Below, piece after piece: positions 1 through 64,000 of a DNA stretch of 64,000 nt. The notes beneath the pieces are model-generated. The model searched no databases, was not told the DNA's origin, and was given only the letters and a program-made list of their open reading frames with translations. Every line of letters starts with the position of its first letter. The first letter of the stretch is position 1. The stretch is from Torpedo marmorata (taxonomy: Eukaryota): contig OZ360220.1 of assembly GCA_977017645.1 (NCBI GenBank), forward strand, positions 137,082,001 to 137,146,000, read 5' to 3'. A program made the translations under genes and the position numbers.

Positions 1-960
1 CTTTAATTGAGCTACTTTATAATAATACTGAAAATTGGGAAGTTGTAACCCTCCCATCTCATAATTCCATGTTAATTTATCTATGCTTACTCTTGCCAAC
101 TTTCCTTTCCATAAAAATTTCCTAACAACAAATTTTAAATCCTTAAAAAATTTATTTGGAATACCATAAGGAATCGATTGAAAAAGATATTGAATTCTTG
201 GAAAAACATTCATTTTAATACAATTTACTCTTCCCATCAAAGTTATAGGTAAGTCTTTCCAAAGCTCTAAATCTTTTTTTATTTTCATAAATAAAGGTAT
301 ATAATTTAATTTATATAGATTTTCCAATTTTGTATCCACTTTAACTCCCAAATATTTAATACTTTCTTTAGTCCATTTAAAGTCCGTAACTTCTTTGATA
401 TAGTATTAAGTATTACACTCCCAATGGATCCTATGATATTTTTGTTTGGAGATATTAAAAGAATTAGTATTAAGATGAAATTAAATATGTATCAAATAGA
501 ATTTTTGCGAATTGCTTTAGCTGTTTCTAAGAAATGCATTGCTATTACTTGGAAATCTGATGTAGATTTAGGGTTAGAAAGATGGCATGCAGAACTTCGT
601 TCAGCTATACCACTTGAAAAAATTACTTATAATTTACGTAATAAATATCATTTCTTTTTGAAAATATGGAGCCCACATATAAAAACTGTTGGTTTAAGGA
701 TTTGAAGATCTCTGGATATCAGATCTGACTGGCGAACCTATCTTCCACAATAAAATCAGCTTATAGTTGTTCTTTTATAGATTGACATTCTCCTTACTCT
801 ATCTTTTTCTTTCTTTTCTATTTTAGTAGATTAGTAGGGGTGGGAGGGTTAGGGAGGGAGGGGGTGTGAAAATGTATCAAATGTATTTTGATAATTTTGC
901 ATTTTATATTATGTATTCTGTGATTTAAAAATTTTAAATAAAATATTAAAAAAAAGAAAA
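1..960. mobile_element. L1-clade LINE 3' end (+, ~403-960) joined to an inverted upstream ORF2 segment (-, 1-~400)
   Basis: ORF 424..705 is the L1 ORF2 C-terminus, followed by a G-rich 3' UTR and A-tail; 1-400 reads on - as KYLGVKVD...GGLQLPNF, homologous to ORF 23414..25594. Confidence 0.85.
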
Positions 961-1199
961 TGTCATCACCCCTTTTATGTGAAGAAGTGGCAAGATGATG
1001 TTCCCAATGAAATGGCATCTAGTTTTGGTGAAGGTGAATGCAAAACCACTGACTTAGCTCTGGCTAGCCTTTCCCCTTTGAGGCTGCATCTCCCTCCTCC
1101 TGCCTTGTATTCTACTTTCCCCATCCTTTATCTCTTGACTATAAGTAACATTTGGTAGAAATGCAAGTGGCTTTTTGAAAAAAAGAACTTTGTAAATAG

Positions 1200-1559
1200 T
1201 GGGTTGATTTGAGGGGTGATCCTTGTCTCTGCTTGCAATTAAAATATTGATTAAAAAAAAAGCTTCTGCAATAACTCTACTTTCTGCGCTATCGATAATG
1301 ACAGACACTTCCTTTTCTGCTTCTCACTGTTACCCATAGGGGACTCTGCAGCTCTTTTTGACATTTTCACAGTCTTCAAAGTCCGTGAGCAGCAGAGGCA
1401 CGTCTGATTGGTAGGAGCACTGAGACACGGGGGTGGGTCGTGTCGGGTCATGTTTGGCGCCAAACGTAAGCTTTGGTTTGCAGACGACATCCATGGAAAA
1501 TTTTTTCGGTTTTCAGAGGTTTCGGTTTTCAGAATTTCGGATAAAAGGTTATGTACCTG
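1200..1559 (-). mobile_element. Tigger/pogo-type DNA transposon remnant (internally deleted)
   Basis: MSKRAAESPMGNSEKQKRKCLSLSIAQKVELLQKL resembles the CENP-B/psq HTH N-terminus; terminus ...gtacctg|TA at 1559; left boundary uncertain. Confidence 0.7.
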
Positions 1560-2198
1560 TATTTACTTATGATGTAAAATGGGACCCTCTGGTTCATAGA
1601 CCCAATGCAGCTCTCTGTGCATTCCAATGTTGATCTTTGTATTCACAAGCTCTTGTAATTATTGCATGTGCTTGCTGGATTAATTGAAATTTTTAACTGC
1701 ACATTATTTTACATGACCTACCAAAGTCTATCAATCAGTTATCTTACTCTTCTAATCTTTCAAATAGTTAGTTCAGATGTATTGTTTTTAAAGCATTTTT
1801 TTCTGATCTGGATGGATTGAATAATTTCTGATATATTTGAAAGATAACTGATTGATACAATTTACTTGTGAATATACCTTAATTTCAAAATCTAAGTGCA
1901 ACATGTGTGTTTGAAACTAAAGATAAAAGAGCTGCCACTGCCTCCCCCTTTAAATGATTCTCTCACGCAGAACCTTCCAAAAATGAAAGGGGTGAATAAG
2001 TTCATAGGAAAGTTAAAAGGGAGAACAGAGAGAGCTGAATGGAAACTTATTTACTTCTCAGTCCATTGATTTCCTCATTTTCTGAGATGTTCCTTGGACC
2101 CACCTCTTCAACCAAGGAATTGGTCATGTGTCCCAAGATTTCATTATGCGTCGTATCAAGTTCTTTGACAATGCTCTGGACAATTTAGTGTGTTAAAT

Positions 2199-2455
2199 GG
2201 ATGGCACGGTTAGTGTAGCGGTTAGCACAACACTATTACAGTGCCAGTGACCCGGGTTTCAATCCGGTGCTGTCTGTAAGGAGTTTGCCTATTCTCCCGT
2301 GTCTGCATGGGTTTCCTCTGGGTGCTCCGGTTTCCTCCCACCCTTCAAAAAAGGGGAACTGTAGGTTAATTGGAGTATTTGGGGGGCACAGGCTCATGGT
2401 CCGCAAGGGCCTGTCACCGTGCTGTATGTCTAAATTTAAAATTAAAATTTAAAAA
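2199..2455 (+). mobile_element. HE1-type tRNA-derived V-SINE
   Basis: A-box-like GGCACGGTTAGTGTAGCGGTTAGC head, V-core TGTAAGGAGTTTG...TCTGCATGGGTTTCC, AT-rich tail; homologous to the other copies in the window. Confidence 0.8.
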
Positions 2456-3256
2456 TAATTTTAAAAAATGAAAATAGTTGTTGTTTACATTGTGATTTTA
2501 AGTGGACACCCTAGTTGATTTCTCTGTTATCATTCATACAGGAGGGCCGAGGCCAGGCTCAGAACGAAATTAGTCAAGATTAGAATCTCCAAAATCCACA
2601 AGACCTCTATTACCTGGAAAGCACAAGAGCAGTAGACACTGAGAACAACATTTCCCTCCAAGTATTCAACTCTAGGTAGAGTTGAAAAATGTTCTTACAT
2701 CGATTATGGGTTTTAACACAGGAATACCCTCCCTAACCACAGCAGTTGAAGAAGACTACATTTTCAAGGTATGTGCCATAATTATTGACCCGAGATCAAT
2801 GCCCATCAAATACAAAGCTTATCAAGGAATGAATCTGGGTTTTGTCTCAGGGTGAATATCTTGACAACAGGAGCAGAGATGATGAGATAATTCACCTGTC
2901 AAATGAAGACTAGTGACCACACTGCTCTAAGTGCGATTTCTTTTATGCAGGTAGTTTATAACTATCCCCTAATCAGTCCTTTTTCTGGAGAAATTACCCT
3001 GTGTTTATTGGAAGTGCTGTATAGTTTTAGTCCTCAGTTTTCCACACACTTTAAATAGAGCACTTTTTCCTTGAATAAATTGAGTTTGCTGCACAACAAA
3101 CTGTAAGCTGTGAAACCAGTCACACAGCCAACATGGTTTCCAGCTCACTGGCTGACACATAGATGAAAGAATGAATATGCAGTCATCAAGTTAGTACCCC
3201 CCTGGGGATCACTTGGGTCTCTCCCTCTTGTTTCAGGTACAAAGGAACTTGGCTTA

Positions 3257-3427
<171 letters not shown>

Positions 3428-4784
3428 TTACATAACAAGATTAAATATATGATTAAATGAGCACAATGATTCAACAAGTCAAAGGTTAGGCAATTTAGAA
3501 CAAATGAAAGAACAACTTGTTTGCATTTAAAGCTGTACATTGCCTCCATGTTCACAGACCTACTCTGGTTCCCACAATTAGAACACATTCATCCTTATTT
3601 TTCAAATTGCACAATGGTCATCTGCAGCCTCACAACTCCCCATTTATATAACGTTACCTAGCTCAACAACTTTCCAAATTTACAGTATGCCACCAGTCCT
3701 CAACTTTCTCAGCCCCGCCTCTGACAACGTCTTCCGCTACACAAGCCTGAAGTGACTCACTAGCCCTCCTTAACCTCCATTAAGCTATTGTTTATAATTT
3801 GCATCTTTGATCAAATATTTGCCTTTTGTCCCAACATCTACTTGATGCTGAGTATCAAATCTTATTTGATCATGTCTTTGTTATTTACTTTGGGATTTCT
3901 TAACACATTGAAGGTATCTGTAGAAAGGCAAATGGTTATTTTTGACTTCCTTGCACTGAACTACTATCAAAGTGATGTAGTCACAGTAGATGGCACCAAA
4001 ATGCAAGGAAGCTGAAAATTATCTACGCATGATGAGTTTTGAGGGGCTGGGCCTCTTCTTATTCCTAATCTCACAGAGATCAGAGCTTGTTTTCCATTAT
4101 TAGAAAATTCCAGACTACTCTCAAGATTAAACTGGGAGCCTCACTCTCAATATTCATTTCAAAAATCAAACAGCTAAAAATGATCTGGAAATACACTTGT
4201 TAGTTTTTTTGGTCTGTTCCTGTTCTTTCTCTTGGGGGTAAAGATGATTACCGGTAACTTTATATTTTTCCCCACTTCCTGCCTTTGTGGCTTTATGTAC
4301 TCAGACTTTCAACAAATAGATTTGTGAAAATGGTTAGGGGCGAAAACGTAGAATCATCTCAACACAAATTCATTTCTTGGGGATCAGTTTCTGGAATAAA
4401 TGCTGAAGCTGAAAGCATTCAATTTAAAAGTATAGCAAGTTTCAGTGTTAAATGCTGCATTTAAATCAGCTTTTCCATCCATTAAGGAAGAAGGGCTTGG
4501 ATTTATACAATGATTTTCATGTCTCTTAAAATGTCTCAAGGTACTTTACCATATGTTTATAGTGAGAGTGCAGGAGGTCAGAGGTGCAATCCCATTAGTC
4601 CCATTCACCATCTCCTCAAATCCCTTTACTCTTCAACTGTTTTTCACTCTCAAACATGCCCATTAACTCCCATTTTTTTGCCCACAATCTTTATTAAAGG
4701 TTAATTTACAGTTGGCATTTAACCAACCAGATCATCTTTGGAATGACTGATGAAAACAGAAAAAGGATTTTATTTTTCCTACGG

Positions 4785-4922
4785 CGTGAAAAACGAAAGT
4801 CTGCAGATGCTGTGATTGTTGTAAAAACACAAAAATGCTGGAGGAACTCAGCAGGTCACGCAGTGACCACAGGAGGCAAAGATATATAACCAATGTTTCG
4901 GGCCTGAGTCCTTCTTCAAGGT
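4785..4922 (-). mobile_element. Penelope-like pseudo-LTR fragment with degenerate hammerhead motif
   Basis: ATGCTGGAGGAACTCAGCAGGTC motif shared with copies at 17.6, 18.3 and 50.3 kb; minus strand reads TTGAAGA-stem-GAAA. Confidence 0.7.
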
Positions 4923-5258
4923 CCTTTATTTTCTTTTCTTTCGTGTTTTTAAATATTTGTATGCATTTTAGCTTTCAATATTTTAAAATAATTTGCAATT
5001 TTAGTAGCTTAAATCATTCCTGATATTTTTGTTAAATTGGGGAACATGACTATACCTGACATCAAGGATTTTTCAATGAGTTTGTATTGCAGCCTGTCCT
5101 CGATCCTCACAGAATACAATTTATATTGCAGAACTTTCTCTTACTACACTGAAGATTCTGATAGGTATATTAATTTGAGCAATTTCACATCAGGAGAACT
5201 GCACAAAGCAAGTTTGCTCCAATGGAAAGCAATGCAAATCTAGGTAACTCACCACCTA

Positions 5259-5516
<258 letters not shown>

Positions 5517-5853
5517 TTAACCATCCAATGACATTTTATAAGTTCTTCAACTGACACAAACTAGAAGAGGCAATGGCAATGGACTAAAAAGGCACCATAT
5601 ACTGTCAATTCCCTTTACAATAACATCACCTTTGCTTTAGTTTCATAACGGGTTTTTAAGACTAGATTATGTTAAAGAAAACTTGTGGGAAATACAAGGA
5701 ATTGACAATTTCAGAAGTTTGATTCCACTAGTTAAGTTATAGCATATAATTTTTTTTGAGAAAGTTCATACAAATTAGTTCAAGATGAACAGAGAATTGA
5801 TACAAAAGCAGCATTAACTTCTAATTTAACTGTGGCTAAAGACATGCAAATTT

Positions 5854-6535
5854 AAAAAAAATATATTTTATTTAAAATTTTAAATCACAAAATACATAAA
5901 GTAAAATATAAAATTATCAAAATACTTGTGATACATTTTCACCCCCCCTCCCACCCTCCCCTCCCTAACCCTCCCAACCCTACTAATCTAATAAAATAAA
6001 AATAAAAGAAAAAGATAGAGTAAGGAGAATGTCAATCTAAAAAAAAAAACATCTATAAACTAATTCTATTATGGAGGTTAGGTACGCCAGTAGATCCGAT
6101 ATCCAGAGATTTTCAAATTCTTAAACCAACAACTTTCATATATGGGCTCCAAATTTTTAAAAAGAAATTATACTTATTACGTAAATTGTAAGTAATTTTT
6201 TCAAGTGGTATTCTGCATGCCATCTTTCTAACCCTAAATCTACATCAGATTTCCAAGTAATAGCAATACATTTCTTTGAAACAGCTAAAGCAATTCGCAA
6301 AAATTCTATTTGATACATATTTAATTTCATCTTAATACTAAATTTTCTAATATCTCCAAACAAAAATAACATAGGGTCCATTGGAAATGTAATCTTAAAT
6401 ACTTTATCTAAAAATTTTTTAACTTTCAACCAAAAATCATAAACTTTTGAACAAAACCATGTAGAATGTACAAAAGAACCTTCCTCTTTATTACATCTAA
6501 AACATAAACCTGATAATGTCGGATTAAATTTCTTT
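5854..6535 (-). mobile_element. 5'-truncated L1-clade LINE with 15-bp TSD
   Basis: ORF 6157..6546 has the CFRC...H...C zinc knuckle; TSD AAGACATGCAAATTT at 5839-5853 and 6536-6550. Confidence 0.9.
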
Positions 6536-7866
6536 AAGACATGCAAATTTTGACATCATCGCTTGTTATTTACGTTGAAACCCTCAAAATTAAATCATTA
6601 ACACAATAAAATCCAAGATCAGTATTAATTAGCTTTAGAGGATTTTACAATTTCTATGTTCTGCAGAACCTCTTTCATTTTCCTTCCTGACCTTTGATTT
6701 CAACCTGACCATCGGTTCCAGAGCTTGGATACTGATTATCAAAATGTGATTTGTAAAAAATTATTTTCATGAATTGTAAGAGGAAGTTCCTTTCAAGTCT
6801 TGGATCTATTTCTCCGGTTTCAGCCTAATGAGGCATTGTCTTTTGAGAAATAAATGATAGATTACCAAACTGAGATCACTGGCTAACTTGTGATAAATTT
6901 AAGAACTAGAGCCTTCAATGAAATCCATTGCAAACCCATGGTTTGTTTAAAAAATACCATCCTACAGGCAAAAATGAAATACATTACACGAGACCCATGT
7001 GTAACCTTCCCTTTTCAATGGTAAAGACTTTGGATTTATGCCACATTAACTATGGATACAAGTTTCATGGGAATTCACCATGTGAAACTGTACCCCACTG
7101 GACTATTCCCTGCACAGAATCAGGGAGATATGAAGCATATCCAATATTTGACCTCAGGTCCACTTACATGAAAATAGAATTGTAGACACAGGCTCTGTAT
7201 CCCCAGGCAGTTTGCTTGTAATAAGAATTTAAGATTGATACCAGTGAGAAGGGATGGGGTGGTGATAGGGAATAATGGGGGTGAAAGATGATTAGGAGGG
7301 AACCAACAGGGAGCTGGCAATGTCCTTCACCATGTGAAGCTGCCAAGAGCACTCCTACAGCTACACACAAATAATTGTGTATACAGTTAACACTTTAGTC
7401 AATGATTAGGCCAGATGGTGACCATATCCATGACTGGTGCTGTTGTGTTCAGGGCACTCTGAAGTGATGTTCTAAAAGGCATCCAGACCATCTCTATTTG
7501 TAAATTCTAGCAACATTTCCCCTGCCTTTGGCAAACAAAAGGCAACATCCTACTCTTAGCAGGCAATGCTCACAAGTGAATGTACTGTCACCCAATTAAA
7601 ATATGTCTTTGGATTTCTGGGTGATTTAGTTTCTACATCAAGACTATATCCCAATAAATTCCCTACACATCATGTTCCCAATCTAATTGACCTGCTTTTG
7701 GGAAGTTCATGCTGAGCCCCTGAAGTTCACTGGAAACCCATTCTCAACAGAAGGTAAACATAACTTTGAGATTGTTCTCAATCAAAAAATGGAACATTAA
7801 CTGCTTTCCACATTTGCTACCTGTTTCAAGCATTTTCTGTTTAAAGATCATGAGATTATCTTGCTA

Positions 7867-8588
7867 CAGTACGTTTCCCCTTATCCGAAGTTCCCTTAAC
7901 CGAAATGTTCCGTTAACCGAACATTTTTGCGGTGCCGACATGACGTCACAAGTTGAAAAAGATTTATCACCCGACTTGCCCATGTGGGGCTCTGACGCTT
8001 TGTTGGCGCCAGTTTGGTAACAACAGAGCTCAGAACCAGCCGGGAAGACAGTCGCTGAATGGCTGGATGTCGGCTCAGAGAAGCAGGCTGGAATCTCGAG
8101 TCATCAGTGAGCGACTGGAGGAAGTCGGCGGGTCAGGCAGCGCATGGGGAGAAATTAGGAGAAATTAGAACGCCGATTGTCCTCGTTTCAGGTAACTCCC
8201 TCCCCTCTCTCTTTCCATTTCTTCTTTATCCTCCGCTGTACTTGGTTTACAAACTGCGTGCCGCTGTCTCCCAGCCGCAAGCAGTCGGAAGAATCCTTTG
8301 TCCCGATGTCATCAAGGAAAGCGGCTGCCCGGGCAGGAGCGGGGACCTCGGGCACCCAGGCAGGAGCGGGGATCATAGTTGGGACCAGCGGCGGTGGGGA
8401 GGTGTCAGGGATCGGCGGCGGTGGGGAGGTGTCGGGGATCAGCGGCAGCATTGGGGAGGTGTCGGGGACCAGCGACGGCTGATGCTACTGTGCTGTTGAG
8501 TTTTTTCGGTTTTGTTCCGTTAACCGAAAAAACCCAATAACCGAAAACTGTCCGGTCCCAAGCTTTTCAGATATGGGGAAACGTACTG
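7867..8588. mobile_element. Non-autonomous Tc1/mariner-superfamily (Tigger/pogo-like) MITE
   Basis: ~23-bp TIRs CAGTACGTTTCCCC(T/A)TATC(C/T)GAA with TA duplication on both sides; internal GC-rich ~27-bp repeats at 8380-8480; ends 100 bp from the pore-exon donor. Confidence 0.88.
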
Positions 8589-8688
8589 TACTTATCCTGT
8601 TGACAACTCTTAACTCATACACTGATATGGTCAGTAAGTAAGTTAATACCTAATACATTAATGTTCAAATGGCCAGACTAGCACATAC

Positions 8689-8869
8689 CTGGAGAGGCAA
8701 GACTACCAAAGCAACACATATCATTATGACAACTAGGAGTTGCGAAGGCCAGATTTGTGGTGTCACATCACCAAATCCAACAGTAGAGAAGGTGACAATG
8801 CAAAAGTAGAGAGAATTGAAAAACGAAAGATTGTCTCCTGCTCTCTCCAAATGCTGGATTCCACATGCT
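8689..8869 (-). CDS. KCNT1: KCNT1 exon (~11), pore loop (TVGFGD filter) and S6
   Basis: 181 nt, cag|/|gtatgt; [60 protein letters not shown]. Confidence 0.97.
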
Positions 8870-9273
8870 CTGAAATATCAACGGAAACATTAAAGATTAA
8901 CATCTTGACAATACATCTCAAATGTACGATGAGAATAACAACAAAGCTTAAATGAAGGAAAGCTTACAATCTCTGGAATAGTCATGAACAATTCAAAATG
9001 TAAAACAGGAAGCTGCTGTAAGAGATGTTATCACCCAAAGACCCTGCAATGAGTTCATTATACAGGTATTCTGTAAACTTATTCATGCAGGTGCTCCTCG
9101 ATTGACAATTTTTTTTCTGTAATGCTATTGTTACAAAATCAAACCAGCAACGACAGAAGATGCAATGCAAAAGGGGTAAAATTGAAATTTATATTTATTA
9201 AACACAATTAAACATATAATTTCACAACAATTAACCCCACTATAAACGTCTATAAACACTATTCTTATCTAAA

Positions 9274-9275
<2 letters not shown>

Positions 9276-9311
<36 letters not shown>
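9276..9311. repeat. (GT)n microsatellite
   Basis: Direct reading, ~18 units. Confidence 0.95.
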
Positions 9312-9314
<3 letters not shown>

Positions 9315-11267
9315 GCCCAGACCATTACAGTCTGTGCCCAACCATTATGTAAAAATGGAAAAACTTTCCCCAAAAAACCCCAGGTCAGTCATAAAAAACA
9401 AGTCAGTCAAAAAAAAAGAATAATACAGTCTACAAAATTCACTCTCTAAGTTCAGGTTTCAAATTCAGCTCTGTGTCTGGTAGAAGTACTTCTGAATGAA
9501 CGTTGGAGAGAGACAATGACTGTTTATGCTTACAAATACTTGTTTTCTTCTCTGATGACGTCCCCTTCTTGTGTGTTCATAAGGATTGCGAGTTCAGATC
9601 AGTATACCACTGATTTAGGCGTGTGCTTGAATCTCATAGCTAGTCTCGCTGATCTCACGCCTGTTCTCCACAGAAGTTGCTTTTCCTCAGAATTTCTCTG
9701 AGACAGGAGGCCATGTGCTATCCTGCCAGTCTTTTCTCTGACTGCACAAGCCTGGATTTGGCTGTGTTCTCTAGCCTTTGCAATTCACAACTGTCTGCTT
9801 CTTGCAGAGATCTGCACCTGCTTTTGCAAAAGTGCAACAAATGTATCTTGTCCACAGTCTGTCTCTCTCTCTCTGGTCTCTCTCTGTCTGGGTACACCAA
9901 AAGTGCAACAATGTATCTTGTCTGGGTACACCAAGTCCTGGGGAAGTTAACTCTTTCAGTACCTGGCCCCAGTGTATACTCCAAAAGACTTCATCCTTCC
10001 TGCTGACCGTCCGCAGTCCAAATGGTCAGTCATGGTCCATAACACTATTAACAAAATAGTTTTGACATCCTTGATTTATGAATCCATGTTTGTTGCAATA
10101 CATTGTGTCACTCTCTAACCACAGAATTACACCATATCAAAGTACCCATGCTTTATTTCACTCAGCCTTCTTGATTTATTGAGGAGTGTTCAATTTCTGC
10201 TTTCAAAAATGTAAGCCTTTTATAAATTGGAGATACCTGTACTTGCCGACTAGTTACACACACAAAACATCCGTCTATACTTTCAGGAGCTTAGACCATT
10301 AATAGTGTGATAAGTTACAGCCTCCCTAATCTTGAAAAATTATTTTTATAACCATGGTATTCAATCTCTTTTTTAAAAAAAAAAATAGCACTGGAGACAC
10401 TGATTTTAAAACTTTTTTTTACCCATTTCCTTTTATCTGTCTCCATTTATCCAGGTTGTATTTCCCGATCAATATGTGACTATCTGTATATCATTTCAAC
10501 ACAATGTATGCTTATGGTTTGATACTTTCTCACTTGGACTCTGCGTGTCTCAACGAGGATTCCATGATTGTGCTTGCTGTTCGGATACAATAGATTCCCT
10601 GCACCAGAGTTCATTGGAAAAGATATCTGTTTAAAGGAAATTTCTGCTGACAAACTTGTAAAAGCTCTGTGGTAGCTGTCAGAATGTAAATGCCAAATGC
10701 CATTTCTTTACTGTTGAGAACCAAATTATGGGTACCTCCAAGTGCAATGACTTTTGTCAATGTAATTTCTCCTTGGCTGATCTTGCCAGCAAGCTTTCTG
10801 AGGAGCTTTCTTCGTTTTGCTATGGGCACATATATATGGCAAGCAAACCATGAACTGCTGGAGGAACTCAGCAGATCAGGCAGCATCCATGGGTAGATTT
10901 CATGAGTCAACATTTCCGATCAGACCAAAGTAAATAGCAGGTGGTATTATGTATTTGAAGGGAGAAACAAGCTAGGAAGGAGCCATCTCGTTGTTTGATC
11001 AAGATTTCCACATCTGCAGTTTTTGTGTTTTTCACATATAAATGTCAGTTTGAAGTCAGTTAAGCCTGTGTATGTAGAATACAATCGAGGAATAATTGTA
11101 CACAAAAATTTAACAGATTCCATCCCTGTTATCTCTTTGATCTTTGTGTTTCAACAGATCACTGGTAAGCATCATACTCCCACTAAAGATGATGCTCTGG
11201 CACGATTGGTAGGCACCTTTACCCGCGCATCATCTTTGGTGGGAAAACTGCATAGAAGGAATTATTG

Positions 11268-11722
11268 TGTTAGGAAAAAGTTAATGTTCTGCTTCTTAGA
11301 ATGTGCTGTTAATGCTCTTTGAAATATGCTGTTGCAAAATATCACGTAGCTAGGCAGCTGCATGCCTGTGCAGACATGGGAAACCAAAAACCAGACAGGG
11401 GGAGTGCTTTGCGATTAAATGCTAAGAATTGAAATAGGGTAGTGGCAAAAGCTTGCGATAGGGGCGGACGTGAACCAAATGGAACAGATGGTACTAATGA
11501 TGAGGGATGAAATGCCTAAGATCTAGATTAGGAAGTGTGTGGAACAGAATGTGAACTCATGTAACCTGTGAGTAAAACAAATGTATAAAAGGCTGCTACA
11601 ATGATGGAACGGGGCTCTCAATTCCTGCAGGAGCAGGGTGAGCCCGACTCTGCAGACTCGTGACAAATAAAAGTCAACCGCTGCTGCATTTGCTGAGACT
11701 CCGTGTGAGTTCTTTTCTGACA
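11268..11722 (+). repeat. ERV 5' LTR (455 bp)
   Basis: TATAAAA at 11584, AATAAA at 11666; matches the 3' LTR except for one base seen near the end. Confidence 0.95.
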
Positions 11723-11725
11723 ACT

Positions 11726-11744
11726 TGGGGGACTCGTCCGGGAT
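11726..11744 (+). promoter_or_regulatory. ERV primer-binding site, tRNA-Pro
   Basis: TGGGGGACTCGTCCGGGAT equals the canonical Pro PBS TGGGGGCTCGTCCGGGAT plus one inserted A; major splice donor G|GTAAGT follows at 11922. Confidence 0.85.
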
Positions 11745-11990
11745 CCACACTCCGGTCGTGAGGGTCGAGAGAAGGGACATCGGAGAAGGTGCACCCCGCC
11801 GAGTTCGGCGGTCCCCGACTCCTTGCTCGTCGTACCCACGCGGCTTGAGCGAGTGATATCCGGACAGCGCAGAGCGGAAGACTGGGAAGAAGTAGAAGGA
11901 CGGTCCAGGGCGGCACACCGGGTAAGTGAGTACGACGGTACTAGGATAAGGTGTGACCGGGCGAAAGGGGACCAGGCCGGGAAGGGAACG

Positions 11991-13556
11991 ATGGGAGGGG
12001 GAGGCTCAAAGAAAAGGGAGCAAAAGGAGAGTTCGGGTGTATTCCCGAAGGTACCTCCAGATAGTCCCCTCGGGAGAATGTTAGCAAATTGGGATTTGGG
12101 ACGGACGAGAGGAAAGCAGAAAATGAAAATGATCGGGTTTAGTAGTTTATGGTCAAAGCAACCGATAAAAGGGCAGTCAGTTTGGTGGCCACCATTCGGG
12201 TCAGATGAGGGATGGGTAAGGCAGGCTCTGAATGTGTATGTAAATTCTAAGCCTCATCCGCTGCCGGATGAAAGGGAATATGCCTCCTGTTGGGTCCCAG
12301 GGCCCGGGGATTCAACAAGAAGTTTTAAAATGCAAACGAAGAAGGACGAAGGAGAAGCCCCCTGGGAAGTATTAAACCATCTACCTCCTCCCTATACTCC
12401 TCCGCCGCTGAATAACCCACAGGCTGCCTCTGCCCCAGAGCCCGAACACTCCGAGGGGGAAGGCGAGGAGTCTAATGAAGGGCAAGAGGAGAATAGAAGG
12501 AGACCGAGAGAGCAAGAGAGGAGGACTCCAGCGGTGGGTCGTCCAGAACAGGTAGTGACAAGATCCGTGGCAAAACGTGAACAGAAGGGCAAGGAGGAGG
12601 TAAAGATATGTCCGCTGAGAGAAGTACCCATGGGCGGTCCCGACGGAGGAACTGGGTATGTCAATGTGCCTTTAACAAGCACGGAGGTACGAGCCTTTAA
12701 GAAGGAAACGAAAAACTTGTTGGAAGACCCAATGGGCCTGGCGGAACAACTAGATCAGTTTCTGGGTCCAAACATTTATACATGGGATGAAATGTATGCC
12801 ATAATGGGAACGTTATTCTCCGCCCAAGAAAGGCAGATGATCAGACAGGCGGCCATCGTGGTATGGGAAAGGGAGAGGCCGCAAGGGGCAGCAGTAAACG
12901 GAGAGCAGAAATTTCCCCTAGTGGATCCACGATGGGATAAGCAGACCGAGGAAGGACGAAGGAACATGGGGGATCATCGGGAATACATGATAAAGGGAAT
13001 AAGGCAGTCCGTTCCGAAGGGGCAGAATTTTGCTAAGGCATTCGGTAGTCATCAGAATCCGGACGAAAGTCCAACTGATTTTTTGGAAAGAATACAGAAA
13101 AACATGCAGCAATATGCAGGAGTGGATCCCGAAACTGGGGTAGGACAGCAATTAATACGGGTGGAATTTGTCTCTAAAGCGTGGCCGGATATAAGAAAGA
13201 AATTGGAAAAATTAGAAGACTGGAACTCTAAGCCACTCAGTGAGTTGTTAAGGGAAGCCCAGAAGGTGTTTGTAAGGAGAGATGAGGAGAAGCAGAAGAA
13301 GACAGCTAAAATAATGGTCCAGACGGTACGGCAGGTTACAGCTGATAGCCGGGACCGACCCACCCCTTGGTCTGACCGAGGTCGACCTCCGCAAAATAGG
13401 GGATGGTCTGACCGGAATCGATTACAGGAGCAAGGAAGAAGTGATCGCCGTACCTCCCGCTGTTTCCATTGTAATGAGGAGGGACATTTTAAGAGGGAAT
13501 GTCCCAGGTACCGGCGGGAAGTGAGATCTTATGCGATGATGGAAGACGAAGAATAG
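11991..13556 (+). CDS. gag: ERV Gag (intact)
   Basis: MGGGGS myristoylation-type start, PPPY late domain, MHR-like QNPDESPTDFLERI, single CCHC knuckle CFHCNEEGHFKREC, ends in TAG. Confidence 0.92.
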   Translation: MGGGGSKKREQKESSGVFPKVPPDSPLGRMLANWDLGRTRGKQKMKMIGFSSLWSKQPIKGQSVWWPPFGSDEGWVRQALNVYVNSKPHPLPDEREYASCWVPGPGDSTRSFKMQTKKDEGEAPWEVLNHLPPPYTPPPLNNPQAASAPEPEHSEGEGEESNEGQEENRRRPREQERRTPAVGRPEQVVTRSVAKREQKGKEEVKICPLREVPMGGPDGGTGYVNVPLTSTEVRAFKKETKNLLEDPMGLAEQLDQFLGPNIYTWDEMYAIMGTLFSAQERQMIRQAAIVVWERERPQGAAVNGEQKFPLVDPRWDKQTEEGRRNMGDHREYMIKGIRQSVPKGQNFAKAFGSHQNPDESPTDFLERIQKNMQQYAGVDPETGVGQQLIRVEFVSKAWPDIRKKLEKLEDWNSKPLSELLREAQKVFVRRDEEKQKKTAKIMVQTVRQVTADSRDRPTPWSDRGRPPQNRGWSDRNRLQEQGRSDRRTSRCFHCNEEGHFKRECPRYRREVRSYAMMEDEE

Positions 13557-14850
13557 GGGGGTCAGGGGTTCCCACCCTTGGGGACAGATTATCGACAGGA
13601 ACCCCTGGTAAATTTAAAATTAGGTCCTCAAGGAGTAGATACTACTTTCATGGTGGATTCGGGGGCCGAACGATCAAGTGTGATATGCAATCCTCCAGGA
13701 ATGAGAGAGGGCAGCAGGATGATGGGAATATCTGGTATTGGAGGAAAAACTATCCAAGTACCCATTGTAGATAATGTGGAGGTTCAATATAAGCAAAGGA
13801 AGACACAACAGAATTTGCTCTTGTTGCCGTCCGCAGGATTCAATCTGATGGGCCGAGATTTACAGGTTCGGCTGGGAATTGGTACTGTGCCTCAAAAGGG
13901 AAAAGTAGTGGTTCAAATGTTCCAACTTAAGGAGAAAGACGATCAACAAATTTCCCCTGAAGTATGGTATAAAGAGGGGAATAGGGGTGGATTAAATGTC
14001 CCACCTCTTCGCATTACCCTGTTGCCAGGGAGCTCCCCTGTACGAAGAAGGCAATATCCCATAGCTTTGGAGGGACGAAAAGGCCTTCAGCCAGTGATTG
14101 AGGGCTTGCTGGAGGATGGGCTGCTAGAAGAGTGCATGTCGCCTTATAATACCCCTATTTTGCCTGTGCGAAAACCCGACGGAACATATCGGATGGTGCA
14201 AGATTTGCGTGGGTTGAATGCGGTGGTCCAAACAAGATACCCTGTTGTACCAAACCCGTATACCTTGATGAGTAAGATCTCCCCAGATCACGAATGGTTC
14301 AGTGTAATAGATCTAAAAGATGCCTTTTGGAGCTGTCCCTTGGAAGAAGGTAGCCGCGATATGTTCGCCTTCGAATGGGAGAACCCACTGACAGGAAGAA
14401 GGCGACAGCTTAGGTGGACGGTGTTACCTCAAGGTTTTACTGAATCACCAAACTTATTTGGCCAAGTGTTGGAACAAGTACTGGCTGAGTTTCAATGCAG
14501 TCCTGAAAACCAGTTACTACAATATGTGGATGATCTACTTCTATCCGGACCCGAAGAGGGTGAAGTGAGAAAAGACACCATTAGATTGCTGAATTTCTTA
14601 GGCAAACAAGGTCTCAGGGTCTCGAAGACAAAACTACAATTCGTCGAGAAGGAAGTTCGATACTTGGGCCACGTGTTGACAAAGGGGAATCGGTGCATTA
14701 CCTCAGAACGGGTGGCTGGAATTACGAAACTCCCGTTACCAAGGAGTAAAAAAGAAATACGCCAATTTTTGGGATTGGTGGGATTCTGTCGGATATGGAT
14801 CGAAAACTATACCCCGCTTGTAAAGTTTCTATACGAAAAGCTGGGACAGA
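13557..14850 (+). CDS. pol: ERV protease and reverse transcriptase (in-frame UAG readthrough), truncated before RNase H/integrase
   Basis: Same frame as gag; DSGA protease motif, IDLKDAF, LPQGF, YVDD; homology breaks after YEKLGQKE. Confidence 0.9.
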
Positions 14851-14912
14851 AAGAAAGTGAGGGGAAGGAGGGGGGCCGTCCTCTCCGGGGTAGTCCCCTC
14901 CAGGTGTTATGA

Positions 14913-15116
14913 TGGTGAAATATTAAAACAGCGTTGCTAATGGTAGGGGGCATATTGTTAGTGCTCCTCTTGTTACCCTGCATTATTCCCTGTTTCCGCA
15001 TGCTTATAACTCGAATTGTGATGCAAGTGATGCAACCAGGGGAACCTGCTGACCCTGTGAAAATGTTGCTCCAAAGAACCCCAGAGGGAGGGGGTTGGAC
15101 CCCCTGGAACCCTTAG
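14913..15116 (+). pseudogene. env: ERV env remnant (transmembrane anchor and cytoplasmic tail)
   Basis: Hydrophobic LLMVGGILLVLLLLPCIIPCF segment just before the PPT (AAAAAGAAAAAGGGTGGAA, 15125-15143). Confidence 0.75.
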
Positions 15117-15144
15117 CACATTCTAAAAAGAAAAAGGGTGGAAT

Positions 15145-15599
15145 TGTTAGGAAAAAGTTAATGTTCTGCTTCTTAGAATGTGCTGTTAATGCTCTTTGAA
15201 ATATGCTGTTGCAAAATATCACGTAGCTAGGCAGCTGCATGCCTGTGCAGACATGGGAAACCAAAAACCAGACAGGGGGAGTGCTTTGCGATTAAATGCT
15301 AAGAATTGAAATAGGGTAGTGGCAAAAGCTTGCGATAGGGGCGGACGTGAACCAAATGGAACAGATGGTACTAATGATGAGGGATGAAATGCCTAAGATC
15401 TAGATTAGGAAGTGTGTGGAACAGAATGTGAACTCATGTAACCTGTGAGTAAAACAAATGTATAAAAGGCTGCTACAATGATGGAACGGGGCTCTCAATT
15501 CCTGCAGGAGCAGGGTGAGCCCGACTCTGCAGACTCGTGACAAATAAAAGTCAACCGCTGCTGCATTTGCTGAGACTCCGTGTGAGTTCTTTTCGGACA
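15145..15599 (+). repeat. ERV 3' LTR (455 bp)
   Basis: Direct repeat of 11268-11722. Confidence 0.95.
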
Positions 15600-15778
15600 T
15601 ATTGTATTACTTATTAAAGAGCGACAGAATGCAACATCCTACTCAGAACTTATCCAGCATTTCCGAACATTACCAACATCATCAAAATGTTACTACATCA
15701 CAACAGCACGCTTGGCAGACCGGACAAATCAAGAAACAACATGTGCAAAAGCACACATAATAAATATTGCCCACTCAC

Positions 15779-15873
15779 CCAGTAAACACAAGGCAGAGTA
15801 GAGTACAAATCAGTATTGATACTTGATTAAACATGGCAGACTGCGTTCTCTGAATGGCTCGATGCAAATCATT
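15779..15873 (-). CDS. KCNT1: KCNT1 exon (~10), S4-S5 linker and S5: [31 protein letters not shown](G)
   Basis: 95 nt, cag|/|gtgagt. Confidence 0.95.
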
Positions 15874-16804
15874 CTGGAAGAAAAGAAATTTCTGTTATGC
15901 TGTTGGAGGGATTCATATACAAATAAGAAAATGTCACACAACATTTCCCCAGTAAACCCAAAAAGAGCCTTTTTCAAGCAGGAAATATTCATTAGTTTCC
16001 TTCAAATTTCAGACCCTCATTTTATTTTAAAATATTGATTTATTACTGTTCGCTGTGAAACTAAAAGATTGGCATCTGCTAATTCCTGTATCAAAATCAA
16101 TGACAATAATAACTACCGGTATATATGCAGTTCATAGATCAGAAGTATCTGTAAAAATTTTAATATAGAGTATTTATTCTGAAGAAATTCCACTTTTTTT
16201 AAAATACATCTGAGAGGACACCATTGGTGTGAAGGGAGAAGACACAGAAACTAAGAGTTAGAAAGGGGGTGGGTTTCTGGTAATGGAGGTGGCTACAGTG
16301 GTAGTTATCTGCTGTAATGCAATTGTGGCATTTTCTCTCTTAATTAGAAGCCAATGGGCAGTGGAAGATTAACCATTAGGCTGAGTAGGCTGAGTAGGTA
16401 AGGGGGACCGACGCATTATGGTCTGATTAAACTGATTTAACAAAAACAATGAGGTTCATTATTCTCCTTCATCCTTTGTGTTTGTTTGATTTCATTAAAA
16501 ATTGCAGGTAGCCTCCCAGCAGATGAAAAGTTCTGTACGAGTGAGTCAGCCGGGCAATTCTTTTGTGTTGTGCTAACAAAATCATCGAGGCGACAAAACT
16601 ATTTATAAAGTAGCAGAAATGGACCGCATTGTTGCAGGTTGGAGAAGAGCGAGCATATATACAGGAGCACTGGAGGAATGGTGCGCCGTAGCCACAGCAC
16701 TGAAGGAACCTGATGGGACATTTGCGGCCCTTCCTCCCCGCATCTGCACCCTGGGCTGCGGCGGGTTTCCGCGGTCGCCCACCCGGCCTGAGCGGGAAGG
16801 CGAA

Positions 16805-17250
16805 CTCTCCCTGCCCAGCGGGACGGCGACCTCTCCCTGCCCAGCGGGACAGGGGATGGGGACCTCTCCCTTCCCAGCGGGACGGGGGACGGAGACCTCT
16901 CCCTGCCCAGCGGGACGGGGGTCGGGGACCTCTCCCTGTCCAGCGGGACGGGGACGGAGGACGAGACCTCTCCCTGCCCAGCGGGACGGGGGTCGGGGAC
17001 CTCTCCCTGTCCAGCGGGACGGGGACGGAGGACGAGACCTCTCCCTGCCCAGCGGGACGGGGGAAGGGGACCTCTCTCTGCTCAGCGGGACGGGGGATGG
17101 GGACGCGACCTCTCCCTGCCCAGCGGGACGGGGCCGGGGGATGGCGACCTTTCCCTGCCCAGCGAGACAGGGGACGTGACCTCTCCCTGCCCAGTGGGAC
17201 TGGGACAGGCCAGGGGACGGCGACCTCTCCCTGCCTCGTGGGACGGGGCC
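16805..17250. repeat. GC-rich minisatellite, ~24-37-nt units with core GACCTCTCCCTGCCCAGCGGGACGGGG
   Basis: About 13-14 variant units read directly. Confidence 0.92.
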
Positions 17251-17611
17251 ACCACTTTAACATTTCGTTGAAATTGGCAGGGTCAGCAAAAAAAGGTTGC
17301 ACATTAAATTAATTGTTGGATTTATATAATATTAAATTAAATCCGTGATTTCTCTTCAAATAATACAACCAAAGGTGATAGCGATTGTTTGAACTTTAAT
17401 ATGCCCACGTTTTTAATCATCGTTGTACTGTGATTTTGCATAATCAAGTTTTATTAATAAATGAAAGCCTAATTTGTTCCTTCGCTGTAGGTATATTTGG
17501 TCTGTTATTATTCGTGCGACAGTTGTAGAAAATGTGTAATGTATAAATTGTTTTGAATGAAATCTCAGCAAAACGAAAGGGAGAAGCCGAACTCGTGTTT
17601 GTAAATTGACT

Positions 17612-17785
17612 TGTAAAATCACAATGCTGGTGGAACTCAGCAGGTCTCGCAGCATCCGTAGGAGGTAAAGATGTATTACCGACGTTTCGGGCCTGAGCCC
17701 TTCTTCAAGGTATCTTTACCTCCTGTGGATGCTACAAGACCGGCTGAGTTCCTCCAGCATTTCTGTGTTTTACCACAGTCACAGC
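17612..17785. mobile_element. Palindromic Penelope-derived insertion (inverted pseudo-LTR arms) nested in the hAT element
   Basis: ~60-bp imperfect inverted arms flank a hammerhead motif. Confidence 0.75.
17677..17712 (-). ncRNA. Minimal type I hammerhead ribozyme motif (Penelope type)
   Basis: TACC-TTGAAGA-A-GGGC-TCAG-GCCC-GAAA-C-GTC-GGTA: stem I TACC/GGTA, stem II GGGC/GCCC, palindromic ACGT, GUC cleavage triplet; U3 instead of C3. Confidence 0.7.
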
Positions 17786-18339
17786 GTCGGACGAAGGGTG
17801 GGGGCCATGGGGCACGGGGCAAGGTCAGGGGGGGCCTTACTAAAGCTCAGCCTAGGGCCCGGGTGGTAGTTAATCAGCCACTGCCAATGGGCTGAAATAT
17901 GCTTCAGATATACAAGCTCAAACATCAGTGCTCTGGATTAACAACTCATTTTAACGAAGACTGGGAAACGACTACACACCCAAGGTACTTAATAAACTAT
18001 GAAATAATTGAGGTATTCCAAAGTTAGGAACGGTCTTTTACATGCGTGTGGGAGACAGCTGGAGACTTGGTTTAAAGTATCCACCAAAGAACAGCCAGGT
18101 AGAATTCATACTATATGTACAAATGTAGATTTACATAGCACCACACTAGAGACCTGCACAAGTTCTGTGTGAAGCCTTGTCCAGAATAAAAATTACAAAT
18201 CCCAAGTCTTCCGTAGATTACCATGAATTTGCAATGAAGTCCATTTGAGGAACACAAATTTAGCTCCACAATTTGGTGAAATGGAAGAAACTGCTAAAAC
18301 AGAAACTGGAACCTCAACTAGCAGGGCTGCAAAGAGGAA

Positions 18340-18682
18340 GTAAAAAACACAAATGCTGGAGAAACTCAGCAGGTCAAACAGTGTCTTTTATGTAGCAAAG
18401 GTAGAAATACATAACCGACGTTTCGGGCTTGAGCCCTTCATCAAAGTACGAGAAAATGCCGGCAGGCGTCCGAACAAAAGAGTGAGGGGGGGAAGGGGGG
18501 TGGCAAAGGCAGGAGATGATAGGTGGAGAAAGGAGGGAGTGGACAGCAGCAAAGAGGGGGAGGAGGGATGGCTAGGTAGGTGGAGAAAAACAGGAAGGAC
18601 AGGTGAAGGGGGAGGGGAAGGAAAAGACAAGCAGGTTTAGTGGAAAGCAGAAAAGTCAATGTTAATGCCATCTGGCTGGAGA
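18340..18682 (-). mobile_element. Penelope-like 3' end/pseudo-LTR with hammerhead motif (18414-18447)
   Basis: Minus strand ACT-TTGATGA-A-GGGC-TCAA-GCCC-GAAA-CGTC-GGT; distal part resembles the GIY-YIG C-terminal QPDGINIDFS coding end. Confidence 0.75.
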
Positions 18683-19349
18683 GTGCTGTGTATATGCAAA
18701 GAGGAAGATTTATCCTCCACAGTGAGTAGGTAATAGTAAACAACAACACCCTACATTTCCAGCATGGTGTTGTTTGAAATTATCACTTAGGGCAGGAATG
18801 CTTGCTGTTCAGGCCCACCAACAATACACAAATTAATTTCAAAGCAAAATGGGGTCCATTTGATGCATTGATCTGGGTAGCGGCACAGCCTGAACTCATC
18901 TTTGCCTTCTATTAAATGTATTCCCCTTCATACGAGTACAGCTACAATTTGCGACAGTGATGTCCATTGCGTAAACACAGAGCCCACAGAGTAATTGCTA
19001 TGGCATAGTGAGATGGAGATGGTTATTTTCAAGGAAAATTCTGGTCAATAGCACTTTGAAAGTTTGCAGTACACAATAGCCTAGCTCATTCTGCCATCCT
19101 TAGTGCTGTACTGGTGTCAGGCTGGATTTGTCTTTTGAATGCAAAGCGTCCTAACACAGAAATATAGAAAAGCCAGATGCTATGATTCCATCAGTGAACA
19201 GCTTGAACTGAAACAATGAGGGATTTACAACTTTGGCACTGTTTCTGAAATTAGCAGGTATTTCATGAAGTCTGCTCATTAAGTAGTTTTCAGTACAGCC
19301 CAAGACTTCAGCAAAATAATAGATACCGACCAATGAACAGAATCAATTA

Positions 19350-19764
19350 ATTTGGAAACTGTACCACCTCGGACCGAAAGACCCTGCAGAGGATAGTGAG
19401 GGCAGCGGAGAAAATTATTGGAGTGTCTCTCCCCACCATGACAGACATCTACAACACACGATGCATGAGGAAGGCTAAAAACATTGTGAAGAACTTATCA
19501 CACCCCTTTGGTAAACTGTTTTCCCCTTTGCCATCTGGAAGGAGGTACCGAAGCACTCGGGCTCATACGTCCAGACTGTGCAACAGTTTTTTCCCCCAAG
19601 CCATCAGGCTCCTCAATTCCTAGATATATATGTGTATTAGCATGCTATAGTTTTTTCTATTGTATTATGATATTTATGTACATCTGCCCATGGTCCTGGA
19701 GAAACGCTATCTTGTCTTACTGTGTATATGGTAATGAACGACAAATAAAGGTGACTTGACTTGA
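19350..19764 (+). mobile_element. Rex1/Babar-type LINE 3' fragment
   Basis: ORF 19396..19623 (LPSGRRYRS...NSFFPQAIRLLNS); AATAAA then GACTTGACTTGA tail; near-identical to 28640-29049. Confidence 0.8.
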
Positions 19765-19865
19765 GTAGAATTTCTTTGTGCCTACCAGATAGCTAATAGA
19801 GGATGTTGCCTAGATTCTGTACTGCATTTATTCCCCCTAAATTAATCTGCAATTGCATGGTCAAT

Positions 19866-20126
19866 TCTAAATTTAAATTTAGAAATACAGCACGGTAACA
19901 GGCCATTTCGGCCTACAAGTCCGTGCCGCCCAATTTACACCCAATTAACCTACAACCCCCGGTACATTTCGAGCATTGGGAGGAAACCGGAGCCCCCGGG
20001 AAAAACCCATGCAGACACGGGGAGAACGTACAAACTCCTTACAGGCAGCGCGGGATTCGAACCCCGGTCCCGATCGCTGGCATTTTAAAGGCATTGCGCT
20101 AACCGCTACGCCAACCGTGCCACCCA
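19866..20126 (-). mobile_element. HE1-type V-SINE
   Basis: Reverse complement of the 2199 and 47226 copies, with A box and GTTCGAATCC B box. Confidence 0.85.
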
Positions 20127-20131
20127 TTCTG

Positions 20132-20308
20132 NNNNNNNNNNNNNNNNNNNNNNNNNNNNNNNNNNNNNNNNNNNNNNNNNNNNNNNNNNNNNNNNNNNNN
20201 NNNNNNNNNNNNNNNNNNNNNNNNNNNNNNNNNNNNNNNNNNNNNNNNNNNNNNNNNNNNNNNNNNNNNNNNNNNNNNNNNNNNNNNNNNNNNNNNNNNN
20301 NNNNNNNN
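20132..20308. other. Assembly gap (177 N) next to CA/TA microsatellite (20309-20470)
   Basis: Run of N. Confidence 0.99.
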
Positions 20309-20474
20309 ACATATATACCCACATAGACACACACACATACTGTATATTCACATACAGACATACAGGTATACACACACACATACATACAGGTGTACACACA
20401 CACATACATACAGGTATACACACATATACACATACATACATATATATATATATACACATACAAATATATATAAA

Positions 20475-21876
20475 TCAAGTTTACTGTCATATGATTGTAC
20501 AAGTACAACTCGACGAAACAGCGTTCTCCGGTCCTCGGTGCAAAACATGCAGACAAACAACCAGACATAACACACATACAGACAAACAATACATATGCAG
20601 GATAAGTATTTTATCGCTAAAAATAAATATTGCTTTGTACATAGGAGAGTCTCAGATGGTTAGTGTGAGCAGTTCCTTTGGTTGTTCAGTATTCTCACTG
20701 CCCGTGGGAAGAAGCTGTTCCTCAGCCTGGTGGTGCTGGCTCTCATATTCCTGAATCTCTTCCCCGATGGGAACAGCTGAAAGATGCTGTGTGCAGGGTG
20801 GAAGGGGTCCTCAATGATTTTGCGCGCCCTCTTCAGATAACGATCCCGGTAGATCACGTCGATGGGGGGGAGGGAGACTCCAGTGATCTTCTCTGCCACT
20901 CTTATGGTCCTGTGGATTGACCTCCAATTCATTTTCTTTGCAGAAACCATACCACACCGTGATGCAGCCGGCCAGGACACTCTCAATAGAGCTCCTATAG
21001 AAGGTTGACATAATGGTGGCCGGTAGCCTTGCCCACTTGAATCTTCTCAGGAAGTGCAGTTGCTGTTGCGCCTTCCTGACAAGTGAGGAGATGTTGAGTG
21101 TCCACAATAGGTCACTAGTTAAATGAACTCCAAGGAACTTGGTGCTCTCCACTACAGAGTTGTAGATGTGTAGTGGAGGGTGGTCATTCCTTGTCCTCCT
21201 GAAGTCTTCGAAAATTTCCTTTGTCTTGTCCACGTTGAGACTCAGGTTGTTACTCTCGCACCATTTCACGAGATTTGCCAGCTCTTCTCTGTAATGCGAC
21301 TCATCGTTGTAGCTGATGAGGCCAACTACTGTTGTGTCATCAGCAAACTTGATAACACTGTTGGAGCTAGATCTGGTGATGCAGTCATGGGTCAGTAGCG
21401 TGAACAGAAGCGGGCTGAGCACACAGCCCTGAGGTGCGCCAGTGCTCAGCGTGACCGTGCTCAACGTTCTGCTACCAACCTGGACAGATTGTGGTCTTTC
21501 CGTTAGGAAGTCCAGGATCCAGTTATAGAGAGGGGTGTTGAGTCCCAGCGAGGAGAGCTTCTCCACCAGCCTCTGGGGACTGATCGTATTAAACACCGAG
21601 CTGAGGTCAATGAACATCAGCGTGGTGTATGAGGCGTCGTTCTCCAGGTGGGCCAGGAGGGAGTGAAGTGACAAGGCTATAGCATCATCTGTGGAACGGT
21701 TTCTTCGATAGGAGAATTGAAATGGGTCCAGCGTCTCTGGGAGATGTGTTCCATCACCAGATGCTTGAAGTATTTCATAATGGTGGAGGTCGGTGCCACA
21801 GGGTGGTAGTCATTGAGGCCTGTTATTATCACCCTCTTGGGTACTGGGATGATGGTGGCTGTCTTGAACCCTACGG
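20475..21876 (-). mobile_element. Rex1/Babar-type LINE, RT region, frameshifted
   Basis: ORF 20811..21674 has [10 protein letters not shown] and [12 protein letters not shown]; adjoining ORFs continue the protein. Confidence 0.85.
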
Positions 21877-22306
21877 GAACATATACTATACATATACATA
21901 CACCCACACACACAGTGTGACAGGGTAATAAATCATCACTCTGTGATCTGTGCAAGTTCCTTTTTCGCTCACCTAGCTATCACCACAACAAACAAATGTT
22001 GATCTTTTAATAAACAACATTTCAAATGATTTCTTTCCAATAAGTAATGGTGAATATTAAAAAGGAAAATGCTGGGAAAAAAACAAGTTTTTCCAAAATG
22101 TGAACCAGTCTCCCATATTTTTGGATGGTGCAGACATGCTATGTTTAATCCTTGATTTGGTGATAAATGTTCCAAATACAGGTTGCCCCTGAACCCAGAC
22201 TACTTTACTGGTCATCAATTAATTTTTTTTCTTTTGGTTTCAAGAATATAATTCTGGTTGTTAGTGACTACAGAATTCATGACAAAATTGATTAATGATT
22301 ACTTAC

Positions 22307-22390
22307 AATCATGTTCTCCAGTGCATGCTTGGCCAGCCAGCAGTTTAGAAACACTGGGATGAAGAGATTCCTCAAAGGTGCCCAGAAAAT
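22307..22390 (-). CDS. KCNT1: KCNT1 exon (~9), S4: [28 protein letters not shown]
   Basis: 84 nt, cag|/|gtaagt. Confidence 0.95.
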
Positions 22391-22490
22391 CTGCAAAGGA
22401 AGAGAACAGACTCACATATAGGAAAAGCTCAAAATATCAACAATAATTGCCAAATATTTTAAGTGATCTATGTCTTGTAAGTTCCCTGCA

Positions 22491-22592
22491 AGAACATAAG
22501 AAATAGAAGCAGGAGTAGGCCATCCGGCCCATCGAACCTGCTCTGCCATTCAATGAGATCATGGCTGATCTGATGATAGGTTCATCTCCACC
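22491..22592 (-). mobile_element. CR1 LINE 3' tail fragment
   Basis: Resembles the reverse complement of the CR1 3' end at 29570-29650 (TGGCCTACTCCTGC). Confidence 0.65.
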
Positions 22593-23129
22593 TTTTGAAT
22601 TGATCTTACTGAGAAATTAATTACCTCTTGAATGCAGAAATATCTAGTATAATACAGAGTTTGAGAGACCAGATATGTAACAGAAAGGCATTTGTTTTAT
22701 AAGTTTATGTGCCCAAGGAATTTGCGATAATTTTATGCAAATACAAAACTCAAATTGCTGGAAACATTCAGCAGGTCAGGTGACAGCCTTGGAGAAAGGA
22801 AGCTAATGTTCCAGGTAAGATGAAGCAGCCCCAGCTTTAAATGTTAATCGGTCATTACAAGGCTCATGTGTTAAGTGCATATTTAATTACAATCAAGAAA
22901 CTTTGCATCTGCTAAAACAACCTGTGAGCCAAACAATTGTTCCTGGAACTAAGTGCAGGCAAGAATGCTCTTAGATAGCATCATTTGGCTTGGATCAGGA
23001 AGGGTGGTACATAATATAATCCTGTACTTAAAGTACAAAACTTAGTTTGGAAATTTAGGGAATGCGTTTTATACTGTTATATGAAATGAACTGTACACAG
23101 CTTTGTGCCCTGTGTTACAAAAAATAACC

Positions 23130-26100
23130 ACCACAAAATACATGAATCAAAAATAGTATATTAAATTATTCAAAATACATGTGATATATTACCTCCCCCC
23201 CTCCCACCCTCCCCTCCCCAACCCCCCCAGCACTATTCTAAAAAAAAAGAAAGAAAAAGAAGAAAAAAAAAGAATGTTAGTTATAAAGAAAAAAAAAAGA
23301 AAGAATTGAATAATAAAGAATTAAAGAGTTAAAGTGAGGAGAAAACAAATTACAAGCTAATTCTATTTATATATTGGAGGTTATTTTTGCCAGCGGTACC
23401 AACTTCTAGAGAATTAATTCATACCCATAATTCTCATATATGGGCTCCAAATTTTCAAAAAGAAATGATAATTATTCCATAAATTATATGTAATTTTTTC
23501 CAATGGTATACAAGAACGTAATTCTGCATGTAATCTATCTAAATTCAAATCTAAATCTGATTTCCAAGTAATAGCGATACATTTTTTTGAAACCGCTAAG
23601 ACAATTCGTAAAAATTCTATTTGATACATATTCAATCTATTTCTAATACTAAATTTTTTAATATCTCCAAATAAAAATAACATAGGGTCCATTGGAACCG
23701 TAATATTAAAAATTCTATCCAAAAAATCTTTAACTTTAGACCAAAAATTTTGAATTTTTAAACATGACCATGTACAGTGTACAAAAGAACCTATTTCATC
23801 CTTACATCTAAAACACATATCTGATAGTGCCGGGTTAAATTTCTTTAATTTTTTAGGTGTTAAATATAATTGATGAAAAAAATTATATTGTACTAATCTA
23901 TATCTAACATTAATAATTTTAGTCATACTCAATTTACATAATTCTTTCCAATGTTTTTCATCTATATTAATATTTAAATCTGATTCCCAACTTAATCTTG
24001 ATTTATGTAATCCTACCTTAGGCATTTTTCTCTGAAGTAATTTATACATTTGTGATATAAATTTGTTAACATTTCCATTAGTAATTAATAATTCTAATCC
24101 ATCCTGTCTTGGAGTTGTTAATTGATTCCCCAATTTCTCAACTAAAAATCCTCTAACCTGATAGTAAGCCAAAATTGTATTATCCATTATTCCAAATTTT
24201 TCTTTCAACCTAGAAAATGTAACAAATCTTCCAGCCTCAAAACAATCTTTAATCTTCTTAATTCCTTTTTGAAACCATAGTTTTAAAAATTGATTATCAA
24301 TAGAAAAAGGTAACAATAAATTCTGATACAATGGCATATTCAGAGATAATGACCCTTTTCGTCCTATCTCATTGTCTAACTGAGTCCAGATTTCCAATAA
24401 ATGTTTAATAATCGGTGATTTTTTCTTTTTAACTAATAATAATTTAGAATTCCATTTATAAATAATATCTTCTTTATATCTTTCCCCTATATTATTCAAT
24501 TCTATATTAATCCAAGCAGTAGATTTAGTTAAATCAAAAAATTCATTAATAAACTTTAATTGAGCTGCCTTATAATAATATTGAAAATTGGGGAGTTGTA
24601 ATCCACCCATCTCGTATTCCCAAATTAATTTATCCATACTTACTCTTGCTAATTTTCCTTTCCATAGAAATTTTCTAATAATAGTTTTTAAATCTTTAAA
24701 AAAATTTTGAGGAATTCCAAAAGGAATAGATTGAAAAAGATATTGAACTCTTGGAAAAATATTCATTTTAATACAATTCACTCTTCCCATTAAGGTAATA
24801 GGTAAATCTTTCCAATTCTCCAAATCTTTCTTTATTTTCTGAAATAAAGGTACATAATTTAATTTATATAAATTTTCCAATTTTGTATCTACTTTAACTC
24901 CCAGATATTTAATTCCTTCTTTAGCCCATTTAAATCCTGTAACTTCTTTACATTTAGTATAATCTCCTTGAGATAAAGCCATTATTTCACTCTTATCTGA
25001 ATTTATTTTGTAACCAGATATCTCACCATACTCCCTCAATATCTTAGCTAATTGTTGAAGCGATCCAATAGATTTCGTCATATATATTAATACATCATCT
25101 GCAAATAAACTAATTTTATGTTCTTCTGCACCTACTTTAATCCCATTTATATTAATATCTTTTCTAATCACTTCAGCCAACGGTTCTATTGCCAATACAA
25201 ATAAAGCAGGTGATAAAGGGCATCCTTGTCTTGTTGACCTCAACAAAGGGAATTTAGATGATATCTGACCATTTGTAATTACTCTAGCTGTAGGTTCTTT
25301 ATATATAGTTTTAATCCAATTTATAAAAGTATTCCCAAATCCATATTTCTCTAAAACCTTAAATAAAAAATTCCATTCTAATCTATCAAATGCTTTTTCT
25401 GCGTCTAATGTTATCACCAGCGGCAAATCCTGTTTCCTTTTTTGCAAGTTAATTAAACTTATTAATCTTGCTATATTATCCTTCGAATATCTATTTTTAA
25501 TAAATCCTGCTTGATCTGAATGTATTAAAAACGGTAAAAACGTAGCTAGTCTGTTTGTCAAAATTTTTGCCATTAATTTATAATCTACATTCAACAGTGA
25601 TATAGGTCTGTATGACTCAGTTTTTAATACATCTCTATCTTTCTTTGGTATAACTGTAATAATAGCATTTTAAAAAGTTTTCGGTAATAAATGAGTTTCC
25701 TTAATTTGAGTCAATACTTCCATATATATAGGTATCTGTAAGTCTTTAAACTTCTTATAAAACTCTATCGGAAATCCATCATCACCAGGAGATTTACCAC
25801 TTTTCAATGACGATAAAGCTTCAACTACTTCTCTCATTGTAATAGGTAAATCTAACATATCTCTATTAAAATTATTTAATTTAGGCAATGTAATTTTAGA
25901 TAAAAAATTATCAATTTTTGTAACATCCTGATCAATCTGCGAAGTATATAAATTCTGATAATATTCTCTGAAAGAATCATTTATTTCCTGAGGTTTATAA
26001 GTTATTTCACCAGTACTTTTTTTTATAGCATTTATAGTTTTAGAAACTTGTTCTTTTTTTAATTGCCATGCTAGAACTTTATGTGCTCTTTCTCCTAATT

Positions 26101-26822
26101 CATAATATCTTTGTTTTGTTCTACCAATTAATTTTTCTATTTTTCGAGTTTGTAATATATTATAATGCAATTTTTTCCTAATTAAACGTTGTCTCTTAAA
26201 AATTGTTTTATTTCTTTGAAAATCTTTCTCCATAAATTCAATCTCCCTTTCCAAATTTTCTTCTTCTTTCAAATAATCTTTTCTAATTTTTGCTGAAAAA
26301 CTTATTATCAAACCTCTTAGATATGCTTTTAAAGATTCCCAAATTATAAATTTATCATTAACTGAATTATTATTAATTCTTAAAAATTCCTGAATTTCTT
26401 TTCTTATATATTCACAAAAGTCTTTTCTATTTAATAAAAAAGAATCTAATCTCCAATTATATACAGTTTTTTCTTTCTCTGGAATTATACATGTCATCAA
26501 TAAAGGTGAATGATCTGAGATTATTCTTGCTTTGTAAGATATTTGAGTTACTCTATCCTGAATTTGTGAAGATATCAAAAACAAATCAATCCTTGAAAAT
26601 GAGTTATGTCTAAAAGAATAAAATGAATAATCTTTTTCTCTAGGATTTAATTTCCTCCAGATATCTACCAGATTTAAATCATCCATTAAATTAATAATTC
26701 TTTTGACTATTTTAGGTCTAACAAATGTTTTAGTAGTTTTGTCCATGTTCGCATTTAGACAGCAATTAAAATCTCCACCAATTAAAATATTTTCCTTAGC
26801 CTCAGATAAATGTAAAAAAGAC
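23130..26822 (-). mobile_element. L1-clade LINE, ~3.7 kb, ORF2 from partial APE endonuclease to C-terminus with one nonsense codon
   Basis: ORFs 25670..26746 and 23414..25594 are in the same frame (KTF*NAIITVIPKK); SRIDLF, SDHSP, QGCPLSP, FADD, CFRC...H...C motifs. Confidence 0.93.
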
Positions 26823-27904
26823 TTGTGCCATTCTTAACAGTACCAGTAAGGCAGGGTCATTGTGTTGTGTGGCTGGAATATTTTCCACCGAGTGACAAAC
26901 TTGCATCTCCCTTGTCAAACATCGGATAGTCACATGCAGAATAAACTTACAATTCCAGATCACTAATAAGGACTTCAATGACAGCAGAGTGATGCCTTTC
27001 TTTTTCCAGTCTAGTAATTTCTTGGTCTCTCTGAGATTGATTTTCAAGTGCATTGAGAGGAAGTTCTCACAGAGTCGGCGTCAGAAGAGATCTAATCGGG
27101 GGGCATTAGGGTAACCGTGTGGGGGGTGGCACAAACTGCTGTTCGAGAACTCACTCAGCGGGGGGGGGAGGGGTGCAGTCTGCAATTGTAAATTAAAACT
27201 GCAGTCTTCCAATCAACGAGGTTTTTCATCACTGACAAGTGTCCATCAGGGTAGTGCGGAACGTGGCTTTCGATTTAATCCGTGTTCGTTTGTTAATTCT
27301 TTTAACATTGTCTCTGGTGACTGTCAGCGCCTGAAATTCACAAGAGAATGGTTTCCCGTGGGATCCGTATGGTTCGAGTAGATCCCAGTAAAGATTGCTG
27401 GATCTGTTCCCATACGTACAAACACATCCCCCAGACTTTCTCAATCCACCCTTGTCCAAATGTGCTGGCTGCTGCTGAGATAAGTTTTCATTTGTCTTTT
27501 TTTTGGCCCCGTTGACAGCTTTCGTGAATACGTTTGGGTAAGGAGTGTCAGTAACTCAGGCATTTAGGGGCTCACAGGCAAGCCCATTCCTGTCCCATTC
27601 GGGACGATACATGCTCTCGCAGCCGGAGCCATGCACTGTGGAGCCTATGAGCCGATTTTTCCCATGGCCCGCAACCCCCTAGTGACGCTAGTGCTGCGGG
27701 TGGGTGGGGGGGGGGAACAATAACTCATTTGGGGAGGCATGGCCCGCGTATGCCCCCCCATGACACTGAGCCTGAGTTCTCATACTGTCTGCTTTCTTCA
27801 CCAAATTAATGCCTATATTTCCAGTGTAGGAAGTGTCACCACAAAGGGAAAGATTGCAGCCAAACCCAATTCTCCCCTCTTCCTAACTTCTAACAAAAAC
27901 ATTC

Positions 27905-29652
27905 TGATGAATGATCATGATAAGTTTTAATCTACAATTTGAGAGGGAGAAGGGAAAATCGGAAGTGTCAATATTACAGTTGAACAAAGGGGACTATGGA
28001 GCCACGAGGGAGGAGCTGGCCAAAGTTGACTGGAAGGATACCCTAGCAGGGATGACTGTGGAACAACAATGGCAGGTATTTCTGGGAATAATACAGAAGG
28101 TGCAGGATCAGTTCATTCCAAAGAGGAAGAAAGATTCTAAGGGGAGTAAGGGGAGCAAGGGAAGTCAAGGACAGTATAAAAATAAAAGAGAAGCATAACA
28201 TAGCAAAGATGAGCGGGAAGCCAGAGGATTGGGAAACTTTCGCTGATGGTACGATCGTGGTGGGCCTTATCAGCAAGAACAATGAGTCAGCGTACAGAGA
28301 TGAGGTGCAGTCGCTAATTGACTGGCACGGAGCCAACAACCTGCATCTGAATGTAAATAAAACAAAAGAGTTGGTTGTCGACTTCAGGAGGGCCGGGGGG
28401 ATCACTCTCCATTGACCATGGACGGCTCTACCGTTGAGGTCGTCAAGAGTACCAAGTTTCTTGGAGTGCACTTGGCGGAGAATCTCACCTGGTCCCTCAA
28501 CACCAGTTCCATAACCAAGAAAGCCCAGCAGCACCTCTACTTCCTGCGAAGGCTGAGGAAAGTTCATCTTCCACCCTCCATCCTTAATACATTCTACAGG
28601 GGATGTATTGAGAGTATTCTGAGCAATTGCATCACCGCTTGGTTTGGAAACTGTACCATCTCAGACCGTAAGACCCTGCAGAGGATAGTGGGGTCAGCGG
28701 AGAAAATTATTGGTGTCTCTCTTGCCACCATGACGGACATCTACAACACACGATGCATGCGAAAGGCAAATAACATTGTGAAGGACTTCTCACACCCCTC
28801 TTGTAAACTTTTCTCCCTTTTGCCATCTGGAAGGAGGTACCAAAGCATTCGGGCTCGCACGTCCAGATTGTGCAACAGTTTTTTTCCACCAAGCCATCAG
28901 GCTCCTCAATTTTTAGATATATATGTGTATGTTATAGTTTTTTATTGTATTATTCTATTTATGTAAATTTGCTCATGGTCCTGGAGAAACGCTATCTCGT
29001 CTTTACTGTGTATATGGTAATGAATGACAAATAAAGGTGACTTGACTTGAAAGTGGTCCTTCTGCAGTTGTACAGGGCCCTGGTGAGACCACACCTGGAA
29101 TATTGTGTGCAGTTTTGGTCTCCAGGTTTGAGGAAGGACATTCTTGCTGTTGAGGGAGTGCAGCGTAGGTTCATGAGGTTAATTCCCGGGATGGCGGGAC
29201 TGTCATATGTTGAAAGATTGGAGCGACTGGGCTTGTATACACTGGAATTTAGAAGGTTGAGAGGGGATCTGATTGAAACATATAAGATTATTAAGGGATT
29301 GGACACGCTAGAGGCAGGAAACATGTTCCCAATGTTGGGGGAGTCCAGAACCAGAGGCCACAGTTTAAGAATAAGGGGTAGGCCATTTAGAATAGAGTTG
29401 AGGAAAATCTTTTTCACCCAGAGAGTTGTGGATCTGTGGTATGCTTTGCCTCAGAAGGCAGTGGAGGCCAATTCTCTGGATGCTTTCAAGAAAGAGTTAG
29501 ATAGAGCTCTTAAAGAGAGCGGAGTCAAGGGATATGGGGAGAAGGCAGGAACAGGGTAACGATTGTGGATGATCAGCCATGATCACAGTGAATGGCGGTG
29601 CTGGCTCAAAGGGCCAAATGGCCTACTCCTGCACCTAATGTCTATTGTCTAT
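27905..29652 (+). mobile_element. Composite: CR1 LINE (27905-28240 and 29050-29652) interrupted by a Rex1/Babar 3' fragment (28241-29049)
   Basis: CR1 peptides ELAKVDW and VRPHLEYCVQFWSP flank Rex peptides FADGTIVVGLI and KFLGVHL plus a GACTTGACTTGA tail. Confidence 0.82.
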
Positions 29653-29886
29653 CAATCAAAATGTTAATTCTGTTTCTCTCTTCAGAGATGCTGCCTGACC
29701 TGCTGAGTTTTGATCTTAGTTTCACTTGGGTCTGGATTAGAATTGCTCAAACTCATTTCACTGAGTGCTTTCTGCAGAAGGGATGCATATTTAACCTTTT
29801 CTAACAGTAATTATATAACCACATTTCAGTAGCTGAGCCAGGTGGTGGTTTGAAAATTCAGAGTTAAATATTTTACATTTACTTAC

Positions 29887-29961
29887 TGTGACAATGAAAG
29901 GAACAGTGTTGATCATTTCAAGGATAAAAGATACTCGAAAAATCTGTTCCCAGATATTTCC
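29887..29961 (-). CDS. KCNT1: KCNT1 exon (~8), S3: GNIWEQIFRVSFILEMINTVPFIVT
   Basis: 75 nt, cag|/|gtaagt; visible inside ORF 29791..30009. Confidence 0.95.
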
Positions 29962-31104
29962 CTGCACAAAGCAAAAGTCAATTAAAATTACATATACATT
30001 TCCACACAATTTCTTGATTTGGGTTCAGGGGCTGCCAAATTTGAAATTGACAACACCATTTCCTGAAGAGTAAATGAATTACTGTAGTTACTAAATTGCT
30101 ACAGTGCTGACTCACTGATCTGTTAGCTAACCAAACTTTGGAAGCATGAAATCAATTTTACTTATTGGGCTTTTTTTTGTTCTTCACTGAACTGTTAATT
30201 TTATTGCTAGGAATTGGGGGAAAAAAACCTCTACAGTACCACAAAGAAATTATTATTGAGTCGGTTTGAACAAAATAAATTAAAATCGTCAGACTTGAGT
30301 TCATTATGAAGTGTGTCAGCATGCAGGAAAGAATTGCAGGTAAAATCACTTCTCCCTCTTTCCACAATATAAAATCACAATTTTAATCCAGGTGCACTGA
30401 CTCACTTGTACCACAATAATAGTTACTAGACAACCTAGTGAATTTAATATTTTGTCCTGTGAAGCTGAAACTCTTAAGCATCTCATATTGTATTTTAGTG
30501 ATATTTCAAGTATAAATTGCAATTCTAATTTAAAATGTTCGAACTGACTCTCAAAATATATTGTTTAATGGTGGGCCTATAGATGTGAATGGTTTCAAAT
30601 CTTCAGAATCAAGCAATCTCAGTTGGAGAGCCATCATGATTATTTGAAGGGAGCTCATTGGAGGGAAGTTAGATGCCAAGCAAAATTAAAAGGTACAAAT
30701 CCACTCAAGCATTTAGACTAGTCATATATAGATATGAAGAATCTGTTTTTTTTATTTTAAACAAGATTAATTATTTAAAATGAATTTCAGTTAAAAATGT
30801 TATTACTTTTTAAAATATTTTTTAATCATTTAAATATGTTCAAATATATTTGATTATCACTTCATCAAATAATACAAGTATACTCAGATGATATAGCAAG
30901 TTGCTCTTTAAATAACTGTTAAATTACCATTCTGATATAGCTGATAACATCTAAATATTCTTTGGTGAATCAATAGAGCATCCTCACTTAACAGTCAACA
31001 AAAGTTTTTACTTGTATATAATGAACTCTCTCATATTCAAGAAGTCATAAAAACATGAGTGAATTACCCACCAGAATTTATAAAACAGCACCTTCGAACC
31101 CCGA

Positions 31105-31640
31105 TCCCAGCGATTGGGACCGGAGTTCAAATCCCGCGCTGTCTATAAGGATTTTGTACGTTCTCCCTATGTCTGCGTGGGTTTACCCCGGGGGCTCTGG
31201 TTTCCTCCCACCATTCGAAAAGTACTGGGAATTGTAGGTCCACTGGGTGTAAATTGGATGGCACAGGCTCATGGGCCGAAATGGCCTGTTACCGCACTGT
31301 ATGACTAAATTTTAAAAAATTTTAAAAATTTAGATACAGATAGTCTTTAGTGAAGTTTTCTATGAGCACACACGCAGGTTCCTCTGCAAACGAGAGCTCC
31401 ATCAATCAAAATATTGGGAAGACGCTATTAGAGTGCGAGTGACCCGGGTTCGAATCCGGCGCTGCCTGCAAGGAGTTTGTACATTCTCCCTGTGTCTGCG
31501 TGGGTTTCTTCCAGGTGCTCAGGTTTCCTCCCACATTCCAAACACATATGGGGTTAGTAGGTTAATTGGTCACATGGGTGCATTTAGGTGTTGTGGGCCA
31601 CAAGGGCCTTTACAGTGCTGCATCTGTAAACTAAAAATGT
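31105..31640 (+). mobile_element. Two HE1-type V-SINE copies (31105-31332; 31420-31640)
   Basis: B box GTTC(A/G)AATCC, V core and AT-rich tails. Confidence 0.75.
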
Positions 31641-31757
31641 GTTCTTGCATACTTTCTAGCAAGCAGATTGGAACAGAATAATAGAGTTAATTCTAACAAA
31701 TGGAGAATTAACACAGCAGCCACACAGGCTGCGGGCGACTTGCGGTCGAAGGACTAT

Positions 31758-34080
31758 TGTGTGTGGAGGAAACGTGGCCTCCCTGCCTGTCTGGAATGTG
31801 TGTATTGCAGGTGGTCACGTGTCCTCCCTGACTGAAACCTATTTAGAAGTCACATCACCTGTCAATCAAGGTTGGACTCCGGCCAACCATTAATGCACAC
31901 TTTGCCATTGGCTAATTTAAATCACCTAGGGTCATTCTTGGCTAGAAGCACAGATTAGCACTATAAAACATCGATGCATAGCACATTCTTTCTCTCTGCC
32001 TCGTGGTCCAAGCCCCGAACATCGCTCCATGCCAGGTTGCTACTGTGGACATCGCTGGAAGTGTCGCGGGTAAGGTGTGCACATCACTGAAGCTGAGCCG
32101 TCGTATTGCGATAGATCAATACTTGCAGACAGCCACACCCCCGTTGGTACAGGGAACCGGGTGTGTGTAAGAGTGCCTATCTGTAGTGTGTGTACTCAAG
32201 TGTGTGAGCGTGTTGAGTATAGATTCACTATTGTCGGAGTCCAACCTAGGTCCGAGGTGAATGTCTATATCGTTGCTTAAGTGAAATAGTAATCGAGTAC
32301 CGTTTAACGTTCTCCCCTGTTTGTCTCCCATATGTTAATTAAAGTTACGTGTGATTGTAACATTTGTGTCCAGACTCGTCTCTCTGTGAACCCACCGAAC
32401 CTGATACTCTTCCCAACACGACAATTGGCGCTGCGAGCAGGGTTCAAAGAGTTTCAGCTGGACATACATGGAGTCTTAACCATGTGGGAGTGCAAGATCG
32501 TACTAACAATGTGGGAGATTGTATTAACAAGTGTGAGTGTGGGTGTCCTGTCGGGTGCATGCGTGATTGTACCTGCTCACCAATGGGGGCAGCAGGAGGC
32601 GACCCACAGATAGGGAAGGGACCAGGGGTCAGATTATAAAATCCCCGCGTGGACCGATGACCATCAGGGGTTCAGCGGTTTGGCGGCATGGCTGGAAAAG
32701 CCACGCCATGCCAGTCGATTGGGTCGACAGGTTGGACCCCCACGGAGAGAAGATAGGGCACAACATGGTCTCCCACTTGGAGTTACTGGGATTTCCCGAG
32801 GCTGGGGGGAGTTGTGGGGGAGCCCTATGGTTACTGATATCCCTACTTAGGCGCCAGTGGGGTATCACATCTGAGTTAAGTAATCAGGGCACACAGAAAG
32901 ATAGGGAGATAGAATCCCTGCAGCATCACTGTTGAGCACTGCAAGAGGCAGTGCAGACTGCCCAAGGGCAAGTGACCAACTTAGAAATTAAAATCATGGA
33001 GGCAGCTTCCAAGCTGATTGAAACACAGCAGCTGCAAGCAGCTCGCTGGTCTGGCTCGCAGCTTGACCCAGGGAGAGTCCGAGCCATTGTCCAGTGGGGG
33101 GAGGGGATCGACACGTAGTTGAGGGATGGGTATGTGTGGATGGATAGGTATGTCCATGAGGAAACTGAGTCCCACGACACACGTCCTCCCCCCTGTGTGC
33201 CTGAGCCTTTACAAGCCCGACCAGTGACCACGCGGTCCCAGACCTGCCACGAGGGCACACCGCCGACTCTCCAAATGGGGGAGGTAGCCGAAAATGGGGG
33301 GACCTCGGGTGCGCACGTATGTGGTCATGGTGAGATAATGGAGTCCCGGGACTACTCTGCTAAGGAGCTAACCGGGTGAGGGGACCGATACCACCAGCGG
33401 CCATGCCGCTGCTTCAGTTGGGAGACGAGGGGGCCCCCAATTCTCTTCTCTCTTATCGGGAAGCAAGCGCCCTGGGCAGTCTGTCTGACCAACAGACGAT
33501 TACCAATGCCTTGTGGGCGCCGCCAGAAGGGGTCGATGATGGTACCGCCCTATGGGAACGGGTGGTGACTGTGGTTCAGGCCAGGTTCCCTGCCCTCCTA
33601 GAATGGGGCCGACATGGCCGGCCGCACTAGCACACCATTGGCATTGGGACACGGGTTGTTAGGGAGCAGGCACCGATTGTATCTATGGGGGTGCCCACGA
33701 GCACCACCTCCCAGGGAGCACGAAGTTGACTGGTGCCTTGGTGGGCTATTTGGTCGCGACCGCATGCCCCGACCTTAGAGGAATGGTCTTGCCCCTCATG
33801 GGACTGGCAACCGGGAAGGCAGTCCGGGAAGCTATTACCCTCCTGGTGGGATCGGAGTACACGGAGCGGAGAGCTCCCGCTCAAGTTTTTAGGGCTGAGG
33901 CGACGTTTGGTGACGTCACCCTGCCGGTGACCATGTATGCTCTCTGGAGAGAACATTGCGGGGTGGGGGGGGGAAGCCCCGTGGAAGTGGAGCTTCCCAT
34001 GCACTGCCCACTCCGACCTGAAATAGCCTGACTCATCTAACTTTTGAGCTCTCCAAAACACACCCCCCCCCCACAGGAGA
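31758..34080 (+). mobile_element. Degenerate LTR retroelement: ~665-bp 5' LTR, tRNA-Ser PBS, decayed gag-like region; no 3' LTR seen
   Basis: LTR ends ...CACGACA at 32423; PBS TGGCGCTGCGAGCAGGGT at 32426; TATAAAA near 31962; GC-rich interior with a broken coiled-coil-like frame; LTR start approximate. Confidence 0.6.
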
Positions 34081-35224
34081 AGACTACCCTTCAAGCTGTT
34101 CCTCTTCTCGATGTGAGGGTCTACGAAACGCTCATCAAAACAGACTGCTTTGATCCCATCACTGATTCCAGCAAACAGCAAGAAACCTTTGTCACTTATT
34201 ATGCAAAGAACTCTCAGCAAGACAGGCAAGAGCTGTTGCCATGGAAACCTAAACCTCAACATTGGACATTCGATCGCATCTTTTGTTATGCGCATTCGGG
34301 GTGCAAATTTTGTAATGGACCTTTTTTTTGTTTTTCTCGTTTTTAATCACCCTGAGCTGTAGTAATAATGTCTTTAAGCACACTCAGGGAATTGGAGTTA
34401 CAGTTCACTGTTTCAAAGTTACAGTTTATAAGTAGAGCCACACAGATGCAGGCTGCTGGAGAATGGCTCATGGGAACCAGGTATCAGAACCAGGATTCGA
34501 GAGGGTGCTGTGGGCAAGATGGGCTCCTGAAGGCTTCCTGATCGTATCGGAGGTTTGGATCTGAAACTCGTGTTGCCGATTGTTTGAATGAGAGTCTGTG
34601 CGGCTGCAGAAGCTGCGGGAGCGCTCGAGGCGAATCCACGGACACTCAGTGTCTCTGAAGAGTATCTCTTTTACTCCTCTTTCTCCTATTGTTCAGGGTG
34701 TCGTGCAATGCTCAAGGTGACTCTCTGTTTGTCTTACAGCAGACAAAAGTTGAAGTATATCATGCATATTACATTTTTAATGTATTATTATGTGACAATA
34801 GAAGGAACCTTTGAACATCTGAAGAAACAGAATGTTGCTCTTGCTTTAACAGCTACAAGATAAAAGGAGGGGCAAAAGTGGATGCACTCGCATTTGTCAG
34901 AGCTGTATCACAATTTGGTGCTTCCAAGCTACTGATAAAATAAGATAAAAGATGATGCAAGTGGTAAAGTTAAATGTGGATAATACATGAATGAGGAAGA
35001 AAAAAATATCAGGAGAAACTGCAACAGAAGATAGAGGTCGGAGGATAAACTACAAGGGTAAAGGCAGTGTAAGTACTTTTTTTAACTATACAAGTGGGCA
35101 TATAATATAACAAGAGAGGGAGACATTAAAGCATTTTAGCTGGATCATAACTGATTCACTGTCATGGTTGTATTTCCCTGGTGTGGATAAAAAGGTGAAG
35201 CATCTAGACCTTTAATGCTCAAAA

Positions 35225-35430
35225 GAAAACACAAGAAACTGGATATGCTGGAAAAGGGGTAAAAACAAACTGTGGAGGAACTCAGTGGGACAAGCAACAT
35301 CTGTGGATGGAAATTTACATAAAACGTTTCAGGATGAGATCCTTCATCTGGGCTGAGAACCAAACTGTTAACCATCCATTTCCCTCCTCAGATGCTGCCT
35401 GACCTGGCGTTCTCTAGTAGTTTGTTTTAA
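35225..35430. mobile_element. Degenerate palindromic Penelope-derived fragment
   Basis: GGAGGAACTCAG...CATCTGTGG and CTCAGATGCTGCCTGACC arms around a decayed hammerhead-like core. Confidence 0.55.
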
Positions 35431-36231
35431 TGCTCAAAATTCTCATCAAAACGAATAAATGTTAGAGTTGCAATGTGAACACCTGTGAGTTATGGTAAAT
35501 CTGTTCATGCGAGGTAATTTGAATTCCCCCATGCTTTTCTTCCAGAAGCAGTTCGGTTGGCTTCATTTACGCCATCGTTTATCACATATTGCCTCCTGCC
35601 AAAATACTTGGTCATCAGCAATTTCTCATCTGTTCAGTAGCCATGGGCTGCAGCAATAGCCTTTATTTGTACCTTTCCTCAAAAAAGTTCTTTCAAAAAG
35701 GTTTTAATAAATCTGATCAACGTACAATATACTGTGATTTTCAATTATTTATTGGAAATCTGCTTTTTCGCTGTTAGGATCTCCTTTCAAATTCTGCCAG
35801 GACATACAAAATAAAAGTCACCTCTCCAAATGCTGATAAAGTTACAGTCTTTAAATGCCATGCACTATGTGCAGTCTGTCTGAAGGACTGTCATCCTTAT
35901 CCGTCTTTATCGGGGCTTGTGAGCATTTTTGGTGACCACAATCTGAAGTGACATCATAATTCTAGAAACAGTGCAGCAAAAGGAATCAGCAGATGCCTAT
36001 GACAACATTTTTAAATGTTAAGTCAGACCATCAAAACCACTCGGCTGACAAAGTCCCAAGGAGAGATAATGGATTATGAAACACAAAATCTGTCAAAGGT
36101 GAACAAACATTCAACTAAACTCTCTTAAGAACCTCAGAATCAATAGAATATTAAAAACAGTACATCATGCATTAGAATTTATCTTTCAAAGAGAGCTTAA
36201 CGTTTTGATCATTTGTTATGTGAATTCTTAC

Positions 36232-36291
36232 CTTGTAACTTAAATATGTGAGGAGCATGGTCTCCAGAAAACCAATTAAAGCCACTGTGAC
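36232..36291 (-). CDS. KCNT1: KCNT1 exon (~7), S2: VTVALIGFLETMLLTYLSYK
   Basis: 60 nt, cag|/|gtaaga. Confidence 0.93.
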
Positions 36292-36374
36292 CTGTGGAGA
36301 TAAGAAATGATCATGATCAGATTTTGTTTGTTTTCCTTTTGAATAAAGTTAAATGAAAATGGTATTTTCCCATT

Positions 36375-39300
36375 TGATGCACCATCAATAACTCCAAAGA
36401 CTAGAAGTTAGACAGGAACTGATAGGCTTTTATTCACATTGGAATGGATGTGCAGTCCTGGTGGTCGTCTAAGCTGGAATGGGGAGGGAGCTGTGGCACA
36501 ATAGCCTTTATTCAGGGGTCTGTGGGAGGAGCCACAGGTTCAGCCAGTAAGGGGCATGTCCAGACGACCATAAGCATATATACATGTATTTACAGTGGTT
36601 TACCACATTCACCCCTCCATTTAAAAAGAGTCCTGCGGGGTGAAGTGAATTAAAGTTCTCACAGATTCAGTCTTTCAGTGGTCTGGTCTGCCGCTGCGAC
36701 CGTCGTAGTACTGGCTGCGGCGCAGCTGTTGCATCCAGTCCTGAGTGGACCACCTGTGTGTTGTTGTCGGCTCTGTCTTGGTGGATGCATGGCGGCGAAG
36801 TATCTGGCAAGTCATCCCCCGGAGCTGGGGTCACTTGCCGAGGTAAGGGTGCATCGTGGGTGGCGGTGGGTGGGGGGGCAGGTCGGTCATTGGTGGTGTC
36901 AGGGACTCTTGAAGGTGCCAGGTCCCGAACGGAGACCATGTCCTCCCGCCCATCAGGATACGTCACGTAGGCGTATTGGGGGTTGGCGTGGAGGAGATGG
37001 ACCCTTTCGACCAGTGGGTCCTGCTTATGGCTCCTCGCGTGCCCCCGGAGTAGGACTGGCCCTGAGGACATCAGCCAGGATGGCAGCGTGGTCCCTGAAG
37101 CGGACTTCCTAGGGAAGGAAAACCTTCTCTCATGTGGAGTGGCATTGGTGGCTGTGCACAAGAGTGATCTGATGGAATGGAGTGCCTTGGGGAGTATCTC
37201 TTGCCAGCAGGAGACTGGAAGACCTCTTGACCTTAGGGCTAGGAGGGTGGCCTTCCAAACGGTGGCATTCTCCCTCTCCACCTGCCCATTCCCTTGGGGA
37301 TTATAACTGGTGGTCCTACTCGTGGCGATGCCTCTGGCCAGCAGGTACTGACGCAGCTCCTCACTCATAAAAGAGGACCCCCGGTTGCTATGGATATAGC
37401 AGGGGTACCCGAAGAGGGTGAAAAGGTTGCGTAGGACCTTGATGACTATGGTCATGTCCGGGCAGGAGATGGCGAACGGGAAACGTGAGTATTCATCAAT
37501 AATGTTGAGGAAGTACATGTTGCGGTCAGAGGAGGGGAGTGGTCCCTTGAAGTCAACGCTCAGGCGTTCAAAGGGGTGGGTGGCTTTTATCAGGTGCGCT
37601 CTGTCTGGTCGGTAGAAGTGTGATTTGCACTCTGCACAGATCTGGCAGTTCCTGGTCATGGTCCTGACTTCCTCGATGGAATAGGGTAGATTGTGGGCTT
37701 TTATAAAATGGAAGAATCTGGTGACCCCGGGGTGGCAGAGGTCGCTGTGGAGGGCTTGTAGGCGGTCTATTTGTGTGCTGGCTCATGTTCCGCGGGAAAG
37801 GGCATCTGGGGGCTCATTGAATTTACCGGGCCGGTACAAGATATCGTAATTGTAGGTGGAAAGTTCAATTCTACACCTCAGAATCTTGTCGTTCTTAATT
37901 TTACCTCGCTGTTGGTTATTAAACATAAACACAACTGAACGTTGGTCAGTTAGCAAGGAAAACCATTTTCCAGCGAGGTAGTGCCTCCAGTGCCACACCG
38001 CCTCAACAATGGCTTGGGCCCCTTTCTCGACAGAGGAGTGTTGGATTTCTGGGCCCTGGAGGGTGCGAGAAAAGAAAGCTACGGGTCTGCCCGCTTGGTT
38101 GAGGGTGGCGGCCAGGGCGAAATCAGACACATCGCTCTCCACCTGGAACAGGGTGGATTCGTCCACAGTGTGCATCGTGGCCTTTGCGATGTCCGCTTTG
38201 ATGCGGCTGAAGGCCGCACGGGCCTCTGACGTCAGGAGAAAAGAGGTGGATTTGACGAGGGGGCGGGCCTTGTCTGCATAATTGGGGGACCCACTGGGCA
38301 TAATAGGAAAAGAAGCCCAGGCACCTTTTCAGGGCTTTGAGGCTGTGGGGAAGTGGGAGTTCCAACAGGGGGTGCATGAGGTCTGGGTCTGGGCCAATCA
38401 CTCCATCTTGTATGACACTGCCAAGGATGGCCAGGCGTGTTGTGCCAAATACGCATTTATCCCTTTTATAAGTAAGGTTAAGGAGCTTGGCGGTCTGAAG
38501 GAATTTTTGGAGGTTGGCTTCATGACCCTGTAGGTCATGGCCGCAAATGGTGATATTATCCAGTTACGGGAATGTGGCCTGCAGCCCGTACTGGTCGACC
38601 ATGCGGTCCATCTCCCGCTGGAAGACCGAGACCCCGTTGGTGACACCAAAGGGGACCCTCAGGAAATGATAGAGGCGGCCAGCTGCCTCAAAGGCAGTGT
38701 ATTGGCTGTCCTCCGGTCGGATGGGGAGTTGGTGGTATGCCGACTTTAAGTCGATGGTGGCGAATACCCGGTATTGGGCGATCTGATTCACCATGTTGGC
38801 TATGCGGGGGAGGGGGTACGCATCCAGCTGCATATATCTGTTGATGGTCTGACTATAATCGATGACCATCCTGTTCTTTTCCCCATTTCTTACCACTACC
38901 ACTTGGGCTCTCCAGGGGCTAGTGCTGGCTTCGATGATCCCCTCCTTCAACAGCCGTTGCACTTCCGACCTGATAAAGGCCCTGTCCCCGGCACTATATC
39001 GCCTACTTTTGGTGGCCACGGGTTTGCAATCGGGGGTACAATTAGCGAACAACGGTGGGGGGGGCGATCCGGAGGGTAGAAAGGCCGCAGGTCATGGGCG
39101 GTAGGCGAGTCGCTGGCTGGACGCAATGGGAGGGGGACCCAGGGAGCTTCTGTGGGTGACTTGCGATGGGCGGTTCACAAACTGCGGATTACAGACGGTA
39201 AGAGGGGGGTGGGGCCCATCGTACTCCAAAGTCACGCTTTTAAGGTGACATTGGAAGTCTAGCCCCAGCAACACGTCCGCGCAGAGCTGTGTCATGACTA

Positions 39301-40778
39301 ATAACTTCAAGTGTTTACATTCTGTGCCCAGTACAGTCAGGGTCACTATGCAGTACCCGCGGATCTCTGCTGTGTGAGACTTGGAAGCCATGGAGACTTA
39401 GTGGCTTACCAGTGTTACCGCGAGTCGGTAACGCTGTACCGTGTCGGGGTGAATAAAGCTCTCCGTGCTCCCACTGTCGAAAAGGCAGCTCGTCCTGTGG
39501 CCATCCACCTCAATGTCCATCATTGATCTTGCCAGTTGATGGGGACTCCCTTGATCGAGAGTGATGGAGGCCAGTACGGTGTCGCTGTCGGATTCGCACG
39601 CGGCGCTGCTGGGTGGGGAAGATGGCGTCGTCCAAGATGGCGGCCCCCATGGTTCGCATGTGGCGCTGCTGGATTGGGAAGATGACGTCGTCCTAGATGG
39701 CGGCGCCCTCTGCTCGCAAGCGGCGCTGCTGGATCTAGCGGGCGGTTGGGACTTACAGACTTTCGCATAGTGCTCCTTCTTCCTGCAGTTAATGCAGAAC
39801 GCGTCTTTCGCAGGGCAGCGTTTCCGTGGGTGCTTATCCGATCCACAGAGGTAGCACTTCGGCTGGTTGCGGGTCATAGCAGCCGTGGTCGAGTCGGTAA
39901 TGGAACGTGGCGGTGTTCCAAAGGCTTGCGACCCTCCCGCGTCCCAAGACGGCGGCGCCTGCTGCAACCACGGTGTGGCCGCGCTATCGGCCGAGTACGC
40001 GTCCATGTTTTGGAGGGCCACTTCTAATGTGTCCGCTAGGTGCACAGCCTTCCGCAAATCGAGCTCACCTTGCTCCAAAAGTTTCTGCCTTATGTAGTTA
40101 GATCGGATACCGGCAACATAGGCATCCCTTATGAGGTCCTCAGTGTACGTCGCGGCCGTATCGGCTGCGCAGTTGCAGGCCCGTTCGAGGGTTCGCAGGG
40201 CTAATAGGTATTCATCACTCGATTCCCTAGGTCGCTGTTTTCGGGTAGCTAGGAGATGTCTTGCGTAGACTTGGTTTACCTTCTTCAGGTACTGGCCTTT
40301 TAGCGTCTCCATAGCCTCCTGGTAGGATTCAGCGTCCCTGATCATCAAGTACACCCGGAGCCCGACCCGGGAATGTAGTAGTTGTAGTTTGTCGTCTTCC
40401 GATTGGACGACAGCAGCGGAGGCCCTCAAGAATGCCTCTAAACAACGCAGCCAGTGTTCGAAACAGTTGGATGCCTCAGGTGATCGAGGGTCTAGCTCTA
40501 ACTTTTCTGGTTTCAGGTACTTATCCATTATTGAAAACAATGTGAATAAAATTGATGCACCATCAATAACTCCAAAGACTAGAAGTTAGACAGGAACTGA
40601 TAGACTTTTATTCACATTGGAATGGATGTGCAGTCCTGGTGGTCGTCTGAGCTGGAATGGGGAGGGAGATGTGGCACAATAGCCTTTATTCTGTGGGAGG
40701 AGCCACAGGTACAGCCAGTAAGGGGCGTGTCCAGACAACCATAAGCATATATACATGTATTTACAGTGGTTTACCGCA
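36375..40778 (-). mobile_element. Ty3/Gypsy LTR retrotransposon copy A (4404 bp), full length, decayed ORF
   Basis: LTRs 40553-40778 (5') and 36375-36607 (3'); TSD CCATT; gag from ATG 40528 with two CCHC knuckles, protease DSG, RT, RNase H, integrase (HHCC, D-D-E type); PPT at 36608-36618. Confidence 0.95.
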
Positions 40779-41200
40779 CCATTAAACGAAGGAGAATTAA
40801 AATGGTCTGCTACATCCCAATGTAGGAGAATTCATCAGTTATAACAATTGTTGTGTGATTGGTCAAAATTGCTGTGCCCCAGCAAACTGCCTTCCAGCAC
40901 TTGAAAATTGAATATTGTATGTGTGGAGTATCACTTCTTCTGAATTTAAATACATTTGCAGACTTATGTTTTTAAAAAAAATTGAATTGTTATGCTTTTA
41001 TTTTTTTCTATTGTACCTTTACATTCTCTCTTTAAGTTCCACATTTCATTCCCTTTACTTCACTTTATGGCTCAAATAAAATTTATTTAAACTTAAGATT
41101 TGATGTTGTCCATATTTGTAAAACAATGATGTGAAACCATGATCTACTTCCAGCTACGTATGTGAACAGAAACTCCTGCACACTTTAAATTATACCAGTA

Positions 41201-44200
41201 ATAGAACCGTAGAACACTACAGCACAGAAACAGGCCCCTTTGGCCCTAGTCCCACTGACCTGCACCCAGTCCATAGCCCTCCATATCTCTCCCATCGATG
41301 TACCTGTCCAAATTCTTCTTAAATGTTAAAATTGAGCCCGCATTCACCACCTCAGCTCGTTCCACACTCCCACCACTCTCTGTGTGAAGAAGTTCCCCCT
41401 CAATAAAGGTCGATACAAAATTGACTAATTTATATAAATTAAATTATGTACCATTATTTGTGAAAATAAAGAAAGATTTAGAAAATTGGAAAGATTTACC
41501 TATAACTTTAATGGGAAGAGTAAACTATTAAAATGAATGTTTTTCCAAGAATTCAATATCTTTTTCAATCAATTCCTTATGTAATTCCTCAAATTTTTTT
41601 TTAAAGATTTAAACTCAATTATTAGAAAATTTTTATGGAAAGGAAAGTTAGCAAGAGTAGGTATGGAAAAATTAACTTGGAATTATGAAATGGGTGGTTT
41701 ACAACTTCCTAATTTCCAAAATTATTATAAAGCAGCTCAATTAAAATTTGTTAATGAATTTTTTGATTTAACTAAATCTTCTGCTTGGATTAAAATAGAA
41801 TTAAACAATATAGGAGAAGATTCCAAAGAAGAAATTATTTATAAATGGGATTCTAAATTAATATCAACAAAAAAGAAAAATTCGCCTATTTTTAAACATT
41901 TGTTAGAAATATGGAATAAGACGGATAAGGAAATAGGAGCAAAAGGATTGATTTCTTCAAGGATGCCTTTATATCAAAATGGACTTATTCCATTTACTAT
42001 TAATAATCAATTATTTAAAATTTGGTTTCAAAAAGGAATTAAGAAGATTAATGATTGTTTTGAAGCTGGAAAATTTATTACCTTTCAAAGAATGAAAGAT
42101 AAATTTAATATATTAGATAATACACTTTTTGCTTATTATCAAATTAGAGCTTTTTTGATTGAGAAATTAGGTTATGCTTTGATTTTGCCAAGACAAAATG
42201 AATTAGAATTATTAGTTACTAAAGGCGATGTTAATAAATTTATTTCTCAAATGTATAAATTGTTTCAGAGGAAAATGCCTAAAGTAGGAATGCATAAATC
42301 AAGATTAAAATGGGAATTAGATTTGAATGTAAGAATAGATGAAAATCATTGGAAAGAATTATCTAAATTAAGTATGACGAAGATTATTAATGTTAGATAT
42401 AGATTAGTTCAATACAATTTTTTTCATCAATTATATTTAACACCTAAAAAATTAAAGAAATTTAATCCAACATTATCAGGTTTATGTTTCAGATGTAATA
42501 AAGAAGAGGGATCTTTTGTACATTCTACATGGTTTTGTCCAAAAGTTTATGATTTTTAGTTGAAAGTTAAAAGTTTTTTAGATAAAGTATTTAAGATTAC
42601 ATTTCCAATGGATCCTATGATATTTTTGTTTGGAGATATTAGAAAATTTAGTATTAAGATGAAACTAAATATGTATCAGATAGAATTTTTGCGAATTGCT
42701 TTAGCTGTTTCAAAGAAGTGCATTGCTATTACTTGGAAATCTGATTTAGATTTAGGATTAGAAAGATGGCATGCAGAACTTCGTTCATGTATACCACTTG
42801 AAAAAATTACTTATAATTTACATAATAAATATCATTTTTTCTTAAAAATTTGGAGCCCATATATGAGAGCTGTTGGCTTAAGAATTTGAGGATCTCTGGG
42901 TATTGGGTCTACTGGCATACTTGACCTCCATAATAGAAGTAGTTTATAGATTGGCATTCCCCTAACTCTATTTTTCTCTTTCTTCTTTTTCTATTTTTAT
43001 TTTATATTTTTATTAGATTAGTGGGGTTGGGAGGGTTGGGGAGGGGAGGGGTGAAAATGTATCACAAATAATTTCATAACTGTATATTTTATTTTATGTA
43101 TTTTGTGATTTAAAAATTTTAAATAAAATATTTAATTTAAAAAAAAAGTTCCCCCTCATGTTCCCCCTAAACTTTTCCCCTTTCACTCTTAACCCATGTC
43201 TTCTGGTTTGTATCTCACCTACCCTCAGTGTAAAAAGCCCATCTACATTTACTCTGTCTATCCCCCTCATAATTTTAAATACCTCTATCAAATCTCCCCT
43301 CATTCTTCTACACTCCAGGGAATAAAGTCCTAAACTGTTTAACCTGTAACTCAGTTCCTAAAGTCCGGGCAACATTCTAGTAAATTTTCTCTGCACTCTT
43401 TCTATCTTATTGATATCTTTCCTGTAGTTAGGTGACCAAAACTGCACACAATACTCCAAATTTGGCCTCACCCATGTCTTATACAACTTTAACATAACAT
43501 CCCAACTCCTGTACCTAATACTTTGAATTATGATGGCCAATATGCCAAAAGCTCTCTTTACAACCTTATCCACCTGTGACGCCACTTTCATTGAATTATG
43601 TATCTGTATTCCCAGGTTCCTCTGTTCTACCACACTCCTCAGTGCACTACCGTTCACCGTGTATGTCCTTTCTTGGTTTGTCCTTCCAAAATGCAACACC
43701 TCACATTTGTCTGCATTAAATTCCATCTGCTATTTTTCAGCCCATTTTTCCAGCTGGTCCAGATCTCTCTGCAAGTTTTGAAAACCTTCTTCGCTGCCCA
43801 CAATGCCTCCAATCTTAGTGTCATCTACAAACTTGCTGATCCAATTTACCACATTATCATCCAGATCATTGATATAGATGACAAACAACAATGGTCCCAG
43901 CACTGATCCCTGAGGCACACCACTAGTCACAGGCCTCCAGTCTGAGAAGCCATCATCCACCACTACTCTCCAGCTTCTCCCGTCCAGCCATTGTCGAATC
44001 CAGTTCACTACTTCACCATGAATACCTAGCGCCTGAACCTTCCTGACTAGCCTCCCATGTGGGACCTTGTCAAAGGCCTTACTAAAGTCCAAGTAGACAA
44101 CATCCACAGCCTTTCCTTTGTCAACTTTCCTAGTAATCTCCTCGAAAAACTACAAGATTGGTTAAACACGACCTACCACACACAAAGCCATGTTGACTAT

Positions 44201-44415
44201 CCCTAATCATTTTCTGGCTATCCAAATAATTGTATATCCGATCTCTTAGAACACTTTCCAATAATTTACCTACTACTGACGTCAGGCTCACCGGCCTATA
44301 ATTTCCAGGGTTACTTTTGGAGCCTTTTTTAAACAACGGAACAACATGAGCTACCCTCCAATCCTCCGGCACCACACCCATGGCTAAGGACATTTTAAAT
44401 ATTTCTGCCAGAGCC
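41201..44415 (-). mobile_element. CR1 LINE (RT and 3' end), split by a nested L1
   Basis: ORFs 44130..44480, 43730..44107 (LDFSKAFD, GVPQGSVLGP, FVDD) and 43358..43726; 3' end resumes at 41402-41201. Confidence 0.9.
41403..43145 (+). mobile_element. 5'-truncated L1 nested in CR1, 13-bp TSD
   Basis: ORFs 41663..42559 and 42560..42889; TSD AAGTTCCCCCTCA at 41390-41402 and 43146-43158. Confidence 0.92.
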
Positions 44416-44709
44416 GAATAAAGGGAGATAGTTACTACAAATCTTATGTTGGCTAAATTTGATGCACAATATGAAAGCAATATGTGATTTACTGCTGCTC
44501 AGAGCCATAAAGATGGTCAACGAGCTCTTGGTCATAGATCTAGAATTTGTTGTGTTGCTGACTCAATAAGATACACCACCCCAAATCCACTTTAAGTGAA
44601 AATAATGACAATATTTAAACACACTGGCTTGAGACAATCAAAAGAAAAAGAACAGTTGCACTTTAGAACAAATATGGAATTTTCTCCAATGTTTTATTTT
44701 CTCACGCAC

Positions 44710-44758
44710 CTGAATTCCCCAGAGTGGTAGACTTCTATTTACCCAAAGGATAGGCGCC
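44710..44758 (-). CDS. KCNT1: KCNT1 exon (~6): (W)APILWVNRSLPLWGIQ
   Basis: 49 nt, cag|/|gtgcgt, phase-compatible. Confidence 0.9.
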
Positions 44759-45194
44759 CTGCAGGTATGAAAAAGCAAGCATTGAAGCCAATTAGTCCTT
44801 TCAAATAATAGTCAATACCAACCTTTCACTTATTCCAATCAGTGAAGTTGTACATTCACCACTATTGAAAATGCACAAGTACAGAATTGAGCATTATAGT
44901 CATGATACCCATTTAAACTATTCCCATCTGCCTGCTCCTGGTCTTTATCACTCCAGCCTCTGCTTGTTCATTTGCATATCTAAATGTCTCTTAAATGCTA
45001 TCATCATATCTACCACTACCTTCCCTGGCAATGCGTTCCAGTCACCTTCCAGTCTCTGTATAAATACTTGCCTTGAAAATCTCCTTTAAACTTGCCCCTC
45101 CCACCTTAAATATATGCCCCTCTGGTATTTGACATTTCCACCCTGGGAAGAAGACTGATGATCTCCCTATCTATATCTCCTAATTTTATATACT

Positions 45195-45935
45195 TCCAAT
45201 GGAAACTGGAGAAATCGAAGTCAATGCCATCTGGTTGGATGTTGCCCAAACGGAACATGAGGTGTTGTTCTTCCAATTTGTGGGTGGTCTCATTCTGGTA
45301 GTGCATGAGACCATGGACAGACATGACAGCATGGGAATAGGTATGGGTTGCAACTGGGAGATCCCTGCTATTGCGGCGGACAGAGCGACCAAGTAATCTC
45401 CCAGTCTGCTATCAGTCTCTCCGATGTAGAGGAGGCTACAGCGGGAGTGCCGGATGCAGTAGATGACCCCTGCAGATTCACAAGTGTTGCTTCACTCTTT
45501 GAGGCCCCAAATGGTGGTGAGGGAGGCGTCATGGGCACAAGCGTAAAATCTCTTGCGATCACAGGGGTAGGCTCCAAGGGGGCGATTGGTGGGAAGGGAT
45601 TAGTGGATGAGGAGGGAGGCCTGGAGGGAGCAGTCTTGTAGAAGGTGAAGAGGGGAGGAGAGAGGAAGATGTGTCTGGTGGTGACATCACATAGTAGTTG
45701 GCGGAAATGGTGGAGAATGATACGTTGGATGTGGAGGCTGGTCGGGGGGCAGGCGAGGACAAGGGAATCCTGTCCCCATTGTGCATGGGGGTGAAGGGGG
45801 CCAGGGCAGAAGTGTGGGCAATGAAGGGCATGTAGCTGAGGGCCAAGTTGATGGCAGTAGAGGGGAAGCCACGTTTTTTGAAGAAGGAGAACATCTTGGA
45901 TGATCTCGCATGGAAGTCCTCATCTGGGAGCAGAT
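45195..45935 (-). mobile_element. Penelope-like element fragment (RT C-terminus/GIY-YIG region), preceded by an old CR1 3' piece (~44880-45190)
   Basis: FFKKRGFPST and KLEEQHLMFRLGNIQPDGIDFDFS peptides are typical of vertebrate Penelope elements. Confidence 0.75.
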
Positions 45936-46310
45936 ACGACAGATATAATTCAGACTTAACAAGCCAAAGCTTAAAATGAAAAATAGTTGTTTCTTCTTAC
46001 AAAGTAGTGGGCTGCACAGCAAAAAGGAAGATCTCTTGACAACCCAATGCTGGCTGAACATTAATCAGGCACAGACTTTATTTTGTGAGTGGAAGTGCAT
46101 ATCATGGGGTAGATCTTCCTGATGATTTTTTTTGCCAAAAAGGATTAAATATAACTTTCCTTCCTTTATAATCATACTTTTCTGGTAGCATAAAAGAAAT
46201 AAATGATGCTCTAGGCATCTCTTCATAAAGGTAACAAAACTTTATAATTAGAAATGCATCAATAAAATTTAAAATTATATCACTTCCCTGAATCACAAAG
46301 CATTACTTAC

Positions 46311-46367
46311 CAATTGATTACATTAGATGATGGACTTGAAGAATAATTCTGCTTTGAACATCCCCAA
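46311..46367 (-). CDS. KCNT1: KCNT1 exon (~5), S1-S2 loop: (C)WGCSKQNYSSSPSSNVIN(W)
   Basis: 57 nt, tag|/|gtaagt; the CWGCxKQNYS segment is present in KCNT1 and absent from human KCNT2. Confidence 0.92.
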
Positions 46368-47074
46368 CTAAGAAAATCATAAAGACACAGAGTGCAGCAG
46401 CAGTGAGATTAAAATATTTGTGCAAAACATTATACATTGCCAACTAACCTTGGGTACTGTACAAGCAACTAGCACTGAAAAAAATTAAACGAGGAAAATT
46501 GAAGGTATAAATGGGAAAACTGCTCATAGAAAACTGCTGTCATACTTCCATCTGTGCTCAGAGCTGCTGAGCATTAATAAAATAAAAACTGTGTCTCTGA
46601 AATCTTTAAATAATACAAGAGTGATCACTTTAAATGAAATGTACTCTTTGTTTTAGTGGGAGTTGAGAATGAAGATCGCCAATCATAACTTTTCAATCCT
46701 TTTTCTCCAAGAAATCAATGGACTGTGTGTGCATTGATGAGATCATTGTGTGGGAAATACAATGTGGAGATGACACTGGTTTTGGGGTGAATCATGAGTG
46801 GAAGTGCCGATCCAGATACCCAATGGGCAAGGCCAACAGGAACTGAGCACAGACAATTCAAAAGGTGTCAAAAGCTTTTTATGCTATTTACAATAAATAC
46901 AAAGGGATACAATTTATACCTATACGTCCCACCTATGTTAAAAATAATTGCTTCAAATTCAGAGCCTCCTTTAACAGCATGTTGAAGTTTTTTAACTATA
47001 TAAAATTTTGCTTCATTTATAGGCAGTACAAATTATATATATTCCAAGGCTGTACAAATATATTTATTCTTGTA

Positions 47075-47420
47075 CAGGTTGTACCTCTTTAATCCGGTGA
47101 CGTTGGGACCTGGCCATTGCCGGACCACAGAAAATGCCGGAAAACAGAAATTGACCCCTAAGGGAACCCCCCTATGTAAACATATCAAAGGTAGAACAAA
47201 GCTTAAAACAGGAAATAATACTGTGGGGCGGCACGGTTAGCGTAGCGGTTAGCGCAACGCCTTTACAGCGCCAGCGATCGGGACCGGAGTTCGAGTCCCG
47301 CGCTGTCTGTAAGGAGTTTGTACTAACGGCGGCAGATTCAAACGTGCCGGACACATTAGGCATCAATTACAACTAGAGACTTATGGAGTGAGCACAGTTT
47401 GGACCAAGAGGTGCAGATAC
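47075..47420. mobile_element. Tigger-like MITE remnant with a nested, 3'-truncated HE1 SINE (47226-47322, +)
   Basis: TA|CAGGTTGTACCTCT terminus resembles the Tigger end at 1559; SINE head has clear A and B boxes. Confidence 0.6.
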
Positions 47421-48162
47421 TATCTGTCTTCTTTGGAAGTCAAAAATTCTATCCGAATGTGATATTATTTTAGCATTAAATAATGAAATTAACAGAGGTC
47501 AAGAAGTGGAAGAAGACATGGAAGTCAAGGAGTTGAGGGAAATAAAGGTCAAGGAACAATACCACTGCTCGTGGGAGGAAGATGATGCAGGGTGAAAATT
47601 TAAACAAGTCATTTCAATTCTAAATCTCGATCCAGGAAGTATTGACCACAGTGAAGAGATGTCAGGTTTCGAAGAAAGGAAGTTGTTATAAATATACTTA
47701 CAACCTGCTTACATTTGTAGTTTGATGGGATATAATGAAGTAAGATAGGTAGAGACTCATGTGAAGTGCAATTGTGGGGACACCCTTGGATGCTATAACT
47801 TCTTTGATCTCATGAAATATCTTTTTCGTTGTTTTAAAATGTAGGATCAGTAAATCAATGCTGTAAACAACCGACAGATTACAGACCAAGTTTCATTATG
47901 CAGAGCCTGAAAAATATAGTCTAAAAACCACTGCATACAGGAAATAGCCACAATCCTCTCAACATCACAGCATGAATAATGCCAAAAATATGTGACAGCC
48001 TGTATGTTTTACTAATGTCACATTATTAACTTAGATTGAAACCCCTTATGTAAACATCACCAAAACTGGAGACAAGAAGAAACCCAAGCAATTATTCACT
48101 GCAAATGTTGTAGTAAGGATGTACATGAATTGTGATCTTAGCTGCTTTAATTAGTGTCTTAC

Positions 48163-48262
48163 CAGCCAATTCCTTCTTCAGGATGATCCAACAAAACTCG
48201 CACAATGTATAGAACACACGTGAGCACCTTCAAGGAGAAGTTAAACAGTCGTATTCTTAAAC
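48163..48262 (-). CDS. KCNT1: KCNT1 exon (~4), S1: (S)[32 protein letters not shown]
   Basis: 100 nt, AG/GT boundaries, in phase with neighbouring exons. Confidence 0.95.
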
Positions 48263-50261
48263 CTATAAAGTAAAGCACCCTTTATTTAGCACTCTCTTCC
48301 ATGAGAGATCTAATTAATATAGACTAAGAAATTTATAGTACGGCCCTTTTTTCCCCCAGATCTGATTAAAATTTAATTTGCATTTGGCCTCACCCTGTCA
48401 GTAGAACAGACCGGTCTCTCCAGCTAGCGTGCAAGGACGGAGCACAGGTGCTCGGCAAACTGGTTGCCTAGTCTGCTTGGTTGCACGGACACAGAGGGAG
48501 CCACATCAAGAGCACAAAATGCAGTAGATGTTGGAGGAGGTGCATGTGAAATTCTGTCTCACCTGGAAGATCTGTTTTGGTCCCTGGATGGATGTGAGGG
48601 AGTAAATGTAGGGACCATATATAGTATCATATAGCATCTAATTAAATTTTAAAGTAACCCATGACATTTTTTTAAGCTAACTTCTGTAGATCTTCTTTAC
48701 AGTTAATTTTAGGCTGCCACATCATGCCCACATTTACAGCTGGTCCACTAAGTAGACTGTAGGTTGAAGCTATCTAAAAATCAACATAATCTTTGGAATT
48801 CATAATCTTATACCTGTATATCCTCCTTGTTCCTTTAGTTTAAATCAGGATTAGCAATTATATTTTGTGCTTCCCCAGAGAAATATAATAGCATTAACCT
48901 TGCTCTGACAAATTATGCATTTAATATAGCATGATATGAGTTATCTTTTTGAGTTTTAAAATTATTTTGCTGTTCACAATGTGTGGATGTTGCTGAGAAT
49001 GTCAGCACTTTTTGCCCACCACAATTATCCCAGAACTGGGGAGGATATTAAGAATCAATCCCATTGATGGATTTGGACTTGCAAAAAGACCAGACACAGT
49101 TATGACACTAGATTTCCTTCCCTTAAGTATTATGGAAGGCAGTGAAAGTAATGGGGTTTCAATGACAATCCAATAGTTTCACAGTTACCTTTACTGAGAC
49201 TTTGTCATAAATTATAGGAATTTAAATTGGTTTGTTCCATGGTGGGATTTGTACTCGCATCCCACCTCCAGAACTTAGTGGGCAAACCACGATACTTCCT
49301 TATTCTCTAATAAATAGAAGCTACAGCACCAGAGTCACTTTACATGTCAGGCACAAGGTTGCTTCACTGGTTCAAGTGGATCCCAGTGACATCTACCCAG
49401 ATGTTTCAAATGGACTCCAATAACTCTTGCTCAGGTGACACTAAAGAACAATACATGGCCTGTGGCCAAATGACTGAAATCCTGCACTGGGAATAGAATT
49501 ATATACCAATTGGTCTCCGTTTCAGATCCTGAATTATGTCTTTAGGAAAATAATCTCTGAAATAATATTTGCCAGGGTCATCAATTTAAAATGTTGGCCT
49601 TGAATTAAAATACTTCTGAATCAGAAGGTTCCAGGCTCAAGGTGCAATCTGTGATTTGAGCACATTATGTAAATTGAATAATAAATGAAAATCAACAAAA
49701 ACTGCAGATGATGGAAATCTAAAATTACATTACCTCTCCCACCCACTCTACAGGTTGTTAAGCTTTTTAGCTCTCTTTCCCAGTTCTGAGGAAGGATCTT
49801 TGAACAAATGTTCACCCTGTTTCTCTTCCCATACCATTGGCTATTTACAGTATTTTCTGTTTTAGTGCAAATTGATACTTTAGTACAATACTACAATAAC
49901 TGCAGCAATTTCAAGAGGGCTGTTGGTCTAACAACATGTTGAATGTTTTAAAGTACATAAAGGATCACATAGCACCATTAGAAGAGGGACTTAGAGTCCT
50001 TGGGCAAGCAAACATGACAGTCATATTCTGTCATCTACAAACAAATGCCACTTAAAAAGTAATTCAGTGGATGTCGCTCCTAGGTGTTAAACAAATTAAC
50101 ATATTCATTGGGCCTAAAATATTAATGCAATTCCAATGGCAGAACTGCAGTAAATTGGATTGAGTTGCAATCCAACTGCATAATGCTAATTTCAATAAAC
50201 TACATTCTGTTTGGCCAGGAAATAACCAGAAATAATAAGGTGAGCAACTGGACTTGCTTTA

Positions 50262-50822
50262 AAAGCACAGAAATGCTGGATTAACTCAGCCAGTCTCACA
50301 GCGTCCATAGGAGGTAAAAATATATTACTGATGTTTCGGCCTGAGCCCTTCCTCAGGCAAGCAAGGACTTGCTTGCCTATTCTTCACGTCCAGTTGTATT
50401 CTACAACACCAGATCTTCCATCTGGGCACCCTCCATTGGATGGCATTAACATCAATTTCTCCGGTTTACGTTAAACCATCAACCCCCCCCCCCTTCTTAT
50501 TCTTCCCTCTGTCGCCTATCCCCGTTATCTCTCTCTCTCTCTCTCTTGCTCCTTTCACAGAGCCAAAATCAATTCTCACCTTCCCTCTTATCATATCCAA
50601 TTAACACCTTTTAGCTGTTGGTCGTAACTCCTCCCCCTGCTATTCTTCAGTCTTTATTCAGATGCCTTCCTGCTTTTTCCTTCTACCTTGAAGAAGGGCT
50701 CAGGCCCGAAATGTCGGTAATATATCTTTACCTCCTATGAACGGTGTGAAACCGACTGAGTTCCTCGACCATTTCTGTGTGTTTTTACTATAATCGCAGT
50801 GACTGCAGACTTTTGTGTTTCA
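50262..50822. mobile_element. Penelope-like insertion with 5'-inverted pseudo-LTR; hammerhead motifs at 50327-50357 (-) and 50684-50719 (+)
   Basis: Inverted ~95-bp arms; + copy TACC-TTGAAGA-AGGGC-TCAG-GCCC-GAAA-TGTC-GGTA; - copy has a CTGAGGA core. Confidence 0.78.
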
Positions 50823-51523
50823 TTCTTCAAGTCCTCCCTGACACCGTTCTTGACTGACATATCGTGTCATGGCTGTATCAAGATCATTTACGTTCTATCT
50901 TCACCTAAGAACCCTTTCACATTTTATCCAATTGAATCTGCATTACCACCAGGAAAACGGCCAGAATATTTATGCTAAATAGGTTTCACTTATTAATCCC
51001 ATGGATATGCCCAAAATGTATAAACACTCCATATATTCTGGCAAACAACAGTTGGAACCTGTCAATTGAAGTAGCAGCATCAGAGAATCATATGTGGAAG
51101 TAAAGCCATCAGATAACTCAACCTGTGTCTGTATTTGTACGAGATAACATGGCACGTTGTACAAACTTACATGCCCTCCTCTTTTCCTCCTCCTCTTTAA
51201 GTGGGCACAGTAGGCACAATGAATCACTTCAATAAACCAAAATAAGCAAAACTATCCTGAGACAGTTACTCTTAGGGACTGCACTCTGTTCTACTCACTG
51301 CCGAATCACAGATCTGTCTGTGTGATCTTGTTCTATGCAACATAGCTGCAGTATTTTTCAGTTACTTTCACAAAATAATTATGCGTTAAGTCCTTCAAGA
51401 TGTTTTGGTATGAAGCTTGAAGACACTGCATTAATGAGTGTTTTGTAAAATACTACTTGTGGCCAATGTGAAACGGGTCAGTTTTACCTCAGAAATACCT
51501 CAGCAATAATCCTGCTCATGTCA

Positions 51524-51628
<105 letters not shown>

Positions 51629-52483
51629 TTATGTAACGATGTTCATAGCAGTTGTTTTACACTATGTGTTGCATTCGTAACATTAGTAACAGCAAGTTAA
51701 ATTTAACTTTGCATCAAACATTCAATCTGAACAGCAAGTTGATCGAGAACGTATGCAATGGATTTAGCTCTTTTTTTCTCATATGGAAAGTTAGTGACAT
51801 AAAATTGAAGCACAACAGAGATGGACAGAGTAGTGTCATTCCACACAGGTGAGACCAAGCGCAGATGAGGCAACCACTTTGCTGAACCCCATTTCCCTAT
51901 CCACACATGACACCTGGATCTCTCGGTTGCCAGCCATTTTAATCCCCATCCCCATACTGACCCTGTCTGTTCTCACCCTTCACCATTTCCAGGGTGAAGC
52001 CAAATGCAGATTTTCCACTGCTTATAAAATCCCTGCTGTTGTTCAAAAATCAGAGGTGACAGTTCTGGTCACAACATTACTGGGCAGACAATAAAAGTAC
52101 AGGAAAGTTCCAAGAGGATTTCCTAGAATGTTAACAGGGCTGGAGAATTTTAGTTATGAAGAAAGGTTCCCTTGGCTGGAGTTGTTTTCTTTGTAACTAA
52201 GGGGCCTGAAATTAGAGGTGCAGGAAATTATGTGGCCTAAACGGAGTGGATAGAAATGACCTATTTCTCTGAGCAAGAGGGTCTATCACTGGAGTGCATG
52301 GATTTATGGTTAATGGTAAAAGGACATGAGGGAAGTTGAGAATTTTTTCTTCTGCTTTTCCTACATCCTCCCTTCTCACTTACCCCTCCAGAGTTTAGTG
52401 AGTTCTGATACTCATTGCCTGAGAAGATCGAAAGGGAAACAGTCACTAAGCATTTGATGTGCTGTAACTACATGGCAACTAGC

Positions 52484-55400
52484 TGTAGCGCGATCAATGA
52501 CCACTCGCAGACACGAAGAAAGTGATCAAAGGCTTTATTAATCAGAAAATCCAGGCATGCCTCTACATGCTGCTGGCTCACGTCCAAGCCAGGTATAAGG
52601 GGAGGAGACTAAGGCTCTCAGCCTTTATTAGGGGATCTAATGGGGAGGTACTACAGGTTAGCCTAGTGAGCCAGTGAGGACATACCCGCAGTACCGTGTT
52701 CCACCACATTCACCCCTCCTTTTTTTGAATGAAGTCCGGCGGGGTGAAGCGGGGCAATGTCCATCAGCACGGGTTTTGTAGTCCATACAGTTCATAGGTT
52801 CAGCCGCTCCGGCAGTTTTATTCAGCGCTGAGATCTCCGAAGTACTACTGGCTGTATCTTTGGATCTAGCGGAGCGGTGGCTTGATCGACCTGCTGGCTG
52901 TTGGAGGGCTGAACTGTGTCTGTGTGTACCGGGTCCGTAGGGGGTGGTGAATTTGTTTGTAAGAGTGGGGGGGGAACACACAAGTGGGGGGGAACACTCG
53001 GGGGGCCGTCTTGGAGGTGGGATCCCTACATCATTTGTCAGGGTGATCCCTGGGGCAGACTGGTCGCTGCCTGGGGATATCGGGTGCACCTCCCGTGCAG
53101 GGGCCCCCGCTCGCGCCAGGTCCCGGATGGACACTGTATCGTCCCGTCCGTCCGGGTACCTTACCAGCGCATACTGGGGGTTCGCATGCAAGAGGTGCAC
53201 TTCCTCGACCAGTGGGTCCGCCTTATGCGTCCTAACATGCTTCCGGAGAAGCACCGGCCCTGGGGTCGTCAGCCAGACCGGCAGCATGGTTCCCGACACT
53301 GACATCCTAGGGAAGGAGAACAATTTTCATGGGGTGTTGCATTAGTGGTCGTGCAGAATAGGGACCTGGTGGCATGCTGCGCTTCTGGGAGGACCTCTTG
53401 CCACTGGGATACGGGCATCCATTTCGACTTGAGGGCCAAAAGGACTGCCTTCCAGATCATACCATTTTCCATTTCCACCTGCCCGTTCCCACGGGGGTTG
53501 TAGCTGGTGGTTCTGCTCGTAGCTATGTCCCTGGAAAGGAAGTATTGCTGCAACTCCTCACTCATGAAGGCAGATCCCCGGTCACTATGAACGTAACTGG
53601 GGTATCCGAACAGAGTGAATACTGTGCGGAGTGCTTTAATGACCGTGGATGTGGGCAGGGGATGGCGAATGCGAAACGTGAGTACTCGTCCACGGTGCTC
53701 AGGAGTAGGTGTTCCGATTAATGGACGGGAGGGACCCCTTGAAGTCCATGCTGAGACGTTCGATGGGGCGAGTGGCTTTGATGAGTTGGGCTCTCTCCGA
53801 TCTGTAAAATTGAGGCTTGCATTCTGCACAGACCGGACAATTGTGAGTCAATTCCCTGACTTCCTCTACTGAGTAGGGGAGGTTACGGACCCTCACAAAA
53901 TGGTAGAGCCTAGTGACCCTGGGATGGCAGAGGCTATCGTGGAGGGCCTGGAGGTGATTAACTTGCACCCTGGCACAGGTTCCTCTGGACAGGGCATCGG
54001 GTGGCTCATTGAGCTTGCCCGGCTGGTACCATATTTCATAATTGTAGGTGGACAGCCCAATTCTCCACCTCATGATTTTGTCATTTTTGATTTTACCCCG
54101 TTTATTGTTAAACATAAAAGCGACGGCTCTCTGGTCCGTCAGCAGGGTGAATGGTCTGCCGGCCAAGTAGTGCCTCCAGTGACGCACTGCCTCCACTATA
54201 GCTTGTGCCTCCTTTTCGATGGTCGAGTGCCTGCGTTCGGGGCCTTGGAGAGTGCGGGTAAAAAATGCCACTGGCCTGCCTGCTTGGTTCAGTGTGGCAG
54301 CCAGAGCAAAGTTGGAGGCATCACTTTCCACTTGGAACGAGACGGATTCATCAATGGCGTGCATTTCCGCCTTGGCACTCTCGCCCTTGATGCCCTCGAA
54401 GGCCTTACGGGCCTCCGCCGATGAGGGAAAGGTTGAGGTTGGGCCTTGTCTGCATAGTTAGGGATCCATTGGGCATAATACGAGAAGAGCCCCAGGCACC
54501 TTTTTAAAGCCTTCGGGTTCTGTGGCAGGGGTAATTCCAGAAGGGGCCGCATGCGCTCGGGGTCGGGGGCGATAGCACCATGCTCCACCACGTACCGCAG
54601 GATTGCCAGCCTCTTGGTGCTAAACACACACTTTTTCTCATTGTATGTGAGATGAGTGCCTTTGCGGTGGCCAGAAACCTCTGCAGGTTCTCGTCATGTT
54701 CCTTCTGGTCATGGCCGCAGATGGTGACATTGTCCAGGTATGGATATGTCGTCTTTAGTTTATTGTCATCCACCATGCGGTCCATTTCCCTTTGGAACAC
54801 TGACACCCCATTCGTGAGGCCGAATGGGACACGCAGGAAATGGTAGAGTCGGCCGTTGGCCTCAAATGCCGTGTACAGCCGGTCTTTTGGGCGAATCGGG
54901 ATTTGGTGGTACGCTGCTTTGAGGTCTATGGTAGAGAAGACCCAATACTTGCTGATCTCATTCACCATATCAGCTATGCAGGGCAAAGGGTAGGCATCCA
55001 GTAAGGTGAACTGGTTGATGGTCTGACTGTAATCTATCACCATCCGATACTTCTCCCCACTCTTCACCACCACTACTTGCGCCCTCCAGGGACTATTACT
55101 CGGTTCTATTATGCCCTCTTCCCACAGCCGCTCCACCTCCATTTTAATGAATTTTCTGTCCCCGGGGCTGTATCGCCTGCTCTTAGTGGCAACCGGTTTG
55201 CAGTCCGGGGTGAGGTTTTGGAACAGCAGAGGTGGAGGGACCCGGAGGGTGGCCAGGCCGCAGGTTGGGTGCCCGACCCGGCGTTCAAGCGTGTGATTCG
55301 GCCTCCTCGGGGGAATGGGCGGGGCCTCCTGGAACTGGTTATTACTGACGGTGAGTGGGGGGTGGGGCCCGTCAAACTGCATCAGCACACCCTTAAACTG

Positions 55401-56982
55401 GCACTGGAAATCTAGCCCCAATATGACGGGTGCGCAGAGGTGGGGCATCACCAGCAGTTTAAAGTTCTTATACTTCGTGCCCTCCACGGTTAGGGTCACG
55501 GTGCAGCTTCCGCGGATTTCCGCAGAGGGGATTTGGAGGCTAGTGCTACCTTTCCTTTGGCTGGGGACACAGTCAGTGAATAACGCTCGGCCATGCCCAG
55601 GTGTATGAAGCTCTCAGTGCTTCCCGTGTCGAACAGGCAGCCAGTGGAGTGACCGTTTACCTCAATGTCCATCATCGATCGCCCCAGCTGGTGTGGTCTA
55701 CTTTGGTCCAGCACGATGGACGCCAAAGTCAGCTCACTGTCTGAGTCGCTGCTGCTATGTTGTTGGGATGGCTGCCGCCAAGATGGCTGCCCGGGAGATC
55801 GTGAAGATGGCCGCCCCCATGGATTGCATGCGGTCGAGTCCGGAGATGAAGCCGGAAGTGACGTCAGTCCTTGTCGCCGCGCCCCTGGTCCAGAAGTTCA
55901 GTTCTCGGCAACCGGAAATGACGGCGGAAGAGGGTCGGCCCAAGATGGCAACGAGGGTCGCGGTCTGCACGCGGCACTGCTAGAGTGGGGCTTACAGCGA
56001 CATACCCTGGCATAGTGTCCTTTCCTCTGGCAGTTTCAGCAGGTCGCGCTACGGGCCGGACAGTACTTTCGCGTGTGTTTGCTTTGGCTGCAGTAGTTGC
56101 ACCTCGCGTGCTCGGCAGTGGCAGCTGCAGCTAGGGGCCCTGAGTCCCAAGATGGCGTCACCCGTTCTCCCCACCTGGCGGCCGTGTGGCCCGCTGAGTA
56201 GGCCTCCGCGTTCTTTTGGGCCGTCTCCATCGCTTGGGCCATCTGCACCACTTCCTGTAGGGACTGATCTCCTTTCTCCAGGAGTCGTTCCCTTATGTGC
56301 TGGGAGCAGAAGCCCGCGACTAGCCCGTCACGGATGAGCTCCTCCTGGTAGGTCGCTGCATTCACGTCCCGGCACCCGCAGGCTCATCCCAGCTCCCACA
56401 TGACCCTCGCAAAATCGTCAACCGACTCACCGGGGACCTGGCGTCGGGAGCCCAGCTGGAAGTGCGCGTACATGGCGTTCATCGGGGCTCCGTATTGCTG
56501 TCGGAGTAGGGCCATTGCCTCTTCGTATTCAGTGCAGTCTCGAATTATTTGGTACGCTCGGTGGCCCACAGCTGCGAAGAGCAGGTCGTACTGATCACCA
56601 TCGAGTGTGATGTTGTGGGCCTCAGGTAGGCCTTCAAACAGTGTAGCCACACATCAAACTTTACAGAGGCCTCTGGTTCCTTTGGATCGATCTCCAGCTT
56701 CTCCAGTCTGATTGCCTTCTCCATGGCACTTTAAAATTCTGATTAATAAATCGTAGCGCGATCAATGACCACTCGCAGACACGAAGAACGTGATCAAAGG
56801 CTTTATTAATCAGAAAATCCAGGCATGCCTCTACATGCTGCTGGCTCACGTCCAAGGCAGGTATAAGGGGAGGAGACTAGGGCTCTCAGCCTTTATTAGG
56901 GGATCTAATGGGGGTTACAGGTTAGCCCAGTGAGCCAGTGAGGACATGCCCGGACATGCCCGCAGTACCGTGTTCCACCACA
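52484..56982 (-). mobile_element. Ty3/Gypsy LTR retrotransposon copy B (4499 bp), full length, frameshifted; inserted in an old CR1 3' end
   Basis: LTRs 56752-56982 (5') and 52484-52708 (3'); TSD CTAGC/CAAGC; gag ATG 56724, two knuckles, protease DTG, RT with YLDN, RNase H, integrase. Confidence 0.95.
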
Positions 56983-59239
56983 CAAGCTAAACACTACAGT
57001 AAGGGAATTGATTGCACAAGAGTTTTCTGGCTGGCATGAAAATAATGGGCTGAATGTTCTCCCTCTTAAAAATAAAGTTCTATAATTCAGAGACCAAAGA
57101 GACATTTTAACACAATGATCTGGAATACATTTTTTGAAATGTGATGGAAAGGTCTTAATCGCAATTTCAACAAGGAAATTACATAAATACTTGAAATAGT
57201 ATGGGGAAAGAGCCAGGGAATGATAACAACTTATTAGTTTCCTTTTCCCCAAAGAGCAAAATGGCAAAGGACAAAATGGTCAATCATTCTACAATTCTAG
57301 CAGACTCCAAGGTCAGATCAAATGCTTCAGATTACAGCGCTAAAATCAAAGAAAAAAAATAATCCAAATGGCACTGCCTGTGGCAAGAGAAAGCAGTAGT
57401 TCTGGCAAAAAGAATCCTGAAGATACAAAATTAAAAGTATTCCAGAGGTTTGGAAGAAAACCTGATCATAGGTACACAGGAATATAAATTAACATTTCAG
57501 AGAATTGTGTTAATGTTGTCAGTATCAATTGATTGATTTTTATTTCAGCATGCACATGCTAAATTATCTACCATTGAACATTCATTAATTCCCCTTGTTA
57601 GCTTCTTGACACCCAACAATGCCAACCATACACCATAGGTTCATCACGATTGTGAAATGCAGCAGCAAACTTCAATAGTGACCTGTTAAAAAACTTAACA
57701 TACAAAGTCCAGACAACCCAAGTGAATGGATTGCTACTGCAACATTCCTCCAGACATCCAAAGCAAGTGTCATTTTGGATTAATTTACTACAGAAGATAC
57801 ACAATACAAAAAAATCTGCAAACTATACAAGATTCTGCCTGGTGGACAATATACAAGCCCATTATTGCAATTGACAATAAAACGAAAAATCTTTTTTTGC
57901 TAAAATTATTAAACTGCAGAACAGACAAGTTCAGATAGTTCTACTTTCATATATATCCTGAAACACAATATCCCAAGGCTTGGACGTCTCCTTATTAATA
58001 GAAATTCAGATCATTAATGCATTTTTGGGTATTTCATCTGTCATTTTCAAGAGTGCAAGGTATTTTAAACATTTTGGCGTACAAGTTTAGAATGCTACAC
58101 TGGAATTGGTATTTAATTTGCTCTTGTGGTCAATTAGACACTAATAGTGGCAGAGCGATAGCAGCAACTGTTGCTTGATATAATGTCTGATGAATCTACG
58201 GCAGTCCAGCCAGAATGGAGCTTCCCAGATTAACTGCGTCTTCTTTTTCCTCTTCCTGTTTCTCTTCTGCTACAACTGAGCAAGGGCTGAGCCTTCAATT
58301 TGCAAGATTATGTGACAAAGAAGGCTGTAATAAATCTCAAAGTGTGCTATGATGTGTGCTCTAGGAATCCTCTAGTTACAATCCTGGCATTGAAGACACC
58401 AACAGTCATATGAATCAGACTGTGGGAGGCAAAATTATCTAATAGTTACATTACCCTTGTGTGCACAAGTTACACAATGAAATCAGGAACCCTTATCTCA
58501 GATTTCAGATCACCTAAAGGTCATTCATAACTTTGTAGACATGACTCGAATAAAGATGGCAAACCACCACTTTCTTGTGGGAAATAATGGAAGAGGAAGA
58601 AACTGCTGGACTTATCAGTAACATTTACATTTCACTTTGGGAAGCTGCAGCGATGAGAGCATCTTGACTGCTCCCTGGATAATGCAATGATGCATTGTGG
58701 TTAGTCACCAGCAAGACATTGAGGGACTTCCTCCTGGTTATGGTACATCTTCTATTCACATGTGGATTTTGCAAAGTGCCGTGACAGTGAATGACACCAT
58801 TCATCATGGAAAACACTGCAATTCTTCCTAAGCCATGTGCTCTCCAGTAAGAGAATGACGTGTATTTAACACTCAAGAAGAGGGCATACCCATCACCTTC
58901 CAAGGAGTCTCCCAAGACAAATATGTACAATTACATCAGAAACAAATTGACCACCAATCAAGAGGGTGTCAAGCACCTGAATTTTGAATCAACTTCCTCT
59001 CAGGTTTAAGGCATAGACGGCTACAAATCAAATAAATGTAAATGGGACCAGTCATAGATAAGTGCAACTTCGTTGACTTCAGGTTTCCTTCAGACTGGAA
59101 GAATTTAGAGGCAGAAGAAGAGTTTACAATCTTGCTTTGGAGTTAGTTTCCTCACTATAATAGTGACAGCTCATTGATACTATGTATTTAATTTAGAGAT
59201 GCACCCATCTGAGAATGCATTAGTGTTAGGCATGTCTCA

Positions 59240-59640
59240 GCTTTGGCACCCTTACCTCTGAAGCAGAACTTAGTGGCTCAAACCACATAACAGAAATTTG
59301 AACAGGAGGACACCAGTTGCACTAGTGGAGATGCCAGCATTGGATAAAATGTTAAACCAGATTCCTGTCTGTCTTCCAAGATGAAAATAAATTACTCACA
59401 GTAATATCATGGAGATACAGGCAGCTTTCCCTCCTGTGATCTGACCAACAATTATACCTCCAGCAACGTGACTAAAACAGATTATCAGTTATTACCACAG
59501 TAGTGTTTATCGACATTGCTCTGTATAAACTATATTTCCTTCCACAGTAATTACTCTTTAAAATGATTTAATTTGTTGTATGGGATTTAGGGACATCCAG
59601 AGGCAGTGAAAAGTACAATAAAAATACACAATATTTTCTT
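59240..59640 (+). mobile_element. Old Deu-domain SINE (SacSINE/AmnSINE-like); a further decayed copy probably lies at ~49610-50100
   Basis: Resembles the recalled Deu core (GTTAAACC...CTAAAACAGATTATC...GGGACATCC.GAGG..GTGAAA); recognised by eye only. Confidence 0.55.
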
Positions 59641-61248
59641 TTGCTTCTGGCTGCAGTATACAGAGCAATGCTGGTTGAAAATCTTAGTGATTCATCTGCA
59701 GCTTTGACTGCTGCCACACTGTTGACCTTGGCGTTAATGGATAAGATGTCAAGCAACTCCTTAAACAGGAATGCCAGTTCATGGACTATTAATAGAGCAG
59801 AATTAGGCTTTACCATAATTACCTGCTGATATTTCATTGTCTGGATCTCCCAAAGCAGCAAGGGGCAAAACAATGCCCTATTTTGGGGCAAAATATTACC
59901 AACATAAGGTAACAAAGTGAAGGTGCACTGCAAGAGTATTCAGTCTAAATAGCTCATACAAGATCTAAATCACTGACATTTACCTGCATGTATCATCCAT
60001 CTTGAATCTAAAACAGTCATTAGAAATTCAGCACCTCAGTCTAGGAGTTGGCAAATGGTAACTAATTAACCTGCAATCTAATTAATAATGTAAAAAAGAT
60101 AAACCAAATCAAGTTTATTTCTCCACGCTGTTATTTGAACAGAAATTTGTCTCCTAAAGAGCAACAAATAACCTGATAATCCAGTTTAGAAATTGTCACC
60201 AAGATTAACACATTTGCTCAAAAATAAGATCATGATATCTTTTACTTCGAAAGGACAAACATCCCACAATTCCTGCTCTGTTCTCTGTAGCAGCCATTAA
60301 AACCACAAGCTACTGACTCAGGGTAATGTCAATGATTTATAGTAGACACAGTATTGTGTCACAAAGAAACAAATAGAATTGCTAAAAATAGTAATTGTCA
60401 ACTAAATATTTCTGAATTCCTTCTGCTTTGGCATATCAACAGCAATAGAATGTACCAGCACAACGTTGAGCCGACAACTTAAGAATCAAACATCATATTA
60501 ATGAAACTTAAAAGCAGTTTGTCTATGACATAATGGAATTTTACTAAAAACCTAAATGGGATCAGGCACATAGCGTATAAGGAGCTCATGCTGAATTTAT
60601 ATTACAGATCCTCTGTGTATATGATGCACAAATTGTCAGGCTTCTGCTGGGATGTCAAAATTTAATTTTAATGTTACTTGTGCAAAAGTGTCTGTGAAGT
60701 TTGAAGAGGATGGGCCTTGCACATTGAAGTAGCTTACTTGACATCGGAAATTGGGGACCCTACCTTAACTGGCAGGAAGCCCAAGGCACATACTGGCATT
60801 TGGATGGGATCTCTTTTAAATGCTTTTTGTAACACTTGCTCCCATTTGTGACTCACCTCCACCTCACCATCTCGAAAACCTAACATTTGGCTCTAAAAAG
60901 CACCTAAAACTCACCTCCTGTTTCTCCCTCAGTTCCTTATCCTCTTTCTGACCAATCACTCGATCCCAATGTCTAAATTAGTCAATTTTTCTTAAAATTT
61001 TCTGTCTGAAGCCATGAAGTTGTGTTTTATGCAAAGAAATATATGATTGCCAATTTACTGTATAGGGAAATAAAAGAATATTAGAATCCCTTTCCTATGC
61101 CAAATACTTATCTGTCACAAGATTATTACCACACATGCATGCCAAGGACAGAGTCTGAATTACCTCACTAGCCTCCACACCATGCAGATGACAATCAATC
61201 ATAAATAAATGTGGGCTTTCAAACCACTTAGAAAATTGTATGATGCAT

Positions 61249-62977
61249 TGATACGCCCATCAATAACTCCAAAAGACTAGAAGTTACACAAGAACTGAAA
61301 GGCTTTTATTAGCTACAGAATGGATCTACATTCGTGCTGATGATCTGTCCCGGACTGGGGGAGGAGTTGTGGCACAATGGCCTTTATTCAAGGGGGTTAG
61401 TTGGAGGAGCCACCGGGACAGTCAGCAGGGCATGTCCAAACCTATCACCAGCCCACAATACATATACAGTGGTTTACCACATTCACCCCTCCTTTTAAAA
61501 GAGTCCAGCGGGGTGAAGTGAACACTAACAACACATTTAAAATATATTAAAGTCAAAGATCAAGTCGATCAGGCGGTCGAGTCTGACGTCGTGATCGGCG
61601 CAGTACTTGTGGTGATGGGGCAGGCGGCGGAGCTACCTCCTACCTAGTTTGGGGTACCAGAACGTCGGGTGACGGCGAAAGTGCTGGTGAGTGTGGTGTC
61701 GTGTTGGGATCGAATGGTACGTCTTGTGTTTGCACGGGGGTAATCGTAACAAGGGGGTGTTCGAGGGCGGGTTCCGGTGCTCCTGCGGGCGCCAGGTCCC
61801 GGATGGAGACGGTGTCTTCCCGCCCATCAGGGAAGACCACGTAGGCGTACTGGGGGTTGGCATGAGCTAACTGGACCCTCTCAACCATTGGGGCGTATTT
61901 ATTGCTCCTGACATGTTTGCGGAGCAGCACTGGCCCTGGGGACGTCAGCCATGCTGGTAGGGTAGTCCCGGTGGTCGACTTCCTGGGGAAAGAAAAGAGT
62001 CTCTCATGAGGAGTTGCATTGGTGGACGTACATAGCAGGGATCGGATGGAATGGAGGGCCTCAGGAAGGACTTCTTGCCAGCGGGAGACTGGTAATCCCT
62101 TAGACCTGAGGGCTAAGAGAGTGGCCTTCCAGACCGTGGCGTTCTCCCTTTCCACCTGACCGTTACCCCGTGGATTGTAGCTTGTGGTCCTGCTAGTGGC
62201 GATACCCCTGGCCAGCAGATATTGTCGCAGCTCATCGCTCATAAATGAGGACCCCCGGTCGCTATGGATGTAGCAGGGGAAACCAAACAAGGTGAAGAGT
62301 TTGCGGAAAGCTTTTATGACAGAGGTGGCTGAGGTATCGGGGCAGGGAATGGCGAAAGGGAACCGCGAGTACTCATCAATAACGTTGAGGAAGTACACGT
62401 TACGGTCGGTGGAGGGGAGGGGACCCTTGAAGTCGACGCTGAGTCGCTCAAAAGGGCGGGTCGCCTTAACTAGCTGTGCCCTGTCAGGGCGGTAGAAGTG
62501 CGGTTTGCACTCCGCGCAGACCTGGCAGCTGCTGGTCATCGTCCTGACCTCTTCCAGGGAGTACGGTAGGTTACGGGCCTTCACAAAGTGAAACAGCCTG
62601 GTAACTCCGGGGTGGCAGAGGTCACAGTGGAGGGCATATAACCGGTCGATCTGTGCACTAGCGCACGTCCCCCGGGATAGAGCATCGGAGGGCTCATTGA
62701 GCTTCCCGGGCCGGTACATAATATCATAGTTGTAGGTGGAGAGTTCGATTCTCCACCTCAGTATTTTGTCGTTTTTGATTTTACCCCGCTGCTGATTGTT
62801 GAACATAAATGCGACTGAGCGTTGGTCAGTCAGCAGGGTAAACCTTTTGCCGGCGAGATAGTGCCTCCAGTGCCTGATAGCTTCCACTATGGCTTGGGCC
62901 TCTTTCTCCACCGCGGAGTGCCGAATTTCTGGGCCTTGAAGGGTACGGGAGAAGAACGCCACCGGTCTTCCTGCCTG
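61249..62977 (-). mobile_element. Ty3/Gypsy copy C (same lineage as A): 3' LTR 61249-61481 plus open RNase H-integrase frame
   Basis: ORF 61640..62962 is uninterrupted (EKEAQA, TDQ, DALSR, HxxxCH...CxxC, DFKG...SDRG...VERE); LTR is similar to copy A. Confidence 0.92.
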
Positions 62978-64000
62978 TTTTTTTTAAAAAATATTTTATT
63001 TAAAATTTTTAAATCACATAATACATAAAATAGAATATAAAATTATCAAATTATTTGTGATACATTTTCAACCCCCCTCCCTCCCTCCCCTCCCCAACCC
63101 TCCCAACCCCACTAATCTAATAAAAAATAAAAATATAAAATAAAAATAGAAAAAGAAGAAAAAAAAGAAAGAAAAAGATAGAGTAAGGGGAATGCCAATC
63201 TATAAACTAATTCTATTATGGAGGTCAAGTATGCCAGTAGATCCGATATCCAGAGATCTTCAAATCCTTAAACCAACAGCTTTCATATATGGGCTCCAAA
63301 TTTTTAAGAAGAAATGATATTTATTACGCAAATTATAAGTAATTTTTTCAAGTGGTATACACGAACGAAGTTCTGCATGCCATCTATCTAATCCTAAATC
63401 TAAATCAGATTTCCAAGTAATAGCAATGCATTTCTTTGAAACAGCTAAAGCAATTCGCAAAAATTCTATTTGATACATATTTAATTTCATCTTCATACTA
63501 AATTTTCTAATATCTCCAAACAAAAATATCATACGATCCATTGGAAATGTAATCTTAAATACTTTATCTAAGAAATTTTTAACTTTCAACCAAAAATCAT
63601 AAACTTTTGGACAAAACCATGTAGAATGTACAAAAGACCCTTCCTCTTTATTACATCTAAAACATAAACCTGATAGTGTCGGATTAAATTTCTTTAATTT
63701 TTTAGGTGTTAAATATAATTGATGAAAAAAATTGTATTGTACTAATCTATATCTAACATTAATAATCTTCGTCATACTTAATTTACATAATTCTTTCCAA
63801 TGATTTTCATCTATTCTTACATTCAAATCTAATTCCCATTTTAATCTTGATTTATGCAATCCTACTTTAGGCATTTTCCTCTGAAACAATTTATACATTT
63901 GAGAAATAAATTTATTAACATCTCCATTAGTAACTAATAATTCTAATTCATTTTGTCTTGGTAAAATCAAAGCATAACCTAATTTCTCAATCAGAAAAGC
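62978..64000 (-). mobile_element. L1-clade LINE 3' portion inserted into the RNase H of Gypsy copy C
   Basis: ORF 63260..63970 is near-identical to 42180-42889; its A-tail abuts the Gypsy QAGRPV codons. Confidence 0.92.

Follow-up and report, generated by a model that had tools for sequence, protein, structure and literature searches.

Can a reverse transcriptase (RT) in which asparagine replaces the second aspartate of the YxDD motif sustain an LTR retrotransposon? The question is raised by two divergent Gypsy copies in a 64,000-nucleotide stretch of Torpedo marmorata DNA, which we refer to as the window and analyzed over its whole length. YxDD is the usual marker of a live RT, and a DN form has been taken as a loss of activity, as in the bacterial G2L5 RTs (PMC2602772, available text). 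A transposing YxDN lineage would break the YxDD rule for LTR elements, and annotation pipelines would class its families as dead. It would also bear on why the Ty1 D211N and Ty3 D214N enzymes polymerize in vitro yet fail to transpose. The initial annotation of the window proposed a naturally successful two-aspartate RT, perhaps co-adapted with an unusual priming structure. Here, we describe the two copies, trace the asparagine through the host genome and across animals, and weigh what its persistence would mean for the enzyme.

Two dead elements with asparagine in RT motif C

Both copies lie on the minus strand, a detail absent from the initial annotation, whose reading of the catalytic motifs we otherwise recovered. 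In copy B, motif C (54729..54740) reads TAC CTG GAC AAT on the minus strand from 54740 to 54729, that is, YLDN within PYLDNVTICGHD, with the asparagine codon AAT at 54731-54729. In copy A, motif C (38555..38566) reads TAA CTG GAT AAT from 38566 to 38555, that is, *LDN within P*LDNITICGHD; the tyrosine codon has become TAA, and the asparagine codon is again AAT. Motif A (TIDLK), which carries the first catalytic aspartate, is intact in both copies, at 54918..54932 in copy B and at 38744..38758 in copy A. Over the 150 codons up to and including motif C, the two copies are 75% identical in protein and 72% identical in DNA.

The 5' LTR of copy B (TG...CG; 56752..56982) is flanked by GCTTG at 56987-56983, and its 3' LTR (TG...CA; 52484..52708) by GCTAG at 52483-52479; the two LTRs have diverged by 2.3%, gaps excluded. 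Between them lie 14 nt at the primer-site position (56737..56750), a gag-PR-RT-RNase H-IN coding region (53102..56724) and a polypurine tract (52709..52723). The 14 nt are a perfect complement of the LTR segment 56815-56802, which contains an AATAAA signal. In copy A, the 5' LTR (40553..40778) and the 3' LTR (36375..36607, preceded by a polypurine tract at 36619-36608) have diverged by 3.1%, gaps excluded. Its 14 nt at the primer-site position (40538..40551) are likewise a perfect complement of an LTR segment (40619-40606), and its gag-pol coding region spans 36679..40528. The primer sites of copies A and B differ in sequence and have retained their pairing. Both copies are dead, copy A being interrupted by stops and copy B by frameshifts and stops.

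The paired LTRs and target site duplications (TSDs) reported by the initial annotation were present in full in copy A, with its perfect AATGG. For copy B the claim held only in part, since the TSD matches at four of five positions (GCTTG/GCTAG) and the 5' LTR terminates in CG, not CA. A third member of the same clade, copy C (61247..62980, minus strand), comprises a 3' LTR, RNase H and integrase; it is split by a LINE at the window end, and its RT (YLDN) lies just past the window (L256:2773-5148, minus strand). Motif C in copies A, B and C departs from the canonical YxDD, reading YLDN or, in copy A, *LDN.

The window also contains other elements. An endogenous retrovirus-like element on the plus strand (11268-15599) has 455-nt LTRs that are 99.8% identical, a 5-bp TSD (TATTG), and Gag p30, zinc knuckle, protease and RT (YVDD) within 4.3 kb. 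It looks young and, given a length of only 4.3 kb and that no integrase or envelope frame was seen in it, internally deleted. LINE copies occupy 1-955, 5851-6537, 23132-26833, 41406-43147 and 62978-64000, and the minus-strand LINE at 23414-26833 carries endonuclease and RT (FADD) frames of 387 and 751 codons. A tandem array at 16794-17248 has spacings of 33 and 38 nt.

Assignment to Ty3/Gypsy

The frames of copies A and B matched Pfam RVT_1, and their domains follow the order RVT_1, RT_RNaseH, rve. Protease families were matched on full-length homologues, giving the order PR-RT-RNase H-IN. The structural marks of Ty3/Gypsy are also present: paired LTRs of the form TG...CA, a TSD and a polypurine tract, with one mismatch in the TSD and one at the 5' LTR end in copy B. 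YLDN aligns residue for residue with YLDD of the Ty3 RT, and an AlphaFold model (pLDDT 90.6) found its best structure match in Ty3 RT 4OL8 (E 3.6e-15, TM 0.84). The clade to which the decayed copies A and B belong is a pan-animal one within Ty3/Gypsy, and its elements share a layout of about 4.4 kb, a single gag-pol frame, LTRs of about 230 nt, a 5-bp TSD and a self-complementary primer site. No chromodomain was reported by Pfam in these elements. An ESM Atlas search gave generic RVT_1 clusters only, with no clade name, and the motif strings YLDN, WRAQV and DYSQT were absent from the four searchable supplements of PMC6238403.

Asparagine as a family state in the host genome

The initial annotation held that the shared asparagine is not post-insertion decay, and counts across the host genome (6.2 Gb) bear this out. 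The exact codon pattern of family B occurred with asparagine 1,895 times, with aspartate five times and with serine twice, and the reversed-pattern control gave 0 matches. These pattern counts replaced an earlier sample in which the first 30 own-genome matches were all asparagine (30/30), a result biased by the asparagine query. Four of the five aspartate copies of family B belong to the same subfamily as the sampled asparagine copies, being 90-93% identical to each other and 92-93% identical to those copies; the fifth aligned poorly. As the aspartate copies resemble asparagine copies at least as closely as they resemble one another, they look like scattered point mutations. Both asparagine codons, AAT and AAC, are used, behind either GAC or GAT. 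The analysis as a whole supports reading the asparagine of copies A and B as an old, inherited state compatible with repeated rounds of transposition.

Aspartate families in the same genome

The clade families of this genome, with about 39,000 RT-motif copies in all, arrange themselves largely as one ladder in which subfamilies succeed each other. Genome-wide, PYLDD[VI]TICG matched 26,985 times and PYLDN[VI]TICG 12,073 times, these being exact patterns that under-count older copies. LTR ages were compared in a positional sample from one contig, in which LTR pairs were obtained from 34 of 62 asparagine loci (the window copies included) and from 37 of 40 aspartate loci. Median LTR divergence was 4.0% for asparagine pairs and 0.8% for aspartate pairs (p=1e-9), and pairs diverged by 1% or less numbered 1/34 and 20/37, respectively. 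The youngest copies in this genome carry YLDD, a pattern that the initial annotation had set against its own reading.

The branching order, however, places the aspartate families at the tip of a ladder of asparagine families. Their nesting within the asparagine lineage was supported on 669 columns by branches of 99/99, 100/99 and 100/99, and a tree with aspartate as sister was rejected on the same columns (AU p=0.003); on the shorter RT-RNase H alignment (399 columns) the aspartate-as-sister rooting was not rejected (AU p=0.077). Because the aspartate families are nested inside the asparagine lineage, they are a later reversion and did not mobilize the older A and B families. The mobilization in trans by YLDD helpers that the initial annotation had named as the other threat to its reading cannot be assigned to these families, which are younger and nested. 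No older aspartate lineage was found among 84 matches to YxDD[VI]TVCG, all of which read as single-base variants of the young aspartate families. Two stingray proteins (P0004 and P0005) branch inside the host ladder, above families A and B, a placement that suggests either shared ancestry or transfer between hosts.

The self-complementary primer site

When at least 9 nt of perfect pairing at a fixed position were scored, the primer site paired with the element's own LTR in 24 of 29 asparagine copies and 33 of 35 aspartate copies. The 11-15 nt that follow the 5' LTR pair with an LTR segment that holds AATAAA and stops 50-57 nt short of the LTR end. The sequence of the site differs between families, including in the own-genome sample L061-L165, and pairing is kept by matched changes; the arrangement was also seen in another host. 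We take the self-complementary primer site as a clade trait that probably serves Tf1-like self-priming. Since it is found in both asparagine and aspartate copies, the site is not tied to asparagine, and the suggestion that the RT is co-adapted with the priming structure was not supported.

The clade across animals

Tabulation of the motif, which the initial annotation had proposed, gave 91 xxDN, 27 xxDD, one YLEY and one row not covered among the best 120 of 1,421 homologues. The named asparagine rows in this set come from sharks, rays, a crab and two corals, and the named aspartate rows from insects, a spider and a sea cucumber, together with one decayed ray row. Shark and ray proteins are the nearest named relatives among the matches listed. 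One YLDN clade member, P0013, is labelled as a Rhizobiales bacterium MAG and is probably animal contamination of a bacterial bin. We then took 150 representatives at 50% identity and assigned to the clade those with 45% identity or more. The 117 clade rows comprised 58 DN, 44 DD, four other and 11 not covered, while the 33 more distant Gypsy rows comprised 30 DD, one DN, one other and one not covered. The protein P0247, a distant Gypsy RT from outside the clade, reads FIDN, possibly by decay or by an independent switch.

A FastTree tree with the motif residue masked was computed from 285 rows, namely the 199 of 270 proteins and 86 of 102 own-genome copies that passed a length filter. It has an all-aspartate outgroup, 23 basal aspartate rows and an inner subclade in which the state switches, in a deep order that long branches make uncertain. 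The inner subclade accounts for 23 changes between aspartate and asparagine, 15 of which are forced by well-supported branches, compared with 93 for shuffles; an IQ-TREE analysis of 96 rows put the number at 8-11. Aspartate and asparagine were the only lineage states at the third position, which would suggest that an Asx side chain is required there. This widespread animal Gypsy clade has repeatedly carried asparagine at the third catalytic position while continuing to multiply.

Signs of function in asparagine lineages

With residue roles assigned from RT motifs, asparagine rows retain the motif A aspartate in 108/109, the steric-gate tyrosine in 108/109, the fingers arginine in 111/111, and the RNase H D/E/D carboxylates in 94/95, 87/88 and 81/82. 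Retention in aspartate rows was similar. When dN/dS was computed from differences common to pairs of copies, the RT gave 0.021, 0.067, 0.020 and 0.049 between asparagine families and 0.025-0.035 between aspartate families; three of the asparagine family pairs, including A versus B, are saturated at synonymous sites. The within-family control gave 0.21-0.35 in asparagine families, not near 1, so that it is an imperfect neutral baseline.

Asparagine elements also occur outside this genome. Among 80 metagenome loci, retrieved with a bias toward sequences resembling the asparagine query, 35 read DN, 33 DD and nine were other or misaligned, with three not covered. Two apparent metagenome LTR pairs, each 127 nt long and 100% identical, were set aside as probable assembly overlaps; a further pair, of 164 nt, had no TSD. 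In one other assembly, all of the retrieved loci (10/10) carried asparagine. Four of these have LTRs that are at least 99% identical together with 5-bp TSDs, and in three of these four young elements a frame runs for at least 1,217 codons without a stop. The asparagine lineages therefore display what is expected of an autonomous lineage, purifying selection on their own RT and recent intact insertions; the window copies are dead. The case for autonomy of the asparagine lineage draws on selection and timing; the paired LTRs and TSDs of two dead copies are not enough by themselves. The naturally successful two-aspartate RT first proposed is thus supported in part.

Candidate permissive and compensating residues

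Across 14 independent pairs, none of 534 tests singled out a significant compensating residue (best 5.0 vs 0.9); the design has low power, and four own-genome rows that group on long branches were excluded from it. The strongest raw association with asparagine was at an RNase H position (80/95 vs 7/28). As a compensator it was rejected, because independent pairs no longer showed the association (2.2 vs 0.3 of 14) and the aspartate families of this genome carry the residue as well. A motif B glycine and a threonine two residues after the asparagine or aspartate (+5 Thr) occur in 97% of the inner subclade, compared with 22% and 35% of the basal rows. As correlations only, these two residues are candidates for a permissive background; the glycine is not required, since asparagine is also found with alanine in a few rows.

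Tolerance of asparagine and alternative explanations

Taken together, we consider it likely that the RT of this clade tolerates either asparagine or aspartate at the third catalytic position and that the elements are autonomous. The asparagine-type RT would then be a working, self-sufficient polymerase. The motif A aspartate and the first aspartate of YxDx would bind the catalytic metals. At the third position, the oxygen of an Asx side chain would suffice to position the primer end, release pyrophosphate and translocate, the functions that have been proposed for Ty1 D211 and Ty3 D214. The loss of charge would be absorbed by a clade-wide background and not by a residue that changes at each switch. 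Asparagine is probably tolerated rather than favored, because only aspartate and asparagine occur as states, switches run both ways, and a return to aspartate preceded the latest burst in this genome. On balance, we lean toward the broader proposal that a large, self-priming, pan-animal clade has remodelled its RT and transposes autonomously on two aspartates, with at least 15 flips of state and, in this genome, a dated ladder from asparagine families to aspartate revertants.

Asparagine elements might instead be polymerase-dead and copied in trans by aspartate-type relatives, their RT being retained for structure only, perhaps to supply RNase H as one subunit of an asymmetric dimer like that of Ty3. 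Aspartate-type members of the clade are abundant here (26,985 matches) and have the same primer-site layout, D214N and D211N block transposition in yeast, and only subunit A polymerizes in the Ty3 dimer (PMC5371799, available text). We nevertheless find this improbable: the aspartate families arose from asparagine ancestors and postdate A and B, the looser motif pattern uncovered only their variants and no older helper lineage, polymerase-only residues are equally conserved in both kinds of row, and another assembly yielded asparagine at every locus retrieved, some of the elements being very young. Aspartate-type helpers that are extinct or more distant may have played a part. It is also conceivable, though doubtful, that asparagine is adaptive and lowers or retunes RT activity (through attenuation, Mn2+ use or the RNase H balance in self-priming), a reading that overlaps with tolerance in an autonomous element. 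The state has persisted across saturated synonymous divergence (A vs B) and across animal phyla, and reversion takes one transition, yet aspartate variants have not been amplified in family B (five aspartate vs two serine, p=0.45). Ty1 D211N works better with Mn2+, and changes in RNase H suppress its defect (PMC2148107, available text); the strongest raw association in our data was with an RNase H position. That association, however, did not survive in independent pairs and its residue occurs in aspartate families here, the primer site is alike in both states, and reversions are repeated, the reverted lineage being dominant in this genome.

Two further explanations concern the codon. The protein could carry aspartate anyway, by A-to-I editing of the AAY codon or by deamidation of asparagine. 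Animals, which all named clade hosts are, have ADARs, and an inosine-bearing IAY codon would be read as aspartate. Edited genomic RNA would, however, fix G in new insertions, contrary to the 1,895:5 ratio of family B, and asparagine followed by valine or isoleucine is a slow context for deamidation; we therefore regard this explanation as very improbable. Post-insertion CpG decay of GAC GAY to GAC AAY deserves hardly any credence. GAC GAY does contain a CpG, a few asparagine matches lie one base from aspartate families, and lone asparagine rows (L099 and L165) stand among aspartate families. Yet whole families are fixed for asparagine, including family A with its CpG-free GAT AAT, family B is nearly without intact GAC GAT copies (5 vs 1,895), and other hosts showed no significant excess of GAC before asparagine (19/35 vs 12/33, p=0.15). 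The family-wide counts refute CpG decay as a general explanation, and it accounts for scattered copies only.

Comparison with known systems

The Ty3/Gypsy elements of the Tf1/sushi type are self-primed, the primer site pairing with the element's own LTR and not with a tRNA, and we take the clade to resemble them in this respect. In the clade, the primer-site position is complementary to the element's own LTR over 11-15 nt; unlike in Tf1/sushi, the paired segment includes AATAAA and ends 50-57 nt before the LTR end, and Pfam reports no chromodomain. Short LTRs, a clear AATAAA, compactness and a wide animal range are shared with the Mag lineage and the MolGy clades, a likeness drawn from the descriptions in the available text of PMC6238403 and PMC3601003.

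A natural DD to DN change at the same motif has already been published. The bacterial G2L5 group II-like RTs carry it as a conserved feature, and it has been interpreted as polymerase loss (PMC2602772, available text). The G2L5 RTs are bacterial, whereas in the clade described here the change sits in a mobile element, and the new insertions are themselves a record of reverse transcription. In the literature searched, with Repbase, GyDB and subscription papers outside reach, we found no description of a natural YxDN in an LTR retrotransposon; judged from the accessible portions of the sources, the case is apparently undescribed, an earlier record being possible.

The Ty1 D211N mutant shares with the clade the change from aspartate to asparagine at the second aspartate of YXDD, in an enzyme that remains competent to polymerize. 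In vitro, its kpol is 223-fold lower and Mn2+ is preferred; in vivo, as the initial annotation had rightly stated, transposition is abolished, with 5-10% regained with RNase H suppressors (PMC2148107, available text). Unlike the clade, it is a laboratory mutant of a Copia element, and the tests on the clade turned up no RNase H residue that covaries in a matching way. Ty3 RT (S. cerevisiae, 4OL8; D151/D213/D214) is, among solved structures, the best match in both sequence and fold and shares the PR-RT-RH-IN order. D151 and D213 are taken as metal-binding, and D214N keeps polymerase activity, with reduced processivity, and is lethal for transposition (PMC5371799, available text). Ty3 naturally carries YLDD, whereas the asparagine of the clade is inherited in families of thousands of copies, and Ty3 lacks the clade marks PWRAQV, DYSxTIN (a one-residue insertion), FGVTNG and HDxNL. 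Natural asparagine and aspartate sister enzymes a few percent apart would offer a route to the step served by the third aspartate and to the permissive background. If the clade does transpose with asparagine, it constitutes a natural experiment on the reason that Ty1 and Ty3 lose transposition through this very swap.
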